Shown: positions 1 to 64,000 of the stretch, in pieces
Layout: every line of letters begins with the position of its first letter
How positions within the stretch are numbered: position 1 is the first letter of the stretch
From: a virus
Taxonomy: Duplodnaviria; Caudoviricetes
Reading direction: 5' to 3' (one strand)
IMG/VR virus record: IMGVR_UViG_3300021431_004083
Span: 96,001-160,000 of that record
Length of the DNA: 64,000 nucleotides
Notes under the pieces: generated by a model
What the model was told of the DNA's origin: nothing
What the model saw: the letters and a program-made list of their open reading frames with translations, nothing else
Databases searched by the model: none
Made by a program: the position numbers and the translations under genes

Positions 1-4
1 CGTT

Positions 5-484
5 GTGACCAACGCAAAAGATGTCAGCAAAGACTTCATCATCGCTCTCGCCGCTTGGTTCGAATATACCCACAGCTGCGATGACGACACCGCATCAGAG
101 CTTAACGGGATTTGCGTATCGCATGACTGTTACCATGAAAGTATTCCTGCGGAAAACATCAACAAGCTCAAAATATTCAGAGCGTTCAACGCAGAAGCTC
201 ATAACAGAGGTGACCGTCACGACATCACCGTACAAGCAAAAGGAAGAGCGCTCGAATACGTCAATCCGCAATACTTGATAAGACCGCAACGCTACGCTCC
301 TATCATTAGTGAAAGTGAAAACGAGACATACATTTACGATGAATCCGTAACACTCACCGTAGACGGCGATGTTCTCACTGACTGCGATTATGCGTACAAT
401 GACATCGACGACATCTATGTCGCGAATGTCCTAAAGGACGAAGACTGGGTAGACAGGCTCAAAAACGCCTGCCGACCGGAATAA
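5..484 (+). CDS. Hypothetical protein, possibly 5'-truncated by the window edge
   Basis: 159-aa ORF whose frame is open to the window start; followed by a terminator hairpin. Confidence 0.6.
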   Translation: MTNAKDVSKDFIIALAAWFEYTHSCDDDTASELNGICVSHDCYHESIPAENINKLKIFRAFNAEAHNRGDRHDITVQAKGRALEYVNPQYLIRPQRYAPIISESENETYIYDESVTLTVDGDVLTDCDYAYNDIDDIYVANVLKDEDWVDRLKNACRPE

Positions 485-528
485 GAAAAAGGAACCTGTA
501 TTTCAAATACGGGTTCCTTTTTTTTTTT
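485..528. terminator. Bidirectional rho-independent terminator
   Basis: GGAACCTGTATT-tca-AATACGGGTTCC flanked by an A-run and a T-run, between convergent genes. Confidence 0.85.
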
Positions 529-1319
529 CATTTTACATGCGCGCCGCAATGTTTACAAAAACTGTCTTTCGCCGATAACGCTTTGCCGCAGTTCGAACAA
601 ATATTAGCGTGTAATCGAGGAGAATAAGCAATATCGAAACCATACTCATTGATAACGTCAAGCTCCGACATATACTGCGTAATGACAATGATACGAAACG
701 CCAATACAGCAATATACAAAACAATCGGCACGACGACAGATAATAACAACCGTGACATGTTTTGTGTTAAAAACAACCATGCCAAAAGCCCGACAGACAA
801 AAAGAACAGCAGAATAGTCATTACGGAATAAGGAATCATCCGTTCAGCAGATACCGACGACGACGAAATGTTCAAAATAATTCGACGATAGAAATGATAC
901 TCAAAAAGACCGTACAAAAAACATATTGCGCCCATAACTGTTCCTGAAACTGAAAAGCGAAGAGGCGACGTTCCAAAAAAGAATAAAGGAACGAACAGGA
1001 CTAATAAAAATAAACCAAGCGCTGCAACAATGACACTATGGGTAAGAATGAACGTAAGCGGATTCACGGCATATGTTTCAAACTCGGACTTAGATATAAA
1101 ATACAAACACAGGAAACAAATACCTGTGTACAAAAACAACGCGGCAACCGCTATATATAAATACTTAAAGCCTCTTGACAAAATCACGAAGTTGTCGGGA
1201 AAGAAAAAGAATGCTATGATTGCGGACACGAAAAGAAACAAGGATGAAATGCCGACAAACAAAACAGAACTCTTCGAAAAAAAGTCCTTATGCAATCTCG
1301 CAGTATAGGAATACCACAC
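528..1319 (-). CDS. Multi-pass membrane protein with C-terminal zinc ribbon
   Basis: About six hydrophobic segments; CSNCG...FCKHCG zinc-ribbon motif. Confidence 0.8.
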   Translation of the reverse strand: MWYSYTARLHKDFFSKSSVLFVGISSLFLFVSAIIAFFFFPDNFVILSRGFKYLYIAVAALFLYTGICFLCLYFISKSEFETYAVNPLTFILTHSVIVAALGLFLLVLFVPLFFFGTSPLRFSVSGTVMGAICFLYGLFEYHFYRRIILNISSSSVSAERMIPYSVMTILLFFLSVGLLAWLFLTQNMSRLLLSVVVPIVLYIAVLAFRIIVITQYMSELDVINEYGFDIAYSPRLHANICSNCGKALSAKDSFCKHCGAHVK

Positions 1320-1322
1320 AAC

Positions 1323-1850
1323 TCAACCCTCCTTCACGTCAAATCGCCTGAACTCGGGGTATACAGAAAAGGCGACTTTGCCGATTATCTTATCTTTAGA
1401 CACAAACGGATTTTGCCAAAAACGGGAATCAAAACTATTGTTCCGATTATCGCCCATTACGAAATAAGAATTCTCGGGAACCACACCGTAATCCTTATCC
1501 TCAGAAACCATCGTTTCTTTGCAATATGAAGCATCGATAATGGAACCGTTAACGAATACCGAATTGTCTTCGACAATCACATGCTCCCCCGGCAAAGCGA
1601 CGATTCGTTTCACATACGCTTCGCCTGTATCAGGAGCATGAAACGTAATGATATCATATCGCTCCGGGTTCGAATGATTGTATGCCAGTCTGTCAGCGAC
1701 GAAAATGCCGTTAGTCATCAACGTCGGCTCCATCGACTCCGACGGAACGTAACCGTTTAAAAACACGAAATTCGTCAAAGCAAATACAACACCGAGAATA
1801 ACGACAAAACACACGATATCCTTAACTATTACTTTGGTTTTTTCTTTCAC
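1323..1850 (-). CDS. lepB: Signal peptidase I (S26), pilus-cluster associated
   Basis: SESMEPTL, YVKRIVALPG and GDNRNNSFDSR motifs. Confidence 0.93.
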   Translation of the reverse strand: MKEKTKVIVKDIVCFVVILGVVFALTNFVFLNGYVPSESMEPTLMTNGIFVADRLAYNHSNPERYDIITFHAPDTGEAYVKRIVALPGEHVIVEDNSVFVNGSIIDASYCKETMVSEDKDYGVVPENSYFVMGDNRNNSFDSRFWQNPFVSKDKIIGKVAFSVYPEFRRFDVKEG

Positions 1851-2631
1851 AGGTAACCTGCCACCTTTCCCTTCCTCTGTCCGCGCATGTAAGCAGCGTC
1901 AATCTATCCTTATGCGGCGCCAAATAAACACCGCTGACATCCGTCGACAATATCTGCTTCGACTCAATCACTTCATACTCCAACGTATAAAAGTAATTCG
2001 TCACAGAAACAGAATCACCGACATCAAGCTCAGAAATATAATCAAAAAACGTACGACCTGTATAACCGTTGTGACCGGCGATGACACAATTTGACGTTTC
2101 GCCGCCAATCGGCAAAGACGTTCCGCCTAAATGGGTGACGCCGATAGACATGTTATAATTCGTCGCGCCGAGATATATAGGGACATCAAGACCGAGAGCG
2201 GGTATCGTCACATACGCGTAAACACCGTTCCATATTCCATAGTCCCCTAAATTCAAAGCAGGCTGCGTAAACTGCCATTCTGACAAATGCTGTCCCGCAA
2301 CAACTTCCGTATTATACGCAAGAGAATCTTTATAGAGCCTGTCAACGTCGTACTTATAAACGACAGGCTTATCATCCGTTCGATTACCCTCTTCGTCAAT
2401 CGGATATCCCTCGTCATCGATTTCACCGTTTTCGAGAGCGTCTTTATAGGAACCATCCTCACGCATTTCTTGCGCTGTCTCCTCGAAGTTGTAAACAATG
2501 GAATCCATATGCGCCTTATTTGCCATCTTCATAATCGACGGGGTGATGAACGTAACAATCGCCGCGAAAAACAAAATACCGGCGATGATAAAACGCCGCC
2601 TTCGTCGGCGTCTCGCAAAATAACCCAACAA
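1822..2631 (-). CDS. Class C (pilin) sortase
   Basis: N-terminal TM; IAGHNG, TLLTC and downstream R catalytic triad. Confidence 0.9.
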   Translation of the reverse strand: MLGYFARRRRRRRFIIAGILFFAAIVTFITPSIMKMANKAHMDSIVYNFEETAQEMREDGSYKDALENGEIDDEGYPIDEEGNRTDDKPVVYKYDVDRLYKDSLAYNTEVVAGQHLSEWQFTQPALNLGDYGIWNGVYAYVTIPALGLDVPIYLGATNYNMSIGVTHLGGTSLPIGGETSNCVIAGHNGYTGRTFFDYISELDVGDSVSVTNYFYTLEYEVIESKQILSTDVSGVYLAPHKDRLTLLTCADRGRERWQVTCERKNQSNS

Positions 2632-2643
2632 AAAACACCTTCT

Positions 2644-3591
2644 TTACATTACGGCACTTTGTTTGCGTCGATGACGAACAGTCACAATAATCGTAACAAT
2701 AGTCACACACAACAATATTCCGCCTATTACGAACATCGCAACCAAACCTCTGTCACCTTCATCATTGATATTTTGTATCTCACGTGAACTGTTCGACCTT
2801 TTGACGACGTCATATAACTCACCCATCACGAGTAAACGATGCGTATTGACAGCATATGGCGTACACGTCACAAGTGTACACAGATTCCTGTCAGGCTGCA
2901 CATGCAGCTTTTCGGAATCCGCCGGACGCACAACATTGATCTCGCATACACGATAATAATAAGTATCGCCGAAAAACTCAACAAAAAAAGTATCGCCCCT
3001 TTTTAACTCTGTCAAACGATTGAAAAGCTCTTTTGTCGGCAACGCCGTATGTCCTGAAATAACGACATGCACGCCGTCACCTTCCATTGGCAAAGAAGTG
3101 CGAAACATATGCTGCGCGCCCTCTTCCAATTTAGAATCATCCGTACCTTTATATACAGGCAGCTTGCAATTGATTGACGGAATCTCAATATTCGCTAAAT
3201 GACCGTTACGGCCAACACCCGCAATCTCTTCATAAATATCAGACTTTTCCGTCAAACCTTCTTCTCCCGCAAACGTATCAATCAATGTTGAACCGACAAC
3301 CATCGTATCATTGTACTCTTTGACCTTCGCAAGATAACCGTCATATTCATCATCTGATAAGTTCTTTACAGCGTCGCTGTACTCGTTTGTGTGCGACGCA
3401 GCCACCAAATTATTGACAAACTCGGATACCGTAGGATAAAGAAACAAACCCGCAGCGAGAAGAAGCCAAATAGAGATAAAAACAATCAACCCGACAGGCT
3501 TTTTCTTTTTCTGAACAACCGTGTCATCCAAAGGTATTCCTTTGGCGACACGTGTCGAACGAGAGGGGACATTATCTGTTTTCTTCTTCAT
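2644..3591 (-). CDS. Class C (pilin) sortase
   Basis: ISGHTA and TLVTCTPYAVNTHRLLV; N- and C-terminal TM segments. Confidence 0.95.
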   Translation of the reverse strand: MKKKTDNVPSRSTRVAKGIPLDDTVVQKKKKPVGLIVFISIWLLLAAGLFLYPTVSEFVNNLVAASHTNEYSDAVKNLSDDEYDGYLAKVKEYNDTMVVGSTLIDTFAGEEGLTEKSDIYEEIAGVGRNGHLANIEIPSINCKLPVYKGTDDSKLEEGAQHMFRTSLPMEGDGVHVVISGHTALPTKELFNRLTELKRGDTFFVEFFGDTYYYRVCEINVVRPADSEKLHVQPDRNLCTLVTCTPYAVNTHRLLVMGELYDVVKRSNSSREIQNINDEGDRGLVAMFVIGGILLCVTIVTIIVTVRHRRKQSAVM

Positions 3592-3616
3592 AAAAAACGC
3601 ACATCCTTATAAAGCC

Positions 3617-3645
3617 AGTATACCACATTGAAAACCAAAATGCAA
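3617..3645 (-). promoter_or_regulatory. Sigma-A promoter for the sortase genes
   Basis: TTGCAT-17 nt-TATACT with extended TG. Confidence 0.7.
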
Positions 3646-3678
3646 TACTTTTATTGCAACAAATTGTTCACAAAAAAG

Positions 3679-3702
3679 GACACCCCCTAAAAAGGGGGTG
3701 TC
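3679..3702 (-). terminator. Terminator downstream of the major pilin
   Basis: GACACCCCCT/AGGGGGTGTC hairpin followed by a T-run on the minus strand. Confidence 0.75.
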
Positions 3703-3747
3703 GCGAAACAAAGAACCGACAAATCGATTCAAGCGTCGATGGCGTTA

Positions 3748-5397
3748 TTACTTAGAAGCCTTGCTTCTCTTCTTCAGATTCATCGCAACGACAACAATAC
3801 CGGCGAGCAGAAGAACTGCGCCTGCGCCGTAGAACATAACGGAACCGATACCACCGGTCTGCGGCAGGAATACTTTGTCATTGGTAACACGAGCGCCTAC
3901 GTAACCAATATGGTCACGACCGCGGAACTTGTAGTTCGCAGGATAAGCAGCAGCAGCATTACCGTCAACAGTGAACTTACCGTCCTCAGTATATTCCTGA
4001 ACCTTGGTCTCATCAGCCCATGTGTTGTTAGTAAAGGACTCCTTATATGCTGTGGTAATGGTAATCGGGATTACCTTAGTAAAAGCAGAATAACTCGCAG
4101 GAGCTTCAGTCTCTCTCACATAATAGGTACCTGCTCTCAGAGCAACAGGCTTACCGGAGATATCACGATTATTAGCAGTCTGACCGTCGAGATAAGTGAA
4201 GAAAACTTCACCCTGAGTATTAGAAGTACCCTCAGCAATAGGATTTGTCAGCGCCTCAGCATTAGCTTCTGTCTTAAACAGCTGGAACTTGGCGCCTTCG
4301 AGAGCCTTATTATCTTGACCGCGCAGCTTACCGATCATCAGACTGTAAGTATAAACCCAAGCGTCATCGGGCTCAGTCTCGCTTGTATTATCAGCGTAGT
4401 TTGTCCACTCAAGCTTAACCTCATTCGGGTTACCCTCATAGCCGATAACAGCATGCTCATTCAAAACACCGCTATAATAAAGACGAACATAAGCAGCCTG
4501 ATAGAACAGCTCCGTAGATTGCAGATACTCAGGCTTCAGAGAAACTCTGATTGTTGTTGCCTCACCATTGCCGCCGGTAACATCGATAGTGTAGTTAGCG
4601 GGGTCAATAACGGATGATTTAGTCTTCTCCGAATTCAGCAAACGTACCTGAACGGAACCGTCGAGATAAGTAAGACCTTTGCTCATGGTATCAACAAAAG
4701 AATAAGCCTTCAGTCTGAAATCCTTTGTGGGGTCAGTTTCGTTATAAGCGCCGACGGTATCAGCGTCAACACAGAAACGAACCGAACCACCCATAGGAAC
4801 CTCGGTATACTCAGTCTGACCTTCGATAGTAGAATTAGTGATAGTCTTATCAACAGTAACAGTATCACTCTCAACCTTAGTAGCGAGCTCAACGGGGTCA
4901 ATGCTGTAAGTCCAACCATTCTCAGCAGCGTAATAAGGCAGAGCGAAGATCGAGTTTCTTACGGACTTAACAGTATTAGGAGTACCTGTCGCGCGAACAT
5001 AGAAGAGGCCCTGTGTCAGATTAGACAGAGTCTTGGTCGCGCCGTCTGTGTCAGACGAATAAGTACCGACAACAACAGCACCCTTAGTCTCAAGCTCAGA
5101 AGTAGCAATATTATCGAGAGTTCTGAGTGTAGTAGTTGCAGCGCCATAAGGCAAGGCGGCCGCAATATCAGTCATAAGAGGCTTATAACTGACCTCATAC
5201 GGGTTCAGCAGCTTCTCTTCGGTATCAGCTACACGATAAACTGTAAATGTGTAACCGGGCTTATCGCAGTTCATTGTGAAACTGACCTTTGCATTAGGGT
5301 CAAATGAACCTGTCGCAGCAGTAACAGACATGGCGCCAAGCATGGCGACGAGCATTACTGCGAGGAAAAGAGCAAGAAGTCTTTTCGTTGTTTTCAT
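3748..5397 (-). CDS. Major (backbone) pilin, SpaH/EbpB-like, LPXTG-anchored
   Basis: Signal peptide from MKTTKR; isopeptide-domain motifs (DTMSKGLTY, GNPNEVKLEW); E-box YYVRETEAP; LPQTG + TM + basic tail. Confidence 0.9.
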   Translation of the reverse strand: MKTTKRLLALFLAVMLVAMLGAMSVTAATGSFDPNAKVSFTMNCDKPGYTFTVYRVADTEEKLLNPYEVSYKPLMTDIAAALPYGAATTTLRTLDNIATSELETKGAVVVGTYSSDTDGATKTLSNLTQGLFYVRATGTPNTVKSVRNSIFALPYYAAENGWTYSIDPVELATKVESDTVTVDKTITNSTIEGQTEYTEVPMGGSVRFCVDADTVGAYNETDPTKDFRLKAYSFVDTMSKGLTYLDGSVQVRLLNSEKTKSSVIDPANYTIDVTGGNGEATTIRVSLKPEYLQSTELFYQAAYVRLYYSGVLNEHAVIGYEGNPNEVKLEWTNYADNTSETEPDDAWVYTYSLMIGKLRGQDNKALEGAKFQLFKTEANAEALTNPIAEGTSNTQGEVFFTYLDGQTANNRDISGKPVALRAGTYYVRETEAPASYSAFTKVIPITITTAYKESFTNNTWADETKVQEYTEDGKFTVDGNAAAAYPANYKFRGRDHIGYVGARVTNDKVFLPQTGGIGSVMFYGAGAVLLLAGIVVVAMNLKKRSKASK

Positions 5398-5468
5398 GTA
5401 AAAATCACCAAAACCTTTCTTCCCGAACGCGGGATATAAATTTTTCACAAACCTAACGGTTCTCTAAC

Positions 5469-5497
5469 AATATAACACATCGAAAAAGAAAATGCAA
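5469..5497 (-). promoter_or_regulatory. Sigma-A promoter for the major pilin
   Basis: TTGCAT-17 nt-TATATT with extended TG. Confidence 0.7.
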
Positions 5498-5599
5498 TAG
5501 TTTATTCACAAAAAAGTAAATAAAATTGTAAAAATCCCCATTCGACATTGAAACAGACGCCGTGCCGTATACAAGACACGGCGTCCATTATCAAAAATA

Positions 5600-8500
5600 T
5601 CACTTAACGATAGTCGAGCGAATCCTGCGGCGTCTGAAGAACAGAACACCGAATACACCGAGAGACAAAGCAAGCAACGCGGCAACATAATAAATCATAT
5701 TACCTGTACCGCCTGTTTTCGGCGCGAAAATCTTGTCGTTAACGAACACAAGTTCATCCATATCATACGTCTGACCACCGTTCATGACACGAACCTTACC
5801 CTCATCTGTCAGTGTAAACGTGACAGGAACATTCGACGTAGAGTAATTCGCCAAAGGTGTTGATTCAAGAATCACATAAGTACCCGGCTCAAGATTCTTA
5901 ATTGTCAGCTTACCCTTATTGGAACCAGTACTACCCGTTCTCATAATATATTCCGAATCAGCAGCAAACGTATTCTTAATCTTCTTATTAGCGCCAGAGC
6001 CTTTGGCACGGAAATAATCCTGAATACCATCAATGATTTCGGCGCCCTGTTTCTTATAAACACCATTGGTGCCTGTTGCCTTGATAACACCATTTCTGCC
6101 GTTTGTGCCTGCACCAAGAACAAAGCCTACGTTTGCTTGTGGCTTAGTACCTTGCAACTGCGCCTCAAGAGACGAAGTGTTGTCGGGCAAAGACGAGCGG
6201 TAGTATTTCTTAACGACGACGTCAAATACCTTATAGGTATTCTGAACAGGAATCGTCTCAGTGAGAACGCCCTGAACAGTGGTCTGTGTATGATTGAGAT
6301 ACTCAGGCTCGTCATAACCTGTAACAGTCGACTCTGTCACATAATAACGACAAGGAATCGCATGCTCACCCACGGTTTCATAAGCCGTAAACTTTTTACC
6401 GTTACTATCGGTACCCAAACGAGAACCAAGGTCCTCAGCAATCTTATCATCGAAAAACGCCGAAGCTACGACAGGCTGACCTGTCACTTTAACAGAACCA
6501 GTGTCTCCTGTAAAGTTATTAATGGTATACGTGCCAACTGTTTTGGTAATGGTCGCGGACTCGCCGTTTGTCGTATAGTATCCCGGAACGACGTACTCAC
6601 GATACAGCGTAAAATCAACGGATGCAGGACGCTTGTTCGCCGCATTGTTTCTGTCATTCCAACGCTTCTCAAGGACAATATTCTTGGTTTCGTAGTTTGT
6701 CAAGGACAAATCACCGGTCTGCTCGGTAACGTAACCGTTACCTACAGGAACCTCTTCTACGTAATACTCATACTGAATACCACGATAATAATTACCGCGA
6801 GAAGAATCGAAATACTGACCTAAGTCAGCAGAAGGTGTATGGTTTTCTGCTTCAGAAACATATGTCGGCAAATGAGAAACCTTAGTGGACCAATTTGACT
6901 CATCAGATAATGTCAAACCAGAAAGAACCTTCTCTGACAAAATACCTTTCGTCGGATGCGTATCTTTATTCTTAACGAAATCGGAAGCATCCCAACGACG
7001 ATACAAATCTACCTTGATAGATACGGGACGAGTCTGATACTTGTTACTCTCATCGACCCAAGCTTTTGTCACATGAACCGATCGTGTATCGGGACGATAC
7101 GAGTTTTCAATATCAACACGTAAAGGTGATACACCCAGAGGCACATCGGATACCGTCCAATTAACAGAACTGCCGTTTACAGTTCCTGTTGCTTGCTTCG
7201 TCGCAACATGACCAATCTCCTGATTGTACAACATCATCTGCCCGTATTGAACCTTTGCTCTATCGTTATTATAAAGAGTAGTATAAGAATCATCGATGTA
7301 TTCTGTCAACTCACTCACAGGAACAAATGCGTCAGAAGAAGAAGCCTTCAATAACACTTCTCGAATCGAATACTCATAACGGACATAATCACCATCGGCA
7401 TTATAATGACCTTCAGGTAATCCGGTAAACGAATAATTATACTGAGAGGAACCATTCTCGCCTGTTCTAAATGCTTCAGCATTATAGAACGTAACACCAT
7501 CACGGTCCTCGGTCACGCCTAACAGCCGAGAGCCGAACGAATCGCCGTCTCTGTACAGCTCGACACGAATACCGTCGGCACGCGTATTAGCAACATTATG
7601 CAAATCGTCCCAAATCTTAGAACCTTCGACAGTAATAGAAGGAATCTTCTCGTTACTATAGCTCAAAGAAACAACAGTAACCTCCGACTTACTAACTGTT
7701 TCTTTGGTTAGCGTATTATCACTAATGATGCCCCATTGAACAGGATTCTGCGAAAGCTTATAGCCATTAGGAGCTTTAACTTCCGTCACACGATATGTAC
7801 CGCCTCTCTTGAAACGACCTTTGTAAACAGGGAGTCCTGCCTGCTCCAAATCAGTGGCGCGCACTACATCTGTCGCGGAACCGTCAGCATTAACATAATG
7901 CGAAGCAGCTCCGGTATAAGCGAATCCGCTCGAATTCGTTCTCAAATAATAAGTATACTCAGAAGTCTCAGGGATTGCGGAAACACTTGAATAGGCATCC
8001 TCGAAGTACTCAAGCTTAAAAACAGCGCCGCGAAGCTTTGCGCCTGTGTTCGCATCTGTTTTCTTAATATATATAGGAACATACTGCTCATTAGGGATGA
8101 CCTTATGACCGATAGTAGCATCATCTTCACCGACGTAAATCACACCAGTCTCATCACCTGTCAAGTTACCGAAGTAAACTTTATCAATAGGATTGTAACC
8201 TGCAGGCGCAGAAACCTCGGTCAAACGATAAGAACCTTCAGGGAAGTAATCACCGTAATGATTATCAATAGCGGAACCAGGACAAGAAGAATCCGTTTTA
8301 GAACCAGGCAAATCGTTACGCAAATCATTATTGTCCGCGTAAATCCTACCTAATGTGGTCACACCGGAACCGTTGTAACCAATCAAAGTACCATTATTAT
8401 CATAAAGCGAAAGCTTATCGATATCCGCACCTGAACCGAGATAATAAACACGAGCAGGCTCGGTATCACCTATCTCAGACTCAGAAGCAAACTGCTTATC

Positions 8501-11500
8501 AAAGAACTCCAACTTAAAAACAGCACCGCTTCGATGGGCTTTTGTTTCAGCGTTAATCTTATCAAAAGCGATAAAGGAACCTCTGTCAACATAGTTCACA
8601 TGCTCAACATCCACTGATTTACTACTGTTACCACCAGGAACTGTTACAGAATAAACCTTGTTTTTATTATTATCATCCTTATACGTTCCATCATCATTCA
8701 TTGGATGTAAATGAGAATCATCCTTAAAGAATTCACGATAATAATAAGTCTTAGATTCCTCTGAAGCTTGCAGCGTCACGTTCAATAAACCATCCTCGTC
8801 GAGACTTATATTTTCAGCCTTCGTCTTCGACGTATCACCGTTAACAGACAAACATTCCAAAACATGTTTTTCATCTTTTTTAACAGCGGCTTCCTCGGAC
8901 GTATAGAAAGTGAAACTCACTGAACTATACGAATACAAATCCTTTATCTCCTCGTTGTGTACAAACGTGACAAGACCGTCGGGAACCTCGTACAAATCAT
9001 CTTTGGTCGGTGTCTTATTCGGATTATTGTTATAATCAGAAGAAACTAACTTCTTAGTAAGATTGATACCTGTTTTTTGTACAGGGTCATCAACCTTAAC
9101 CAATACAGTACGTTGCGTTTCATCAACAGTGACATTCGGCTTATGTTTGCTTACATATGAACTTCTATAAGTTGGTACTATTGAATAACCGACAGGAGCA
9201 CGATTCTCAACAAGATAATACTCACCATAAGGAATATCACTAAATTCAAGATGACCGTTTTCGTCGGTACGACCGGTACACAATTTACCGTTCTTGTTGC
9301 GAACCATACCCCCATTTGTATCAAGAAGTGTAAACTTTGCGTCCTTCAAATGATTATTAGGGTTACCGCCACCTGTTTTCTCGATAGAAACGCTACCATA
9401 AGGTATGTTTGTTACATTCTTTGTATACGCGACAGTACCGTTTTGTGTATTATCAGGATTCAACGAAATAAAATACGTAGATGAACCGTTCGTTTTGAAG
9501 TTGTCATACGAACCTGCATCATTTGCAGCAGTGACAACATCAGAAACAGCAAAACCTGAACTATGCACATCATAAGGCTCAGGAACCTCATCTTCAACAA
9601 GAACATAATCACCGTAAGGAAGCTTATCAACAGAAATCTCACCACGACTGTTTGTTGTCAATACATCCGTATCGAGAACAGGTGTAGCAGCGGTCTTCAT
9701 CTCATAGAAATCATGACTTCTATAAAGCTTAAACTTAGCGTCTTCGATAACAGTATCGGGATTAAAACTCGAAGTTTTCTTTATCTTTAAAGACGCAGAA
9801 GCGACAGGACTGTTCGTCAAATCAATATTGTTAACATTCGAAAGAGCATTTTCATTGCAAACAAACGTTACGGCGTTATGATTTTTATCCATAGCCACAT
9901 AAAAAACATTGTCTTTGTCCAACTGGTCCGTTTGAGCGTCTTTGCCCGACTGGTCCGTTTGAGCGCCATGTTCATCTGTATGAATGCTACTATAATCCTT
10001 CAAATCAAGAATGTTACCGTAATTATTATTAGATGCAGAGATTTCTTGAATACGATACTGAACGTTCGGTCTGGTTACATAAAGACCTGCCTTCCATTCA
10101 TCATCAAGCTTCAATGTCCACGTACTCCCACTCTTATCTAACCACTTACTCGGAACATTTACATCCCAAACGCCTGTTCCGCCGTTCGCGCCGTTACCAT
10201 TCATATCGCCGAGACGGACATCCTTCCAAGTACTGCCTACCTTTTCCTGAACTTTAAAACGAACCTGAGACAACTTACCGTAATACTCAGTGTGGTCAGG
10301 GTGACTACGAAGGTCAACATTATCGCCGACACCTGTCATACCTGTCATATCAGGATACTTCTGAATGCAAATTGGTGTACGGATAATGGCAGAACTCATA
10401 TAAACCTGATAATAATCATTATTATTCTTGTTTTTATAATAATCAGGATTACGAGGATACATATAAAAACACGATACCTCAGCAGGAACACTCGGGATAC
10501 GAGCCATACTGCTATTGCCATCATCAAGATCATATTCACCATAAAGATAAAGTTTATAACCTGTAGGTGATGTCACACCATTCTTTACCGTGTAATAATT
10601 TTTTATTTTGCCATCGCTGCTCTTACCTGCCTCAAAACAAACCTTCAAAAGCTCCTGAACGGACAACGTCCAACAACGACGTGTCTTATTGGCAACGCCG
10701 AGCTGCCATGAGCAACCCAATGCCGTACGTCTGTAGGAATACCCATATTGCTCAGTCTCTTGTTCATACGCGTCCTTATCGTCAACAGTATGGTTGCCAT
10801 GTAAAAACTTATAATCAAAATAGCCACCATTTTGCGCAGCCATAAATGAAATACCCCAACCATCAGGGTCATCCTGAAGATTAACTTTCGAAAGATAAGC
10901 ATGCTCCAAATCAAAGATAACATTTTTATTAAAAACGCATCGTCTTAATGTTCTGTCAACAGTATGTGCTGACCAACCCCAACGAGATTCCCATCGCTCA
11001 TCCCATTCAAGATTATTACCGCTGCTGTTGGTCGTATATTCTCTGACGACAACCTTTTCCTTGTCATCATAAACCCAACCCCAACCAGACTTCTTAGAAC
11101 CATTTGAATCATAATAACAGGATTCGTTTTTCAATTCACTTAACGCTGAATTATCAACAATATCATTTGTCAAATAACCGCAAAATGCCATAGCGTAAAA
11201 GACATCTTCATAAGTGACACGGAACTTTTTCTGTTTTTTCCCGTTTTCGTCAATTTCGTCAACAATACGACCCAGCAAGTGGAACTTCTTATTCGTACCA
11301 GGCGTTGTGCAATAGTCAAAACGACCAGCTTCGTCGGGTTCATTTTGTTCTCTTCTGAGGTCAGCGGTCTCAGGATCGAATGCTTCCTTGATATAAGAGA
11401 AACGATTAAAAGGTCTATGCTCATCATTTACTGTACTGTAATCGCCATAAGAAACATTAGCGGCATCGGGACCCGGACCATCAGTATCATACCAATATTT

Positions 11501-12430
11501 GGCCCATTCATAAAGACAATTTTTAAAATACTCAATCTGTTGGTCAGTCAAATAGTTTTCTGAACCAATAGAACGAATTGTCCTGTTCTCACCATCAGCA
11601 AGCAAACTCGGCGTAGTAACTTCCTGATAATCAAACAAATCGTTTCCGTCACGATGTTTGTACATACGAGGGGTAAAATAATAAAAAAGTCTGGAGCGCA
11701 AAGCATCATTATTTATACCATACAAATTCGGGTCCAAACCCTTTTGTTTGAAATCGCTTGCAGAAGTGAAAGGGTCAGCTTTAGCAGGAGCTACAACACA
11801 CTGTGCAACATTCGTAAAACTACCGAACGCTTCGCCAAAAACAGAATTTGCTGTACCATCAGAATGGAAACCCGGGACAACGATACCATGAGCACCATAA
11901 TCATTAGGCTCCCATATCCAATGCCACTCTTCTTCGCCTTTAGCGTTAATAGTACGAAAAGACTTTTTAAGAGCACCCCAATAAGAAAATTTCGCTGGTG
12001 TGGTGTTAGTTCCCGGTATAGAATCAGGAATCCAGTCAGGATTACTCACAGTACCATCATTAGCCTTATAATCATTACGAGCATTTGTTTGTCGTACATC
12101 TTTAGAAAACGAATTGGTACGGTTATCTGTACGGTTCACGTTTCCTCTACCAACACCGGTATTGTAAACAGAAGACAAAGCACCTGACCCTTTATAAAAA
12201 CTCCAAGAACCTTGGTCAGGTGAAATGATATAATCGTAACTCAAATTACCCGTACGAACTACATTGGAACCCTGATAGCCAGTATACTTAAACGTTAACG
12301 TGCCAGAATTCTGGTTATCGGGTGTCGGCCATTCTGTAACAGCCAACGCTACGGTAAACGTCGACAGCAGCGTCAAAACAACAAGTGCCAACGCAATACC
12401 TGCTTTAGTGAACTTAGAAAATTTAGACAA
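5600..12430 (-). CDS. Large pilus tip adhesin / SpaA- and Cna-B-repeat surface protein (2276 aa)
   Basis: Signal peptide; repeated GxYxLxExxAPxGY and KxWxD motifs; APKTG + TM + RRRR; strong RBS (aggagg) before TTG. Confidence 0.9.
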   Translation of the reverse strand: MSKFSKFTKAGIALALVVLTLLSTFTVALAVTEWPTPDNQNSGTLTFKYTGYQGSNVVRTGNLSYDYIISPDQGSWSFYKGSGALSSVYNTGVGRGNVNRTDNRTNSFSKDVRQTNARNDYKANDGTVSNPDWIPDSIPGTNTTPAKFSYWGALKKSFRTINAKGEEEWHWIWEPNDYGAHGIVVPGFHSDGTANSVFGEAFGSFTNVAQCVVAPAKADPFTSASDFKQKGLDPNLYGINNDALRSRLFYYFTPRMYKHRDGNDLFDYQEVTTPSLLADGENRTIRSIGSENYLTDQQIEYFKNCLYEWAKYWYDTDGPGPDAANVSYGDYSTVNDEHRPFNRFSYIKEAFDPETADLRREQNEPDEAGRFDYCTTPGTNKKFHLLGRIVDEIDENGKKQKKFRVTYEDVFYAMAFCGYLTNDIVDNSALSELKNESCYYDSNGSKKSGWGWVYDDKEKVVVREYTTNSSGNNLEWDERWESRWGWSAHTVDRTLRRCVFNKNVIFDLEHAYLSKVNLQDDPDGWGISFMAAQNGGYFDYKFLHGNHTVDDKDAYEQETEQYGYSYRRTALGCSWQLGVANKTRRCWTLSVQELLKVCFEAGKSSDGKIKNYYTVKNGVTSPTGYKLYLYGEYDLDDGNSSMARIPSVPAEVSCFYMYPRNPDYYKNKNNNDYYQVYMSSAIIRTPICIQKYPDMTGMTGVGDNVDLRSHPDHTEYYGKLSQVRFKVQEKVGSTWKDVRLGDMNGNGANGGTGVWDVNVPSKWLDKSGSTWTLKLDDEWKAGLYVTRPNVQYRIQEISASNNNYGNILDLKDYSSIHTDEHGAQTDQSGKDAQTDQLDKDNVFYVAMDKNHNAVTFVCNENALSNVNNIDLTNSPVASASLKIKKTSSFNPDTVIEDAKFKLYRSHDFYEMKTAATPVLDTDVLTTNSRGEISVDKLPYGDYVLVEDEVPEPYDVHSSGFAVSDVVTAANDAGSYDNFKTNGSSTYFISLNPDNTQNGTVAYTKNVTNIPYGSVSIEKTGGGNPNNHLKDAKFTLLDTNGGMVRNKNGKLCTGRTDENGHLEFSDIPYGEYYLVENRAPVGYSIVPTYRSSYVSKHKPNVTVDETQRTVLVKVDDPVQKTGINLTKKLVSSDYNNNPNKTPTKDDLYEVPDGLVTFVHNEEIKDLYSYSSVSFTFYTSEEAAVKKDEKHVLECLSVNGDTSKTKAENISLDEDGLLNVTLQASEESKTYYYREFFKDDSHLHPMNDDGTYKDDNNKNKVYSVTVPGGNSSKSVDVEHVNYVDRGSFIAFDKINAETKAHRSGAVFKLEFFDKQFASESEIGDTEPARVYYLGSGADIDKLSLYDNNGTLIGYNGSGVTTLGRIYADNNDLRNDLPGSKTDSSCPGSAIDNHYGDYFPEGSYRLTEVSAPAGYNPIDKVYFGNLTGDETGVIYVGEDDATIGHKVIPNEQYVPIYIKKTDANTGAKLRGAVFKLEYFEDAYSSVSAIPETSEYTYYLRTNSSGFAYTGAASHYVNADGSATDVVRATDLEQAGLPVYKGRFKRGGTYRVTEVKAPNGYKLSQNPVQWGIISDNTLTKETVSKSEVTVVSLSYSNEKIPSITVEGSKIWDDLHNVANTRADGIRVELYRDGDSFGSRLLGVTEDRDGVTFYNAEAFRTGENGSSQYNYSFTGLPEGHYNADGDYVRYEYSIREVLLKASSSDAFVPVSELTEYIDDSYTTLYNNDRAKVQYGQMMLYNQEIGHVATKQATGTVNGSSVNWTVSDVPLGVSPLRVDIENSYRPDTRSVHVTKAWVDESNKYQTRPVSIKVDLYRRWDASDFVKNKDTHPTKGILSEKVLSGLTLSDESNWSTKVSHLPTYVSEAENHTPSADLGQYFDSSRGNYYRGIQYEYYVEEVPVGNGYVTEQTGDLSLTNYETKNIVLEKRWNDRNNAANKRPASVDFTLYREYVVPGYYTTNGESATITKTVGTYTINNFTGDTGSVKVTGQPVVASAFFDDKIAEDLGSRLGTDSNGKKFTAYETVGEHAIPCRYYVTESTVTGYDEPEYLNHTQTTVQGVLTETIPVQNTYKVFDVVVKKYYRSSLPDNTSSLEAQLQGTKPQANVGFVLGAGTNGRNGVIKATGTNGVYKKQGAEIIDGIQDYFRAKGSGANKKIKNTFAADSEYIMRTGSTGSNKGKLTIKNLEPGTYVILESTPLANYSTSNVPVTFTLTDEGKVRVMNGGQTYDMDELVFVNDKIFAPKTGGTGNMIYYVAALLALSLGVFGVLFFRRRRIRSTIVK
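9911..9964. repeat. In-frame 27-bp tandem duplication within the adhesin
   Basis: GTCTTTG(T/C)CC(A/G)ACTGGTCCGTTTGAGC x2, encoding AQTDQxxKD. Confidence 0.8.
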
Positions 12431-12571
12431 ACTAAGTCCTCCTTTCTTGTCGCAGTAGCGACAAATTCAAAAATATGCATATTTTGAAATACATATGCTC
12501 CAATCTACGAAAGGTTCAAATGAACCCCAAAGCGCGTACATCGTAGTCAAAGCGATATTCTTTCAAACAAA

Positions 12572-12601
12572 ATTTTACCACAAAACACTATCGAAAGTCA
12601 A
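12572..12601 (-). promoter_or_regulatory. Sigma-A promoter for the adhesin
   Basis: TTGACT-18 nt-TAAAAT with extended TG. Confidence 0.55.
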
Positions 12602-13160
12602 CCCTTATTGCAATAAAAATATTCACAATTAAATAAAATCATACCAGATATATAAATATGTTTATTTATATTACATTTATTACTTTAATATATTACAATC
12701 AAAATAAAAAGACATTCGTATACAAAACACAAACGATTCATAACAAAAAGTCAAGCAAGGGACAAAAACAGACCAGTAACATAACACAAAACGGGACAGA
12801 AAATAACAAACAGCGCAACATAGAAACCCATTTTCGGACCAATATCGAACCAAATAGTCTCAAAACAAAGAGAGCACGGACAAAACGAGACCAAATAAGG
12901 GACAATCTGATAACAATAAAAGACCATAAAAAGAACATAGGGCAACAAAATGAACAAAAACACAACAAATAATGTTAACAAATATAACCAGAAAGTAACC
13001 ATATTATAACCATTGTTTCTTATATAAAAAAGCCGACACGCACCGCCTTATATAATATATAACAAAAGCGACGCGTTGCGCCAAACGCAATCTCGGCTAT
13101 AGGAATCCTCGATAAAGTGACAGCGTACAGAAGATACCGCACGCTGCGCTATGCGCAATA

Positions 13161-13362
13161 GTGTATTTTTACACTCTATAGTGTAAAGATACACTCTTCG
13201 GTACACACGAAAATACACTCTTACACTGCGTGTCACCGTGGTGTTTTCAAATTACACTTTATAACCCTCAATAACCGCATAAAAATCACACCGATTACAC
13301 TCGATGTAATTTTTACACTCCTACTTTTTTCAAAAATACACCCCAAAGGGGTTTTGAGTGTA
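13161..13362. repeat. Cluster of about 12 TACAC/GTGTA motifs (candidate protein-binding array)
   Basis: Copies near 13161, 13170, 13181, 13190, 13202, 13214, 13222, 13253, 13296, 13314, 13337 and 13358; includes the palindrome TTTACACTctatAGTGTAAA. Confidence 0.75.
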
Positions 13363-13969
13363 ATCATGCCGCAAGCATGATAGCGGAGCGACAAGCGCAT
13401 CCGTGCGCGCATAATAGGTATCCCCAAAAACGGCATAAGAATGCCGACTATGCGCGTTTCGGATATGTCGGCTTACACCGCCATAGTCCTCAGGGTGTTG
13501 TGTTGCGAGAAACCATATGTACCAAATTTCTCACACACAAACCCACTCCCGACGCTATGCGACGTGAGTAAAGTAAAAGGGCATAAGGAGTCGTGACACA
13601 ACACTCGCATCATACGATACTCGCTTTTGTGGTCGGCATAGCCGACACGACCGTCTGAAATACAGGCTACACCTGCATTTTCAGCCGCTTTTGCTTTGTG
13701 CCGATACAAGTATCAGACACACGCAAAAGTCCTTCGACGCGGGTCACCCTCGTCGCCGCAAAACGTGCCACCGGCACATTTTTCGGATGCCCTCCTGACA
13801 GAATATCCTATTCCGTCAGGCACAGGAGACAAAGTCACCTGTGTCATTTTCTGGTCACTTTTTGGCACAACGCAATCCCGTCACTTTTGTTCCCGATTAG
13901 CAAAAGTTGTTACCAAGATATTTTCACAAAAAAAAAAAGCCACGAGAAATCTCGCAGCTCATATAATTC

Positions 13970-14575
13970 TCACTTCATCCAAGAAACAAGATTCCCTAAA
14001 AGCAATTTCGTCGCGGGAACAATTTCTTTCAAATGGACCGTTAAAACAGTCAAACAAACGGTAAATAATAAAACAACAATGACAACAATCAACTCACTCG
14101 TTGACGATGTTGTATACAATTTCAAGAAATGATGCTTCCGTTTCTTAATAATAGGATAAATAAAACAAATACCGGACTTACTGAAATTATCCCAAAACAA
14201 ATGAAAAAAGAAAGCGAAAGCAAGCCATATCAACGGTCGAAACCAAATACTCCCTATACCGAAAGCAATGACAAACCAAATCGTATGTGTCCACGTTCGG
14301 TGCTCCACGGGTATATGAACGACACGACCGATCGTCGAATACGGCGAATCGATATCCGGCAGCAAGCTCCCCAAAACGAAAAATGAAACGCACAATCCCG
14401 AAAAAAGATAAGGATTCAGGGCACCGTTATCGTGGAAATACGAAGCGACAGAATCGACGCAAGACGAAACAGCGGCATGACCGGGACCTGTGTAAACATC
14501 ACGCAAAACGGCACCCAGTTCCGCCAAACATACAGCTGTGCAACAATTCATCGCAATATGATTTTTTCCTCTCAA
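13970..14575 (-). CDS. YdjM-like membrane metal-dependent hydrolase
   Basis: GSLLPDID, HRTWTH and HLFWD motifs; TTG start after ggagg. Confidence 0.85.
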   Translation of the reverse strand: MRGKNHIAMNCCTAVCLAELGAVLRDVYTGPGHAAVSSCVDSVASYFHDNGALNPYLFSGLCVSFFVLGSLLPDIDSPYSTIGRVVHIPVEHRTWTHTIWFVIAFGIGSIWFRPLIWLAFAFFFHLFWDNFSKSGICFIYPIIKKRKHHFLKLYTTSSTSELIVVIVVLLFTVCLTVLTVHLKEIVPATKLLLGNLVSWMK

Positions 14576-14703
14576 AGCAAAAACCTCCGAATTGAATATA
14601 CCTATAATATAGCACACAAAGAAAAGAAAAGCAACCGCAAAAAGACATATGGAAAGTTGGAATACTGTAATAAAATATTGTTAGAACGAGAGGTGTGTTG
14701 GGT

Positions 14704-15129
14704 ATGCGAAAAAGCTTTGTTGTCCCGAAAGACATTGTCTCCACAGGAAAACAAAGACTGCTGTTATACAGAAACAGCAAGCTCGTCAAACAAACGACGA
14801 ATGAAAATTGTCGTAAAGAAATGCGAAAATTGATTATCGCCGCCATGAGAAAATTACCTGAGGACGATTTGACAACCATCATATCAAAAATCGAACGCCA
14901 ACAGAAACTAAAACACAAAGGTACTCCTAAAAATAAAAAGGAGCAAATTCAACTGTTGACAACGCTTCTGAAGTTCGCGGAAAAGAAGACACGTTTTCGC
15001 ATCTCGATTTTAATAGAAGAACAAAATCAAGTTGAAATCAACTATGGGAGATATAGCGCGTTTGCCAATATAAACGGTAAAACAACAAACTTATCAATAA
15101 AACCCGCACAAAAAAGGAGGATTTTATAA
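14704..15129 (+). CDS. Hypothetical basic protein
   Basis: ORF with gaggtg RBS, coupled to the next gene. Confidence 0.55.
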   Translation: MRKSFVVPKDIVSTGKQRLLLYRNSKLVKQTTNENCRKEMRKLIIAAMRKLPEDDLTTIISKIERQQKLKHKGTPKNKKEQIQLLTTLLKFAEKKTRFRISILIEEQNQVEINYGRYSAFANINGKTTNLSIKPAQKRRIL

Positions 15130-15521
15130 TGTTGTATAGAGTTATTATCGCAGGAAGCAGAGACTTCAACGATATCGACAAACTGGCGAAATCGTGTGAC
15201 AGTATCATCGGCGGTTTCACAACCGATGACAAAGACGCCGAAGTCGTCATCATCTCAGGCGGTGCTCGCGGAGCTGACAAACTCGCTGAGAAATATGCGC
15301 TCGCAAAAGGCTACAAAAACGAAATCATGCCTGCCGATTGGAACAGATTCGGAAAAAGCGCAGGGTATATCCGAAACACGGCAATGGCGCAACAGGCAAC
15401 ACGTCGAAACGGTATTGGCTGCTTGATTGCGTTTTGGGACGGTGAATCAAAAGGCACAAAGCACATGATTGATACCGCCAATAAAAAGAAAATGAAAGTC
15501 GCTGTTGTCCGATTCCGATAA
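15129..15521 (+). CDS. SLOG-family (DUF2493/YspA-like) protein
   Basis: IIAGSRDF, ISGGARGAD, AGYIRN and FWDGESKGT motifs. Confidence 0.9.
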   Translation: MLYRVIIAGSRDFNDIDKLAKSCDSIIGGFTTDDKDAEVVIISGGARGADKLAEKYALAKGYKNEIMPADWNRFGKSAGYIRNTAMAQQATRRNGIGCLIAFWDGESKGTKHMIDTANKKKMKVAVVRFR

Positions 15522-15555
15522 CAGCGACACATCTATAAAAAGGAGGATATATAAT

Positions 15556-16011
15556 ATGATAGAACGGTACTACAAAGACCTGACAATCATACCACCGAGC
15601 GCAGACGCAGTATGCGTAACAACAAACGGTATGACAAAAAACAATGGTGATGCTGTGATGGGCGCAGGTATTGCGAGAAGTTTCGCTGAAAAGTATCCGT
15701 CGTTACCGAAAATACTCGGAGAAAAACTGCGAACCGAAGGAAACCACGTACACGACATCACAACAACCACAAACACATACAAAGAGCAACACATCGTAAG
15801 TTTCCCGACAAAACATCACTGGAAAAACGATTCCGATATTGCACTGATAAAACAATCAGCTGAAGAACTCAAAGCCCTCGCAGACAAAAACAACTGGACT
15901 TGTATTTATCTGCCGAGACCGGGCTTTGGTTGCGGAAGACTATCATGGTTAGACGTAAAACCTGTTATAGCGAACATACTCGACGATAGATTCATCGTCA
16001 CATGGCGCTAA
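15556..16011 (+). CDS. Macrodomain (ADP-ribose binding/processing) protein
   Basis: TTNG...MGAGIA, FPTKHHW and PRPGFGCGRL motifs; aggagg RBS. Confidence 0.88.
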   Translation: MIERYYKDLTIIPPSADAVCVTTNGMTKNNGDAVMGAGIARSFAEKYPSLPKILGEKLRTEGNHVHDITTTTNTYKEQHIVSFPTKHHWKNDSDIALIKQSAEELKALADKNNWTCIYLPRPGFGCGRLSWLDVKPVIANILDDRFIVTWR

Positions 16012-16091
16012 AAAATAAGGACAAAACATCTGGAGAGTTGTATTAATGTAAACGTAAAAGCTACGAAAAGTTCTTTCGTAGCTTTATATTT

Positions 16092-16162
16092 CCGTTATTA
16101 ATGTAAAAGGCAGCATAATCCGCAAAACGGAAAAGTGTCGGGTTCAAATCCCACATAACGGT
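16092..16162 (+). ncRNA. Degenerate tRNA-like element
   Basis: Acceptor CCGTTAT/ATAACGG; D-arm ATGT/GCAT with GG; T-loop TTCAAAT; anticodon arm TCCG-CAAAA-CGGA (5-nt loop); no CCA. Confidence 0.65.
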
Positions 16163-16348
16163 AGTTTGAGAGCTCACAACTCAAATCAAAACCATCATCA
16201 AAAAGTGAGTGAGAGACACCCGGTATAACCATGATGAGGTATGGATGTTGGCACTCGTGAACAGAACGGGAGATATCTAATGTAAATAGTATTCTACCAA
16301 TACTATCCGACATATATTCAAAACACAGCAAAGAAAAGAGGCAACAAT

Positions 16349-16762
16349 ATGACCGAGAACAAGAAAATCATGACATTTGACGACGTTCCCATCGAAGTCG
16401 GCAAAACATATTACCTCGCCGCAACAACGCAGTCGTATATCAAAGAGGTCAAGGTCGAAAGAATCGACTTCGAAGACGAAACCGTTGTCTGCTTTGTAGA
16501 TTTAACAGGTCTCAATTTCAGGAAAGAATTCTTATCACCGAACGACCTGTTTGCAAACAAAGAAACAGCGGCACACGAATGGGACAAACGCTGTCAGCTC
16601 CGTCTGAAGGCCTATGCAGAAAAGCTCGGGGCAAACACAAAGCTCATTCTGAACTTCCCTTTCTGCGAAGGGTTTTTCATGGACTACTGCAAACGGCAGG
16701 CATACAGAAACGCAGTCATCAAAACTTTCGGCTTCGACCCGCTTGACATCAAAGAGGTCTGA
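16349..16762 (+). CDS. Hypothetical protein
   Basis: 137-aa ORF with RBS. Confidence 0.7.
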   Translation: MTENKKIMTFDDVPIEVGKTYYLAATTQSYIKEVKVERIDFEDETVVCFVDLTGLNFRKEFLSPNDLFANKETAAHEWDKRCQLRLKAYAEKLGANTKLILNFPFCEGFFMDYCKRQAYRNAVIKTFGFDPLDIKEV

Positions 16763-16766
16763 TGGT

Positions 16767-17048
16767 ATGATAAAACAAATCGCATTTTACGGCAGCAGCA
16801 CAAACGCGACTGCATACTTCAAAGACGATGAACAACTCTGGACAGACTACTTTGACATAGAAGTACAGAGATATCATAAACTGGTTGGCTTCGCATATAA
16901 ACGAAACCCCAGATTCGGAATCACAAACGTGAAACCTACGCCATATAAAACCGCGTTTGACATCGATACATTACAAGCATCTGAAAAGATTCCCGAAAAT
17001 CTCGGCAACATACCATATGTCGTGTTTGAATGCGAATGCTACAGTTAA
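16767..17048 (+). CDS. Hypothetical protein
   Basis: ATG after gagg RBS, in series with the previous ORF. Confidence 0.65.
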   Translation: MIKQIAFYGSSTNATAYFKDDEQLWTDYFDIEVQRYHKLVGFAYKRNPRFGITNVKPTPYKTAFDIDTLQASEKIPENLGNIPYVVFECECYS

Positions 17049-17134
17049 ACAAAGAAATACTATGAGCTTGAAAAGAAGGTAAGTGGGCAAATATGCTGCG
17101 CAAACCATCCCAGTAAAGCTCATATGTTGAGTAT

Positions 17135-17219
17135 GCAGGTGTGGTGGAACAGGCAGACACAAAGGTCTCAAAAACCTTCGGAGAAATCCGTGCGGGTTCA
17201 AGTCCCGCCACCTGCACCA
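17135..17219 (+). tRNA. tRNA-Leu(CAA)
   Basis: Full cloverleaf with long variable arm; AAGGT-CTCAAAA-ACCTT; GGTTCAAGTCC; encoded CCA. Confidence 0.96.
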
Positions 17220-17220
17220 C

Positions 17221-17302
17221 GTAGGCTTAAGCTTTGACAGGGGCGGTCACGCCTTGTTGTCCAACACGCGTCACGAACAACAACGGCAACCGTCCCGCCT
17301 AC
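17221..17302 (+). ncRNA. Structured small RNA immediately 3' of tRNA-Leu
   Basis: GTAGGC/GCCTAC, GGGGCGGT/ACCGTCCC and TTGTTGT/ACAACAA helices. Confidence 0.5.
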
Positions 17303-17320
17303 AACCAAAAAAATATATAT

Positions 17321-17480
17321 GCGGGCTCTGAAAGCAAGGTTCAGCTTCCTTTGGAGAAGTGAGAAGTAAAAACGGCATGATGAAAGGTATCGCAACCATG
17401 GCTCTACGATATTTAGTAATTGGATGAGTCTCTCTCACCGACACAAAGGTTTGGCGGTTCGAATCCGGCAGTCCGTACCG
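17321..17480 (+). ncRNA. tRNA-like RNA (TTG anticodon arm) with a 92-nt insertion in the variable region
   Basis: Acceptor GCGGGCT/AGTCCGT; D-arm; GCTTC-CTTTGGA-GAAGT; T-arm GGCGG-TTCGAAT-CCGGC at 17453-17469; ends ACCG. Confidence 0.7.
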
Positions 17481-17791
17481 TACATATCAAAACCTGATGA
17501 TACACCGTAACAATAACACAAACGGCGGAAAAATATTTCGACCGAAATCCTTAATGTATCACAAACCGTAAGCAGCCCCGCACACAGAAACAACCTGTTC
17601 TCTGAACAATCCCATAAGCGCCACACCATGCTGTACAGAAAAAATATCTGTGACAAGCCTCGAATAATGACAGACGCTTAAGTAATATTTCGGATTGACA
17701 GACCACAAACGTAACAGACACGGTAATCACTTACAAGCGCCGCCCAGTTTAAGGTCTGGGCGGACACACAATTAAAAAAAGAGGTGCCGAT

Positions 17792-17968
17792 ATGGCGAAA
17801 AACGACCACGAATTTGAACACTGCTTTCGTGACCGTGAAAAAAACAATGCTATTTGCGAATGTCCTGTAGGGATGAGCCCTTCTGAAGAAAAAGCTCTAC
17901 TGAAAAGACACCCCTCATGGTATCGTTCAACCGTTGAATACGACAAAAACGGTTTCCTGAAAAGGTAA
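17792..17968 (+). CDS. Small hypothetical protein (58 aa)
   Basis: gaggtg RBS and ATG; below the ORF-track length cut-off. Confidence 0.6.
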   Translation: MAKNDHEFEHCFRDREKNNAICECPVGMSPSEEKALLKRHPSWYRSTVEYDKNGFLKR

Positions 17969-17990
17969 AACGTGCAAGGAGGTCATACGC

Positions 17991-18182
17991 ATGAAATACG
18001 TAAGAAAATGTCCGATTTGCGGACGCAAAGCGACACGTCGCACCGGAAAATTAAGTTTCTGCGATGACCACCACAAAACAGTGCGTCGTCACAAAGCTCG
18101 CAAGGTGTACAAAGAGGTTCTTGTGTACTCTCTCGGTCCCGGTTGCGGTATTTATGGTTGGCGTGAACTCAACGTACACTAA
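17991..18182 (+). CDS. Small zinc-finger-like protein
   Basis: ggagg RBS; CPIC...FCDDH. Confidence 0.7.
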   Translation: MKYVRKCPICGRKATRRTGKLSFCDDHHKTVRRHKARKVYKEVLVYSLGPGCGIYGWRELNVH

Positions 18183-18197
18183 AAGGGGGACTCAGAA

Positions 18198-18497
18198 ATG
18201 CTTGAAACATTAATGAACAGCCCATTAACCCAAATCGCCTTGATGACGCTGATTATATTATTAATCAACAAACCCATAACAGAAATAACACAATACATAA
18301 TCGTAAAACAAGAGATGAAAATACTGAGCCGAATACTGAGCGATAAAAACGCAAGCGAAGCAAAAAAAGAATATGCGATTGAAACGTTCAGGCAAAACAT
18401 ATACAACATAATTGAACAGCCCGAAAGTCGAGCTCAGGAACGATACATCGGAAGACTCATTGATAAATGTATCGAAATTGCAAAACAAAAAACATAA
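18198..18497 (+). CDS. Hypothetical protein with N-terminal hydrophobic segment
   Basis: 99-aa ORF with G-rich RBS. Confidence 0.65.
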   Translation: MLETLMNSPLTQIALMTLIILLINKPITEITQYIIVKQEMKILSRILSDKNASEAKKEYAIETFRQNIYNIIEQPESRAQERYIGRLIDKCIEIAKQKT

Positions 18498-18571
18498 TAT
18501 CAAATAGCTAACTTCCTATATATTGGTTTCTGTTTTAACCGTCGAGGGTGCGGTATATCACCCTCACACTA

Positions 18572-18647
18572 TGGGTAGTAGCCAAGCGGTAAGGCAACGG
18601 ACTTTGACTCCGTCATCTCGTGGGTTCGAACCCCGCCTGCCCAGCCA
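18572..18647 (+). tRNA. tRNA-Gln(TTG)
   Basis: Cloverleaf; ACGGA-CTTTGAC-TCCGT; U1-A72; GCCA end. Confidence 0.96.
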
Positions 18648-18780
18648 AAGGAGCTCTTTCTGTCAGCTCCTTCACCGATAAGTCGGCTATAAAAAAACTC
18701 GACAGAACATGTCAGACAGTTGGCGGACCACTTCCTCGTTCCGTCAGCTGTTCTGTACAATAAAAAAGGAGGGCTCGAAC

Positions 18781-19269
18781 ATGCCTGTCTTATTTGTAAA
18801 AAATACCGTAACAGAAAAAACAATCGAGTCCATACTCAAACCTATCAATAGCTTCTGGACATACACAAGCCTTACGGATGTTGTGCAATCCAACGATAGC
18901 AGACTCGACAAAGCGCGTGATTTCGCGGCTATCACCTTCACAGACGAAAAAGATTGCGCTTTCATCGCGGACATGCTGATGGCAGAAAACATACAGGTGT
19001 TCCTGACCTTACCCGTCACCGCCGAAAGCACATACACAAACATATCAAACGACAAAAAAGCCAATATATCCTACTGGGACCATCTCGATAATATTGCCGA
19101 GGACTTCGTACAAAACCTTTTGTATGAATGCTATGACAAAGATACACATGCACAAACACCTTTGTCAGAAGAAGACAGGCAATACGTCCTGAAAGCGGCA
19201 CTTGAAGCCGCCATTGAAAAACTGGAAGACCTCAAAAAGGAATTCCCGTTTATGGATATTCCGTCCTAA
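18781..19269 (+). CDS. Hypothetical acidic protein
   Basis: ATG after aaggagg RBS. Confidence 0.7.
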   Translation: MPVLFVKNTVTEKTIESILKPINSFWTYTSLTDVVQSNDSRLDKARDFAAITFTDEKDCAFIADMLMAENIQVFLTLPVTAESTYTNISNDKKANISYWDHLDNIAEDFVQNLLYECYDKDTHAQTPLSEEDRQYVLKAALEAAIEKLEDLKKEFPFMDIPS

Positions 19270-19276
19270 AAAACAT

Positions 19277-19548
19277 ACGAGGGATGTAGGCTTAGAGGCA
19301 GCCATCATCTAAGGAGTAAGACGCCGGGATTGCGTGTAGTGAAGGTCGGGGAAACCGACACAGCGTGCACGCGGTGGTGATGAGAACACTTAAAGCGATA
19401 ACGTGTCGCTAAACGGTATCATCACCATTGTCAATTCGTCGCTGACGAGCACGGCATAGCAGTAATGAGCGACTGTAATCTATCTGCTATTGCGACACAC
19501 CCTACAGTCGGTAAGAGTCTTTTTGGCGTAACAGCACACCTCGTACCA
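19277..19548 (+). ncRNA. 23S rRNA H43-H44 (L11-binding / GTPase-associated centre) mimic RNA with a 208-nt insertion and ACCA 3' end
   Basis: GGATGTAGGCTTAGAGGCAGCCATCATCTAAGGAGT...GCGTAACAGCACAC matches 23S positions ~1055-1104; closed by ACGAGG/CCTCGT + ACCA; no other rRNA sequence in the flanks. Confidence 0.88.
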
Positions 19549-19572
19549 TTATTTCCAAAAAGGAAGGTATTC

Positions 19573-19830
19573 ATGACACGTACTGTGACATATACATGTG
19601 AAGTCTGCGGACGTCAAAGCGGAAGCGCAATTGACATTATAAAATGCGAATGCTCCCATCTTGGAATAACCGTAGACCAACTAAAAGAATGGAAGCTGCT
19701 GAAAGGCGCTGTCCGAATGACAAAAACACATGCAACAACAGAGCAAGTTATTAAAGACGCCATCAAAAATCTGAATGACTTCGAAACAAAACATCAGCTC
19801 ACAGGAAAAACTGTACCCAACCTATGTTAA
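19573..19830 (+). CDS. Small Zn-finger protein (paralog of 23898-24179)
   Basis: YTCEVCG...DIIKCECSHL; aggaagg RBS. Confidence 0.75.
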   Translation: MTRTVTYTCEVCGRQSGSAIDIIKCECSHLGITVDQLKEWKLLKGAVRMTKTHATTEQVIKDAIKNLNDFETKHQLTGKTVPNLC

Positions 19831-19852
19831 CAGAAAAAGGAGGAATTTTCGA

Positions 19853-20035
19853 ATGCCCTACACAGCACCGATTGAAAAAGACCATATCCTCGACGTCACA
19901 AACCGTTTTCTCAATGCCAACGAAAACAGCAGCGACGCACAGGCGCTCATCCTCGACATGGCGTCTGAAATCCTCAACGAATCCGTTGACCAAATTATTG
20001 ACGACCTCGATGATGACGGTGACGTAGATACCTAA
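19853..20035 (+). CDS. Small acidic protein
   Basis: aaggagg RBS; D-rich C-terminus. Confidence 0.7.
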   Translation: MPYTAPIEKDHILDVTNRFLNANENSSDAQALILDMASEILNESVDQIIDDLDDDGDVDT

Positions 20036-20050
20036 AAACAAAAAAAATAT

Positions 20051-20470
20051 GGGCCTGCTTGGTTTCGACAGGCTATACGAAAGAATCTATCACGCACGTG
20101 TCCCATCGCGTACGGGGAAACAAAAAATAAACGACACTAATACTGTTGTACTTCATCCCGCATTCTCCGCTGCTTGCGCTCGCGCTGCAGCCTGATTGCA
20201 TTACGGATACCAAAACGGCACGTCCGCTGTTTGATAAGGCCTGAGGTTCGAAGATAAACAGCACACAGTTTCCTGTTTCTGCAAAAAACAGGTGGTGGAG
20301 TGATGAAGAAACCCTTCATCCCTAAACGGCTGATTGCGCCGTACGTCAATTCGTAAAGAAAACGCCGTCCGTCTGACACGGTAATAATCTAAAAGCTCAG
20401 ACTATTGCGTAAGTATGATATTTTCAAGTAGATAGTTTGGACACGGGTTCGACTCCCGTCAGGTCCACCA
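20051..20470 (+). ncRNA. ssrA: tmRNA; predicted tag (A)DTNTVVLHPAFSAACARAAA*
   Basis: GGGCCTG/CAGGTCC acceptor with G3.U70; GGTTTCGAC; T-arm GGGTTCGACTCCC; ACCA end; ATAAAC-GAC resume context, tag frame 20133-20195. Confidence 0.95.
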
Positions 20471-20478
20471 CGCTGATA

Positions 20479-20501
20479 AACCCCGTCACGATGACGGGGT
20501 T
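20479..20501 (+). terminator. Hairpin after tmRNA
   Basis: AACCCCGTCA-cga-TGACGGGGTT; weak U-tract. Confidence 0.5.
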
Positions 20502-20651
20502 CAAAATATATCAACAGTCAATCAAACACAACATTCACACAAAATCTCTACTATGATAAACAAAACAGAAAGTAGAGCTAAAGAAGATGTTCTTAAGAGC
20601 ACAAACAATCTCTGCTAAAAAAAGAAGAGAAAAAGAAAGGATGTTTTCAAT

Positions 20652-21203
20652 ATGCCGTTAGAAGCAATCCGTCGCATCGACGACCTCGGACGAATTGTCG
20701 TTCCGAAAGATATAAGAAAAAGATTAAACCTCGAAGAGGGAGACACCGTATCCCTCGAAACAACCAACGACGCGCTTATCATCAAAAAACATTCCGTGAT
20801 AGGCGAAATCACGAAAAAGGCACAGGCTTGTATCGACGCACTGTCGTTCTCAACAAAGAGTATCGTCATTGCTACTGACAAAAACATCATCACAAACGTA
20901 GCAGGCTTATCAAAACGGAATCTCCTTGAGATGAGCATCTCCGACAGGCTCAAAGAGCTCATCAAAAATAACAAAAAGGGATACCGTCACACACCGACAG
21001 ATGAACCTATGCCCGTGATGAAAAACTCTGCAATGCCTTACGTCAAAGCAACGGCTGTAATCTACGATAAAGCGCTGCTGCCCGTCGGGTGCGTGGCAAT
21101 CATCACGTCAAATAAAGCGGAACTGTCGTTGGGTATCACACCCGCCGAAGATGCGTTACTGAACAACACCGCTGACACCATCACACGGCTCATAAGGGAC
21201 TAA
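20652..21203 (+). CDS. spoVT: SpoVT-like regulator (AbrB DNA-binding domain + GAF-like C-domain)
   Basis: RRIDDLGRIVVPKDIRKRL...IIKKHSVIGEI...TDKNIITNVAG; 183 aa, matching SpoVT length. Confidence 0.85.
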   Translation: MPLEAIRRIDDLGRIVVPKDIRKRLNLEEGDTVSLETTNDALIIKKHSVIGEITKKAQACIDALSFSTKSIVIATDKNIITNVAGLSKRNLLEMSISDRLKELIKNNKKGYRHTPTDEPMPVMKNSAMPYVKATAVIYDKALLPVGCVAIITSNKAELSLGITPAEDALLNNTADTITRLIRD

Positions 21204-21215
21204 AAGGAGACAACA

Positions 21216-21380
21216 ATGCTAACTGAAATCACCATCAGAATCAACACTGATACCGGTGACTGTTCTATCAAGGAACAAAACGCCGAAACTGTAACAACAA
21301 AGCTCGACACGTCATCCCTTGAAGCGACTGCGTGGGACGCGGGTGAAGCGCTGAAAGATTACATCGAAGGGTTGAACTGA
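21216..21380 (+). CDS. Small hypothetical protein (54 aa)
   Basis: aaggag RBS and ATG. Confidence 0.55.
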   Translation: MLTEITIRINTDTGDCSIKEQNAETVTTKLDTSSLEATAWDAGEALKDYIEGLN

Positions 21381-21381
21381 A

Positions 21382-21561
21382 ATGCCCGACAACTACTACA
21401 GCAGCAAAAGAAAAAACCCTCACAAGTACAAAATGATGTACCTGTTGGAACGAATCAGAGATTCCGAAACATGGCCGAAAGGTGCCCGCATATGGGCATT
21501 CCAACCTTGTACAGGATGGCGCGTCATAGATAAGCATTATGTCCTGAAAACAAGCCTTTAA
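21382..21561 (+). CDS. Small hypothetical protein (59 aa)
   Basis: Fills the gap between two ORFs in the same orientation. Confidence 0.45.
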   Translation: MPDNYYSSKRKNPHKYKMMYLLERIRDSETWPKGARIWAFQPCTGWRVIDKHYVLKTSL

Positions 21562-21577
21562 AGGAGAAAACTCCGGA

Positions 21578-21946
21578 ATGACCATCAACATCAACAACTA
21601 CGCCGAACTGTTCACAGCTTTGTGCATTCTTGCCGTAGGCGTAATCATCGCAACCGTCTGTGAAACATTTCTTTTACTATCCAACATTCTCAAAATCAAA
21701 GAAAGACTCAACAACGAAACGCTGCACTACTGCCCGAAGTGCGACAAGCTTCAACACACCAAAATTATCAAAATAACAGAGACACGCTGTATCAACAGCA
21801 AAGAAAACTGCAGAACTATAACACTGCCGGTTGCAGTTCGTGTCTGTGAAAAATGCGAAACGGAAATCTTTGACCGTCGGTTAAAAGAAGAAGCCGACTT
21901 TGTTTTCAACAAAAAGTTCAAAGAACGACCGTCTACAGAAGATTAA
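21578..21946 (+). CDS. Membrane-anchored zinc-ribbon protein
   Basis: N-terminal TM; CPKC...CEKC. Confidence 0.7.
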   Translation: MTININNYAELFTALCILAVGVIIATVCETFLLLSNILKIKERLNNETLHYCPKCDKLQHTKIIKITETRCINSKENCRTITLPVAVRVCEKCETEIFDRRLKEEADFVFNKKFKERPSTED

Positions 21947-21961
21947 CAAAAGGAGAAAATC

Positions 21962-22171
21962 ATGCCTGTAAATATCGAAAGTCTCACACTGGGCGAGTTC
22001 AGAGAACTGACAAAAAACTTACCGGACGACGTAAAAATCGTGATTACGTCAGAATCAGATTCCGACAAAGCATTGCCTGTGATTGTATATCCATTTGAAA
22101 CAAGTATCGACAACAATGGATTTTTCCTGCTGTCGCAAAACTGTAACGAAAGTATCAACTTCGAATCATAA
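21962..22171 (+). CDS. Hypothetical protein
   Basis: aaggag RBS; 69 aa. Confidence 0.65.
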   Translation: MPVNIESLTLGEFRELTKNLPDDVKIVITSESDSDKALPVIVYPFETSIDNNGFFLLSQNCNESINFES

Positions 22172-22207
22172 TACAAAAACACCAACAACCAAAAAATCTT
22201 TTAAATA

Positions 22208-22243
22208 TAATAGCCACCCTTTTCATAGGGTGGCTATTTTTTT
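22208..22243. terminator. Terminator between convergent genes
   Basis: AATAGCCACCCT-tttcat-AGGGTGGCTATT + T-run. Confidence 0.85.
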
Positions 22244-22246
22244 CTC

Positions 22247-23764
22247 CTACAACTGTTTTAAATCGTACAAGCTATATAAAACCTCTACAGAATTCCCATT
22301 CAACCGAGATTCTACAAAATCGGGAACTGACATTCCGATGATATAACGCTGAATGTATGTAGCATCGACTGAATCCGCGTTACCGTCGCCATCCACATCA
22401 CCGAGAATATCAGTATAATCAACTTCGTTCCTCACAAAAGGCAATTCCATTCCCACAAGATATCTATGTAAACATGTTACGTCAAGAATATTGACAACAC
22501 CATCAAAATTAACGTCGCCGTAAAGCACCTGTCTCACTTCCATACAGGGAATGGCGCGGCGTTTGCAGTACGAGATGATATACGAAGCGTTCTCTTTGGT
22601 GACAACTGTCAAATCAGACATACCATCGAATGCGTTTTCATGCAGATACGTGATTGTGTCGGGAAGCACAAGCTCCTGCAGGTTCGGGCAATACACAAAA
22701 CCATCTGCGGCAACAAACGAAATAGAAGAATCGACAGAAACACGTTTCAAGTTCGAACAATTAAAAAACAAATGATCGCGAATCGACGGTATACGTTCAA
22801 AATGCACTGTTTCCAACAAAGGACAATCCTTAAAGATATAATAACCCGGACCACCATACATAGAACCGCCGCTCTCATAACGAATAACACCGGCGAACGA
22901 AACAGAACGCAAACTGCTGCAATTCTCAAAAGCATAATTGCCGAGCTTGAAAACATCGGTCTTTGCCGTAAACGTCTCAAGACTTGAACAACCGGAAAAA
23001 GCGAAATTACCGATATGTTCAACAAAATCAGACATCACGGACTTCAAACTTCTACAATTAGCGAACGCTGAATCACCAATACTGCTGCCGCAATCAAAAG
23101 GTATATGCTCCAAAACAAAACAGTCACGAAAAGCGTTGTCCCCAATAAAAGAACACTTAGGACTTTCGACGTAAATGGACGTTAAATTCTCGCAAGACGA
23201 AAACAAACCATAATCGATATAACGAATAGACTTGAAACGAACCGTCTTTAGCGAAGTACAACCACTAAAAGCATAACGCCCAAAATTACAATCTGATGAA
23301 GAAGCATCAAAAAGCTCCAAATGAGAACAACCGTGAAACGCATAATCACCGACGTCAGATACAAAATCTGTATTAGTTACACGCACTAACGAAGAGCATC
23401 CGTCAAATGCGCTTCTCCCAATTGACGTCACACTACAGGAATCAGGGAGCTGAACATCCAATACATTCACAAAATCAGCAAAGGCTGAATCACCTATATG
23501 CGTGACATCTCCTGTAATTTTAATATGACGCACATCAGGCGCATGCTCATACCACACAGGAAATTCGCCCCACGTACAATCATGCATGGCGCCGGAACCG
23601 TTTATAATCAATTCCCCATCTTCTGTAACATGCCATGTAAAACCATCCTCGCTAAAAGAACCGTCTGTACTCGTTTCGGAAGTTTCGGCAAAACAAACCA
23701 AAGTACCCAAACTGAATACAAAAATACCGACAATCAAAAACGTGCAAAAAAATCTCTTAAACAT
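22247..23764 (-). CDS. BspA-type leucine-rich-repeat surface protein with C-terminal type-I dockerin
   Basis: Signal peptide (MFKRFF...; the ORF track starts at 23782); many IGxxAFxxCxxL repeats; GDVNFDGVVNILD and GDVDGDGNADSVDAT duplicated Ca-binding loops. Confidence 0.92.
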   Translation of the reverse strand: MFKRFFCTFLIVGIFVFSLGTLVCFAETSETSTDGSFSEDGFTWHVTEDGELIINGSGAMHDCTWGEFPVWYEHAPDVRHIKITGDVTHIGDSAFADFVNVLDVQLPDSCSVTSIGRSAFDGCSSLVRVTNTDFVSDVGDYAFHGCSHLELFDASSSDCNFGRYAFSGCTSLKTVRFKSIRYIDYGLFSSCENLTSIYVESPKCSFIGDNAFRDCFVLEHIPFDCGSSIGDSAFANCRSLKSVMSDFVEHIGNFAFSGCSSLETFTAKTDVFKLGNYAFENCSSLRSVSFAGVIRYESGGSMYGGPGYYIFKDCPLLETVHFERIPSIRDHLFFNCSNLKRVSVDSSISFVAADGFVYCPNLQELVLPDTITYLHENAFDGMSDLTVVTKENASYIISYCKRRAIPCMEVRQVLYGDVNFDGVVNILDVTCLHRYLVGMELPFVRNEVDYTDILGDVDGDGNADSVDATYIQRYIIGMSVPDFVESRLNGNSVEVLYSLYDLKQL

Positions 23765-23897
23765 ATAAAAGCCACCTTTCATAATAAATTATATAACAAT
23801 TATAACATAAAAACACAAACGACACAACAATAATCTGCGTAACGAAAAATCATCTGAAGAGTTGAAATCGTGTCAAGGAAAAGGAAGGAGCTCAACG

Positions 23898-24179
23898 TTG
23901 AAAACAAAAACAATCTACGTATGCGATGTCTGCGGAAAAGAAAGCGCTGAGTCTATGGATATAATCAAATGCGAATGCGCGCATCTGAACATCGATATCA
24001 GAACGTTGAATCGATGGAGAGACCTGAGAAAAACAGCTGCTGAAGCGGGCAAGACATACAGTATTCGACACAATGAAGAAACCGACGCTGCTTTCGACAA
24101 AGCTGTAGTAGAACTCGTAGAGTTCGAGAAAAAGCATTCTCTTATTGACAAAAAAGTACCTGAAATAAAACTGTTTTAA
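23898..24179 (+). CDS. Small Zn-finger protein (paralog of 19573-19830)
   Basis: YVCDVCG...DIIKCECAHL; TTG after aaggag. Confidence 0.75.
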   Translation: MKTKTIYVCDVCGKESAESMDIIKCECAHLNIDIRTLNRWRDLRKTAAEAGKTYSIRHNEETDAAFDKAVVELVEFEKKHSLIDKKVPEIKLF

Positions 24180-24190
24180 CTAAAAAACCA

Positions 24191-24219
24191 TTGACATGAA
24201 AACAGTTTTGTTATACAAT
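24191..24219 (+). promoter_or_regulatory. Sigma-A promoter for tRNA-Asn and downstream RNAs
   Basis: TTGACA-17 nt-TACAAT. Confidence 0.8.
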
Positions 24220-24262
24220 AAAAGAACGATTAAATCCGTCAAATGATGGATTTAATATATAT

Positions 24263-24338
24263 TCCTCCATAGCTCAGTCGGTAGAGCACTCGGCTGTTAA
24301 CCGAGTTGTCGTTGGTTCGAGTCCAACTGGGGGAGCCA
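24263..24338 (+). tRNA. tRNA-Asn(GTT)
   Basis: Cloverleaf; CTCGG-CTGTTAA-CCGAG; GCCA end. Confidence 0.97.
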
Positions 24339-24339
24339 G

Positions 24340-24910
24340 TCCTACACAACACATGGTGTAGGAGAAACAGTACGACATACACCTGTAAACTTAAGCAGGA
24401 GGATTGCATAACGTTCACGATGTATCTGTGCTGTTTATCGCCTCCGAAAAGAGGTCGAATAACCTTACGAAATGGGCGCAGTTGACGCCCGCGTGCCGCG
24501 CAGGTCTACCCTGGGACCTCCGCTTCAAGGGCACGGAAAGTCGGGCGAGCCGAAACAATAATCCGTCCGTACGTCACCGAACGTAAAATCGGCAAAGGGT
24601 CAGACAGCTTAGTGTGTATTGTATAAAGACGCCTCGGCGGCAAGCGCGAAATACGCCTGTGTGCCACGCGCAACCTATACAATGGGTGCTGTACACGCAG
24701 GATAGAAAGAGGTTGAGTCCTGCATCATCTCTATTTTTTGAATTCCGGAACAACGACTACGACGGATATCACTGTTACTCGCATATCAGGGAATGTGAAT
24801 AACAGCAGATGGAAATACGGAAAAATCCATCCTCCTGACCGTGACCGTTAGCAGGAGCTGCGTATGGCTCACCGCAAGAAAACAAACATACGCCACCGAT
24901 GGTGACTTAA
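24340..24910 (+). ncRNA. Candidate large structured ncRNA(s) 3' of tRNA-Asn
   Basis: No credible ORF; many helices (AAACAGTAC/GTGCTGTTT, CGTGCC/GGCACG, TTGTATA/TATACAA) and H-type pseudoknots at 24697-24732 and 24860-24905. Confidence 0.6.
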
Positions 24911-24952
24911 AACGTAAAAACGTTTTATCATAAAAGAAAGGATTTATCAAGA

Positions 24953-25534
24953 ATGTTTTGTCCCAATTGCAGAAAACACGTGACAGATGAAAAATTCTGT
25001 CCCAGATGCGGAACAGACCTTTCCCCCTACAGGGAAGAAAGAGACGCGCAAAATCAAATGTCAGCACAAACACAGCCTACGGAAAGCCAAAACGAAACCA
25101 TCGACATGGACAATATCGAACAAAGCGATATCGAACAAAACAAAGGTATAGCTTGGCTCTCCTACTTTGGACTGCTCGTACTCGTACCGATGCTCGCAAG
25201 GAAAACATCAAAATATTGCGCGCATCATGTCAAACAAGGTTGGACACTGTTCGCGACCAACATTGCGTACTTCGCTGTTACGCAAATCCTTCTGGCAATT
25301 ATCGGAGCCATCTTCCCGGGACACGTCTCCTATTTCCTGATTCGTATGCCAAGCGCTGTATATGTAATTTTCAGCATCATATTCAACCTCGGATACATCT
25401 TCTTCACAGTCCTCGGAATCATGGGAATCGTTTACGCGGCAACAGGCAAAACAAAACGTTTACCTGTTATCGGACAAATCCCGTGGATTTCAAAACTCGT
25501 AGATAACTTCTACAAAAATTATATCACAGAATAA
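24953..25534 (+). CDS. Zinc-ribbon + DUF4870-like membrane protein
   Basis: MFCPNC...FCPRCG; LSYFGLLVLVP...HVKQG...LPVIG. Confidence 0.85.
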   Translation: MFCPNCRKHVTDEKFCPRCGTDLSPYREERDAQNQMSAQTQPTESQNETIDMDNIEQSDIEQNKGIAWLSYFGLLVLVPMLARKTSKYCAHHVKQGWTLFATNIAYFAVTQILLAIIGAIFPGHVSYFLIRMPSAVYVIFSIIFNLGYIFFTVLGIMGIVYAATGKTKRLPVIGQIPWISKLVDNFYKNYITE

Positions 25535-25565
25535 ACGATATCAAAACGCATTGCGTTTTAATATA

Positions 25566-26227
25566 CCAATATCGCAAAGCCGAATAACAACAGTTCGGTC
25601 AGCGATATAAGCTTCGTCGGGTAAGCTTACGGGTGGCGTCACCCATAAAGTCAGTCCAACATCTCTTTTATGATGGCCTCTTCTGTAACATCGGACGACA
25701 ACCCGAAACCACCTTACTCTCAACAATAGAGAACTAAGGGAACGGGAGCGCTCATGCGCAGAGCGGTCCTTGCCAACAGAACGACCGTTTGTGTAAACAA
25801 TTCATCCTATGATTGCAACGATTGCTTCGTGTAACCCACGGCAATCAACACAGGAACATTGCGAAACATGCTTTACCCACGAAAGGTTAACTCTCCTTTT
25901 GTCGCTTTTACAGGATACCGCACACAATCATAAAGAATTGCAATAGCAGGCTCGCAACAGCGAGCGGCGGTATATGAAAAAGTTACGCAATCACGGCCAA
26001 ATTGCGAAATGACAAACCTTTCTATGCTGAACACAAACAAATCTCGGGACAGCGTCCCTCGGAAGCGTTTTGCCCCAAACGTTGCAATTGCGGCAAACCC
26101 CGAAACGCGCCGGTACAAAGACGGCTACAACATATAAGCATGGTGTAAGCCGCCGATATTCGAAGACAAAAACACCAAGACCCTGTGAGGTGTGCTCGCG
26201 AAACATATGTTCGCCTGCGGGTCTTAT
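25566..26227 (+). ncRNA. Candidate large structured ncRNA (~660 nt) 5' of tRNA-Thr
   Basis: No credible ORF; dense helices (ATATCGC/GCGATAT, AAGACCC/GGGTCTT) and a pseudoknot at 26122-26177. Confidence 0.55.
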
Positions 26228-26229
26228 CT

Positions 26230-26305
26230 GCCGATGTAGCTCAGTTGATAGAGCAGCTGATTTGTAATCAGCAGGTCGTGAGTTTGAGCCTCACCGTCGG
26301 CTCCA
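26230..26305 (+). tRNA. tRNA-Thr(TGT) with non-canonical elbow (D-loop GA, T-loop TTT)
   Basis: GCTGA-TTTGTAA-TCAGC; GTGAG-TTTGAGC-CTCAC; TCCA end. Confidence 0.9.
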
Positions 26306-26309
26306 TCTG

Positions 26310-27106
26310 TCGCCATCTAAGTGTCGTCGGAACACTTGTTGTGTGACCGCCCGTATGAAACGACGGGAACCGTAAAAAAACGGTAGAACCTAAGTCTGTT
26401 GGTTCCGAGGAAAGTTTAGGACAGACAATCCGACAATTCATTATCCATTCTTATTCCTTTATTAAACCGCTCGCACCATGAAATCGAAAACGAATTCAAG
26501 CCGGGTAGCGAGTAAAACCCAATCGGGATATTTGCGTGGAGTTGACAACAACGCTGAAACGAAATGTGGAGTTGATAGCAACGCTGAAGCGAAATGTCAC
26601 ATGGTTGGGGATGTCATTTTACATCAATGCGGTTATTGACAAAGAGAGTAACAAGGCTGATAAAAGTTACTCCGCTCGGACACCAACGCAAGCCCGAGAC
26701 CGCCTTCCGAGAGTGAGTCGCCGCCGGACCATCGACCTGACGGCGACCAAGGGTGGGGCTGTAGTCCTTCAGACCGTAAAGGACAGGAACAGCAAACCCT
26801 CATTGCGGTTTCCTCAAGAATATAAACCGCTACCGTGGTACGGTCAAAACGCTTACGCCCTGAAAGAGCGTGCGCCAAAAGCGCGGGCGTGCATGTCACT
26901 TGGACAGATTAATGGGCAACATTGGTAGGCTTCTTTTAGGAGATAGTTGCCAACTGGAAAAGGACGTAATGACGTTTCCAGTCCAAGCCACCCGCAAAAG
27001 GGTTCTGAAACGGTGGCTTAGCAGAACCGAGAATGTATTCAGGCTTTGAAAGAATACTCGGCAGGTTTCTGAGATAGTTCAGTATAATTCCTATCGTAAG
27101 CCTTTC
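26310..27106 (+). ncRNA. Candidate large structured ncRNA(s) between tRNA-Thr and the tRNA-like element
   Basis: Pseudoknots at 26469-26520, 26717-26756 and 26985-27028; helices GAGTAAC/GTTACTC and ACTGGAAA/TTTCCAGT. Confidence 0.55.
26536..26597. repeat. 30-bp imperfect tandem duplication
   Basis: GTGGAGTTGA(C/T)A(A/G)CAACGCTGAA(A/G)CGAAAT x2. Confidence 0.85.
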
Positions 27107-27107
27107 A

Positions 27108-27181
27108 GGTTGCTTCGTTTAACAGGTAAGACGCGTATGCCTCAAAAGCGCGATTTGCGGGTTCGAATCCTGCAGCAACCC
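27108..27181 (+). ncRNA. Aberrant tRNA-like element (CAA loop on a short-variable-loop body)
   Basis: Acceptor GGTTGCT/AGCAACC; T-arm GCGGG-TTCGAAT-CCTGC; bulged anticodon stem with CTCAAAA loop; no CCA. Confidence 0.7.
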
Positions 27182-27189
27182 TTCAAAAA

Positions 27190-27740
27190 AGAAGCGATAT
27201 CTCATCGGCTAACTTCACTGATGCGCATGTCAGAGCGCTTCAGATATTCGACGAGCATACATCCTATGTTCCGAAATTGCTTGAACCCAAACGGAAACGG
27301 GCAATAAGAAAACAAACTCAACATAGGTTCGCGATAGGAAGCCACACTGACACCGAGCTGTCCTGTCACGATAGGTCAAAGATGAGAAACAAGTTTAAGT
27401 TGAGCGATGTCTACACACATACGTGTCAAAGCCGACTTGATGCAATGCTGACGCGCGAAGCAACATTAAAGTGCGGCAGGTCTGTCGATAAAATACGACC
27501 GACCATACAGATGTAAGTGCTCACGGTAATACCGTGGAGCCGGGCGTACCCACGACGGCAAATTCTATACCTAACGGAAAATTCCGTGGATACAACATGC
27601 CCTCAAACCTCAAAAAGCTTGTTTGAAACCGAAGTCGCCATAGCAAACACAAAGCTACACAGGCTACACAAATGCCGGACCGAATGTATGCGGTTTTCCG
27701 GTTTTCTCGCAAAAAACCTGCTTATATAATAAGCAGGCTT
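27190..27740 (+). ncRNA. Candidate structured ncRNA region before tRNA-Met
   Basis: No credible ORF; hairpins GCTCACGGTA/TACCGTGGAGC, GCCGGA/TCCGGT and CCTGCTTA/TAAGCAGG. Confidence 0.45.
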
Positions 27741-27746
27741 ACATAT

Positions 27747-27823
27747 CGCGGGGTGGAGCAGTTCGGCAGCTCGTTTGGTTCATGACCAAAAGGTCGGGGG
27801 TTCAAATCCCCCTCCCGCAACCA
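27747..27823 (+). tRNA. Initiator-type tRNA-Met(CAT) with altered anticodon arm
   Basis: CGCGGGG 5' end with C1:A72 mismatch; TTTGG-TTCATGA-CCAAA; ACCA end. Confidence 0.93.
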
Positions 27824-27902
27824 CTTCCGATTGCTGTGTGTTTTGAAACTCGGAAGCTTAAGCGCCTGATATATATCATATCGGGCACCCCTCCTCATAA
27901 AA

Positions 27903-27949
27903 AAGAAGCCCTTTCAGGTAACAACCTGTTAGGGCTTCTTTTTTTTTTT
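27903..27949. terminator. Bidirectional terminator ending the RNA island
   Basis: AAGAAGCCCT...AGGGCTTCTT with flanking A-run and T-run. Confidence 0.85.
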
Positions 27950-27958
27950 CATCTATCG

Positions 27959-28750
27959 TCAACAAAAAGACAAATCGAAATACGGTAAACGACGTTTCCT
28001 CAAAGCGAACAGCTTTTTTCTGATACACACGGTATAAAAAACAATACCAAAGATAACAAGAAGCACACAAGTCGCACAAATAATACCCAAAGCAACAGGA
28101 TGCAACTCAGGCTCGTAAACAAAAAGATACGCGCTGAAATTAAAAAGGCTGTGCAAGAACACAACGAAAGTAAAACTGTTCGTCAACATATAAGCGTAAC
28201 AGAGAATAATGCTCAGACAAAACGTCATAATCATATGCAGCAGAGAAGGGTGCATCACAGCAAACAAAATCGACGTCGCGAAAATAGCGGCAGGTGCTCC
28301 GATACTGTTACGCAAAAACGGAAAAAAGAGACCGCGCATAATCGCCTCTTCGCCGAGAGGAGCAAAAACCAAAGCGAGAAGAAGACCAAGTGCGTCAGGG
28401 AACTCCGACATCGCCTTTGTATACTCCTCAAAGCTTGCGCTGTATAATAAATCAGGTAATGCAAACATCAAAAAGAAAGTCATGATACGAATCAAAAATA
28501 CCATCACAACAGGAAATCTAAAAGATAAATCCTCGCTGAAATCATCAGACACACTATCTGACAGCAAAACGTGATGACGGTCGGATATGCGAACCATCCC
28601 GTAGAAGATAAACAGTGAGAGATTCAACAAAATCGTCGGCCAAACAACCGAACTGAAAATCTGATACAGAAGCAGCGTAACGAGGACATAAAAAACAACG
28701 CATGCCCCTGCGCAAAAAAGACCGTATTTGTAATAATAACGCGACATCAC
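27959..28750 (-). CDS. CPBP (CAAX/Abi) family intramembrane metalloprotease
   Basis: APLGEEAIMRG, FAVMH and HSLFN motifs. Confidence 0.92.
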   Translation of the reverse strand: MMSRYYYKYGLFCAGACVVFYVLVTLLLYQIFSSVVWPTILLNLSLFIFYGMVRISDRHHVLLSDSVSDDFSEDLSFRFPVVMVFLIRIMTFFLMFALPDLLYSASFEEYTKAMSEFPDALGLLLALVFAPLGEEAIMRGLFFPFLRNSIGAPAAIFATSILFAVMHPSLLHMIMTFCLSIILCYAYMLTNSFTFVVFLHSLFNFSAYLFVYEPELHPVALGIICATCVLLVIFGIVFYTVCIRKKLFALRKRRLPYFDLSFC

Positions 28751-30456
28751 TTCACCTCTCCGAGAAAGTCACCGACAAAAGATACCGATTCGTTTCCGCG
28801 AAACGTGCTGCAGGAAAGATTACCGGAAACACCAAACACGGAATCAAAAGGAACAGGCTTCGGTAAACTTTCAGCCTGATTCCAACACAACGCACGAAAA
28901 CCGTAAGGCGCTGTAATACGCAAATGTTGATTATTCGAACCAACAGTATCAAAAATAACATCGGAGCCTTTGAACTTGAACAAAAGCTGCGGTTCAGGAA
29001 AACCGGAGCCGAAGGGACGAAGCTGCTGAACAGACTTCGCGAAATCGAAAAACAAGGGAATATCGAGACCGAAATCCCCGTCACCGAGCGTCGATATAAC
29101 AGCGTCATATTTTGCATGCGGAGAAGAATCGACAGACGATAAAAGCCGCTCAACATCAGCCTGCAAAAAAGCAAAAAGCAAAGGCTCTATCAAAGCGTTT
29201 GTGCGAATACCAAACGCGAGCTGATGTCCCAAAATAGTCACACCTGAAGGGCCGCTCTCTGTCACCCGAGACAAAAAAGGATACCACTCAGGAGAACGAC
29301 CGGAACCATGTAAATACATAGAACCCGTATCGTCATCGACGTCCTCACGTAAAACAACATTAGGCATACCTGTCAAAAGCATCAACTTCATAGACAGCAA
29401 ACCGAGAATGCCGGAAGGTGCGGACGAATGGTACACAAAGGGAGCAAACGGTTGCGGAACAGATAAAATCAAATCGAGATGCTCTTTGACAAGGGATTTA
29501 CGCTCCTCGTTCAAACGCAAAAGCTCAGAAATGCAAATCTCCCTGTCATTGCTGAAGAAAGCGCCGAAAGCAGTCGTAATATCGCCGCCCATACGCTTGA
29601 CAGAATTAAATGTCGGAGCAAGATAATAACCAAAGAAATCCTCATTGATATTATCAGGACACGAAATGCGCCCCTCGTCTTGGAAAGACGCCAAAATATC
29701 ATGAAGCCCCCAAAAAGCTCTTTTATATATATCGCACCCGGGAAGATGATTCATCACAAAATCAGAACCCTCGGCGAAGATATAACGACAAATCGAAATC
29801 GCGTCACGAATCAATACACGATTCTCATAAAGAACGGGCATCGAATCTGAAACCGTACCAATACCCGCAAAAACACGAAGCATGGAAATGCGCTCCCGGA
29901 CTGTGGTATCACAATATAAATCAGCATAAAGCTGAATACACTGATACAAAACATACGCACCGCAAATCGACTTATGCGAATAGGAGTCAGAAGGACGCAA
30001 AGGGTTAACGAACACATCAGCGGCAATGTCTTCACGAACAACCGTATGGTGGTCAGTGACGAAAACCTTGAGGCCCAAACTCTTTGCATAAGACAAAGCG
30101 TCAAAACAAGACGAGCCAACGTCACAGGTGATAATCGCCTTCACATCAGAATCGTTCTTGACAATAATATCAATATCAGAAGGCTTAAAACCATATGCCT
30201 TTGTGGAAGGCGCATAAAGACCGACATTAAAACCGAGCTCAGCAAGACCTGCAGTACCGACAACACCTGACGCAATTCCGTCCATATCAAAATCAGGCAA
30301 AACAATGATTTTCTCACCGGAATCGTGAACGATACGCAGCTGTTCACACAGCTTGACAGCGTCTAAAAGAACGCCGTGATGACCGTCTTCGATATCATTC
30401 AAAAACGACGAAGTATAGCCGCGACGCTTCAGAAAAAGAGAAAGCATATCATTCAT
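28747..30456 (-). CDS. recJ: RecJ-like DHH phosphoesterase/exonuclease
   Basis: DFDMDG, TCDVG, TDHH, GSGRS, GHQLAFG and LRPFG motifs; start placed at MNDML after aaggag. Confidence 0.88.
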   Translation of the reverse strand: MNDMLSLFLKRRGYTSSFLNDIEDGHHGVLLDAVKLCEQLRIVHDSGEKIIVLPDFDMDGIASGVVGTAGLAELGFNVGLYAPSTKAYGFKPSDIDIIVKNDSDVKAIITCDVGSSCFDALSYAKSLGLKVFVTDHHTVVREDIAADVFVNPLRPSDSYSHKSICGAYVLYQCIQLYADLYCDTTVRERISMLRVFAGIGTVSDSMPVLYENRVLIRDAISICRYIFAEGSDFVMNHLPGCDIYKRAFWGLHDILASFQDEGRISCPDNINEDFFGYYLAPTFNSVKRMGGDITTAFGAFFSNDREICISELLRLNEERKSLVKEHLDLILSVPQPFAPFVYHSSAPSGILGLLSMKLMLLTGMPNVVLREDVDDDTGSMYLHGSGRSPEWYPFLSRVTESGPSGVTILGHQLAFGIRTNALIEPLLFAFLQADVERLLSSVDSSPHAKYDAVISTLGDGDFGLDIPLFFDFAKSVQQLRPFGSGFPEPQLLFKFKGSDVIFDTVGSNNQHLRITAPYGFRALCWNQAESLPKPVPFDSVFGVSGNLSCSTFRGNESVSFVGDFLGEVK

Positions 30457-30895
30457 TACACTCACACTCCTTATCAGAAGACGACACGGCAAAACCATTA
30501 CGGCAAGCCGCATAATAACCTCGCTTATATGATTCAACAGAAAGCTCACGAGTACGCAAATCCTCGGCATAAGCCGTCGCAATGCGACCGATATCGCAAG
30601 ACAAAGAATCAGGGACGATATCGACATCGTGAGAAAACATTGAACCATCATGCAGCAAACGAGGTTGGGACGGATAAGTATACGCCAATAAAGACGCCTC
30701 TTCATTTAAAGAGTCGACCTTACCGACAAAACGCTCAGCCTTTTTGCGAAGCGGATGTGTTTTTGCCTTGACCAAACGGCGAAGGCAAGTACGATACCCA
30801 ATAGCGGCAATACGCAAAATCTGACCATAAGCCGCCAACAACGAAACTGTATCTAAATTTTCAGCAAAACTCTTATCATTAGACCGCAATGACAA
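30449..30895 (-). CDS. Hypothetical protein, first gene of the recJ operon
   Basis: TTG start with ggaggtg RBS; overlaps the recJ start. Confidence 0.65.
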   Translation of the reverse strand: MSLRSNDKSFAENLDTVSLLAAYGQILRIAAIGYRTCLRRLVKAKTHPLRKKAERFVGKVDSLNEEASLLAYTYPSQPRLLHDGSMFSHDVDIVPDSLSCDIGRIATAYAEDLRTRELSVESYKRGYYAACRNGFAVSSSDKECECNE

Positions 30896-30953
30896 GCACC
30901 TCCCTCTCCACGCGAAACACGAACGGAGACATCATTCTTAAAATTATATGAGT

Positions 30954-30982
30954 ATTATAACACACAGGTCACAAAAATGCAA
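30954..30982 (-). promoter_or_regulatory. Sigma-A promoter for the recJ operon
   Basis: TTGCAT-17 nt-TATAAT with extended TG. Confidence 0.8.
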
Positions 30983-31449
30983 GCCCTCAACAAAAATTTT
31001 TAACTTTTTTATTGAAAATAAAAGAAAAAAATGGAAAAAGAACACACGAAATCATACAAAGAAACAAAATCACCAAAAAGCATAAAGGGCTCAGAATTAC
31101 GCTCTGACGAACGAAAATATCTCAGGTATATCCAGATATGGATTTTATACAAAAACGCAACAGAGGGCAAAATAGAGGGGGTTATGACACACATACACGA
31201 AAGAAACGATTGCACACGCGTGTGTGTGGGCATGTACAATCGTCCGAAAAGGTGAAATTTTGATAAATCGCACAATCTTGACTCAATAACGCAACTTGAC
31301 CCAGTAAAATGTGAGATGCGCATTATCACGTAAGATGATTGCCGTGACACATACGTGTCGGCATCATCTTTTTTTTTTTTTGAAAAAACACACGGAAAAA
31401 CACACGAAAATATTTGCAATAAAATTATTGCACTCAAAAATAAAATCGA

Positions 31450-32195
31450 TTTTGTACCTTTGTACCACTTTTTTTTCACTCCCCCCCTGCACGTGCACGC
31501 GTACGCGAGGGCTGTAACCATTTTCGATACAAAATCAAGAAAATGAGAAGAAATATTTTATATATAAAGACTTATAAAAAAGATGGTACAAAGGTACAAT
31601 TTAAAAAAACTTCAGTAATAATCGAAAAAAACTACGTACCATTTGCAAAAGTAAAAATGGTACACTAAAAACGAACGTCGACCGTTTTTTCAGTAATAAT
31701 CTACTTTTTTCGTGTACCATCTTTTGTACCACTTTTTGTACCACATATCGAAAAAGTACACAAGTTTTGACTAAATAATTCTCCAAAGGAATAATAAGCC
31801 GAAAAAACGAACCGAAAACGCAAAATCGTAGGTCAAAACTTGCACGAATAAAAAAGTAACAAGAATATGACACAAAAATGACAAACATGAACGAAACATG
31901 AACAAAAACACCGAAAAAGCAATGTGTACCTTATTTTGTACCATTTTTCGCAAAAAAAGTGGTACGCTGGTACAATCACCCGAAAACGGCTTACCTATGC
32001 GGTTTTTTGAACAAAATAAAACATACGTTCCAAAAAAGCGTACCACCTCAAAAAACAAAAGTGGTACACTTTTTAATTTTCAAAGTACAATAGAGTGGAC
32101 TGTGTAAACACGACAAAAATCAAAGAAAAACCGACAAATACGTCGATAGGAAAAACGATAAAACGACAACAGTCTCACTCCGATCTCATGTACCA
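31450..32195. repeat. GTACC/GGTAC iteron-like array; candidate replication origin
   Basis: 16 copies in both orientations, some spaced 12 bp (31714/31726/31738; 31926/31938) or 8 bp; AT-rich; directly upstream of the helicase and polymerase. Confidence 0.75.
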
Positions 32196-32380
32196 TGAAG
32201 CAATAAAATCACTAAAACAGAAGAGCGTGATTTTATTGCGCGAAGAGATGATAAAATTGACAAAAAAATTAATTTTTTTTATTTCAATTATCTATTGCTT
32301 TTTTCGAGAGTTTCGTCTATAATAGAAAGCACCGACAACAAAAATGTTAAAAATAAAAAGGGGGTGAACGAGAAAAAGCC

Positions 32381-34018
32381 ATGCGTACATTGAACGAAAT
32401 CATTCGAACAACAACAATGCTGTATCTCGACGGTATCGATGAAAACAATCCGCCGCCCCCTATTCAAATAGAAAAAGAACTGCTCACAGCAGTAAAAGCT
32501 GAAGTGCTCGTTGAAAACACGACGCGTGATAAAGGCGACAAAATCAAAGCGCCGCAGGCATTGTCCTTCGCGCAAATAGCGGACATCATGCTCAAAATAT
32601 ACCCGATACGCAAAATCTCATGCACGAACAGACGATCTGATTCGGACTACGATTTGCTTGGAATCTACCAAACCGAAGGTCGCTATAAAGGCTTATATGC
32701 AACGGACGAAAACGCTTTCCGTGAAATCGCCTTATTGTATAACTATCAGCTGACGCAGCGAGAAATGACGGAAATCCTTGTCAGACTGAACGACGGCGCA
32801 AAAAAGACAGAGCGAACGAGCGACCCTGACCTGATAGCAGTCAACAACGGAATCTTCAACTACAAAACAAAACAACTGCAGCCGTTCACACCTGACTATG
32901 TATTCATATCGAAATCAAAGGTCAATTATAACCCGAATGCCGTTAACATCAACATCCACAATGACCAAGATAATACGGATTGGGACGTAGAAACATGGGT
33001 TCACACGCTTTCGGATGACGACGAAGTTGTCAATCTCATATGGGAAATCTTAGGCGCTATCATCAGACCTCATGTAAAATGGGATAAAAGTGCGTGGTTC
33101 TACTCAGAAACGGGAAACAACGGTAAAGGCACGCTTTGCGAACTGATGAGAAATCTTTGCGGTGACGGGACTTACGCGACGATTCCCATCTCTGACTTCA
33201 GTAAAGACTTCATGCTTGAGCCTCTCGTTCACGCAAACGCTATCATTGTAGATGAGAACGATGTCGGACAGTTCATCGACAGAGCGGGCAATCTCAAGGC
33301 TGTCATCACGAACGACGTTATCATGATTAACCGTAAGTTCAAAGCTCCGATACCATTTCAATTCTTCGGTTTTATGGTACAGTGCCTGAACGAAATGCCA
33401 CGCATCAAAGATAAATCAAACTCATTTTACAGAAGACAGCTTTTCGTACCGTTCACAAAAACATTCACCGGCAAAGAAAGAACCTACATAAAGCATGATT
33501 ATCTGAAACGACCTGAAGTACTCGAATATGTTCTATATAAAGTATTGAACATGAACTACTACAGACTCTCAGAACCTGCCGCATGTACCGATGTATTATC
33601 GGAATATAAAGAATATAACGACCCTGTACGGTTGTTTGTCGACGAAATACTGCCTCAGTGCAAATGGGATTTACTCCCGTTCACATTCTTGTATGATGTA
33701 TATAAAGAATGGTTCAAAGAAAACATTCCGTCAGGACAGGCACTGTCGTCTGTCAACTTCACAAAAGACATCATCACTGTCGTCAATGAGAGTGATGAAT
33801 GGATTTGTAAAGACAAACAGAGAAAAATCAGAGCAGGAAAGCGTATGAACGCGGCAGAGCCGCTGATAATACGCTACCAACTGAAAAATTGGTACAATCC
33901 ATACTATCACGGCAATGACCCTGACAAGATTGCGCTGCCTGCGTTGCAAACAAACTACAGAGGCTTAGAACGAAATATCAAACAACAAGCACCGATAACA
34001 CAGTCAAGTGACGAATAA
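32381..34018 (+). CDS. D5/P4-family SF3 helicase (primase-helicase C-terminal part)
   Basis: IAVNNGIFN (D5_N); Walker A GNNGKGT; IVDE; INRKFK; FYRRQLFVPF. Confidence 0.92.
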   Translation: MRTLNEIIRTTTMLYLDGIDENNPPPPIQIEKELLTAVKAEVLVENTTRDKGDKIKAPQALSFAQIADIMLKIYPIRKISCTNRRSDSDYDLLGIYQTEGRYKGLYATDENAFREIALLYNYQLTQREMTEILVRLNDGAKKTERTSDPDLIAVNNGIFNYKTKQLQPFTPDYVFISKSKVNYNPNAVNINIHNDQDNTDWDVETWVHTLSDDDEVVNLIWEILGAIIRPHVKWDKSAWFYSETGNNGKGTLCELMRNLCGDGTYATIPISDFSKDFMLEPLVHANAIIVDENDVGQFIDRAGNLKAVITNDVIMINRKFKAPIPFQFFGFMVQCLNEMPRIKDKSNSFYRRQLFVPFTKTFTGKERTYIKHDYLKRPEVLEYVLYKVLNMNYYRLSEPAACTDVLSEYKEYNDPVRLFVDEILPQCKWDLLPFTFLYDVYKEWFKENIPSGQALSSVNFTKDIITVVNESDEWICKDKQRKIRAGKRMNAAEPLIIRYQLKNWYNPYYHGNDPDKIALPALQTNYRGLERNIKQQAPITQSSDE

Positions 34019-34071
34019 CAACCAGAATCATCCCGGACAAACAAACGGGAAGAAAGGAAAACACCCGCACA

Positions 34072-37000
34072 ATGCTCACACATTTTTATGATATCGAGAC
34101 ATTATGGAACGCTTTTACTATCGCGAATTATAAAAAGCAGGAAAATGTACTCGATTTATATTTGCTTCTTGACGACATTCCAATCGAACATGTCAAAGCA
34201 AACTCACATATTCTCGAACAGACAATTCGAAATAAAAACAAAAACTTCGACGGTCATATTCGAATGTTCGACCTGCATAATCCGGCACACATCCTTCGGT
34301 TAGGCGCCGAGTTCGGCGTTTCAACATCTCGTAAGGTAAACGACCCGAACGAAGAATGCCCGCTCACGGAGAAATATCCGCAATTGCGTATCACATGCGA
34401 CACCGATACCGATTATGACGAAAACAAGCATCCGTATCTGATGGGATATAACTCCTATAATTATGATACGACAATGCTCGCGGCGTTCTTCCAAAGAGTT
34501 TTCGCGCAAAGACAAGACTCGAACAACGAAATCATCATCGATACGATGAACACGACAGCGAGATATATGAGAACCGTCTCAGATGAATTATTCACAGACA
34601 GATTCAGAGACGAAATGCCGAAATATCTTTGCGCTGTACGTGATGCGAAAGGTCGTTACACCGGAGCAAACAATTATCAAAACGAAGGACATCGTATCAG
34701 ACGAAATATGCTGATGAGCGGAAGACACGTCGATGTGGCACGACTGAATGAAAAACAGCGCAAGGTCGCTTTGAAGCGAATCCTCGGACAACTCGGGTAC
34801 CAAATCCTCGAATACGAGTTCAACGGAGATAATTATATTCATTCCCTTGATGAGCTCTTCGAGCTGTTGGCATACAACACATCCGATGTTATCAACTTGG
34901 GCGTCCTATTCAACCACAAAGCATACACTTCGTCCTTCACACTGAAAAAAGGACTGCTTGACACCTACCCCGAACTTATTTACGAAAAGAAAAAAGACGC
35001 GTACGCGCCTGACGTCAGACCGACAAAAGTCAGAAATGACCGCCTGATGATCGACAGCTCCTCAGCACAGTTCGCTACCAAAACATTATGTCCTTACGGA
35101 CATTTGACGGACATCGAAACCGTCAGTTTTGATTATCCCCATGCCGATATCGCAAAAGAACTCGGTATTCCTCGTGTGAATATCCTCGAAGAAACAAGAA
35201 AGTTCTTTTACAAGCTGTTTCCTCAACAAAGTCTGAGAGAACGCTTTGATAATATCTACAGGTTCTATAAGTCAATCGAAGGAAAGAACTTCAACGATTC
35301 AAAGACCTATCTCGAAGATTTCGGCTGCGATGACGGACACGGCGGAAAGACACTGCGCTTCGCTCCGAAAAACATCGCTGAAATAGCAAAAACAGATAAT
35401 TGTATTCCGTATTTTGACAAAGACGGAAACGAAACGTCATGCTTTGCGACATTCTCAACGGGCGGTATCCATGGAGCGGAATATAACAAACGCTTATACG
35501 ACCAAGACCTCAACGCGTATCAAACCGTCGAAAATGATATGGCATATGTGAAATCAGTCTATCCCGACCCGCTCGATTTAAAGAAAGCCAAAACAATCGA
35601 AATGCCGGACGGAACGATACGTCCTGCTACGGATTTCTTAAAGTCAGGTTCAACGCTGAAGCATTCCGAATGGAAAAATATCAGAAGAAAAGAACCTGTC
35701 CTTTTCGCAAAGACGGACAAAGGCGGAACAAAGCTCCACCCTCGATATGTATACACATCGATCGCGTACGCAAATCACGAAGACTTTACATCATACTATC
35801 CGAATCTGCTGCGTATGATGAAAGCGTTCTATAACGAAGGTCTCGGTTACGATAGATACGGCGAAATCTTCGACCAGAAATCAAAATACGGAAAGCTGAT
35901 GAAAGACGAAACGCTTTCCAAAGATGAAAGAGAACGCTATAAGGTTCTTCGTGAAGGAGTAAAATTAATTCTCAATTCCGCTTCGGGCGCCGGTGACGCT
36001 ACGTTTGACTCTAATATCCGCGTCAACAATCAAATCATATCTATGAGAATAATCGGACAGTTATTTTCCTATAGAATTGCACAGGCGCAAACCTTCCAAG
36101 GCGCTCTGGTGCCGTCAACAAACACAGATGGTTTGTATTCCGTCATGGAGGAAACGCTCAATAACAAAATCCTTGCCGACGAAGCAAAAGATATCGGCGT
36201 CGAGATTGAGCCTGAGCCGATGCTGCTTATCAGCAAAGACACAAACAACAGAATCGAATTCGACACAAAGAAGCATAAAGTGCTCTCTGTATCAGGCGGA
36301 ACACTCGCTTGCGCCGACGGACCGAGTCCGACAAAGTCCTTAGCGCACCCCGCCATTGTCGATTACGCGTTAAGAGAATACCTTGTAAAAGCAGCGCATC
36401 GCTATAAGAATATTGACATCGACAGAGATTTCAGTGATGACATTTGCCGAGAAATCCTTGAAGAAACCTATCATATCTGGTCACCAAGGAAATGGCTCAA
36501 TATGTTCCAAAATCTCATAGCGAGCTCAACAGGCTCACACACATATATCTACAATGTTGAGCCTGATAATCCGTCCAACACACACATCATGCAGCATTAT
36601 AACCGTGTGTTCATCATGAAAGATAACACGCCGAACACTGTTCATCTCTATGCGGCGGCATATCGTGTTATCACCGACGCCACCAGAAAGAAACGTGCTC
36701 GTAACGGTGAGGCTGAGGTACAACAGGATTCCGTCGCGAAACGAATCTTGGTGCAAAACGGCGAAAAAGAACGTCCGAAACGAACGGAAGCCGTTGTCAA
36801 AAAGGTGACCAATATTGAACCAACATGGTTCATGTTCATCCAAAACAGGTCATTAGATGACCTTAATGATGACGAAATCGCTTTCATCAGGGACAATCTC
36901 GATATGGAAAAATATGTACAGCTGATTCATAACAACTTTATGGACAACTGGTACAATAACGTTCCCCATCCTGCTGATAAGCAAGAAATCATGGTCTTGA

Positions 37001-37110
37001 TGGATGACAAAAACGGAAACGATGCCACGTATGTCATAGAGGACAGACAAACGAAGCGTGATATTTATGATATTGCGAAAAGCAAGCAAAACCGTATCCT
37101 TATGGACTGA
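34072..37110 (+). CDS. Family B DNA polymerase with 3'-5' exonuclease
   Basis: Exo motifs YDIE, GYNSYNYD, YNTSDV; GGIHG; DFTSYYP, KLILNSASG and NTDG polymerase motifs. Confidence 0.9.
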   Translation: MLTHFYDIETLWNAFTIANYKKQENVLDLYLLLDDIPIEHVKANSHILEQTIRNKNKNFDGHIRMFDLHNPAHILRLGAEFGVSTSRKVNDPNEECPLTEKYPQLRITCDTDTDYDENKHPYLMGYNSYNYDTTMLAAFFQRVFAQRQDSNNEIIIDTMNTTARYMRTVSDELFTDRFRDEMPKYLCAVRDAKGRYTGANNYQNEGHRIRRNMLMSGRHVDVARLNEKQRKVALKRILGQLGYQILEYEFNGDNYIHSLDELFELLAYNTSDVINLGVLFNHKAYTSSFTLKKGLLDTYPELIYEKKKDAYAPDVRPTKVRNDRLMIDSSSAQFATKTLCPYGHLTDIETVSFDYPHADIAKELGIPRVNILEETRKFFYKLFPQQSLRERFDNIYRFYKSIEGKNFNDSKTYLEDFGCDDGHGGKTLRFAPKNIAEIAKTDNCIPYFDKDGNETSCFATFSTGGIHGAEYNKRLYDQDLNAYQTVENDMAYVKSVYPDPLDLKKAKTIEMPDGTIRPATDFLKSGSTLKHSEWKNIRRKEPVLFAKTDKGGTKLHPRYVYTSIAYANHEDFTSYYPNLLRMMKAFYNEGLGYDRYGEIFDQKSKYGKLMKDETLSKDERERYKVLREGVKLILNSASGAGDATFDSNIRVNNQIISMRIIGQLFSYRIAQAQTFQGALVPSTNTDGLYSVMEETLNNKILADEAKDIGVEIEPEPMLLISKDTNNRIEFDTKKHKVLSVSGGTLACADGPSPTKSLAHPAIVDYALREYLVKAAHRYKNIDIDRDFSDDICREILEETYHIWSPRKWLNMFQNLIASSTGSHTYIYNVEPDNPSNTHIMQHYNRVFIMKDNTPNTVHLYAAAYRVITDATRKKRARNGEAEVQQDSVAKRILVQNGEKERPKRTEAVVKKVTNIEPTWFMFIQNRSLDDLNDDEIAFIRDNLDMEKYVQLIHNNFMDNWYNNVPHPADKQEIMVLMDDKNGNDATYVIEDRQTKRDIYDIAKSKQNRILMD

Positions 37111-37177
37111 AAATATAATGGGGGCGATACCCCGCCCCCATAAGAAGTCTCGTAAAAAAAAGGAAAGGAGAAACGCG

Positions 37178-38566
37178 TTGGAAACGCAACTGAACACCTT
37201 GCAGGATTTAAACATCCTTATTGACAAGGACGAGATAAAAGACAAAGCTCGCGAGAAAAACCCGACAGAAATATGTATTGCTGTTACCTATCTTATTGGC
37301 GTGCCGTGGGAGCGCTGCGCGAATATGTATCCCGGCAAGTATGACGAATATGCCGAGATAAAAAACAAACATCCCGATTGCCACCTCATACACGCGCTAT
37401 GCAAGTTGCGCACGATATTGATGCGAAATGAATCAGAAATCAACCGCAAACTGAAATATGAGCTCAAATCACTGAGAACCATCAACGAAACAGCAGGCGT
37501 TTTGTCTGAAATCAACGAGCTGTCAGAAGACATCCCATTCACTAACAAAACTGTTATCGATGACATCGCCGTCATTGAAAAAGTTCTGAACAGAAAAATC
37601 GACGATGTGCTGACGATTCTGCCGTCATGGGTGGAAAAGAAATTTATCAAAAAGCTGTTCCTCATCAACACAGCATTCACATCCGAACTGAAAAAATTCC
37701 GCAGAAATCGTAACCTGTATCCCTACAGCGCCTATATCAACTGGGAACCGAAGCCCGCAGGCAACATTCTTCTGAACGACAGACGATTCCTGTCGATTAT
37801 CTACAGAGAAAACGGCGCTCAATTCCATGATATAGAAAAAATCAACAAAGTAAACGTACATACCGTTATGTCTGTCTACGAATATATAGAACAGACAAAC
37901 GGAAATATCCGAATCATCATTGATTGTGAAAACACAGACCCATACAAGTTTATGTCAGTGTTAAGTATGCTCGACAAAAAGGAATACGGAAAAATAGACA
38001 GCATTATGCTGTATAATGACGCTGAGCACACACGCATATGGGATTGCATCAGTGAACAAACGGATATACCCGTAGAAATCGACAACATAAAAAGAGTCGT
38101 ACCGAATAAATCACTCGTTGACATTCGTATGACATACGGTATCACAAAAGCGTATTATAAAGATAATATCAGTTCATTTATTATCGTATCGAGTGATTCC
38201 GATTTCTGGGGTGTCATATCAGCAATCCCCGACGCTGATTTCCTGATTGTGGTAGACGACACAAAAACAGGTCAGAAAATCAAGGAAGTATTCACCGACG
38301 CGTCCATCAAATACTGCGACATGAACGATTTCGACAATAACCTGTCGAAAAAGTTCAAAAGAAATCTGATAAAAGCGGAGTTCGAAACGATCGCCAATGA
38401 AACACTAACGGAAAACATCGATACGATCATCGACAAAATCGACAAAACATTATTTCTCAGGCTCAACGAAAACGAACGAGCCCATTTGCGAAACGATATC
38501 GTAAATTCCATCAGAGCGAGCGTAACGAAAAACGGTACAATCAAAATCAGCATATTGCATCGCTGA
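37178..38566 (+). CDS. NYN (PIN-fold) domain protein
   Basis: IIDCEN, LVDIRM and VSSDSDF acidic motifs; TTG after aaggag. Confidence 0.85.
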   Translation: METQLNTLQDLNILIDKDEIKDKAREKNPTEICIAVTYLIGVPWERCANMYPGKYDEYAEIKNKHPDCHLIHALCKLRTILMRNESEINRKLKYELKSLRTINETAGVLSEINELSEDIPFTNKTVIDDIAVIEKVLNRKIDDVLTILPSWVEKKFIKKLFLINTAFTSELKKFRRNRNLYPYSAYINWEPKPAGNILLNDRRFLSIIYRENGAQFHDIEKINKVNVHTVMSVYEYIEQTNGNIRIIIDCENTDPYKFMSVLSMLDKKEYGKIDSIMLYNDAEHTRIWDCISEQTDIPVEIDNIKRVVPNKSLVDIRMTYGITKAYYKDNISSFIIVSSDSDFWGVISAIPDADFLIVVDDTKTGQKIKEVFTDASIKYCDMNDFDNNLSKKFKRNLIKAEFETIANETLTENIDTIIDKIDKTLFLRLNENERAHLRNDIVNSIRASVTKNGTIKISILHR

Positions 38567-38577
38567 AAGGAAACGCT

Positions 38578-38865
38578 ATGGGCAAACCGGAAAACAAAAT
38601 CGAAAAATATCTCAAAGAACAATCGGAAAAAAACGGTTTTATGTGTTTAAAACTATTACCCTCTAAAAGAGGTCTGCCTGACCGTATTCTGATAGGATAC
38701 GGTCAGACGATATATGTAGAAACAAAACGAGAGGATAACGGTCGTTTATCAAAAATACAGGAAATACGCATACAACAAATGAAAGACCATGGCGTACCTG
38801 TATATGTATGTGATACAAAAGAATTAATCGACACATTATTGCTCAAATACAAAGCAAAACGATAA
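38578..38865 (+). CDS. VRR-NUC domain nuclease
   Basis: ENKIE...GLPDR...YVETK...LSKIQ. Confidence 0.92.
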   Translation: MGKPENKIEKYLKEQSEKNGFMCLKLLPSKRGLPDRILIGYGQTIYVETKREDNGRLSKIQEIRIQQMKDHGVPVYVCDTKELIDTLLLKYKAKR

Positions 38866-38967
38866 AACATAATCAAGAATCGTTTGCAAGGTTGTGACTT
38901 TGATGATATTGACAAAAACATCAAAATCAATAACACATTCTAATAATAAAAAGGAGGAAAAACCCCT

Positions 38968-39468
38968 ATGAAACGCAGTCATAAAAAACAAATCAGAACA
39001 CCGTATAAGGAAGGTGTCATCGAATTCACAGCGGGAAACGTAAGCGTAACAGACCCGAGCTATGACCGCGAATCCTTCGGCAAAATCAACGGCATCGAAA
39101 TCATCCCCGGCACGTATATCTGCAATACGATTTACGGTAAAGACAATGAACGAATTGCCATGCAGCTTGTCCTGAATGATGATAAAATCATCAAAACGGT
39201 AAACGCCAACCACTCATGGATATCGGTTGGAACCGTCACGAGCGAAACGAAAACAATCGGCGTGTTCCAAAACAAGCCGAACTTCAAAGCCTACAAGCTC
39301 GGTCAGGTTATCAACGGCGTAGCGCTCTGCCGAATTTGGTCGGATAAGACATATAAAGGAGAACCCAAGGGTTTCATCTTTTATCTCACGAAAGACCTTC
39401 CCGAATACAAAGTACGCGTCGTCAAATCAAAAGATAGAGTAGTTGCTATCGAAATCAGTCTTATATGA
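38968..39468 (+). CDS. Hypothetical protein
   Basis: aaggagg RBS; VTDPSY motif. Confidence 0.75.
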   Translation: MKRSHKKQIRTPYKEGVIEFTAGNVSVTDPSYDRESFGKINGIEIIPGTYICNTIYGKDNERIAMQLVLNDDKIIKTVNANHSWISVGTVTSETKTIGVFQNKPNFKAYKLGQVINGVALCRIWSDKTYKGEPKGFIFYLTKDLPEYKVRVVKSKDRVVAIEISLI

Positions 39469-39532
39469 AAAACACAAACAATCTCTACTATAACAGAATA
39501 AAAAACAAGGTAGAGAAAAGGGGAGCAACTGG

Positions 39533-40252
39533 ATGACAAAAAAGCAAAACGATATCGATGAACTGATACGTATCCTACCGGAACGACTCACAAAAGATAT
39601 AATGACAAACACGAAAATGTCGTTTTTCAAAGAAGCCGTTTATGAACTGAGAACGGGCGCATATGTGCAATGCTATAACAACGTACTCTTGCCGGTAAAA
39701 CGTATAGAGGCGCTCGACGGAACATTCAAAACGTGGGGAATCGACGAGTTCGGAACGGACATAAATATGACAGAATATGACCGTACGCTGAAACATGCAA
39801 CAGACGACGAATACGATATTATTCGCATATTCATCCCTGACGGTGAAACACTGCATAAAATCTATGAACGTCCCGACATCGAACGAACCGAATCGCTGTC
39901 ATTGATTAATGCAAATAAAACACAAATTGACACGTTGCCCGAAAACAACAAAACGGCAAAAGAAAACCCGTCAAAAACGAAATATTTCATTATCATCCGA
40001 ACAAACACAGACACAAAGAACTGTGAAACAGACACAGCAGCAGAAGCGCTGAAGTTCGTAGCTGATGTTCTCAAAGACGCAAATCAAAACACGTGGACAA
40101 GGGAAAGTGTTATCCTTGAAACGCGCATCCAAACCGCAATAGAAACACTGCTCCCGTGTATGCAACACATCGGCACCATCAGCTTAGCGTTCCCTGAATC
40201 ACGATTCAATATCAACATCATAACGACGAAACAAGGAAGGGAAACAGTATGA
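39533..40252 (+). CDS. Hypothetical protein
   Basis: 239-aa ORF with RBS. Confidence 0.7.
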   Translation: MTKKQNDIDELIRILPERLTKDIMTNTKMSFFKEAVYELRTGAYVQCYNNVLLPVKRIEALDGTFKTWGIDEFGTDINMTEYDRTLKHATDDEYDIIRIFIPDGETLHKIYERPDIERTESLSLINANKTQIDTLPENNKTAKENPSKTKYFIIIRTNTDTKNCETDTAAEALKFVADVLKDANQNTWTRESVILETRIQTAIETLLPCMQHIGTISLAFPESRFNINIITTKQGRETV

Positions 40253-40641
40253 CAAAAAAGTACAATATCATTCCTCTTTTCGATATCTTCGTAAAAGGCA
40301 TAGTTGCCGAAAATGAAGATGACGCTATCGCGAAACTCTTCGCTTCAATAAAAACGCCTGAGCAGTTGAAGGAATATGTGAGAGCTATCGACACAGAACA
40401 TCGTATCTGTCGCGGTCAGTTCATCTCGACATGGGACACGAACGAGTTCGACGTCACGAACTGTAAAATCGATATGGAAACACGGGAAATCATCAGTATT
40501 GAACCGTCAGATAAAAACATATCCGGCACAATCGTTGACGAATATGTCAGATTTGTCAACGGTTCATACCGAATTGTCGCCGTTGATGATGATTCCAAAA
40601 TCCCAACAGACAAAAACATCTTATGGTATCGTAAAAACTAA
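40249..40641 (+). CDS. Hypothetical protein
   Basis: ATGA overlap with the upstream gene. Confidence 0.7.
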   Translation: MTKKYNIIPLFDIFVKGIVAENEDDAIAKLFASIKTPEQLKEYVRAIDTEHRICRGQFISTWDTNEFDVTNCKIDMETREIISIEPSDKNISGTIVDEYVRFVNGSYRIVAVDDDSKIPTDKNILWYRKN

Positions 40642-40695
40642 AAAAATACAATTCCGCAGAGGCGAAACTGTCTCTGCGGAACATTTTTCAATCAA

Positions 40696-40999
40696 TTTCA
40701 GTCAATCATATAACCAAAACACAACATAAAACAATCTCTGCTAAAAATGCTGTCAAATGACGGCAAAGTGCAAAGTTCATTTGGGGGCTTCGCCGCTAAA
40801 CAACACCGTCAAATGTCGGTGCCTGCAGAGCAGAGCAGTCGCCAGTGCCGAAACCAAATGTCAGTGCCTGCAGAGAAGTATAAAATGGCGAATTTACAGA
40901 GTACCGACCAACTAAAAATTTTCAGTCAATCACATAATCAAAACGTAATATAAAACAATCTCTGCTAAACAGTACCATCAAATGTCGGTACTTGCAAAG
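40696..40999 (+). repeat. Duplicated regulatory modules upstream of clpP
   Basis: TTTCAGTCAATCA...TAAAACAATCTCTGCTAAA x2 (40696, 40920) and CAAATGTC(G/A)GT(G/A)C(C/T)TGCA(G/A)AG x3 plus one degenerate copy. Confidence 0.8.
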
Positions 41000-41043
41000 T
41001 AAGGACGACGTTTTGCCAAACAAAAAAAAGAAAGGATACATAC

Positions 41044-41670
41044 ATGCTTTCCGATAATATTATTTCACTCGCCAATTCAACAAGAAACACCCTTATTCCC
41101 AACGTCATTCAGAGAACGCCGAATGGGGAAAGGGCTTACGATTTATACTCCCGTCTTCTCGAAGACCGTATTGTCATGCTCAACGAGGACGTAAACCCTA
41201 TGTCTGCGTCTGTCATTTGCGCACAGCTCCTCTATCTTGAGAGCGTTGACACCAACAAAGATATCTATCTCTACATCAACAGCCCCGGAGGTTCCGTATC
41301 CGACGGTCTCGCCATTCTTGACACAATGAACTTCATCAAACCTGATGTATCGACCATCTGCATGGGTATGGCTGCGTCAATGGGAGCTGTCCTGCTCACA
41401 GCAGGAGCCAAAGGAAAACGCTTCTGTTTACCGCATTCCGAAGTTATGATTCATCAGCCCCTCGGCGGCACTCAGGGACAGGCGACCGATATCGAAATCG
41501 CAACCAAACACATCCTTCGTACCAAGAAAACTTTGTATGCAATTCTGTCAGCCGCCACAGGCAAAAACTTTGACGAAATAACCGCAGCTTGTGAGCGTGA
41601 CAACTGGCTCACAGCCGAAGAAGCTCAAAACTTCGGTCTTATTGATGGGATTCTGTCCAAAAGACCGTAA
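41044..41670 (+). CDS. clpP: ATP-dependent Clp protease proteolytic subunit
   Basis: [30 protein letters not shown] and ERDNWL. Confidence 0.97.
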
Positions 41671-41687
41671 ACAAAAGGACAACCGCT

Positions 41688-42332
41688 ATGCTTTACAATC
41701 CAAACGAATATGAAAAGTTCAAAAACGTCATATACGGCAAAAACAAAGTTGACCTTCCACGTTATCCGTACAACCTGTATCTTGATGTAGAGCCTTACCA
41801 CAAACGACAAAGAACATCATATCATGAAGCACACCTCGGTCTCAACACAGACTTGCCATACGGTGACGATATCATAGAAGGGTTGACATTTGCTGTAAAC
41901 AAACTGCCCCCAATGCCGAGAATGGCAGTTGTATCAATCTATATCAACGAGAAAACAAAAACGCAAACGGCACGTGACATGTATCCCGATGAAAGCCTGA
42001 AAACGGCAATCAAACATGTCAACACGTCACTGAAAAGAGCGTTCACCGATTTGGTAAAACCGCCGTTGATTGGCTACATCAAATACGGAAAAAACGGATA
42101 TGACCAAATCATAAAACGGCAACGAAACAGCGATTGTTCAAAGGACACACTTCCGATTGAACGAGCAGGTCTGTCAACACGTGTCACAAACGCATTGAAA
42201 CGCGGTCATATCGACACAAAAGGTATGCTGATCTACATCGTAGAAAACGCGCCGGAGAAACTGGACATGATACCGGGTATCGGAACAGCGGCAAAACGCG
42301 AAATAAACAAAATGTTGACAAACAACAACTAA
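41688..42332 (+). CDS. Putative transcription factor: sigma region-4-like HTH + RNA polymerase alpha-CTD-like domain
   Basis: AVNKLPPMPRMAVVSIYINEKTKTQTARDM; C-terminal PIERAGLSTRVTNALKR...IPGIGTAAKREI. Confidence 0.75.
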   Translation: MLYNPNEYEKFKNVIYGKNKVDLPRYPYNLYLDVEPYHKRQRTSYHEAHLGLNTDLPYGDDIIEGLTFAVNKLPPMPRMAVVSIYINEKTKTQTARDMYPDESLKTAIKHVNTSLKRAFTDLVKPPLIGYIKYGKNGYDQIIKRQRNSDCSKDTLPIERAGLSTRVTNALKRGHIDTKGMLIYIVENAPEKLDMIPGIGTAAKREINKMLTNNN

Positions 42333-42346
42333 AAAAGGAGTCAACC

Positions 42347-42763
42347 ATGTATATCATTTACTATAAAGAAAATACAGCGACATCAAAAGAATCGCAAAAA
42401 CATGTTACTTGCGACTATCTAAAAGACGTTGAAGAAACAATAGATAAACTGGTAAAACAAGGACATGAAGTTACGCACGCCTTCAACGCCGAAAACGACC
42501 TGTTTGCGTACATCAAAAAAGGACAAGCTGACTTCGCAAACAAATGTTATATGTATGGATTATCGCCTGACATATACGGTGAAAAGGTATTGCTGTCAAA
42601 CGGCGAAATCTGTAAAATCAAAAACATCAAACCGAGAAACCGCAAATATCCCATTATCGTCTGGAGCGAACAGAGCAACAAATCATACAAATTATCTCCC
42701 AGACAAACGATGTTCGCGAAAGAACGATATGACGAAATACAGAAAGGAGATGCTGCCACATGA
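42347..42763 (+). CDS. Hypothetical protein
   Basis: aaggag RBS; KPRNRKYPI motif. Confidence 0.75.
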   Translation: MYIIYYKENTATSKESQKHVTCDYLKDVEETIDKLVKQGHEVTHAFNAENDLFAYIKKGQADFANKCYMYGLSPDIYGEKVLLSNGEICKIKNIKPRNRKYPIIVWSEQSNKSYKLSPRQTMFAKERYDEIQKGDAAT

Positions 42764-43326
42764 TTACAGGTACAATGCTGCACAAAGCACTCAAAGAGAA
42801 CATCATCCAACTGAAAACAACAATGGAGTCTGAAGGCGTCTTCTGCCAAATCGGAGAATACAGCTTCTATTTCGATTCGCTCGCTGAGACGTTCGATAAC
42901 CCTGAAGACTATAAAGCAATGGTATCGACATCTCACATCGTGAACAAAATCGCAGAAGCCCTTGAAAAACTAAACAATAAGAAAACCATTGTTGTATATA
43001 ACTATGTCGAAAGTTATATCAACTACAAGTTATACGAAAACAAACCCGCAACACTGTATGACATCAAAAACGAAAGCGGTCAATATATCATCCCCGTATC
43101 ATGGGCTGTCTATTCAACAATAACGGTAGAAGCCAACAGTCTCGGAGACGCCGTCGATATCGCAAAAGAGAAGATGGACGATATACCGCTGTGTACAGAC
43201 GGCATAGAGTATGTCGATGGGTCTTACTCTATCGACATTGAAACTGACGAAGACGCCGAAAACGCACAAAGCTATACGACACTCGGCAACGTCACGATTC
43301 ACAAAAACGGCGAAATCACAGAATAA
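42760..43326 (+). CDS. Hypothetical protein
   Basis: ATGA overlap; 188 aa. Confidence 0.75.
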   Translation: MITGTMLHKALKENIIQLKTTMESEGVFCQIGEYSFYFDSLAETFDNPEDYKAMVSTSHIVNKIAEALEKLNNKKTIVVYNYVESYINYKLYENKPATLYDIKNESGQYIIPVSWAVYSTITVEANSLGDAVDIAKEKMDDIPLCTDGIEYVDGSYSIDIETDEDAENAQSYTTLGNVTIHKNGEITE

Positions 43327-43341
43327 AAGAAGGTTATACCG

Positions 43342-44784
43342 ATGCCTCAAAGAACGACACCGCAAATACAAAGCGCACCGTTATCAATTGAGCAGGAAAC
43401 ATATAAACAATTCGGACTCACACACCCGAAATGTGGACTTTGGCTTGACATGGGCTGCGGAAAAACACGAATAACATTAGAAATATTATTCGACCGCAAT
43501 CCCAGTCATCACGTACTGATTATCGCTCCGAAAACAATTGCGCGCTCTGTATGGACGGATGAAATCAAAAAATGGGGACTGCCGTTCCGAACAAAGTCCC
43601 TGATTGTCAATGAACGCGGCAAAAAGCTTTCAAGAAAAAAGCGTCTCGAAAGATATGAAGAGATAAAAACCGACCCGCCGACAGTATATTTCATCAACAG
43701 AGAGCTTGTGACGGACCTTGTGACGTATTTCGAAAAGCAAAATCCGAAAATATGGTGGTTCCCGACAGTCATCATTGACGAAGCACAAGCCTTCAAAGGT
43801 TATAAGTCCGCCCGTTTCAAAGCCATGCAAAAAGTACAGCCCGCGATTCAATATCTCATTGAATTAACAGGAACACCAAAACCGAAGGGTGTTGAAGACT
43901 TATGGCCGCAAATATACCTCATGGACGGAGGACAACGTCTCGGGAAAAACATCACTGCCTTCCGCAACAGCTTCATGTATCCGACAGCTGTAGTAAACGG
44001 ACACCCTGTCGGGTATCAGCCTATAAAAGGCGCTGAAGATGAAATCTATCGCCGTATCGCCGACCTTGTCATTTCGGGCAAAAATAACTCTGTTAAATTG
44101 CCGACACTCAATATGCAAACGATTTACGCGCATATGACAGAAGACGAAATGAAAATATACAAAACGCTAATGAAAGATTACGTGTTTGTGTCTGACGACG
44201 GTGATGTTGTGACAGCTGACACAGCAGCCATTCTGCAAATGAAGTTGGCACAAATGTCATCCGGCACGCTATATACCGACGCCAAAAACAATCAGTATGC
44301 AGTCATCCACGAGCAGAAGCTCGATATATGTAAATATATCATTGACAACACATCGACGCCATGCCTGATCGCGTATCACTTCAACAGCGAAAAATCGGAA
44401 ATCATCAAATATTTCTCAGACAAAGGATATGGCATAAAGGTATTCGATAAAACGCCCGAGATGATTAAGAAATGGAACGACGGTAACATTCCTATCATGT
44501 TGATTCAACCCGCATCTGCAGGGCATGGTCTGAATCTCCAATTCGGCGGACACGATTTGATATGGTACACACTGCCGTTTTGGGACTTAGAGCAATACCT
44601 GCAGACAAACGCCCGCCTGTACCGAAACGGTCAGCGCTACGCTGTCAACATATGGCACATATTGACAAAAGGTACAATCGACGCGCGCATCTTGAAAGGC
44701 TTAAACATGCGAGACTTTAGCCAAAAAGAAATGCTCGAAGCTGTTAACGCATGCAAAAACATACCGATTTCAGACGTCTCATAA
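43342..44784 (+). CDS. SNF2-family helicase (phage type)
   Basis: DMGCGKT, IIDEA, LTGTP, AGHGLNLQ and QTNARLYRNGQ. Confidence 0.93.
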   Translation: MPQRTTPQIQSAPLSIEQETYKQFGLTHPKCGLWLDMGCGKTRITLEILFDRNPSHHVLIIAPKTIARSVWTDEIKKWGLPFRTKSLIVNERGKKLSRKKRLERYEEIKTDPPTVYFINRELVTDLVTYFEKQNPKIWWFPTVIIDEAQAFKGYKSARFKAMQKVQPAIQYLIELTGTPKPKGVEDLWPQIYLMDGGQRLGKNITAFRNSFMYPTAVVNGHPVGYQPIKGAEDEIYRRIADLVISGKNNSVKLPTLNMQTIYAHMTEDEMKIYKTLMKDYVFVSDDGDVVTADTAAILQMKLAQMSSGTLYTDAKNNQYAVIHEQKLDICKYIIDNTSTPCLIAYHFNSEKSEIIKYFSDKGYGIKVFDKTPEMIKKWNDGNIPIMLIQPASAGHGLNLQFGGHDLIWYTLPFWDLEQYLQTNARLYRNGQRYAVNIWHILTKGTIDARILKGLNMRDFSQKEMLEAVNACKNIPISDVS

Positions 44785-44803
44785 GGAAAGGAGAGGTTCG
44801 TAC

Positions 44804-45460
44804 GTGATTTACGGTTATTGCAGAACATCCACCGCAAACCAAAGCATAGAAAAACAAATACGAAACATCCTCTCCGCCTTTCCTGATGCTGAAATCCATC
44901 AAGAAGAATACACAGGAAGAAAACTCTGTGAACACAAAGAGTTTGACAAAATAATCAAACAAGTCAAACCCGGCGATACGATTGTATTTGACAGTATCAG
45001 TCAAATGGGCTACGACGCTGATGACAGTATTATGTCCTATCTCGATTTATTCGACAAAGAAATCAACCTTGTGTTTTTGAAAGAACCCCATATTAACACA
45101 AGCACGTACAGAAGCGTTTTACCAAACACGATTCCAATAACGGAAACCATCTGTATAAAAAAGTTGATTGAAAAACAAATACGTCTTATGCTTAAACAAT
45201 CACAAAAGAAAACGAATGATTTCCGCAAACAAGTCGCAAAAGGTATTGAAACCGCAAGGCGAAACGGAAAACAAATCGGACAGAAAAAAGGGACAACGCT
45301 TCATATAAAAAAGAAAGCGCCCGCAAAAGCTCTGATTGAAAAACACAGCAAAGATTTCAGAGGAACATTACCTGACGGTGAAGTGATGAAACTTATCGGG
45401 TTGAGCCGCAACACATATTACAAATATAAGAAAGAACTAACGATTGAACTAAACTCATAA
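44804..45460 (+). CDS. Small serine recombinase (resolvase) family protein, active site degenerate
   Basis: YGYCRTST, FLKEPHINT and C-terminal HTH LSRNTYYKY; SRMSR-type motif reads SQMGY. Confidence 0.85.
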   Translation: MIYGYCRTSTANQSIEKQIRNILSAFPDAEIHQEEYTGRKLCEHKEFDKIIKQVKPGDTIVFDSISQMGYDADDSIMSYLDLFDKEINLVFLKEPHINTSTYRSVLPNTIPITETICIKKLIEKQIRLMLKQSQKKTNDFRKQVAKGIETARRNGKQIGQKKGTTLHIKKKAPAKALIEKHSKDFRGTLPDGEVMKLIGLSRNTYYKYKKELTIELNS

Positions 45461-45516
45461 TGCTCATAAATAAAAAAGCTGTGGATAAACCACAGCCTTA
45501 ATATCACAATAACGCA

Positions 45517-46050
45517 TCAACCGTGTTCTTCTGGTTTTACACCGACACGCCATACACCGATACAGCGTAAATCGGATTGCGTGACAGATTGAGAGGGTAA
45601 ATGAATTACCTTTTTATGATACAATGACTCAATATCAGCGGCGTCATTGTACTTGAGAAGGTCATCTACAGTCATATTCGCACTATTAGCGATATCCTTT
45701 ATCACATCACTGTTCTTTACGTCATATATCCAAATACCTTTGTCATCTTCCGTAAAATAAGGATGGACATAATTACCATCCTTATTTTCCACATCGGGAT
45801 TGTTCCGATAGTCGGACAGCCTTTTGTTGGCTTGATTGGTGCGTTCCGTAACAGCATTATGCTCCGCAATAGCAGCATTATCAGACATGCGCTTTTGATA
45901 GTCGTCATGATAAGAGACCATAGAAGCCTGCGCTTGTGAAACAGCATCATTATGAATATTAGACAGATTCTGATATGCAAAATAACCGGTGCCGCCAACA
46001 GCAATGACACTCGCAAGAATAGCAGCAACAAAAGGAACCTTGCTTGACAC
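45517..46050 (-). CDS. Membrane-anchored LysM-like protein
   Basis: N-terminal TM; YDVKNSDVIKDIA...TVDDLLKYN...IHLP; GTG after gaggtg. Confidence 0.75.
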   Translation of the reverse strand: MSSKVPFVAAILASVIAVGGTGYFAYQNLSNIHNDAVSQAQASMVSYHDDYQKRMSDNAAIAEHNAVTERTNQANKRLSDYRNNPDVENKDGNYVHPYFTEDDKGIWIYDVKNSDVIKDIANSANMTVDDLLKYNDAADIESLYHKKVIHLPSQSVTQSDLRCIGVWRVGVKPEEHG

Positions 46051-46199
46051 AAAAACCACCTCATTTATAAAATATATGATGACAAACGTCATTTAATATG
46101 TTATAATAATAGCAGATAAATCTTTGAAAATCAATAGTTTTCTGAAGATTTACTAATAAAATAATCTCTGCAACAGCAGGGAAAGGAGAATTTTACAAT

Positions 46200-47027
46200 A
46201 TGGCAAACGATTATGGCAATTTTGCCCCCAAAACAAAGGCCTACATCAGAGGCAAACTCGAATTCGGACGTTTGATTACACCGTACGACGGCGAAGAGCT
46301 TATCGCGAACAATAAGCGACGCGTCGGTATCGGCAAGAAGGAAATCAACAGCCCGCACAGAAGCATCCGTTTGAGGAACGCGGCGCTCTGCTGGGAAAAG
46401 GGTACTCCCCTTGAGCAGTATCTCAAGGAAAACAAGCTCTACAACAGCGAGAAGCCCGAAAGAAAGCCGAACAATCCGTATTTCGAGCTCGACCCCAAGG
46501 GCGCGCTCATGCCTCTGTTCTACGAGCTTAAGGGTGACAGATATGAAGAGTTCGTTCCCGAGAACGAGCTTGATTCCAATCTCGACGTCACCATCGAAGT
46601 TGAGGTATTCCAGAGCAGAAACGGCAGCGGTCTCGGCTTGAGAGCCATCTACGTGAACGAGCCTGTGAGATATTTCACTCGCAACAATGACCTCGAAGCG
46701 TTCGGCGTAAACATCAAGCCCATGTCTCGTGAGCAGCGTGAAGCGGAGCGTGAAGCGCTCATCAACAGAATCAATGCAGAGAACGCGGCAATGCAGCAGA
46801 ATATGGCGCCTCAGGCAGCTCCCGCGCAGACCTATGGTCAGCCCGTAATGCCGCAGGCACAGCCGTATCAGCCCCCTTATCAGGGTTATCAACAGCCTCC
46901 CGTTCCGCCTTATCAGGGCTATCAGCAGCCCACAGCGCCCCAGATGCCCATGGGACAGGCAAACGGTTTTCAGCAGCCTCCGGTAAATCCCGCAGGCGCC
47001 GGTATCTCTTGGGGCGAAGACGAATAA
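46200..47027 (+). CDS. Putative single-stranded DNA-binding protein with Q/P-rich tail
   Basis: Beta-rich N-terminal domain; PYQGYQQP repeats; acidic/aromatic C-terminus GISWGEDE; next to the primase. Confidence 0.6.
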   Translation: MANDYGNFAPKTKAYIRGKLEFGRLITPYDGEELIANNKRRVGIGKKEINSPHRSIRLRNAALCWEKGTPLEQYLKENKLYNSEKPERKPNNPYFELDPKGALMPLFYELKGDRYEEFVPENELDSNLDVTIEVEVFQSRNGSGLGLRAIYVNEPVRYFTRNNDLEAFGVNIKPMSREQREAEREALINRINAENAAMQQNMAPQAAPAQTYGQPVMPQAQPYQPPYQGYQQPPVPPYQGYQQPTAPQMPMGQANGFQQPPVNPAGAGISWGEDE

Positions 47028-47117
47028 GAGAAATACCGTAAATAAAACCCCAAACATGTCGTTTATCACAAAAACGGCACAATAAAACGATAAAGAGAGC
47101 AGAAAGGAGTGCGGGTT

Positions 47118-48116
47118 ATGCAAAATCAAAGCGATTTTTACTCGCACCCTTTCATCCTCACTATCGCAAACAATCAAAGGTGGACTGTATCAACAAAAGA
47201 TAAAGTCCCGCTTGATATGTTTATGTTAATTTACCATAAACGTATTTGTGGAGCAAAATTCCACGACGAAGCGTCTCTCGTCTCTCTTCCCGACTTGATC
47301 GGAGTATTGGGACGACCTGAAAATTGCGCATACTGGCTCGACGCGCTCGAAGACAATTTCGTTGTCGTCGATGTAGAACCGAGCTGTCCTGAAAAAATTA
47401 AAAATAATCTTCTCAGATTACCATACATTTACGGAGAAAGGTCGATGTCAGGAAAAGGATATCATTTAGTGGTACCGATAACCACTGAGTTCGACGACTG
47501 CTCTGAATTATTGACAAAACCCGCAATCAAAGAAAAACACAAATGGTACGAAATACTGACAAGCCATTTCGTAACATTCACAGGAAACATCATCCAACCG
47601 GCTTACGACAATGTTCCGTTAAAAAGCCTGATTGATTATCTTAAACCGATGCAAACCGTCAGCAACAGAACTGACTTTCATTTCGAAGACTTAACGGACG
47701 GCGAACCCATCCCGGGACAAGACCAAATTGTAAGACAAATGATGGACGTCAAACCAAAGAACCTCGATGAATTTTATGACGATGTATCTCGCTATGAATT
47801 CGCATATGCTTGTAAGCTATATGCGAATATGCAGACGATTATTCAAAGCATCAAAAAACAACATCGAGACTTCAGCTCATTCAATGAAAAACAAAAAGAG
47901 AACTTTGGTTATGACGAAAAAATAATAAACCACGAATATACGCTTAATGAAAAAGCTTATTTTATATATCTCGTTTTGTCGGAAAATCTCGAACATCGCT
48001 TAAAACACGAAACCTTCCGTCAAAACCTGCCGTGGCTATTGTATTTAGCACAAGAAGCCATCGCAAAATCAACAGCGTCGAACGACGACGCAGCAAATAC
48101 TCAACAAAAGGTGTGA
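47118..48116 (+). CDS. Stand-alone AEP/primpol-type primase domain protein
   Basis: VVDVE, ERSMSGKGYHL and HFVTFTGN motifs. Confidence 0.75.
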   Translation: MQNQSDFYSHPFILTIANNQRWTVSTKDKVPLDMFMLIYHKRICGAKFHDEASLVSLPDLIGVLGRPENCAYWLDALEDNFVVVDVEPSCPEKIKNNLLRLPYIYGERSMSGKGYHLVVPITTEFDDCSELLTKPAIKEKHKWYEILTSHFVTFTGNIIQPAYDNVPLKSLIDYLKPMQTVSNRTDFHFEDLTDGEPIPGQDQIVRQMMDVKPKNLDEFYDDVSRYEFAYACKLYANMQTIIQSIKKQHRDFSSFNEKQKENFGYDEKIINHEYTLNEKAYFIYLVLSENLEHRLKHETFRQNLPWLLYLAQEAIAKSTASNDDAANTQQKV

Positions 48117-48121
48117 TTAAA

Positions 48122-48355
48122 ATGCCAAACGCGACAATCAAAAACGGAGCCATGCTCACCGGCATTTTAAGAATGCACGATTCGGCGACAAACACGATAT
48201 ACGACGTCACCGTCAAAGGTAATATCATATCGATAAAAGACGACATCGTGCAAATCGCGTTAACAGAACAACTCAACTGGAACAGCGTATTCTCGCTTAT
48301 AAAAGGACAGTTGATAAGCATAATGAAAACAAATATCCTTAATATCGAAGGCTGA
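48122..48355 (+). CDS. Small hypothetical protein
   Basis: aaggtg RBS; followed by a hairpin at 48372-48413. Confidence 0.6.
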   Translation: MPNATIKNGAMLTGILRMHDSATNTIYDVTVKGNIISIKDDIVQIALTEQLNWNSVFSLIKGQLISIMKTNILNIEG

Positions 48356-48464
48356 TATACCTCTTTCATTACCCCTCTCAGCGTTATTGATATTTCATTG
48401 ACACTGAGAGGGGAGCAACCCCTCTTTTTTTACAAAACACCAAAACGCAAGGAGAAAAACCCCT

Positions 48465-48797
48465 ATGAAACCTGAAAACATAACACCCATGTACAGCCGC
48501 ACACCGATTGATTATAAAAGCAAAAAGGGCTTTTCCATCGCGTCTCTTACCATCAGTATCATCAGCTGTATCATCACATGGTTAGGTCTTGTCGGCAGCA
48601 TTGCGGCTCTTGTACTGTCAACATTGAGCCTTATCTTTGCTATCATTGCCAAAAAGCAAAACAGAGAAATCAGACGAAAAAGCCATCTCGCAACAATAGG
48701 TCTCGTCATATCCATCATCGGAATCGTACTCGCCGTTATTAATTTGATTACATACGGATTCGTCTTTGGCTTTCTCGCCAACATAATAAATAGTTGA
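48465..48797 (+). CDS. DUF4190-like membrane protein
   Basis: SIASLTISI...ATIGLVISIIG; three TM segments. Confidence 0.75.
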   Translation: MKPENITPMYSRTPIDYKSKKGFSIASLTISIISCIITWLGLVGSIAALVLSTLSLIFAIIAKKQNREIRRKSHLATIGLVISIIGIVLAVINLITYGFVFGFLANIINS

Positions 48798-48822
48798 CAA
48801 AAACGCAAATCGCGCTTACAAT
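48794..48822 (+). promoter_or_regulatory. Sigma-A promoter
   Basis: TTGACA-17 nt-TACAAT. Confidence 0.75.
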
Positions 48823-48854
48823 AATAATATACCAATAAAAAGGAGAGTCTTACT

Positions 48855-49145
48855 ATGACTGTTACCGTAAAAGGCGGCACACTCTCACAAAAGGAAATCA
48901 ACGAATACATCCTTGAAATGAAGAAGCGTCACCCGGACCAAAAAATCAAATCAATGACGTTAACGCTCGATAACGACGAAGTAGAAATCAACTACGAATA
49001 CGAAAGCGTACCGTTCGAAAGAATTCGTCGTATCACAGGCTATCTTGTCGGAACCATCGAACGCTTCAACAACGCAAAGCGTGCTGAGGTTAACGACAGA
49101 GTTAAACACAGTCTCTGCGATTGCCGTCTTGAAAACATCGCGTAA
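48855..49145 (+). CDS. Stand-alone NrdD C-terminal glycyl-radical-loop protein (96 aa)
   Basis: RIRRITGYLVG...FNNAKRAEVNDRVKH is the class III RNR C-terminus. Confidence 0.85.
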   Translation: MTVTVKGGTLSQKEINEYILEMKKRHPDQKIKSMTLTLDNDEVEINYEYESVPFERIRRITGYLVGTIERFNNAKRAEVNDRVKHSLCDCRLENIA

Positions 49146-49213
49146 GAAAGATGTCCCGTTAATCAACGGGGCATCCCTCTTTAACCAAAAAACATAAAAA
49201 AGGTGAGCTGCAT

Positions 49214-49579
49214 ATGAATAACGATTACAAATATCCGCCGTTTACACTCACGCCGAGTAAAAAAACAGAATATTGTGTTATTTTCGCACCGATGGCAAAA
49301 CGATTGCACGGCTTTTTCGCGCACCATGGCATCACGGAATATGCAATCGTAGACGCACCTATGATAAAACAAAACAACCCTGTGTTGAAAGAACCGTTAG
49401 TCGTAAGAATAGAAACGACGAACAAACAGATCAAAAGAAACGACCTTCGCCTGTATCTGGCGGCGCCCTTTAAAAAAGAAGACATGGAAAAGCTTGTAAA
49501 CACATGTCTCAATTGGCGCAAAACAGACAGCGCCGCGAAGATATCAGAAGAACAGGCAAAAGCAAACGAACCTGCATAA
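49214..49579 (+). CDS. Hypothetical protein
   Basis: aaggtg RBS; 121 aa. Confidence 0.7.
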   Translation: MNNDYKYPPFTLTPSKKTEYCVIFAPMAKRLHGFFAHHGITEYAIVDAPMIKQNNPVLKEPLVVRIETTNKQIKRNDLRLYLAAPFKKEDMEKLVNTCLNWRKTDSAAKISEEQAKANEPA

Positions 49580-49597
49580 ACCGAAAGGTGACATGAC

Positions 49598-50623
49598 ATG
49601 AAACAAATCAGCTATCAAATGCACCCTGATACAACAAAACAGGAGCTTATAGACCATCTGTTTGACCTGAGTCTCATATTACAAGACAGACCGAAAACAG
49701 GATGGTGGCATGTCGACCATAAATATAATCATTCCGATAAACATTTCGACAAAACGCAAGACGAGCTTATCGAAGGTCTTATCGAAAGAAATCTCAACAC
49801 GCAAAAATACGACCGCACTGACGCTGCAAGCTCCTTCGATACGAACGTTGTATCAAAAGAAAACATATTAGCCGAAAGCATACTTGATAATATGGAAGAG
49901 ATAGCTGATTGGTTATTATCCGACGACGACTGTCTTTTGGATATCAACACGCAAATAAAAGATGAAAAAACAGGCAAACCCATCAATATCGGATACGGTT
50001 TTGCCAACGGTCTGAAGGGTTTTTCGACAAGTAATGCCCGCGTCGTTCTCACGAAAGAGTTCAACAATCCGGAAGGCTTCGCCATCCGAACCATGTACCC
50101 GTTTTTCGATGAAACGCATTCCGTGTATAATGGCGTCGACGGATTGAAACTCTTGCGCGAAAGTGAAACATTCAAAAACGCAAACACTGCGCAGCAGGAT
50201 TATATGCGAACACTGGTGACACATCGTAACATATATGCCAGACAACAAAAAGACTCCGGTGAAATACGCTACGTTATGACGGATGCCAAAAGTGAAAACG
50301 CACCGATACGCTACACTGTTTACGATAAAAAAGAAGAAAGTCGATTAGTAATTGGCTCGAAAGACGGTCATAATAACATCATAAAATGTCCATACACGAA
50401 AAACCCCGACCAAAAAGGTCTGCTGACATTTCCCGACGATATCGACTATGAAAAATTCCAAAACGACTTCCCACATTTCTGTGAAACCATCAGCATATCA
50501 CAAAAAATAATCGAAGATGAGAGGGCATTTCGAAAACAACAACGAAAAAAGCAAGCGAACAACCTCAAAGAAAAAACCGTCGATAAACAAACAGAACAGC
50601 AAACACAACGGCAGCCCGAATAG
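49598..50623 (+). CDS. Protein with a bacterial RNase A-like (CdiA-CT type) domain
   Basis: HSDKH..K...EL, ASSF, IGYG, ARVVL and IRTMYP in family order. Confidence 0.6.
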   Translation: MKQISYQMHPDTTKQELIDHLFDLSLILQDRPKTGWWHVDHKYNHSDKHFDKTQDELIEGLIERNLNTQKYDRTDAASSFDTNVVSKENILAESILDNMEEIADWLLSDDDCLLDINTQIKDEKTGKPINIGYGFANGLKGFSTSNARVVLTKEFNNPEGFAIRTMYPFFDETHSVYNGVDGLKLLRESETFKNANTAQQDYMRTLVTHRNIYARQQKDSGEIRYVMTDAKSENAPIRYTVYDKKEESRLVIGSKDGHNNIIKCPYTKNPDQKGLLTFPDDIDYEKFQNDFPHFCETISISQKIIEDERAFRKQQRKKQANNLKEKTVDKQTEQQTQRQPE

Positions 50624-50637
50624 GTTGTCGTTTTTTT
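50610..50637 (+). terminator. Rho-independent terminator
   Basis: GGCAGCC-cgaata-GGTTGTC followed by a T-run. Confidence 0.7.
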
Positions 50638-50676
50638 ATATCTAAAAAATCACATGTAAAAGCGAGTTGAAAAAAC

Positions 50677-51906
50677 GTGAAAAAACCTCTCGCCGAACAG
50701 GCACGACCGACAAAATACCTCAGTGACATCATAGGACAACCTCATCTCACAGGCGCGAACGGTAGCATTACAAATATGTTACAGAACGACAGCCTCAAAT
50801 CCATGATATTTTACGGACCTCCCGGAACAGGGAAAACGTCAACAGCCCGAATCATCGCGGAGAATACAAACTACCCGCTGTGTTCACTGAATGCCACTGT
50901 TGCGTCAGTAAAAGACATCCACAAAGCGATTACCGATAACGAAGATAATCTTCCTGTTCTCGTTTATCTGGATGAAGTGCAATACTTCAATAAAAAACAA
51001 CAACAATCGCTGCTCCCGTTTATCGAATCGGGAGAAATGGTTTTGATTGCAAGCACTACGGAGAATCCTTATCATGCGTTATATGACGCACTCATCAGCC
51101 GATGCATTGTATGTGAGTTCAAAAAGCCGACGCCGAACCAAATAGAAGAACGTTTGTTTGTTATCGTAAGAGATTTTATGACAAACAAAATCCAATTCGA
51201 CGCAGGCGCATTGCATTATATTGCGGACATATCAGGCGGTGATGTCCGGCAAGCAATCAACATAACAGAGCTTGCATATGAACAATACAAAAGTCGATAC
51301 GCTGCTCACAAAACAGCTATTTCTATCAACGATATCAAAGCCTTGCTGCCGTCCGTAAATATGGCAGGCTTTGACACAAACGGAAACATCCATTATGGGC
51401 TCATTTCCGCGCTGCAGAAATCAATAAGAGGAAGCGACCCCGACGCTGCTGTCTTTTATCTCGCAAGACTACTCGAAGGCGGGGATTTGCTGTCCCCATG
51501 CAGAAGACTTCTTGTGATCGCGAACGAAGACATCGGACTCGCAGCGCCGCACGTACCATCAGCAGTATATGCCATGGTACAGACAGCGAAAGAACTTGGC
51601 TTACCTGAAGCAAAGTTACCATTAACAAACGCTGTGTTACTGATGGCAACAGCGCCAAAGTCTCACTCGGCAGAACAAGCATACAACGCAGCGCTCGAAG
51701 ACGTCGTAAAAGGAAAGGGCGGAACGATACCGACACATCTCGCGCGTGCTTGCGCACAAGGCTATTTATATCCGCATGACTATCCAAATCATTGGGTAAA
51801 ACAACAATATATGCCTGACGACATTATCGGTCACAAGTATTATAATCCTGAGAACAGTTTTGTAGAAAAGCAAAACGACATTTATTGGCGAGCCATAAAG
51901 TCGTAA
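50677..51906 (+). CDS. rarA: Replication-associated recombination protein A (MgsA/RarA)
   Basis: PLAEQARP, GPPGTGKT, TTENP, SALQKSIRGSDPD and YLYPHDY. Confidence 0.96.
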   Translation: MKKPLAEQARPTKYLSDIIGQPHLTGANGSITNMLQNDSLKSMIFYGPPGTGKTSTARIIAENTNYPLCSLNATVASVKDIHKAITDNEDNLPVLVYLDEVQYFNKKQQQSLLPFIESGEMVLIASTTENPYHALYDALISRCIVCEFKKPTPNQIEERLFVIVRDFMTNKIQFDAGALHYIADISGGDVRQAINITELAYEQYKSRYAAHKTAISINDIKALLPSVNMAGFDTNGNIHYGLISALQKSIRGSDPDAAVFYLARLLEGGDLLSPCRRLLVIANEDIGLAAPHVPSAVYAMVQTAKELGLPEAKLPLTNAVLLMATAPKSHSAEQAYNAALEDVVKGKGGTIPTHLARACAQGYLYPHDYPNHWVKQQYMPDDIIGHKYYNPENSFVEKQNDIYWRAIKS

Positions 51907-52108
51907 AAAGAAAATTGAAGCCTCGTGATACTCATATCACGAGGCCACGCTTATGTTTTTGCACACAAAAACAGCAAAATATGCCTTGGGGAGTTGTACT
52001 CATGAGTATATGTATCGGAGAAGTAATGCGTTTAGAAATAAATAGCATTCATCGAAAACACAAAGCTCAAATTACATTAAAAAATTTTAAAAAGGAGTAT
52101 CCTAAACT

Positions 52109-52819
52109 ATGAAGAAGACAATCAGTATCATGCTTACCGTTCTTATCGTAATGGTAATGCTGGCAACCACCGTCATCAGTAGTGCCGCTGCCACAGAAGA
52201 AGAGCTTGCCGCATACAGACATTGGCTCGGTGAAATCTCAGATGAGGAGTACAACGCATTGGTATCTCCGTCTTATGAGAACACAGACGAAGTCGTAACA
52301 GAGCAGGACGCAGTCCCCATCGAAGCGACAGCGAAGTATAGCGATGTAACCGCAACCTCGAAGAACAGCGACATCGCCGAAGCTGGTGCCGCAAATCAGA
52401 CAAACGATGATACATCAGACACCATCACCGTCGACAACGACAAGAGCGATACCACAGGCAACACTACCAACGATACCGACAAGATTATCGAAAATGACAC
52501 AGACGATATCATCACAAACGACGTCGTGCCTGATAAGACAAATGACGACGATAAGACGACTGGCGATACCGACAAGGTAGAAGACGCAACAGAGCCGTCG
52601 ACAAAAGAAGACACCGTCGTAACGGAGACTACTGCTGAGACTACCGCTTCAACAGAAGCACCGACCGTCCCCGCGACAACCGCTAAGTCCAATACGCTTG
52701 TAAAGACAAATAACCCTAAGACGGGTGACAGCGTATGGATTATCGTAAGCCTGCTCACTGCCGCAGTTCTCGGCGCGAGCGTACTCGTCATCTATCGCAA
52801 GAGGGCGAAGTCTAAGTAA
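52109..52819 (+). CDS. Acidic, T/D-rich surface protein; sortase B substrate
   Basis: Signal peptide; NPKTG + TM + basic tail; directly upstream of srtB. Confidence 0.85.
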   Translation: MKKTISIMLTVLIVMVMLATTVISSAAATEEELAAYRHWLGEISDEEYNALVSPSYENTDEVVTEQDAVPIEATAKYSDVTATSKNSDIAEAGAANQTNDDTSDTITVDNDKSDTTGNTTNDTDKIIENDTDDIITNDVVPDKTNDDDKTTGDTDKVEDATEPSTKEDTVVTETTAETTASTEAPTVPATTAKSNTLVKTNNPKTGDSVWIIVSLLTAAVLGASVLVIYRKRAKSK

Positions 52820-52830
52820 ATCACAAAGAG

Positions 52831-52870
52831 AATAGGATTATCGGTATGATACCGATAATCCTATTTTTTT
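52831..52870 (+). terminator. Long perfect hairpin terminator
   Basis: AATAGGATTATCGGTAT-g-ATACCGATAATCCTATT + T-run. Confidence 0.8.
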
Positions 52871-52896
52871 AGAAAAAAAAGAAAGGTTCTATCACA

Positions 52897-53667
52897 ATGG
52901 AAACAAAAGCCAAGAAAAAACTTTTCATCATTCTATTGCTTTTTGTTGCAGTTAGTGCTATCATCGGAACAGGTTTGATTATAAACAGAGCTTCAGATAT
53001 AAACAAAGCGCGCGAGCAGCAAAACGTGATAAACAAAGCGACGGTAGAAACCGTCGCACCCTCTGATTTTTTAAGTACGAAAGATTACGACGGCACAGAA
53101 GCAAGCTTCGAGCCCTCGTATATCGTCGACTTCGAAAATCTGAAATCAAAGAACAACGACGTTGTTGCATGGATTAAAATAGAAGACACAGAAATCGAAT
53201 ATCCCGTTGTTCAGTCAAACGATAACGATTATTACCTGAACCGCGATATCGACCGAAATGAAAATCAGGCGGGCTGGATTTTTGCGGACTGGGCGAACAA
53301 TATGGAAACACTCGATATGAACACCGTACTCTATGGTCACAACATGAGAGACGGTTCCATGTTCGCGGGCGTCAACCATTTATTGAGCAATATCAACAAT
53401 GAGAATTGCCAAAACCACAAAGTAACATTCGTTACACAAAATCACTATTATGAAGGATACATCTTCTCCATATACGAAGTAGACCCCGATGAAGATTACC
53501 GAACAGCTAATCCCGACGACATCACAGCTTTTACAAGAAAAATACACGAAGCGTCGTGGAGTTCGCTTGAATTGCCCGAATTTGACCGCATATTGACACT
53601 GTCGACATGCGCAAATGTCGGTGACAACAGAACAGCGTGTCACATTGCGCTCAAAGAAATGAGCTAA
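52897..53667 (+). CDS. srtB: Class B sortase
   Basis: YPVVQSNDNDYYL, LYGHNM and LTLSTC...R. Confidence 0.93.
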   Translation: METKAKKKLFIILLLFVAVSAIIGTGLIINRASDINKAREQQNVINKATVETVAPSDFLSTKDYDGTEASFEPSYIVDFENLKSKNNDVVAWIKIEDTEIEYPVVQSNDNDYYLNRDIDRNENQAGWIFADWANNMETLDMNTVLYGHNMRDGSMFAGVNHLLSNINNENCQNHKVTFVTQNHYYEGYIFSIYEVDPDEDYRTANPDDITAFTRKIHEASWSSLELPEFDRILTLSTCANVGDNRTACHIALKEMS

Positions 53668-53689
53668 TAATAACAGAGGAAAAAAGAAA

Positions 53690-54391
53690 ATGAAACAAAC
53701 AACGAAACCGAAAGTCGCGCACGTCGCAGCGCTTATCGTATTCGCGTCAATCAGTATCGGACTGTTGATTTGCGGATATGTCTTCGACGCCTTTAACATC
53801 ATATCAATCGCTGTATACATTGGCATTTCAATCATCGTAGCGTCATTGATTATCGTGACCATCCAAAAAAAGTGGCTACAGAGAAGCCTGTTTTGCGGAT
53901 ATGTACTGATAGTTGCCTTTGTGTGTCTGTCATTCGCTTCCGTATACATGACAGCACAAGCCCACGGAATGTACAAACTCGATACAGGTATGACAAAAAT
54001 GACAGAATACAATAAGCTCACACCGAACGAATCGATTCTGCCTGAAGATTACCATAATCGGTTAATCATTTATTACCGCTACGACTGCAAAGATTGCCAC
54101 GACACATACCATGAGATTTGCGAATATCTCAAGGAGAAAAACGTCGAACCGCTCTGGGTATCAACACGCTCTAAACAGGGAAAAGAACTTATGGAAACGT
54201 ATCCGCCGTCCGAAGTGCCGACAGGCATCGTCGTATGGAAAAACGGTGATAAAAACGAATATATCATTCGTTCTATCGCAATATCCGGCGGCAAAGATGA
54301 CAACGGTAATAAAAATCCGTCAAAGCTTGATACCAACGCTATGGACGACCTGATTGAAATGCTCAAAACAAAGGAGAACCCCCATGAATAA
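53690..54391 (+). CDS. Membrane protein with thioredoxin-like CxxC domain
   Basis: Three TM segments; YRYDCKDC; EVPT cis-Pro-like motif. Confidence 0.7.
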   Translation: MKQTTKPKVAHVAALIVFASISIGLLICGYVFDAFNIISIAVYIGISIIVASLIIVTIQKKWLQRSLFCGYVLIVAFVCLSFASVYMTAQAHGMYKLDTGMTKMTEYNKLTPNESILPEDYHNRLIIYYRYDCKDCHDTYHEICEYLKEKNVEPLWVSTRSKQGKELMETYPPSEVPTGIVVWKNGDKNEYIIRSIAISGGKDDNGNKNPSKLDTNAMDDLIEMLKTKENPHE

Positions 54392-55097
54392 AAACCTCGA
54401 CGCATGGATTGACCTTTTGCCGGAAGAAACAGCTCACAAAATGACCGAGTGTCTCGACAAAGTAAACGAGTTAAGAAACAAAGGGAAAATCATATATCCG
54501 CCGACAGAAGAAACCTTCACAGCGCTTGAACTGCTGCACCCTGATAACGTAAAAGTCGTTATATTAGGACAGGACCCTTATCATCAGCCCGGACAGGCGA
54601 GAGGTCTTGCCTTTGCTGTAAAACCCGGCACCGTACCGCCGCCGTCACTGCTGAATATCTATAAAGAACTCACGGATGACATCGGTTGCGATTATCCCAA
54701 AATAGGCAATCTCGCACAATGGGAACATGAAGGCGTCTTATTGCTCAACACAACATTAACGGTAGAACAAGGAAAACCAACGTCACATGCTAACCTCGGA
54801 TGGCAGGAAGTCACCACCGAAATCATCAAAACCATCATGTCAAACGGTCGTGTGACGGTTTTTCTTGCATGGGGCTCTTACGCTATCAATCTCATCAACC
54901 AATGTGCTGAAGAGCTGAAAGCAGAAAATGTTAATTGCCCGTACAACTACGGATTGAAAGCAACACACCCCAGTCCGCTCTCTGCGCACAAGAAAACGAG
55001 AAATGCCGAGGCATTCATCGGCTCAAGACCGTTTTCGAAAGCCAACAGAATATTAACAAAACACGGAGTCGAACCAATCCAATGGGCGCTCCGATAA
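54384..55097 (+). CDS. ung: Uracil-DNA glycosylase, family 1
   Basis: GQDPYH, PPSL, GVLLLN and HPSPLS. Confidence 0.97.
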   Translation: MNKNLDAWIDLLPEETAHKMTECLDKVNELRNKGKIIYPPTEETFTALELLHPDNVKVVILGQDPYHQPGQARGLAFAVKPGTVPPPSLLNIYKELTDDIGCDYPKIGNLAQWEHEGVLLLNTTLTVEQGKPTSHANLGWQEVTTEIIKTIMSNGRVTVFLAWGSYAINLINQCAEELKAENVNCPYNYGLKATHPSPLSAHKKTRNAEAFIGSRPFSKANRILTKHGVEPIQWALR

Positions 55098-55112
55098 AGG
55101 AGTGAACAAACT

Positions 55113-55313
55113 ACGTACCACAAAAAAGAAAAGGAAATAGAAAAACTGGCAGCACTTATCGGGATGGCGATGAACCAACCCAAAGAAACATGCTTATCCG
55201 AAAGCTGCGTTACATGTGTACTGAATAAACGCTGCAATATGGAAACACGCTATGCCTATTTCCTCGTCAAAAACGGCGTAACGCTCAAAAGGAGAGATAC
55301 CCATGACAGATAA
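55113..55313 (+). CDS. Cys-rich 66-codon ORF with ACG at the expected start position
   Basis: AAGGAG 10 nt before ACG; CLSESCVTCVLNKRC; overlaps the next start. Confidence 0.45.
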   Translation, partial: TYHKKEKEIEKLAALIGMAMNQPKETCLSESCVTCVLNKRCNMETRYAYFLVKNGVTLKRRDTHDR

Positions 55314-55983
55314 CGAGAAAAAGGTCTTATCCGTACTCATCAAAAAGTTAAAATGTGATTCAGAAAAAGCGAAAACCGTAATCAACGAAAAGAACCTCAT
55401 ACAGGCGAAGCTCCATATCGCCAAATTCTGCGGTCTCCCTGTTCCTCTTGAATTTGAGACAATCGACCTCGATACGCCGCCTTTTTCCGTCGACTTGGTT
55501 CGTTTCATCAACGAAGACGAACCTGTCGCCGATACGGAAAACAAAACGCTGCACCGTCCTTACAACAAAATCATTTGTATCATAAACGCACTGGATGATA
55601 TCCCGCATGATAAAATTCCCGCTGTCAAATGGTTCGAAATATTGTCCTGTTGCGCATACTGCTATCACAAAGATGATATCAACGGAATATTCCGAAGAAA
55701 ATATCAACTGTCTGACAAACAGGCAAATGCGTTTGAAAAACTCATAAAAGAGCTGCGCAAACAAACAACAGAACCTGCCGACATGCCGAAAGTCAAAGGC
55801 ACATGTCTGTACATCGACATCTTTGCCGAAGAAAAAGTAACAAGAAAAGGCATTCTGTTTGAAAATGGTATCATAATGGATATCGAAACCGGCGACTATA
55901 TCGGCGCGGATGAAGCAATCATCAAAACAATCGAACCGAAAAAACACATGACAAACAACAAGGAAGGAAACGAACATGATTAA
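55303..55983 (+). CDS. Hypothetical protein
   Basis: aaggag RBS; 226 aa. Confidence 0.75.
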   Translation: MTDNEKKVLSVLIKKLKCDSEKAKTVINEKNLIQAKLHIAKFCGLPVPLEFETIDLDTPPFSVDLVRFINEDEPVADTENKTLHRPYNKIICIINALDDIPHDKIPAVKWFEILSCCAYCYHKDDINGIFRRKYQLSDKQANAFEKLIKELRKQTTEPADMPKVKGTCLYIDIFAEEKVTRKGILFENGIIMDIETGDYIGADEAIIKTIEPKKHMTNNKEGNEHD

Positions 55984-56677
55984 AATCATCATCACAGGAC
56001 AGCCTGGAACAGGCAAATCAGAACTCTTTCGTTGTCTGAAAAGAAACGAAGTACCCATACTGAAAATCGACCGTGATAATGCTATCGACCTCAGCACTAT
56101 AGATAAATGCGATACGTTTTTCGATACAGACGTCATCATCTGCGAGCCTGACAGAATTCCCGAGATAACAGCAGAATTTGAAAACACAGCGTTTATCATC
56201 GGAGAAATCGAAAAAACAGATATCGGAGATATCCCGTCGATATCCGATAATGAAACAGCTTACCAAACATACGAGGCAGCAAGAAAAGAAAAAGAAGAAC
56301 AATTTGCCGCGTTCGAAAAAGAAATGGCTGAATTCCATGAAACACAAAAAGTCCCCGAAAACGGAAAATACCTCAAAGGAAATATTCGGGCAACATTCAG
56401 CCTGAACAATGATTATACACAGAAAGCGCTCGGTATCATGACGTCGACAATCATGTGTATGATTAACCGACTGAAGAACCTGACACACGTCATCAACTGT
56501 CTCAACGAAATTGGCGTCATCGACTTCGCGCCATACCCCGCAAACGAATGCGCTATCGAAGTAGCGTTCAGTGAAACGGGTGTATCCCGACTTATGAGCG
56601 ACTATCTGGACACGTATCAAATCACAAAAGATAAAGCTGTAATATTGAAGCGTGTTGACGATAACAAAACGGAGTAA
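55976..56677 (+). CDS. P-loop NTPase/kinase-like protein
   Basis: N-terminal IIITGQPGTGKS. Confidence 0.75.
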   Translation: MIKIIITGQPGTGKSELFRCLKRNEVPILKIDRDNAIDLSTIDKCDTFFDTDVIICEPDRIPEITAEFENTAFIIGEIEKTDIGDIPSISDNETAYQTYEAARKEKEEQFAAFEKEMAEFHETQKVPENGKYLKGNIRATFSLNNDYTQKALGIMTSTIMCMINRLKNLTHVINCLNEIGVIDFAPYPANECAIEVAFSETGVSRLMSDYLDTYQITKDKAVILKRVDDNKTE

Positions 56678-56680
56678 AAA

Positions 56681-57418
56681 ATGGACAAAATCATCTTGTC
56701 AAACAAAGATATCGAGTTTATCTTTGCATGGAAAGAAAAAAACAAAGATAAAGTGAGAAGCTGCCGCATCCCGCTTAAAGCTCTGAAATTCATTTTCTCC
56801 GAACAGAGCATCGTCATGACCGCTGTTGTCGACGATAAAGAAAATCTGACATTAACAGTCAATCGTTTCGGGAAAAATATCGGAAAAATCAAAGGAAAAA
56901 TTCTGATGGAAGACGAAGGGAGCTTCATCTACATCAACAAAAATACCGTTGATATACTGAAAATCCTATCGCCGCAAACCGCCGCTGAAATAGCGGAAAA
57001 AGCGACAGGTAAACGATATTATACCGAAAAAGATATTCGCGACGCGGCAAACGACTCTTACACAAAAGACCTCATCACATTATATGCGACAACAATGGCC
57101 TTGATGGTTTACGGTGTTGAAGAAATCAATCCTGATAATTTGAAAACAGCAACCAAAAAAGTAAACACCGGAAATCTCAAAAGTAAGAAAAATGCGTCAA
57201 AAAAGAAAAAGGAAAGCATCATCTATATCTTATCAAAGCAAAAACAAACAGGAAAGCCTGTCATAAAAGCAAAAGGTTCTCGTGCAAAACCCGAAACGAG
57301 CTTTGGTGTAAGAGGACACTTCCGTCACTACAAAAACGGAAAAGTCGTATGGATTGACGCTTATGTCAAGAACAAAAAAGAAGGAAAATCCCTAAAAGAC
57401 AAAACGTACAAATTATAA
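56681..57418 (+). CDS. Phage-type hypothetical protein with RGHFR motif
   Basis: Basic C-terminus VRGHFRHYKNGKVVWIDAYVK. Confidence 0.75.
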   Translation: MDKIILSNKDIEFIFAWKEKNKDKVRSCRIPLKALKFIFSEQSIVMTAVVDDKENLTLTVNRFGKNIGKIKGKILMEDEGSFIYINKNTVDILKILSPQTAAEIAEKATGKRYYTEKDIRDAANDSYTKDLITLYATTMALMVYGVEEINPDNLKTATKKVNTGNLKSKKNASKKKKESIIYILSKQKQTGKPVIKAKGSRAKPETSFGVRGHFRHYKNGKVVWIDAYVKNKKEGKSLKDKTYKL

Positions 57419-57607
57419 AAACACAATTCAATTCAAAATGACAACACGAATAACACTAAAGGAGATATCCGCCCGTAAAGCGACGGGCGGATGTCATTTG
57501 TGGAGATGAATTTGTGTAAAACTGTGCGAAAGGCTCATGTTATAAGTTCATGAACCATCGACACTGAATCAAAGTAAAAAAAAAAAGAAAGGACGTTCAA
57601 ATCAATT

Positions 57608-58864
57608 ATGAAGTTCAATAACGCGTTTACGGATTTCGTTCGTACATGCCTCAAGGCAAAAACGATTCCTTTCCTACTGGGTGAACCCGGTATCGGAAAA
57701 TCCTCATGGATAGAAACACTGGCAAAAGACATGCACACACGCTGTTTCGTTGTGGCATGTAACCAGCTCGGCGATGTTGCCGACCTGACGGGCGCAAGGC
57801 CCATCAAAGACACTGATGCCGTCACCAATAAGGACGGTACGGTCAGCTACGTAGAGAACGGAGAATGGAAACAGACATTCTTCCCCCATATCACCATTCA
57901 CGACGCCATCAAATATGCGGAAAGCCATCCGCGTGAAACGCCGATTCTGTTCCTTGACGAAATCAACAGAACAACAAGCGACATCACATCGGCGCTGCTG
58001 AGCTTACCGACCGCAAGAAAAATCGGCGACAAAACGCTGCCTCCCAACTTGCAGATCATCATCGCGGGCAACAACAAGGGAAACATCACTGTGCTCGATA
58101 GCGCGTCGATTACCCGATTCGTACCCGTGACCGTTGAGCCCGACGCTTCGACGTTCTTGGCGCTCGACCAGAACCTCAATCCGTTCATCCGCCAAACACT
58201 GGAGGAACACCCCGAATGCATCTTCTGTAAGACACTCATGCAGACAACTGCTGACGATGACGACGACGAAGACGGCGGCGTAGACATTAACGAGATTCTC
58301 GACGACGGCGAACAGATGGAACAGTTCACCACACCGAGAACCATCAGCGCCCTGTCAAGATTCCTCAACGAGTGTCCGCAGGATAAGCTCCTCGAATACA
58401 CACAGTTGATGGACACGCTCACGCCTGAGCCTGTGTGTTATCTCGCGTCTATCATACAGGCATTCACCGGAAAGACGGCATTCTCCGCCTTCCTGCTCGA
58501 AAAGATTCTTTCCTCTGTCATGAACATGTCAGCAACGAATACAAACAACGGTAAAATCGCAAAGCCGCAGTGTTACGACGAACTCAAGCGTCAGACGACC
58601 ATCGACGAGTTGAACAATTATATCAACGGCATGGACAACAGAGAAAGGTCAGGCTGTCTCGCATATGCCCTGTTTGAAAGAGAAGACAACAGTATTATCA
58701 TCAAGGCGCTCGCCGCTGTCACGCCTGCTCTTGAGAGCGAAGACCTGAAAGCCCTCATGAAAGTAGCCGCAAGCGACGACGGTCTCGATGAAGAAAACGC
58801 CAAGACGCTCGCCGACACAGGTACAACGCTGGCGAACACTATCAGCTTATTGTTGAACGTATGA
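57608..58864 (+). CDS. MoxR/dynein-related AAA+ ATPase
   Basis: GEPGIGKS, LFLDEINR, AGN and ITRF. Confidence 0.9.
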   Translation: MKFNNAFTDFVRTCLKAKTIPFLLGEPGIGKSSWIETLAKDMHTRCFVVACNQLGDVADLTGARPIKDTDAVTNKDGTVSYVENGEWKQTFFPHITIHDAIKYAESHPRETPILFLDEINRTTSDITSALLSLPTARKIGDKTLPPNLQIIIAGNNKGNITVLDSASITRFVPVTVEPDASTFLALDQNLNPFIRQTLEEHPECIFCKTLMQTTADDDDDEDGGVDINEILDDGEQMEQFTTPRTISALSRFLNECPQDKLLEYTQLMDTLTPEPVCYLASIIQAFTGKTAFSAFLLEKILSSVMNMSATNTNNGKIAKPQCYDELKRQTTIDELNNYINGMDNRERSGCLAYALFEREDNSIIIKALAAVTPALESEDLKALMKVAASDDGLDEENAKTLADTGTTLANTISLLLNV

Positions 58865-58906
58865 TAAGCTGTCATACGATAAAAAGAAAGGAGAAATAAC
58901 GTCATC

Positions 58907-60568
58907 ATGATTACGGTAAATAATCAAAAACCGTCTGAACTGTCGCCGTTGATTCAGACAACCATCACAGGCGCGTACAACCCCCGTGATATGCTGAAAA
59001 CAAACATCATCAGCACGTTGTTTCAACCCTTGATTGCGAACCATCCCGTTGAAATCATCGACGGAAAAGGAAACAAACTGACAGAAGATGACGTTACCGA
59101 CTTGGTACTCGATTGCTGCGACGACACGTTAAGCCCGAACGAAGACCTCGTCAAAGAGATTTTCGGAAAAACGCTCGTCGATTATAATCGCCAAAACACA
59201 CTTCTTGTCAAAGACGTGTTTGCGATTCAATCAGCCGATAAAGAAAAGATGAAATATCCGTCGGACATCATCATCTACACACCGGCAACAGACATTATAC
59301 CCGTGTGCAAAAACTACCTCGCGGGAAACGCTTCATACGATGAATTGTTTGCCACCTTCGCCTTCTACACAAGAGCTGACTCATTGGGCATCTACTTCGC
59401 TAACGCCATCGAATTCGATGAATTCAAACAGTTCTTCACGAACAAATGTCAGATTCTCGCGCCGAACCTGACAGCCGATGTCAATCAGCTCTGCGCAGAG
59501 TTCGACAAGCTGACACTAAATGAGTTGACAGAATCGCTCATTCTGCGAAAGGATGTCGCGGATAACAACGAGGACTACTCATTCCCTCGTCTGCTTTCAT
59601 CGGCGCTGTATGAGTTCATCACAACCAACAATAACGGATTGAGCGGTATATTCCCATTCACCCTGTCAGATACGGTATGTCCTAAAACAATGATTTTCAT
59701 TAACTTGGAAAAGCACGCGCATTCTACACCTCAGGCTATCAAAAGAGAATGGCAAATCATCAATTCCAGTTTGAACATACCGATAAAGATGATTTCAGTC
59801 AACAGACTGAACAAGCTCACAGCGACAGCAAGAGCCATTGCGAAAGCACAAGCCTACGCCGTACAAGCAACAAAGCAAACCATACAAAACAACATGCAGG
59901 CCAAACAGGCTCGCATACGGTTTACCGCCAAACCGCCGTCATATCAGGACATGATTTACCGCATCAGTAAAATCATCAAAAAGATGAGTGATGTCAACAA
60001 ATCGCAAAATCCGTATAAGATGACAAAACGGACATTTGCCCGTCCGAACAGACGTGACCCTGAAGACTGCACGCGAAAAGGCAAGTCAACATCAAAACGC
60101 TTCAAGCCCGATATCCATGTCTATATCGACACATCGGGTTCCATCAGCGAAGAGAATTACAAAGAGGCAATTGCGGCGTGCATCGAGCTCGCTCGCAAAT
60201 GCAACGTCAATCTGTATTTCAATTCATTCTCACACATTCTGTCACAGACAACATTATTGCATACCAAAGATAAACCTTCGGCAGCAATCTATAAAGAATT
60301 CGAGAAAACACCAAAAGTAACAGGTTGGACAAACTTCGAACAAATCTGGCACTTCATCAACACAAGCAAAAAGCGAACAAGAGAATTTTCGCTTATCATC
60401 ACCGACTTTGAATGGTGTGCAGGCAACTACTTTGTCAAGCACCCGAAAAACCTGTACTACATTCCCTGCGCCAAAATGGACTGGCAGCGAATGAAAAGAG
60501 AAGCGGAAAAGTTCTGCAAAAGCGCAGAACACAATGACCCCAATATCAGAAAACATCTGTTATTCTGA
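58907..60568 (+). CDS. VWA-domain protein (MoxR partner)
   Basis: RPNRR; MIDAS motif DTSGS, T (GWTNF) and ITD. Confidence 0.85.
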   Translation: MITVNNQKPSELSPLIQTTITGAYNPRDMLKTNIISTLFQPLIANHPVEIIDGKGNKLTEDDVTDLVLDCCDDTLSPNEDLVKEIFGKTLVDYNRQNTLLVKDVFAIQSADKEKMKYPSDIIIYTPATDIIPVCKNYLAGNASYDELFATFAFYTRADSLGIYFANAIEFDEFKQFFTNKCQILAPNLTADVNQLCAEFDKLTLNELTESLILRKDVADNNEDYSFPRLLSSALYEFITTNNNGLSGIFPFTLSDTVCPKTMIFINLEKHAHSTPQAIKREWQIINSSLNIPIKMISVNRLNKLTATARAIAKAQAYAVQATKQTIQNNMQAKQARIRFTAKPPSYQDMIYRISKIIKKMSDVNKSQNPYKMTKRTFARPNRRDPEDCTRKGKSTSKRFKPDIHVYIDTSGSISEENYKEAIAACIELARKCNVNLYFNSFSHILSQTTLLHTKDKPSAAIYKEFEKTPKVTGWTNFEQIWHFINTSKKRTREFSLIITDFEWCAGNYFVKHPKNLYYIPCAKMDWQRMKREAEKFCKSAEHNDPNIRKHLLF

Positions 60569-60624
60569 TATTGGGGAAACCCAATCTATCCGCAAAAGAA
60601 AAAAAGAAGAAAGGAGAGCATGCT

Positions 60625-62466
60625 ATGCCTTTCAAAGATTTCAGCAACACCGCTGACAACGATAACGATAATAACGGTAACAGCGGCGGCGCAGGTATGC
60701 CTATGTTCGTACCGAACAGCAATAGCAATAACAGCGATGACGCTACAGATATGCTCATCAACTATAACGAAAAGTTCAAAACAAACAACAATGCTGTTAT
60801 GTTCCGTGATAACGTCATCAAACAGGTGCTCAGCACGCTGATAGCTTTGACGAAGCCGAATCCCTTACTGATAGGCAGCGCGGGCGTCGGCAAAACAAAA
60901 ATCGCGGAAGCGATTGCTTACGAGCTCGCAAACGACACGCAGCTTGTGCCGAAAATGCTCAAAGGGTATACGATTTACGAATTGCCGTTGGCAAATATCG
61001 TAGCGGGTTCCTCTTTTGTAGGCGACCTTGAGAGCAAAATCAAAAGCGTTATCGAATTCGCGTCTGAACCGAAAAACAAAGTTATTCTGTTCATCGATGA
61101 GATTCATCAGCTGGTCAACAGCAAACAAACCTACGGACAAATTGCCCAGATTCTGAAACCCGCACTCGCAAGAAGCGATATGAAATGTATCGGCGCGACA
61201 ACACTGCAGGAAGCGAACGACCTGATGAATGACCCCGCGCTCAACCGTCGATTCTCAAGAATTATCGTCGATGAGCTTACGAAGGAACAAACCATCGAAG
61301 TGCTCAAGTCACTCAAAGGCACATTCTTCACACATTACGGAAACAGCGTCATTATCAGCGACAATACCATCGCACAATGTGTCGAGCTTGCGACATTCTA
61401 CGCAAAAGCAGGCGCCCATAGACCTGACAACGCCATCACCTTGCTTGACAGAGCAATCGGTGAAGCCGTTATACGCAGACAAATGCTCGAAATAAAGGCG
61501 CAAAACGACCCGCAATTACAACAGGCGCTCGCAGCGACGCCGATGATAAACGTTTCCGAAAAACACCTAAAGCTCACAGCTATCCGACTGATGACAGGCA
61601 ACAACGAAAAGAACGAACTCGACATCAACGCACTCAAAAATAACCTGAGCGTAATCAAAGGACAAGACGAAGCGCTCTCTTCCGTCATCTACAAAATCAA
61701 TGAAAAAGACAAGCTGCCTGACAGTCCCGAGGATGAAAAGCCGCTTGTGTTCATGTTCGCCGGAACCTCCGGTGTGGGCAAAACGGAAACAGCCCGCATT
61801 CTGGCGAAGACAATCACCGATACGCCGCCTATCAAACTCTCAATGGCGGAATTCCATTCCCCCGCGTCAATCAACAGAATCATCGGCTCACCCGCAGGTT
61901 ATATCGGTTCCGACTCTAAAGGCGAGCTTCCGTTCGACAGTCTCGAATCAAACCCTTATCAGGTCATCATCCTTGACGAATTCGAGAAATGCGACACGAG
62001 TGTACAGCGACTGTTCATGGAGGCGTTTGACGAAGGTTTGATGAAAACGGCAAAAGGAAAAGAGATTTCCTTCAAAAAGGCGATTTTCATCGCAACAACA
62101 AACGCAGGCTTCAAAGACATCAACAGAAGCCTCGGTTTCACACAAAACGACCGCAAGCAAACGCTCAGCGACACAATACAGGCGCTCAAACCCTACTTCG
62201 ACCCCGAACTGCTCAATCGCATACAATCGAATGGCGCTATCGTCAGCTTCAACGAGATTTCGAAAGAAACCTTTGTCGAGATTCTCAAAGCGCATTACGC
62301 AAAAGAAGCGGCGCGACTGAAAAAAGCGAACCCGCGTATCAAAATAGCGGATACACTAAGCGACGATGAAGCCGAGACCTTAGCACAGAAAAACTACGTC
62401 CCTGAGTTTGGTGCTCGTCCCGTGAAAGGCGCAATAAAAAACCACATCGCTTCACTTGTATTATAA
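60625..62466 (+). CDS. Two-ring Clp/Hsp100 ATPase lacking the N-domain, with an LGF ClpP-docking loop
   Basis: GSAGVGKT, LFIDEIH, IGATT, GTSGVGKT, GSPAGYIG, TTNAG...SLGF and FGARP. Confidence 0.92.
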   Translation: MPFKDFSNTADNDNDNNGNSGGAGMPMFVPNSNSNNSDDATDMLINYNEKFKTNNNAVMFRDNVIKQVLSTLIALTKPNPLLIGSAGVGKTKIAEAIAYELANDTQLVPKMLKGYTIYELPLANIVAGSSFVGDLESKIKSVIEFASEPKNKVILFIDEIHQLVNSKQTYGQIAQILKPALARSDMKCIGATTLQEANDLMNDPALNRRFSRIIVDELTKEQTIEVLKSLKGTFFTHYGNSVIISDNTIAQCVELATFYAKAGAHRPDNAITLLDRAIGEAVIRRQMLEIKAQNDPQLQQALAATPMINVSEKHLKLTAIRLMTGNNEKNELDINALKNNLSVIKGQDEALSSVIYKINEKDKLPDSPEDEKPLVFMFAGTSGVGKTETARILAKTITDTPPIKLSMAEFHSPASINRIIGSPAGYIGSDSKGELPFDSLESNPYQVIILDEFEKCDTSVQRLFMEAFDEGLMKTAKGKEISFKKAIFIATTNAGFKDINRSLGFTQNDRKQTLSDTIQALKPYFDPELLNRIQSNGAIVSFNEISKETFVEILKAHYAKEAARLKKANPRIKIADTLSDDEAETLAQKNYVPEFGARPVKGAIKNHIASLVL

Positions 62467-62525
62467 GAAAAAAATAAAAAAGACATCAAAAACTCTGTGA
62501 AAAACAGGGAAAGGAGAAAAGCAAC

Positions 62526-64000
62526 ATGCCTGTTGATATTACCCAACTCAATAAACAGACAACACAGACAGTACAACTCTCGCCGAAGTTTTTCAACGAT
62601 AAGCTTACGGGCAAAGGCAGAAAGGTCGGCGTTCTCTCTATTCTGAGAAATCCTGCAAATCTCTCCCCTGACACGACATCCTCGCAGGAAGCATTTCGCT
62701 CCTATCGATACAAGGTACAGAACAACGGCGCGCTCTTGGAAGTGACGCCGATGTCTGTCATCTCCCGCAACATGTGGAGAAACCTGATGACAACATATTA
62801 TCATCCTGACACAGCGGAAATGACAAAACTGACCAACCTCAGTTCTGACGGTGACATCTACATTCACACCAGAATGTTTTCCGCAATGTATACGGAAACA
62901 CCGTCCATGACAAAGCACGGCTCCGTCACCAAAAAGTGGGAATTCGTTTATCAAATTTTCCTGTATCGTCTCAACGATAAAACGTCTGATAAATGCGTTA
63001 TTGTAGACGCGCTCAGAAAGCCCATGACAAAAGACGAAGTAAACAGAAATGAAGTCTGCACGTTCTTCACCGCAAATCCCGTCAAACGAATCGTCAACAT
63101 CGGAAAAACACTTCCTCTCGACTGGCAGAAGTACATCACAACAAAAATGCTGATGGACTACGCTTGCAACCTTTCTGCATTTGACCTTTGCGCAAAAGAG
63201 GTTGAACGCTGGCATAATAGCCTGCACACCGAAATCGACTGGGTTATGACAAACGCTGAAGATGACTATGACAGCGGCGTTTTCACCGTGAATGACAAAG
63301 AAGGATATGTTGTCCACGAAACAGCCCCGCCGCTCCGTTTCCTCGAAACGTACAAAGTACCGCTCGAAGAGTACAGAGAAATCTACAAGATCATCGCAAA
63401 ACACATCAAAGACACGAACGTCGTCAACAAGCTCTGTAAAAACAATCTGAATCTGCTGTTGTCAGACACGCTCAACGAGCTCAACAGCAACAGAGCGAAT
63501 TTGCAGCAAATCAACCCGAAACCGGGCGCAACTGTATCAGGAAAAAGATATTCTCCCGAACAGATAAATGCTATCACGTCAACAGAGCCGCTTGCCATCG
63601 TACAGGCAGGTGCGGGAACCGGCAAATCGACCGTCATTCTCGGCAGAATCAACTACCTCGTAAACGCCGGAGTCGACCCCAAAGACATTACGGTCCTCTC
63701 ATTCACAAACGCTGCGGCTGACCACATCAAAGAAAAGAACCCGAACGTTCATTCAATGACAATCGCTTCGATGATTAACAGCATCTACACGATGAACTTC
63801 CCCAGTCAGCAGTTATCCGATAACAAAACGATTCGCAACACTATCGACGCGTACTTCCCTGCCGGTATCGGACGTGACTCGTTTTATGATGATTTCAAGA
63901 AGCACATCCAGTGCTTCATCACAAACGATACTGACGCGTACACACGCATGAATGACTTCGTAGAAAACAACTACGACAAGGTCATCGATACACTCGAAAC
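62526..64000 (+). CDS. UvrD/PcrA-like SF1 helicase with long N-terminal extension (runs off the window; absent from the ORF track)
   Basis: ATG after aaggag; EQINAI, QAGAGTGKSTVI and LSFTNAAA in frame at about 63560-63720. Confidence 0.92.
   Translation, partial: MPVDITQLNKQTTQTVQLSPKFFNDKLTGKGRKVGVLSILRNPANLSPDTTSSQEAFRSYRYKVQNNGALLEVTPMSVISRNMWRNLMTTYYHPDTAEMTKLTNLSSDGDIYIHTRMFSAMYTETPSMTKHGSVTKKWEFVYQIFLYRLNDKTSDKCVIVDALRKPMTKDEVNRNEVCTFFTANPVKRIVNIGKTLPLDWQKYITTKMLMDYACNLSAFDLCAKEVERWHNSLHTEIDWVMTNAEDDYDSGVFTVNDKEGYVVHETAPPLRFLETYKVPLEEYREIYKIIAKHIKDTNVVNKLCKNNLNLLLSDTLNELNSNRANLQQINPKPGATVSGKRYSPEQINAITSTEPLAIVQAGAGTGKSTVILGRINYLVNAGVDPKDITVLSFTNAAADHIKEKNPNVHSMTIASMINSIYTMNFPSQQLSDNKTIRNTIDAYFPAGIGRDSFYDDFKKHIQCFITNDTDAYTRMNDFVENNYDKVIDTLE

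Follow-up and report, generated by a model that had tools for sequence, protein, structure and literature searches.

The RNA genes of the window (the whole 64,000-nucleotide stretch analysed here, which comes from a complete phage genome of 251,549 bp from gut or rumen) are gathered in an island that can be read, with a probability of about 60%, as the translation-RNA region of a jumbo phage with a Firmicute host, arranged in two + strand units. That host probably belongs to the Oscillospiraceae or Ruminococcaceae and bears cellulosomes. Six tRNA-type genes and a tmRNA all lie between 17135 and 27823 on the + strand. A whole-genome search demonstrated that this single 10.7-kb + strand run holds every tRNA and tmRNA gene of the phage, and because no other such genes occur in the 251.5-kb genome, the clustering is real. 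ARAGORN and Rfam, the type of check that the original prediction had suggested, concur on five tRNAs and the tmRNA, all on the + strand, and every RNA gene found lies on that one strand, as had been claimed.

17135-17219, +, tRNA-Leu (CAA); ARAGORN; Rfam tRNA model 56 bits
18572-18647, +, tRNA-Gln (TTG); ARAGORN; Rfam tRNA model 58.3 bits
20051-20470, +, tmRNA; ARAGORN; Rfam tmRNA model 84.5 bits, full length
24263-24338, +, tRNA-Asn (GTT); ARAGORN; Rfam tRNA model 70.1 bits
26230-26305, +, tRNA-Thr (TGT); ARAGORN; Rfam tRNA model 66.8 bits
27747-27823, +, tRNA-Met (CAT); ARAGORN; Rfam tRNA model 57.5 bits

The same-strand set of tRNAs, tmRNA, a mimic of the GTPase-associated centre (GAC) of 23S rRNA and ~2.7 kb of partly conserved spacers suggests that phage RNAs act on the host translation machinery, and the island RNAs may have a translation-manipulating role. 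The tmRNA, which encodes a tag of 20 residues with AAA at its end, is 99.3% identical to that of the relative L180. Neither a SmpB gene nor a uL11 gene was found in the phage, so both the tmRNA and the mimic must rely on proteins of the host.

Gene order and proposed transcription units

The long ORF-free blocks proposed for the whole island exist at 24.3-27.8 kb, where four ORF-poor blocks lie between tRNAs, but not at 16.3-24.2 kb, which consists mostly of small protein genes. About 14 protein ORFs were counted between 16349 and 24179, and most of them are retained in a relative of 92-94% identity. The ORF-poor blocks are themselves interrupted by a membrane-protein gene (24953-25534).

16349-17048, +, two small protein genes (ORFs of 137 and 101 aa)
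17792-18497, +, three small protein ORFs (58, 63 and 99 aa)
18781-19269, +, protein gene, 162 aa from the likely start; a 162-aa gene is called in L180
19573-20035, +, two small protein genes (ORFs), called as genes in L180
20652-22171, +, protein genes: a regulator plus four small ORFs
20652-21203, +, SpoVT/AbrB-type regulator (Pfam MazE_antitoxin and SpoVT_C)
22247-23782, -, LRR (BspA-type) plus dockerin protein gene (Pfam LRR_5 2.5e-55, Dockerin_1 1.2e-11)
24953-25534, +, zinc-ribbon membrane protein gene (weak Pfam zinc-ribbon matches)

The first pair of genes is retained in L180, L183 and L186, with proteins 90% and 75% identical. Two of the three ORFs at 17792-18497 are called as genes in L180, where a 353-aa gene replaces the third. 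The protein of 18781-19269 has no Pfam or PHROG match. The first protein of 19573-20035 is Cys-rich and has a paralogue at 23862-24179 (repeat D1), and the membrane protein has 27 homologues, some with a DUF4870/MamF-type domain. The LRR-dockerin gene is within the island and outside the RNA set.

22209-22238, +, strong terminator-like hairpin that closes the first + strand unit (12-bp stem, then T-run)
24191-24219, +, promoter-like site TTGACA-17-TACAAT, preceding tRNA-Asn
27906-27950, no strand assigned, hairpin GAAGCCCT/AGGGCTTC, then 11 T (read in the sequence)

Unit A, at ~16.3-22.2 kb, would comprise small phage protein genes together with tRNA-Leu, a conserved tRNA-shaped RNA, tRNA-Gln, the GAC mimic and the tmRNA. 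Unit B, at ~24.2-27.95 kb, would begin with the promoter, followed by tRNA-Asn, block 1, the membrane-protein gene and block 2; next come tRNA-Thr, block 3, a tRNA-shaped element and then block 4 and tRNA-Met, up to the terminator. This unit would be made as a single precursor. The site at 24191-24219 matches 11 of 12 consensus positions and is a consensus match only, promoter-like sites being no more frequent in the region than in shuffles. Between it and 27906-27950 there is no credible + strand terminator-like site. The hairpin at 27906-27950, which is not among the listing of the terminator scan (loop limit 8), is likely a two-way terminator closing the second unit.

The GAC-mimic RNA and its family

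The predicted rRNA mimic was recovered by the LSU rRNA model, of which positions 1095-1146 match (22.4 bits, E = 4e-5, local search). The element occurs once in the genome. It is a copy of 23S helices 43-44, the GTPase-associated centre to which uL11 binds, and folds into a self-closed form around an insert of 204 nt. A family model built without the window's copy (R1) recognises it over its full length with 88.9 bits (E = 2e-24).

19276-19548, +, GAC-mimic RNA (LSU rRNA model; family model R1)
19276-19282/19539-19545, +, closing helix P1
19284-19308, +, H43 copy
19309/19313, +, 1082-1086 pair
19314-19317, +, G1087-U1090
19318-19322/19517-19521, +, insert-closing helix P2
19526-19535, +, H44 tip
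19546-19548, +, CCA at the end (the ACCA tail of this copy is no general feature of the family)

The family has at least 89 distinct phage members and strong covariation, and neither Rfam nor the literature yielded a description of it. In a 39-member alignment, 89.2% of cells are paired against 70% in shuffles, and covariation reaches 0.507 against 0.147 in shuffles (0 of 500 attain it) and 0.08-0.19 in slid controls. All ten pairs of P1 and all five of P2 covary, and 20 members have U-A at the 1082-1086 pair, 17 have C-G. The 5′ half could be viewed without bias in 47 members recruited by the 3′ motif alone. Among these, pair 1058-1080 is G-C in 14, U-A in 14 and A-U in 13, U1060 occurs with A1088 in 45, and G1071 and C1072 are invariant; A1067 is retained in just 36. 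The member of Cronobacter phage GAP32 scores 89.8 bits with R1. In crystal structures of the 58-nt domain, the positions conserved in the mimic form the tertiary core, whereas A1067 is a contact for factors and thiostrepton.

The mimic would fold as the compact tertiary domain of 23S nt 1055-1104, with a helix of its own to close it and a structured insert within its H44. Acting off the ribosome would be its most likely mode: as a decoy or sponge, it would bind uL11 of the host, or else a factor or defence enzyme able to recognise the uL11-binding domain. The mimics vary at A1067 and at H44 loop positions 1095-1097, and this speaks against a mere replica of the surface that contacts factors. 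This variability at factor-contact bases would also suit a GAC-like core that is mainly a folding or stability scaffold, a nuclease-resistant clamp presenting an insert that does the work, with uL11 mimicry incidental. The inserts vary widely in sequence and in length (60-366 nt), each is closed by the covarying P2 at the same H44 place, and insert subfamilies have conserved, covarying hairpins of their own. Such a scaffold is nevertheless rather improbable, since the near-identity to rRNA far exceeds the needs of a stable fold and some 30 core positions, which never change between phages of Gram-negative hosts and those of Gram-positive ones, better fit a conserved cellular partner.

It is far less probable still that the 23S-like piece is host rRNA DNA, acquired by the phage or mis-assembled. 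H43 is identical to real 23S at 30 of 34 positions, and the record of Paenibacillus phage Pd_22F contains a true 23S fragment. The likeness of the element, however, covers only ~50 nt and is broken by the 204-nt insert, the private closing helix covaries over 39 members, and GAGU at 1087-1090 and A1101 pairing with U1090, unlike rRNA, are common to phages of unrelated hosts. Of 59 contigs with the 5′ motif, L049 alone runs on as real 23S. An independent assembly has a copy that is 97% conserved with compensatory changes (two in the insert relative to L180). A host rRNA piece is thereby contradicted, and no 23S sequence stands beside the element.

Across the family, tRNAs share the strand of the mimic in all 55 loci that have tRNAs. 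A tRNA ends within 20 nt upstream of the mimic in 21 of 89 members and starts within 20 nt downstream in 16, giving 37 such junctions in total. No dedicated protein partner emerged; the top cluster of neighbouring proteins occurs at 6 of 90 loci. The window's copy has protein genes on both sides, with tRNA-Gln 624 nt upstream and the tmRNA 499 nt downstream, and tRNA-guided release is not obviously applicable to it.

tRNA-shaped elements

16093-16163, +, candidate degenerate tRNA-shaped element (read by eye)
17220-17483, +, conserved non-coding stretch made up of a hairpin next to tRNA-Leu and, at 17321-17483, a tRNA-shaped RNA
27108-27181, +, tRNA-shaped element, not like a decoding tRNA (Rfam tRNA model 38.7 bits; weak ARAGORN call)

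Of the tRNA-like decoys announced earlier, 27108-27181 holds for its acceptor and T arms only; 16093-16163 and 17321-17483 stand on weaker evidence. In the ARAGORN cloverleaf of 27108-27181 the D and anticodon stems are weak, CCA is lacking, and a Leu anticodon appears without the long variable arm. The counterpart in the relative L176 has an identical T arm, a rewritten acceptor stem and an unrelated anticodon arm with AAA within U/A runs. Hence the acceptor and T arms, the part recognised by RNase P and RNase Z, are retained and the anticodon arm is not. The proposed reuse of modules is confirmed for the rRNA module at 19276-19548 and, with 27108-27181, for a tRNA module.

Neither of the other two elements matches the tRNA model even at E <= 10. 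By eye, 16093-16163 shows seven acceptor-like base pairs (CCGTTAT/ATAACGG) and a T-loop reading TTCAAAT, and its T-arm repeat is present in the repeat search (D10). The RNA at 17321-17483, in which ~90 nt take the place of the anticodon loop, is not called by ARAGORN even in intron mode. The two elements of 17220-17483 are 97.0% and 98.2% identical to L180, against ~90% for flanking genes and spacer. In the minimum-energy fold of 17321-17483, acceptor, D and T arms are paired and its three substitutions are all at unpaired positions; the comparison of this fold with shuffles (z = +0.5) counts against a tRNA-shaped RNA. Taken whole, the block at 17220-17791 does not beat chance in folding (z = -0.5).

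The four ORF-poor blocks

24339-24952, +, block 1, candidate for a conserved non-coding RNA, or a leader (from comparison with L171)
25538-26229, +, block 2
25535-25790, +, block 2a, conserved structured module (82% identity to L171)
25791-26229, +, block 2b, lineage-specific module (a ~35-nt hairpin instead in L171)
26306-27107, +, block 3, variable spacer (z = -3.1)
27182-27746, +, block 4, spacer with conserved islands (z = -4.8)

The blocks, 2,673 nt in total, all beat shuffles in folding (z = -3.1 to -4.9), as their description as helix-rich implied, but the minus strand folds equally strongly. With minus-strand z-scores and alignment folds about as good, the + strand assignment rests on context only. 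The suggested likeness to GOLLD and ROOL did not hold: neither these nor any other Rfam family matches a block. Large block parts are missing in close relatives, so the blocks are not one conserved ornate RNA; they are a mosaic, unequally conserved.

Comparisons of the blocks involve two lineages only. Block 1 (z = -4.2) has its ORFs broken by indels of 1, 2, 3 and 4 nt, and 16 of its 51 variable columns fall in predicted stems, with 52% of columns paired. No significant covariation emerged for it (53 of 500 shuffles). In block 2a, four pairs differ from L171 on both sides yet are kept, all cells are paired and none of 500 shuffles reaches the score. All four blocks directly adjoin tRNAs or the tRNA-shaped element at 27108-27181, which means that RNase P and RNase Z cuts there would release them; the host enzymes may thus free the blocks as separate RNAs.

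Alternatively, the blocks would be leaders, trailers and spacers of a tRNA-plus-mRNA operon rather than free-standing functional RNAs, with cis-acting hairpins (attenuators, RNase sites, stabilisers) controlling the membrane-protein gene and tRNA maturation, and the rest fast-evolving filler. This reading, which is unlikely though less so than the scaffold, accounts well for the conserved hairpin at the 3′ end of block 1, whose top pair covaries and which immediately precedes the ribosome-binding site of the gene at 24953-25534, and for the terminator-like hairpin that opens block 2 immediately past the stop codon of that gene. The lack of Rfam matches agrees with it, as does the dispensability of 26437-26640 (204 nt), absent from the 97% identical strain L189, and of stretches of ~435 nt in L171 and ~800 nt in L176, which lacks nearly all of block 3. 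It fits less well with block 1 itself, 614 nt with 91.8% identity to L171 against 74.6% in the adjoining gene that it would regulate, or with substitutions that shun predicted stems throughout blocks 1 and 2a. Moreover, block 4 keeps its length (565 nt against 577 nt in L176) and several islands, including ~27188-27218 (30 nt) and 27550-27585, where the neighbouring protein is 56% identical.

Block 3 is uneven in itself: 26306-26427 is ~95% identical in L171, and the 30-nt tandem duplication at 26536-26595 proved real (repeat D3).

RNA genes and probable transcription units of the island

The IMG/VR record, of which the window is bases 96001-160000, comprises 251,549 bp with direct terminal repeats and is rated complete. 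The following RNA genes were called by ARAGORN and Rfam:

17135-17219 (+): tRNA-Leu(CAA)
18572-18647 (+): tRNA-Gln
20051-20470 (+): tmRNA (84.5 bits)
24263-24338 (+): tRNA-Asn
26230-26305 (+): tRNA-Thr
27108-27181 (+): weak tRNA call (38.7 bits)
27747-27823 (+): tRNA-Met

The six tRNA calls reached 38.7-70.1 bits with the Rfam model RF00005 (threshold 29) and were folded as cloverleaves by ARAGORN, and the tmRNA, whose tag was read by ARAGORN as 20 residues with AAA at its end, exceeded the threshold of RF00023 (84.5 bits against 47) over model positions 1-374. For the tRNAs and the tmRNA, both tools bear out the original prediction that all RNA elements lie on the plus strand. ARAGORN added no tRNA-type gene elsewhere in the whole genome, which places all the tRNA-type genes of the phage in one 10.7-kb run. 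Neither a uL11 nor an SmpB gene was found in the genome.

Clusters of tRNA and tmRNA genes are well known in huge phages, and the island resembles them in combining same-strand tRNAs with a tmRNA in a jumbo phage genome. It differs from them in that its tRNAs are few (5 or 6) and spread over 10.7 kb. In two distant relatives, L067 and L068, whose RecJ-like protein is 36% identical, the corresponding place with respect to the RecJ-like gene is taken by packed arrays of 9 and 23 tRNAs (L067:17346-19110 and L068:17346-19918), without long spacers and without the rRNA mimic in the fetched 20 kb. In contrast to this tight packing, the tRNAs of the island are parted by long conserved spacers, tRNA-shaped elements that are not tRNAs and protein genes. 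Similarity between the island and the cultured phages compared with it was no larger than tRNA-sized.

The plus strand of the island probably forms two transcription units, as judged from signals at their borders. The first would be closed by a terminator-like hairpin of 12 bp at 22209-22238, and the second would run from a TTGACA-17-TACAAT sequence upstream of tRNA-Asn (24191-24219) to a hairpin followed by eleven T downstream of tRNA-Met (27906-27950). Within 24.2-27.9 kb, the plus strand has a single terminator-like site, which falls in tRNA-Thr and seems spurious. Promoter-like sites are no more numerous than in shuffled sequences, and the sites at the unit borders are therefore consensus matches only.

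A phage-encoded mimic of the 23S GTPase-associated centre

The GTPase-associated centre (GAC) of 23S rRNA, formed by the top of H42, H43 and H44 (E. coli nt 1051-1108), is the 58-nt domain that binds uL11 and thiostrepton. A plus-strand RNA of the first unit (19276-19548) copies its H43-H44 part. Positions 19284-19317 show a handful of differences from nt 1057-1090 of an E. coli-type 23S (the reference being the real 23S at L049, an rRNA-bearing control locus), and 19526-19539 matches nt 1091-1104. The two halves stand 204 nt apart and are enclosed by a private 7-bp helix, P1 (UACGAGG at 19276-19282 with CCUCGUA at 19539-19545), which directly flanks the equivalents of G1055 and C1104. The insert between them enters H44 after GAGU, is closed by the helix P2 (AAGAC at 19318-19322 with GUCUU at 19517-19521) and is followed by UUUGG. 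A cmscan search of this stretch alone matched positions 1095-1146 (H43-H44) of the Rfam bacterial LSU model with 22.4 bits (E = 4e-5), and this match, together with that of R1, a covariance model of the mimic family described below, bears out the rRNA mimic proposed earlier. A genuine 23S rRNA gene can be dismissed, since the score remains far below the RF02541 threshold (22.4 bits against 50) and only positions 1095-1146 of the model are covered. The rest of the island showed no other significant similarity to L049. A copy of the sarcin-ricin loop in the insert was likewise ruled out by a motif search, in which the island gave no match to AGTACGAGAGGACC at up to 3 mismatches; the exact motif is absent from all mimics among the fetched loci. 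Between the window and L180, an independent assembly that is 92-94% identical, the mimic differs by eight transitions, four of which form two compensatory pairs in predicted helices of the insert (19335/19369 and 19397/19407).

The design is shared by a family. A degenerate 27-nt pattern for the 5′ half retrieved 59 IMG/VR contigs, of which only one held a true 23S and the others showed the same split arrangement. In an alignment of 39 distinct members, 89.2% of the cells were paired, compared with 70% in shuffles, and the covariation score was 0.507 versus 0.147 (0/500 shuffles), with slid controls at 0.08-0.19. Covariation was present in all ten P1 pairs and all five P2 pairs, and the pair 1082-1086 was U-A in 20 members and C-G in 17. 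Because the 5′ pattern forced part of H43 to appear invariant, a second scan was run with a 3′ motif only. It brought the family to at least 89 distinct members, with more than 118 contigs among the matches listed, and provided 47 alignable new members for a conservation profile of the 5′ half. The R1 model, built from 35 members and leaving out the copy in the window, recovered that copy at full length (19274-19547; model positions 1-181; 88.9 bits, E = 2.4e-24) as the only one in the phage genome.

The profile of these 47 members separates the fold from the surface. Pair 1058-1080 occurs as G-C (14), U-A (14), A-U (13), U-G (3), C-G (2) and G-U (1), pair 1057-1081 as A-U (40) and C-G (5), and pair 1082-1086 as U-A (26), C-G (11) and A-U (9). 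U1060, G1071, C1072, A1077 and U1090 are invariant, and U1060 is found together with A1088 in 45 members; we take the invariant positions to be the builders of the tertiary core seen in crystal structures of the 58-nt domain. A1067 is retained in only 36 of the 47, and positions 1095-1097 of the H44 loop vary too; in those structures, A1067 and A1095 lie exposed and contact elongation factors and thiostrepton. The C-terminal domain of uL11 binds the GAC domain. Since the core positions are invariant and the factor-contact bases vary, selection seems to act on the fold and on whatever reads it, with uL11 as the first candidate, and not to maintain the factor-contact surface as a complete copy. 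In summary of the comparison with 23S, the mimics keep the H43 hairpin and its loop, the 1082-1086 pair, the tip of H44 (G1091-C1100 and C1092-G1099) and the bases U1060, A1088, G1071 and C1072. They differ from it in being free-standing and phage-encoded, in replacing H42 by the private helix, with no conservation of the uL10-binding region, in taking a structured insert of 60-366 nt into H44 between 1090 and 1091, in having A for U1101, paired with U1090, and in leaving A1067 and 1095-1097 free to vary.

Culturable phages carry the RNA as well. R1 matched Cronobacter phage GAP32 with 89.8 bits, in an unannotated gap of 293 nt between two hypothetical genes, and the 5′ motif was also found in Serratia phage BF, several Erwinia phages (pEa_SNUABM) and Xanthomonas phages XaC1 and XbC2. 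In these genomes the mimics fall where nothing is annotated, except in one record, in which a hypothetical protein is called over the element. Paenibacillus phage Pd_22F (MZ092003.1) was rejected as a member. Its 66-nt match (L064:2369-2434) has no insert, and a sarcin-ricin-loop motif follows about 1,592 nt downstream (L064:3961-3974), the distance of a true 23S, so that the match looks like real rRNA DNA; this 23S fragment may be host DNA in the record.

Members with the insert type of the window form a subfamily with a covarying hairpin whose loop is purine-rich. One subfamily, comprising L011, L028, L042, L046, L075, L078, L108, L115, L121 and L127 among the compared loci, shows the motif CACCCCG-NAAN-NGGUAAGG just 5′ of the 3′ strand of P2 (alignment A5, columns ~190-220), and the copy in the window keeps only GGUAAG at this position. 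In eight other loci (L072, L086, L091, L103, L104, L120, L125 and L126), the H43 consensus is lost immediately beyond CAGCCA, which suggests either a second insertion site or a variant 3′ strand of H43.

Among the 89 distinct members, tRNAs lie on the strand of the mimic in 55 of 55 tRNA-bearing loci; a tRNA ends within 20 nt upstream of the mimic in 21 members and starts within 20 nt downstream in 16. The mimic of the window follows the same rule of strand, being preceded by tRNA-Gln and followed by the tmRNA, each on the plus strand. It differs from other members in having protein genes instead of tRNAs on its two sides, and in its ACCA end. This tail cannot be taken as a family trait because tails are heterogeneous across the family. 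A conserved protein partner was also discarded: no neighbouring protein family recurs in the 90 loci, the largest cluster comprising 6 of them.

Neither an Rfam family for the mimic nor a description of such an RNA in the literature was found. The closest parallels are RNAs outside the ribosome that imitate the binding site of a ribosomal protein. The leaders of ribosomal-protein mRNAs, such as the autoregulatory sites of L1, L10 and S8, imitate rRNA binding sites; they are cellular, act in cis on their own operon and resemble rRNA loosely, whereas the mimic is phage-encoded, has a core nearly identical to rRNA and is unlinked to ribosomal-protein genes. The OLE RNA, the other parallel, has been proposed to sequester bS21 in the OLE-RpsU pocket hypothesis (PMC12286853).

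Non-coding blocks and tRNA-shaped elements

The ORF-free blocks of a 12-kb island, as originally predicted, were found between 24.3 and 27.8 kb only, and 16349-24179 holds about 14 credible protein ORFs. Four ORF-poor blocks (block 1, 24339-24952; block 2, 25538-26229; block 3, 26306-27107; block 4, 27182-27746; 2,673 nt in total) are separated by tRNAs and one tRNA-shaped element, with a single membrane-protein gene (24953-25534) among them. They are helix-rich, as had been claimed, in that the plus strand folds better than shuffles (z = -4.2, -4.9, -3.1 and -4.8 for blocks 1-4), but the minus strand folds as well (z = -6.4, -5.2, -4.2 and -2.6). Strand calling by folding was abandoned, the minus-strand z being equal or better in three of the four blocks and the alignment folds being similar on both strands; thermodynamics shows that the DNA of the blocks is helix-rich, not which strand is used.

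Relatives of the blocks were located through neighbouring proteins and one DNA pattern. Block 1 is 91.8% identical in L171, a relative of this phage, and the adjacent gene is 74.6% identical in DNA and 73% in protein. Its ORFs are broken by indels of 1, 2, 3 and 4 nt between relatives, which rules out coding potential. Variation in block 1 tends to spare the predicted stems (16 of its 51 variable columns are paired, compared with 52% of columns), and its covariation is not significant (53/500 shuffles) because little variation is present. The first part of block 2 (2a, 25535-25790) is 82% identical and contains four pairs altered on both sides yet still paired, with none broken (0/500 shuffles); covariation in the blocks rests on two lineages, too few for a test of the R-scape type. 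Other parts change rapidly. A hairpin of ~35 nt stands in L171 in place of the second part of block 2 (2b, ~25791-26224). Block 3 is almost wholly absent from the relative L176, and a strain 97% identical (L189) lacks 26437-26640, the part that holds a 30-nt tandem duplication; the first 120 nt of this block are ~95% identical in L171. Block 4 measures 565 nt and its L176 counterpart 577 nt, with several sequence islands kept, next to a protease that is 56% identical. The conserved structure that had been expected of the blocks thus holds for 2a through its compensatory pairs, and is without significant covariation in block 1, whereas 2b is replaced in L171 and nearly all of block 3 is missing in L176. 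The membrane protein had no relative in IMG/VR, the block 1 pattern matched nothing in IMG/VR or JGI contigs, and the block 4 pattern matched nothing in IMG/VR and two sequences in a metagenome collection, of which L189 was the useful one. The RecJ-based relatives L065-L068, too distant at 36-41% identity, showed no similarity to the blocks.

The likeness to GOLLD and ROOL invoked earlier consists in several hundred nucleotides of helix-rich non-coding sequence beside or between phage tRNA genes, and linkers of GOLLD sometimes contain tRNAs (PMC12286853). The identification itself was not supported. No Rfam 15 family, GOLLD and ROOL included, matched 24330-27750 even at E <= 10; at E <= 1, the stretch 15000-29000 gave only the tRNAs and the tmRNA, besides weak matches below threshold to families without a link to either, and no self-cleaving ribozyme (theta/HDV-like, hammerhead, twister and others, so far as Rfam 15 covers them) was listed. 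The unequal conservation across relatives, all of them close to this phage, indicates that the blocks are not single ornate RNAs of the GOLLD/ROOL type. They are a mosaic of constrained modules and of dispensable, fast-changing ones.

Of the tRNA-like decoys that had been postulated, the element at 27108-27181 stood and the two at 17321-17483 and 16093-16163 lacked a match to the tRNA model. The former passes the model (38.7 bits), but its D and anticodon stems are weak, it carries a CAA (Leu) anticodon without a long variable arm, and it has no CCA. The homologue in L176 has an identical T arm, a rewritten acceptor stem and an unrelated anticodon arm (AAA). A decoding tRNA was rejected on these grounds, the identity elements clashing with the anticodon and the anticodon arm not being conserved. 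RNase P, RNase Z and the CCA-adding enzyme recognise the acceptor/T-arm half of a tRNA. As only this half is kept, a role of the element as a processing handle is more fitting than one in decoding. The RNA at 17321-17483 appears as a cloverleaf by eye and in the minimum-energy structure, with ~90 nt in place of the anticodon loop, and it is 98.2% identical in L180, where the surroundings are ~90% identical, with its three changes all at unpaired positions. Its folding is unexceptional (z = +0.5), and an intron-bearing tRNA was excluded by an empty ARAGORN intron-mode search of 17300-17500. The tRNA shape of 16093-16163 was read by eye only. Neither of these two elements was called in the standard or intron scans of the island by ARAGORN, and neither matched the tRNA model at E <= 10.

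Possible function and gene context

Taken together, the original observation was partly confirmed, and its interpretation as a translation-manipulating set of RNAs released by tRNA processing is partly supported by context. The boldest reading, to which we assign a probability of about one in four, is that the island could be a set of tools, made of processed non-coding RNAs, with the ribosome of the host as its target. Enzymes of tRNA processing would cut a precursor and so release the tRNAs and the tmRNA, along with handles shaped like tRNAs and several structured RNAs of new kinds. The GAC mimic would either sequester uL11 of the host or draw away some enzyme or defence factor by which the uL11 site is recognised; in infected cells, this would change how factors are recruited or how the RelA-dependent stringent response proceeds. 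The conserved sequences at 24339-24952, 25535-25790 and 17220-17483 and the islands in 27182-27746 might be further mimics or sponges of translation components, so far unrecognised as such.

Phage tRNA/tmRNA clusters are ordinary, whereas a free-standing, phage-encoded copy of the uL11-binding domain is not. The mimic is the most valuable element of the island. Second in value are the non-coding modules conserved in the second unit, for which no known family gave a match. Should the mimic bind uL11, or draw off a factor for which the GAC is the recognition site, it would represent a new viral interference with translation or with the stringent response, and its culturable carriers make its function open to direct bench testing. 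The window contributes a copy that is surrounded by protein genes and stands outside a tRNA array, a conservation profile free of pattern bias, with the tertiary-core bases kept and the factor-contact base A1067 variable, and a second probable operon, whose conserved non-coding modules are set apart by tRNAs and a tRNA-shaped handle.

Directly before the island (15129-16011, +), the upstream flank has genes for a SLOG protein of the YspA type and for a protein with a Macro domain. Since domains of these kinds act on ADP-ribose or on signals derived from nucleotides, the two genes may serve in counter-defence. The downstream flank encodes a CAAX-type protease and a RecJ-like protein on the minus strand. 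Inside the island, the minus-strand gene at 22247-23782 encodes a protein with a start that resembles a signal peptide, BspA-type leucine-rich repeats and a type I dockerin; it hints at a cellulosome-bearing host, and the phage protein itself may dock onto the cellulosomes. A host among the Clostridia is indicated both by the dockerin and by homologues of the membrane protein that carry Oscillospiraceae names. A SpoVT/AbrB-type protein is encoded at 20652-21203. The small ORFs of the first unit gave no PHROG match, yet they are kept as genes in L180, where most ORFs of the island are called. Two paralogous small Cys-rich proteins (19573-19830 and 23862-24179, +; 71% identical over 66 nt of DNA) are encoded just 3′ of the mimic and just 5′ of the promoter-like site of the second unit, respectively.

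The module at 16631-18184 (a 101-aa gene, tRNA-Leu, the conserved tRNA-shaped RNA and two small genes) recurs in another contig (L182:4414-5921) beside TrkH, TrkA, epimerase and phosphoesterase genes, and this different setting points to its exchange as a mosaic piece. Between tRNA-Leu and tRNA-Gln there is a variable slot, which is occupied by a 353-aa gene in L180 (L180:11407-12468) and by a 99-aa ORF in the window (18198-18497).

Follow-up and report, generated by a model that had tools for sequence, protein, structure and literature searches.

The window, i.e., the 64,000-nt stretch of DNA analysed here (positions 96,001 to 160,000 of IMG/VR record IMGVR_UViG_3300021431_004083), encodes an RNA of ~270 nt at positions 19276–19545 (+ strand), the two ends of which form a self-closed copy of helixes H43 and H44 of 23S rRNA. 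These helixes and the top of H42 make up the GTPase-associated centre (GAC) of 23S rRNA (E. coli 1051–1108), known as a 58–60-nt fragment to which uL11 and thiostrepton bind. We are highly confident that the window RNA is a real member of a family of GAC-mimic RNAs carried by mobile elements. Its members reproduce the smallest tertiary domain of 23S rRNA that binds uL11 (H43–H44), closed by an arbitrary helix.

The family is mostly phage-borne and is apparently undescribed; that is, we could not find it described. In Rfam 15, no family reaches gathering score over the element, either in the window or in 14 further loci; tRNA and tmRNA were all that was called in the latter. No description of such an RNA was found in the full-text literature searched. 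Both results agree with the original prediction, made from the DNA letters of the window, which knew of no described RNA family with this architecture.

Architecture and Match to 23S rRNA

The H43–H44 copy corresponds to E. coli 1055–1104 and is split at 1090/1091 by a 204-nt insert. Window positions 19284–19317 correspond to 23S 1057–1090, and 19526–19539 correspond to 1091–1104. The layout of the RNA is as follows, where L202 and L283 are two close relatives.

19276–19282, +: closing helix, 5′ strand, which replaces the top of H42 (19282 is G1055); pairs with 19539–19545
19284–19308, +: H43 mimic (1057–1081); its 1065–1073 loop has A1067 (19294) and, at 1070, a G (19297)
19309–19317, +: triloop closed by C1082–G1086 (19309/19313), then G1087, A1088, G1089, and U1090 as the 5′ strand of H44
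19318–19521, +: insert, 204 nt, between 1090 and 1091 (constrained fold and alignment with L202 and L283)
19318–19322/19517–19521, +: stem Pi of the insert; 4 of 4 pairs at this position covary across the family
19323–19326/19452–19455, +: GCCG/CGGC helix (constrained fold)
19332–19338/19366–19372, +: helix Pa, with its tip at 19345–19349/19355–19359 (constrained fold)
19373–19383/19419–19429, +: helix Pb, with its tip at 19394–19398/19406–19410 (constrained fold)
19436–19440/19444–19448, +: helix Pc (constrained fold)
19456–19462/19484–19491, +: helix Pd; 1 compensatory pair
19470–19477/19503–19510, +: predicted pseudoknot helix Pk; 3 compensatory pairs
19522–19525, +: UUUG linker from the insert to the H44 hairpin; a U precedes UUGG, which itself belongs to the search key, in all 113 members listed
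19526–19538, +: H44 hairpin and 3′ strand (G1091–A1103); 19530 is A1095, and 19536 is A1101, a base specific to the family
19539–19545, +: closing helix, 3′ strand (19539 is C1104); similarity to L283 ends at 19540
19546–19548, +: CCA after the closing helix, probably outside any conserved feature

The window RNA is identical to E. coli rrlH at 29 of 35 bases over 1056–1090 and at 12 of 14 over 1091–1104. It matches the Bacillota consensus more closely, and that consensus already has GAGU at 1087–1090. All of the tertiary-core bases U1060, G1071, C1072, A1077, A1085, G1087, and A1088 are in the RNA, as are the tertiary-core pairs 1082–1086, 1091–1100, and 1092–1099. Position 19284 is A1057, and position 19288 is an A at 1061. 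Direct reading also bears out several details of the original prediction: A1067 and A1095 are kept, 1082/1086 is a C–G pair, and 1090/1101 (19317/19536) is a U–A pair, where real Bacillota and E. coli 23S rRNAs have U at 1101. The predicted rewriting of the closing helix as ACGAGG/CCUCGU (19277–19282/19539–19544) is seen too, and U19276–A19545 extends it to 7 bp (UACGAGG/CCUCGUA), after which comes CCA. Base 1070, on which the original prediction is silent, is G in the window, versus A in 32 of 32 real 23S rRNAs.

As had been claimed, no 23S sequence flanks the element: the window holds no other rRNA, has no LSU match at gathering score anywhere (Rfam 15), and has ORFs on either side of the RNA. 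Over the element itself, where a split LSU fragment had been expected, Rfam 15 gives a sub-threshold LSU match to the 5′ half only (19281–19325, E 0.001) and no named family. Nor is the insert significantly similar to E. coli 23S rRNA. Thus, the continuity with the rest of domain II that marks a 23S rRNA fragment is not found. The whole 251-kb record contains one copy of the RNA.

Two candidate features were rejected. An ACGCC/GGCGU pairing in the unconstrained fold is not kept across the family and is read as chance. A match of helix Pb to YrlB (Y RNA-like) has an E of 5 and 15 bits, against a threshold of 97.

The RNA Family

By blastn, the 5′ half was found in unannotated ~300-nt gaps of the Rak2-like jumbo phages XaC1, BF, and GAP32, the copies of which have the same split architecture and quite different closing helixes. 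IMG/VR was then scanned with a 17-nt 3′ key, TTGGCGTRAYAGCACAC, which true rRNA lacks because it has U at 1101, and at least 118 loci were found. Although the scan did not require it, the 5′ GAC half lies ≤350 nt upstream in 98 of the 122 key matches listed, which comprise the IMG/VR loci and four previously found loci. Over 596 Gb of prokaryote genomes, the key gave 117 matches; 28 of these are members, mostly in MAGs. The family has at least 113 distinct members, with a 1062-to-1104 span of 104–412 nt. A metagenome search from the conserved parts named in the original prediction thus yields a large family, and the window RNA is no singleton.

The carriers are mostly phages, large ones above all. 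Cultured carriers are Pseudomonas phages pf16, Astolliot, Milchi, and UNO-G1W1, Aeromonas phage 4_4572, Cronobacter phage GAP32, Serratia phage BF, and Xanthomonas phages XacN1 and XaC1. In three GenBank records, PQ464595 (Kaldavass), PP551948 (UNO-G1W1), and PQ464597 (Milchi), the RNA lies under a ‘hypothetical protein’ CDS, which is probably a mis-annotation.

Among 101 Bacillota genomes, the mimic is found only in that of Flintibacter muris DSM 110149, which was picked because it carries one. In this cultured isolate, the member (L245:1501–1686, i.e., G002:C4:81115–81300; 129 bits) sits in a prophage-like element. It differs from the true 23S GAC of F. muris, so the mimic does not reproduce the variant of its host. 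A further 30 of these genomes gave only the true 66–67-nt GAC, in one case a 30-nt piece thereof. PLSDB plasmids gave only 36-nt matches which, judged by identity, are as expected of true rRNA operons.

Inserts vary in kind as well as in length. In L033, L046, L118, and L074, members of 355–386 nt, the insert includes a near-exact sarcin-ricin-loop (SRL) hairpin, AGUACGAGAGGA or close variants, flanked by covarying arms. These 3–4 of the 113 listed members thus copy both halves of the ribosome’s factor-binding site, the SRL hairpin and the GAC. A recurrent module in 23 of 87 listed members (e.g., L017, L068, L072, and L103) consists of CACCCC, a 3-bp tetraloop hairpin, and GGUAAGG, and is enclosed by a 3-bp helix that covaries; a related CACCC…GGUAAG is present in the window, and in it the 3′ strand of the pseudoknot takes the place of the hairpin. 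In another subclass (L009, L037, L055, L075, L080, L098, and others), the H43 mimic is enlarged by a hairpin placed between C1076 and A1077; 1076/1077 is thus a second site at which the GAC fold tolerates an insertion.

Covariation and Conservation

A covariance model was built from an alignment of 34 members, with the window left out. The model matches window 19274–19547 end to end (model positions 1–187 of 187; 88.9 bits, E 1.4e-27). In E. coli 23S rRNA, the model finds exactly 1047–1112, and true 23S rRNAs score 41–63 bits. Together with the base-by-base reading, this full-length match establishes that the H43–H44 mimic originally claimed is real. The window RNA also has the features that mark the family: a Pi stem at 1090/1091, UUUG, A1101, and an arbitrary closing helix, 7 bp long versus a family median of 8 bp.

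In the 34-member alignment, 93.7% of cells are paired, versus 70% in shuffled alignments and 35–56% with slid partners. Changes on both sides are found in 16 of 24 pairs: they affect 8 of 9 pairs of the closing helix, 4 of 4 in the insert-opening stem, the H43 pairs 1057–1081, 1058–1080, and 1062–1076, and pair 1082–1086, which is UA in 18 of the 34 members, CG in 8, and AU in 6. Covariation among homologues, one of the tests named for the original prediction, is therefore present in the closing helix, H43, pair 1082–1086, and the insert stem. As to the other, homologues running on into flanking 23S sequence, there are none in 14 other loci.

Conservation was scored in the 95 listed members with canonical spacing; since A1101 and UUGG are fixed by the 3′ key used to collect the sample, and ≤2 changes were allowed in 1062–1075, the figures are biased upwards. 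With that bias, U1060, G1063, U1066, G1071, C1072, G1074, A1077, A1085, G1087, and A1088 are invariant, and 1061 (U 62%, A 22%, G 12%, C 4%), 1067 (A 81%), 1068 (G 81%), 1070 (A 80%), and 1095 (A 95%) are variable. Real 23S rRNAs, of which 30 from Bacillota were compared, show no variation at the latter five positions or in the CCAGG/CUGG stem. The A at 1061, to which the original prediction gave weight as a stabilizing substitution, carries none: the base varies in the family, both close relatives have G there, and U1061A is described as making the GAC fold Mg2+-dependent, not simply more stable (PMC6239185).

L11 binding needs the tertiary fold, and A1070 and A1095, though invariant in rRNA, make no tertiary contacts; A1095 contacts cofactors (PMC6239185). 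As the tertiary-core bases of the mimics are invariant and the factor-contact bases are relaxed, selection appears to act on the fold rather than on the factor-contact surface.

The Insert and the Two Close Relatives

The insert of this member is found in no IMG/VR sequence, and an IMG/VR scan specific for its subclass gave 0 matches. A search for syntenic relatives via the upstream ORF found none. L202 and L283 were found by DNA pattern scans. L202 is a contig of a Eubacteriales MAG, the RNA of which is 97.8% identical to that of the window; L283 is a metagenome contig, the RNA of which is 85.8% identical over 260 nt.

In the three-way alignment, 98.7% of cells pair in the structure made up of the insert and the closing helix, a percentage that leans to the window because the structure was taken from the window’s own sequence. 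The compensatory counts do not lean in this way. There are 10 compensatory pairs, versus 3.2 ± 1.5 in shuffles and 0–1 in slid controls: 3 in the closing helix, which is thereby rewritten in L283, another 3 in Pk, and a single one in each of Pa, Pb, the Pb tip, and Pd. By this pattern of change, the insert is a structured, selected domain with a predicted pseudoknot. The insert of the window has no SRL copy, as judged by blastn-short against E. coli 23S rRNA and by motif search.

Genomic Neighbourhood and Selection

A tRNA-Gln gene lies 630 nt upstream of the element and a tmRNA gene 500 nt downstream, all on the + strand. A tRNA is found ≤300 nt away in 37 of 86 listed family loci, often abutting the closing helix; the window element does not abut one. 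The nearest tRNAs of family loci are on the same strand as the RNA in 132 of 132 cases. These neighbours fix the orientation of the RNA and suggest that tRNA processing releases it. Beside the window element, no promoter or terminator of its own was found.

Proteins are not linked to the RNA in this way. No neighbouring protein is conserved in the 87 listed loci, where the largest cluster is found in 5 of 87, all related phages; the partner of the RNA is therefore likely a host component. The two ORFs that flank the window element belong to no Pfam or PHROG family. The downstream one (19573–19830) starts 28 nt past the element and has a good ribosome-binding site.

Between the window and L202, the RNA (97.8%) is about as well conserved as the tRNA (98.7%) and the tmRNA (98.3%), and the ORFs are 88–95% identical. 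In L283, similarity to the window is limited to the RNA and a tRNA-Leu; the sequence on either side of the RNA is unrelated, and the match begins and ends at the closing helix. These comparisons indicate that the RNA is under purifying selection.

A Possible Off-Ribosome Decoy for uL11

The boundaries of the RNA are those of the fragment that biochemistry has defined as binding L11; of this, H43–H44 alone is kept, and arbitrary helixes take the place of H42. Titration of uL11 and a decoy role, both raised in the original prediction, are plausible. We propose that the RNA acts in trans as a uL11 decoy transcribed with tRNAs, a reading for and against which the chances seem evenly balanced. It would work as follows. 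The RNA would be transcribed from the + strand in common with the tRNA and tmRNA genes nearby, and processing would then remove whatever lies outside the closing helix. Once folded, and off the ribosome, the RNA would capture free or exchanging uL11, which would recognize the fold and not the loop adenines. The outcome would be uL11-poor ribosomes and a weakening of uL11-dependent events such as RelA activation.

The identity of the ligand as uL11 is put forward with confidence that is at or just short of the halfway mark. The decoy is the simplest reading because exactly the minimal uL11 domain is copied, the uL10 site on H42 is not, the fold is strict, the adenines are relaxed, and no protein is linked. 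We count in its favour the covariance-model match, the covariation, the invariance of the core bases, the purifying selection, the tRNA neighbours, and the finding that the element has no uL11 or bL12 gene of its own. Some points sit less well with it. A1067 and A1095 are still mostly kept, though recognition of the fold alone does not require them. The few relatives with an SRL copy point to factor or toxin binding, not to uL11. A uL11 decoy also gives the large, variable, structured insert no evident role. There is about one copy of uL11 per ribosome; as this uL11 is ribosome-bound, a decoy effect would need a high RNA copy number and exchange of uL11.

The broader proposal is that a phage or megaplasmid copy of an rRNA domain captures uL11 or another reader of the GAC, reprogramming translation or silencing the stringent response, and that the insert may recruit a second partner. 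We advance this tentatively, as a possibility that falls somewhat short of an even chance. If true, it would give mobile elements a new hold on host translation; the means would be neither an inhibitory protein nor an additional tRNA but a near-exact, free-standing copy of a functional rRNA domain. As cultured carriers exist, the proposal can be tested at the bench.

Alternative Readings

Instead of uL11, the RNA might bind whatever attacks the GAC: a toxin of a defence or competition system that modifies or cuts rRNA (such as Tre23), an rRNA methyltransferase, or a thiopeptide. As a decoy or sponge, the free RNA would soak up the attacking agent, and the ribosomes that the element needs would stay intact. 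Phage tRNAs replace host tRNAs cut by defence nucleases, and the GAC mimics sit among tRNA genes. An arms race is in keeping with how patchily they are distributed and how much their inserts vary, and one subclass includes a copy of the SRL, the other classic toxin target. The ADP-ribosyltransferase Tre23 modifies 23S H44 around 1095–1098 (PMC8661411), so enzymes aimed at exactly that hairpin exist. However, no H43–H44-directed defence system is known in phage–host conflict, and no counter-defence gene is linked to the RNA. The core is near-identical across carriers of very different hosts, and 1095 varies little. A substrate mimic would also titrate an enzyme poorly amid tens of thousands of ribosomes. 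We judge this reading unlikely, and it is the best of the alternatives to the uL11 decoy.

A translation factor is a less probable partner. The RNA, alone or loaded with uL11, would here serve as a sink or platform for EF-G, the EF-Tu ternary complex, IF2, or RelA-tRNA, bound through the 1067/1095 surface, and would thereby adjust translation or the stringent response. In vitro, EF-G is bound by oligonucleotides made to mimic the thiostrepton and sarcin-ricin domains, according to the mentions in PMC5829649 and PMC3496166 of work by Munishkin and Wool (1997), and A1067 stacks on the elbow of the A/R-tRNA in the RelA complex (PMC5829649). The SRL-like hairpin with covarying arms in the inserts of L033, L046, L118, and L074 is in keeping with such a role. 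Against it, the insert of the window lacks an SRL, as do all but 3–4 of the 113 listed members; the contact bases 1067, 1070, and 1095 are just those that are relaxed, the window itself having G1070; and the uL10/bL12 site on H42 is not retained.

The original prediction also saw a tRNA-like ACCA end, and the RNA might accordingly be charged or matured as a tRNA. There is a real local resemblance: a 7-bp terminal helix is followed by CCA, and most tRNAs and the tmRNA of the carrier encode NCCA. The claim that the RNA is preceded by AT, as tRNA genes are, is true here (cat before ACGAGG), and tat precedes 4 of the 7 tRNA and tmRNA genes of the window. But only 3 of 87 listed members have CCA after the helix, about as many as chance would give, and there is none in L283, the nearest diverged relative to share the insert, where the RNA ends CCGGAUAUUUCAAU. 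The CCA of L202 is uninformative because its RNA is 97.8% identical to that of the window. Neither ARAGORN nor the Rfam tRNA and tmRNA models find a tRNA-like module in the element, and there is no T-arm. We read the CCA as a coincidence, or at most a lineage-specific end, and consider a charged, tRNA-like RNA very improbable.

Equally improbable, and close to refuted, is a uL11-sensing leader that regulates the downstream ORF (19573–19830) in cis. The spacing of 28 nt and the good ribosome-binding site speak for it. However, no downstream gene is conserved over the 87 listed loci, many members have tRNAs on both sides, and the flanks of L283 are unrelated. Nor does the RNA keep a position upstream of a ribosomal-protein gene, as ribosomal-protein leaders do; the ORF downstream in the window falls in no family of Pfam or PHROG.

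Decaying rRNA debris or an assembly chimera, which the high similarity to 23S rRNA might suggest, is already refuted by the family-wide compensatory changes, conservation as strong as that of tRNAs, the lack of flanking 23S sequence in the window and 14 other loci, and the family-specific A1101 and insert site; the original view of a selected RNA, not rRNA debris, stands.

Relation to Known Systems

The mimics resemble the 23S GAC in secondary structure, in the tertiary-core bases, and in the 1082–1086 covariation, which is as in rRNA. Unlike the GAC, they are free-standing, have an arbitrary helix for the H42 strands and A1101 for U, have an insert of 45–330 nt at 1090/1091 and a UUUG linker, and vary at bases 1061, 1067, 1068, 1070, and 1095. 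The family would offer more than 100 natural variants of a well-studied RNA tertiary fold, with insertions tolerated at 1090/1091 and 1076/1077.

Copies of rRNA sites outside the ribosome are also found in mRNA leaders. The L10(L12)4, L1, S8, and L20 leaders, which sit upstream of ribosomal-protein operons in cellular genomes, mimic rRNA sites; they act in cis and are loose copies. The GAC mimics share with them the copying of a protein-binding site of rRNA, but are near-exact, have no conserved downstream gene, and lie among tRNA genes on mobile elements. Rfam 15 has no uL11-sensing leader of this kind.

GOLLD and ROOL are large structured RNAs found beside phage and plasmid tRNA genes, and they copy no rRNA domain. 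Like them, the GAC mimics are borne by mobile elements, lie on the tRNA strand, and have no linked protein; there is no sequence or model match between the mimics and either RNA. Phage-encoded tRNAs and tmRNA are co-located and co-oriented with the mimics, which are equally conserved between relatives. In contrast to these genes, the mimics have no tRNA fold, and their CCA is not conserved.

The Carrier and Its Host

The carrier is a 251-kb record classed in IMG/VR as a virus with terminal repeats. Phage_capsid, Terminase_6N, and Phage_portal have no match in the whole record. A MobL relaxase of 688 aa (182 bits) is encoded outside the window, on the minus strand at ~65.5–67.6 kb of the record (G000:C1; L282:25–2088). 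The carrier also encodes Gram-positive pilins and adhesins and a D5-type primase. AAA_10 and TraG-D_C have no match in it, and T4SS-DNA_transf is present as a weak fragment only. By its gene content, this IMG/VR ‘virus’ is probably a conjugative or mobilizable megaplasmid. Its host is a gut or rumen Clostridia-type bacterium. The GAC-mimic family therefore reaches beyond classical phages. This wider range of carriers, and a variable insert that is itself selected and pseudoknotted, are what the window member adds to the family.

Several further genes of the window bear on the host and the element. A SpaA/Cna_B adhesin of 2276 aa and a Gram-positive pilin subunit of 566 aa (3748–12430, − strand) indicate a Gram-positive host and an element-encoded surface structure. 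A BspA-type leucine-rich-repeat protein (22247–23782, − strand) has a dockerin domain, which suggests a cellulosome-bearing host such as Ruminococcus. An AbrB/SpoVT-type regulator is encoded at 20652–21203 (+ strand). The tmRNA (20051–20470, + strand; 84.5 bits), an unusual cargo for a plasmid-like element, has the predicted tag DTNTVVLHPAFSAACARAAA and is 98.3% identical in L202. Finally, a second tRNA-Leu(CAA) at 27108–27181 (+ strand) has a low score, 38.7 bits, and does not encode CCA, which the window's five other tRNAs do.

Follow-up and report, generated by a model that had tools for sequence, protein, structure and literature searches.

A GTPase-associated-centre mimic RNA of a jumbo phage probably carries a retained, pseudoknot-bearing domain after U1090 and not an intron

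The translation genes known from phages include those for tRNAs, tmRNAs and a few ribosomal proteins. RNA copies of parts of the translation apparatus also occur as the rRNA-mimicking leaders of ribosomal-protein operons and as phage tRNA or tRNA-like decoys. Large structured RNAs have variable peripheral domains, such as the expansion segments of rRNA and the peripheral elements of RNase P and group I introns. Known interruptions of such RNAs include the IVS of 23S H25/H45, which are excised by RNase III to give fragmented rRNAs, and group I introns, the smallest of which have a size range that includes 208 nt. To our knowledge, no stand-alone phage copy of an rRNA functional centre has been described. 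In fungal nuclear LSU rDNA, L1090 and L1094 are group I intron sites (PMC1299323). Within H44 of the GTPase-associated centre (GAC), nucleotides 1095-1098 are ADP-ribosylated by Tre23 (PMC8661411), which provides a precedent for an attack on the GAC rRNA site in bacterial conflict.

We analyzed a 64,000-nt stretch of DNA (hereafter the window) from a virus record of 251.5 kb with direct terminal repeats, i.e. a jumbo phage. At about 19280-19545 of the window there is a ~265-nt non-coding RNA, which lies between an ORF at 18709-19269 and an ORF starting at 19574. Its neighbourhood is a phage tRNA/tmRNA island with six tRNAs and one tmRNA on the + strand; tRNAs and the tmRNA are found within 1-2 kb of it. 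The RNA consists of two halves of a GAC mimic separated by a structured insert, and its features are as follows.

19279-19317, + strand: 5' half of the GAC mimic, E. coli ~1053-1090 (top of H42, H43 and the 5' strand of H44), ending in GAGU
19318-19525, + strand: insert of 208 nt, branching from the 5' strand of H44 after U1090
19318-19322, + strand: 5' strand of P1 (AAGAC), the closing helix of the insert, pairing with 19517-19521 in both MFE and centroid folds
19323-19455, + strand: multibranch subdomain enclosing H1, H2 and H3, from the MFE fold of the insert alone
19323-19326 and 19452-19455, + strand: P2 (GCCG/CGGC), predicted to close the multibranch subdomain
19332-19372, + strand: H1, with an asymmetric internal loop and a GGAA-containing apical loop; both stems covary
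19373-19427, + strand: H2, a long irregular hairpin with outer stem GGTGGTGATGA/TCATCACCA, a GAACA/GGUA internal loop and an inner hairpin
19435-19449, + strand: H3 (TTCGTC-GCT-GACGAG), a small hairpin of the MFE fold
19456-19510, + strand: H-type pseudoknot made of stems S1 and S2
19456-19462 and 19484-19490, + strand: S1 (ATAGCAG/CTGCTAT), from the centroid fold
19470-19477 and 19503-19510, + strand: S2, the pseudoknot helix (CGACTGTA/TACAGTCG), from the MFE fold
19517-19521, + strand: 3' strand of P1 (GTCTT), pairing with 19318-19322
19522-19525, + strand: U-rich linker TTTG joining P1 to the 3' half, invariant in a 12-sequence alignment
19526-19547, + strand: 3' half of the GAC mimic, E. 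coli ~1091-1108 (GCGUAACAGC loop of H44 and 3' strand of the closing stem)

The Rfam model LSU_rRNA_archaea gave a partial match at 19281-19325 (E=0.001), in which the LSU alignment covers 19281-19317 up to ...CUAAGGAG (...GGAG) and the match is lost beyond this point. When the 208-nt insert was removed, a count by eye gave 4 differences in 52 positions between the joined halves and one genuine metagenomic 23S rRNA; two of these differences make up the compensatory 1082:1086 pair. Moreover, GAGU followed directly by GCGUAAYAGCACAC is an exact contiguous stretch in real 23S rRNAs of several lineages. The claim made from the letters alone, that removal of the insert restores the canonical GAGU junction, is thus borne out by 48 of 52 identical positions and by this exact junction. 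Across the mimics, the 1082:1086 pair covaries (C-G in 35, U-A in 21 and A-U in 2), which indicates that the scaffold keeps the tertiary logic of rRNA. Covariation was also found at 6/6 pairs of the closing stem and at the 1057-59/1079-81 pairs, and GGCGU.A.AGCAC of the 3' half is invariant in the same-type alignment. Mimic position 1061 (window 19291) is A, and the family has U in 84, A in 22, G in 18 and C in 4 members; U1061A is the mutation used to stabilize the 58-nt GAC RNA for structural work. G at 1070 is found in real 23S rRNAs of PVC-group bacteria, and A at 1101 in those of Peptococcia, Anaeroplasmataceae, Nitrososphaerota and other lineages; therefore, these seemingly unusual bases of the mimic are natural rRNA variants.

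Folded alone, the insert forms exactly P1, P2, H1, H2 and H3, with a z score of -2.76 and equal folding in 1 of 200 shuffles. Its closure by AAGAC/GTCTT, as proposed in the sequence-only reading, was recovered in both the MFE and the centroid fold. Downstream of the multibranch subdomain two stems compete, the MFE taking CGACUGUA/UACAGUCG and the centroid AUAGCAG/CUGCUAU (S1). They cannot nest and therefore make up an H-type pseudoknot together, the 3' strand of which ends 6 nt before P1 in the window. P1, the UUUG linker and H44 constitute a three-way junction, in which RNAalifold prefers to pair the last two bases of the linker (UG) with C1102 and A1103. The MFE fold of the full RNA contains an alternative pairing, ACGCC/GGCGU, between the 5' end of the insert and H44; by inspection, it is absent from most relatives and was rejected. 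The internal loop near the base of the H2 hairpin (window 19380-19386/19414-19418; GAACA opposite GGUA, or GAUA in L007, L014 and L504) resembles the loop-E or bulged-G (S-turn) type, a typical protein-binding motif, and roughly every second same-type relative keeps this loop-E-like motif.

BLAST against phage genomes returned matches to the 5' half only, in jumbo phages of Erwinia, Serratia (BF) and Xanthomonas (XaC1 and XbC2). The split design is common to three cultured jumbo phages, namely Serratia BF, Erwinia Kaldavass and Xanthomonas XaC1: an insert of 172-182 nt comes after the 5' half and is followed by UUUG and the other half. Pattern scans of IMG/VR and GTDB genomes extended the family to ~130 distinct members in phage contigs and prophages. 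All of the ~130 members with the 3'-half pattern have an insert at the identical site, with lengths from 47 to about 370 nt and no gap in the distribution; a case with a 440-nt insert looks like a chance match. A comparison of insert length among homologues, which had been suggested as a check, therefore shows an element of very different sizes at one site that is never absent. The first strand of an insert nearly always pairs with the nucleotides directly 5' of the U-rich linker, which is mostly UUUG (84 of 128 end in exactly TTTG after P1, according to a crude P1 finder). This automatic finder detected a P1 of at least 5 bp in 38% of the 128 members versus 19% in the swapped control. It is crude because U-rich tails pair easily, so that the support for P1 comes mainly from the covariation in 12 sequences described below.

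A direct search of 2.9 million viral contigs for an insert-free mimic gave no hit except for one chance match inside a coding region, and in bacterial and archaeal genomes the same search found only genuine 23S rRNAs or chance matches. Scans of metagenome and genome contigs with GGCTTAGAGGCAGC... mostly returned real 23S rRNAs of the PVC group (with the natural G1070) and no new members. The RNA in the window has all the hallmarks of the family: the two halves (23S 1051-1090 and 1091-1108) with a covarying closing stem, a structured insert after U1090 with a short closing helix and a U-rich linker ending in G, and a location among the tRNA genes of a large phage with expression as a discrete RNA. 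The family has no match in Rfam 15, and no description of it was found in the searchable literature.

Several other arrangements were observed during these searches. The chromosome of Gorillibacterium timonense contains an uninterrupted, free-standing GAC copy of 73 nt (L051:5664-5736; LSU_rRNA_bacteria 1083-1154, 37.4 bits, E=9e-10), which is intergenic, immediately precedes a 72-aa ORF and carries a changed H44 loop (GCGUUAAAGC). This copy may represent a cis-regulatory element or a bacterial version of the mimic without insert. Some members have, besides the obligatory insert, a second variable hairpin right after H43 (after GCAGCCA, about 1076/1077), namely L288, L260, L347, L305, L324, L329, L330/L306, L280 and L343. 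In addition, many inserts of other types carry a module just before P1, CAC-CC-[short hairpin, often with a GNRA loop]-GGUAAGG (for example L275, L291, L321 and L274). The region at 19496-19516 of the window (...CACACCC-UACAGUCG-GUAAGA) resembles this module, but its middle part pairs in the pseudoknot.

In BLAST searches against the other inserts, the sole sequence-level relative of the insert in the window was L448, a contig binned with a Eubacteriales MAG, which is 97.6% identical. The other same-type relatives were recognized by structure (L392, L491, L015, L007, L014, L492, L494, L504, L499, L495 and L359). Inserts of this subtype are 208-274 nt long and have an identical order of elements. 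In the 12-sequence alignment of the same type, 93.6% of the cells pair, and the covariation score was 0.591 versus 0.176 in shuffles (reached by 0 of 500) and at most 0.12 with slid partners. P1 is paired in 100% of the 12 sequences, with compensatory changes at 4 of its 5 pairs. Both the lower and the upper stem of H1 covary in this alignment, and the H1 apical loop, R-GGAA-N-M, is conserved among same-type relatives. Because H2 and the pseudoknot were one column off register in some rows of the MAFFT alignments, H2, S1 and the pseudoknot were assessed in each sequence separately by helix finding and dinucleotide shuffles. In 9 of 10 same-type relatives, the element after H1 is again a long hairpin in the same position, with stems of unrelated sequence, and the inner hairpin of H2 shows a compensatory G-C to A-U change between the window and L448. 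Equivalents of H3 were found only in L392 and L491, which carry CUGACGAG; in L448, a C to U change in H3 keeps a G-U pair.

Every same-type relative tested (10-11) has S1 and a stem from its loop to a downstream strand at the same position, with unrelated sequences and with the 3' strand ending 2-6 nt before P1. The pseudoknot helix is GAAGAUGU/ACAUCUUC in L392, and two compensatory changes distinguish the close relatives L014 (UUGCUAAG/CUUAGCAA) and L492 (UCUCUAAG/CUUAGAGA). The position-constrained pseudoknot score was reached by 0 of 300 dinucleotide shuffles for the window and by 0-16 of 300 for the other sequences, and the three closest structures share the pseudoknot loops L1 (UNAUGAG) and L2 (AUCUAU). 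As expected of an H-type pseudoknot, a hairpin loop is paired to a single strand further downstream, and covariation maintains each of the two stems. The pseudoknot proposed from the letters alone thus has both stems in place and recurs with different sequences in same-type relatives. The proposed multibranch domain fared less evenly: all of its helices are present in the sequence and in the fold and H1 covaries, but P2 is a prediction only, since the single sharer of its sequence is 97.6% identical. As to the suggested comparison of structure among homologues, P1, H1, H2 and the pseudoknot are kept by compensatory changes in ten same-type relatives.

The insert shows no similarity to Rfam families. 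A match of H2 to YrlB (Y RNA-like; 15 bits, E=5) was rejected as chance. A blastn-short comparison of 11 same-type inserts with 90 real 23S rRNAs revealed no recurrent rRNA position; therefore, the insert is not an rRNA copy at the sequence level. No sarcin-ricin loop (SRL) was found in the insert with up to 2 substitutions, and matches in the window were at chance level. Among the 128 inserts, SRL hairpins of the AGUACGAGAGGA type are present in four, all of which are longer than 310 nt; the regex also hit the 148-nt L303, apparently by chance. A hammerhead was considered as well, as CUGACGAG in H3 resembles the CUGANGA box, and was dismissed, there being no other hammerhead elements and no Rfam match.

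The stretch is contained in seven animal-gut metatranscriptomic runs, four of which were examined. In run X14, a 263-nt contig corresponds to 19281-19543 with zero differences. In run X6, which comes from a different study, a 276-nt contig corresponds to 19279-19554 at a depth of 42, compared with 3-5 for contigs of the flanking ORFs, i.e. the RNA is ~10-fold deeper; a contig of run X3 also ends at 19554. It follows from these contig ends and depths that the abundant RNA starts and ends at the outer helix of the mimic and includes the insert. No joint skipping the insert was found in the assembled contigs of the four runs, a kind of data that drops rare variants and short species and that a ~60-nt spliced product or a minor processed form could escape. 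Only one contig, a strain variant in run X4, extends 31 nt or more to either side of the 3' junction. Runs X3, X4 and X6 also contain contigs of other GAC mimics, which match window 19284-19317 and have a different upstream sequence or insert start (TCTTGTACTTCTG...); thus, several phages in these guts express such RNAs. On the + strand, neither a sigma-70-like promoter nor an intrinsic terminator was found in the flanks of the mimic RNA, and so it is probably trimmed from a longer transcript. The flanking ORFs are common only to the window and L448, and hence there is no conserved partner gene among same-type relatives. A domain search of the phage genome detected no homologue of TROVE/Ro60, Ribosomal_L11 (uL11) or RelA_SpoT. 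The ORF directly downstream of the RNA (19574-19830) encodes a small zinc-ribbon-like protein with CxxC...CxC spacing, and its conservation is limited to the near-identical L448.

Taken together, the insert is very probably a constitutive, retained, pseudoknot-locked peripheral domain of a phage GAC-mimic RNA and not an intron. The intron reading was worth testing because L1090 and L1094 are real group I sites and because the insert can be drawn with a U before it and a G at its end. These boundaries are real and are shared by nearly all relatives, but U1090 of the rRNA and the unvarying final base of the linker explain them equally well. It is hardly credible that a self-splicing group I-like intron sits at L1090 and yields an active ~60-nt mimic upon removal. 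Such an intron would agree with the family-wide U and G at the ends and, at 208 nt, with the sizes of the smallest group I introns, and its position is documented in fungal nuclear LSU rDNA (PMC1299323). However, cmscan of 19150-19700 against Rfam at E<=10 detected neither Intron_gpI (RF00028) nor any other ribozyme family, and no guide in the form of a complement of GGAGU was found in the 5' part of the insert, in agreement with the earlier remark that no group I P1 or P4-P6 is evident. Moreover, the two ends of the insert are base-paired to one another directly at the 5' boundary, unlike those of group I introns; inserts of the family share only P1 and UUUG and go down to 47 nt, a size too small for a ribozyme; no insert-free allele was found; and the RNA contigs are unspliced, abundant and end at the outer helix of the mimic, without joints. 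A P1 that abuts the 5' boundary, a UUUG linker and continuous lengths are the design of a three-way junction and not of an intron. The group I reading is therefore already largely refuted, and the earlier proposal of an excisable element that switches the mimic on is not supported. Excision by a host or phage nuclease without religation, which would leave a two-piece mimic held by pairing, is also very improbable. Fragmented rRNAs of such an origin are known, and this RNA, in whose flanks neither a promoter nor a terminator was found, is probably a processing product of a longer transcript in any case. Nevertheless, RNA contigs cross both junctions at high depth, P1 has only 5 bp and is far shorter than an RNase III substrate, and structural selection acts on the interior of the insert, as would not be expected if this RNA were thrown away.

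Readings in which the insert is retained but has another role also have to be weighed. It might be a neutral expansion segment, i.e. functionless filler that drifts and is tolerated because the site is permissive. Although the huge variability of the family in length (47 to about 370 nt) and sequence and the lack of similarity to any Rfam family or rRNA would suit this idea, we consider it improbable, as there is no member without insert, five helices and the pseudoknot are kept within the subtype by compensatory changes while the sequence has diverged almost fully, and recurrent modules such as the SRL copies of the largest inserts are found in other subtypes. Slightly harder still to sustain is an autonomous functional RNA for which the GAC fold is no more than a stable clamp, either as a ligand or protein sensor gating the mimic or as a new ribozyme. 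The compact pseudoknotted fold, the L1 and L2 loops conserved in the three closest structures, the CUGANGA-like CUGACGAG of H3 and the ACGCC/GGCGU alternative pairing could all be read in its favour. On the other hand, no ribozyme family matches, the alternative pairing is missing in most relatives, CUGACGAG occurs in only three sequences without other hammerhead elements, and the invariant part of the family is the mimic halves and not the insert. A bolder extension, which we regard as unlikely but far from negligible, is that the insert confers specificity on a new class of phage "ribosome-site decoy" RNAs, which would trap a host translational GTPase, a stringent-response factor or a GAC-directed defence toxin. 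In such RNAs, the invariant ends would copy the uL11/GTPase-associated centre, and the variable domain would add a second, lineage-specific surface, namely an SRL copy in the largest members and the pseudoknot-locked three-hairpin body here. Both surfaces together might rebuild enough of the factor-docking site off the ribosome, and the diversity of the inserts would then reflect an arms race.

Under the preferred reading of a retained peripheral domain, the insert would most likely serve as the structural and partner-binding module of a free-standing stalk-base decoy. The domain may tie the two halves of the mimic together, may give the RNA a compact, nuclease-resistant body and may present a partner with a surface that differs between lineages. 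As a whole, the RNA would imitate the stalk base as a decoy away from the ribosome, and its target could be a factor that recognizes this site, such as uL11, a translational GTPase, or a GAC-directed toxin or enzyme. The earlier suggestion of a domain displayed on the L11-binding scaffold is in line with this reading, given that the insert is part of the abundant RNA, is obligatory throughout the family and has a structure conserved by covariation.

The comparative and RNA-level evidence indicates that the piece interrupting the rRNA copy is part of the working molecule, and that the family is modular, with an invariant core and an obligatory, structured and lineage-specific side domain. New in this study are the retention of the insert at the RNA level, the definition of a pseudoknot-bearing subtype by covariation and the absence of insert-free alleles. 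Since the family has cultured members (Serratia phage BF, Erwinia phages including pEa_SNUABM_12, and Xanthomonas XaC1), direct tests are possible. If true, the decoy idea would represent a new viral way to interfere with or to protect the host translation apparatus.

Compared with known systems, the flanks of the insert reproduce the GAC of 23S rRNA (H42-H44, E. coli 1051-1108; the 58-nt domain that binds uL11 and thiostrepton), being 48/52 identical. In contrast to the 23S domain, the phage mimic is free-standing, phage-encoded and about 60 nt in size, and it is always interrupted after U1090, where real rRNAs in the searched collections have no domain. The fungal L1090/L1094 group I introns (PMC1299323) share the rRNA position, the preceding U and the G at the end of the insert; unlike them, the insert has no catalytic core or guide, is unspliced in the RNA data, is obligatory rather than sporadic and may be as short as 47 nt in relatives. 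The SRL-bearing members of the family have the same scaffold, insertion site, P1 with UUUG and retained insert, and differ from the RNA in the window in having inserts of more than 310 nt with AGUACGAGAGGA-type hairpins, whereas the insert in the window has no SRL. Like peripheral domains and expansion segments, the family combines a conserved core with a lineage-specific module at one site that is conserved in structure and variable in length; in contrast to them, the phage module is never absent and, in some lineages, includes a copy of a second ribosomal site, the SRL. Finally, the mimic resembles rRNA-mimicking leaders and tRNA decoys in copying a piece of the translation apparatus that would bind a partner away from the ribosome, but, unlike those leaders, it is not cis-regulatory and is a discrete, abundant RNA that ends at its own outer helix within a tRNA/tmRNA island.
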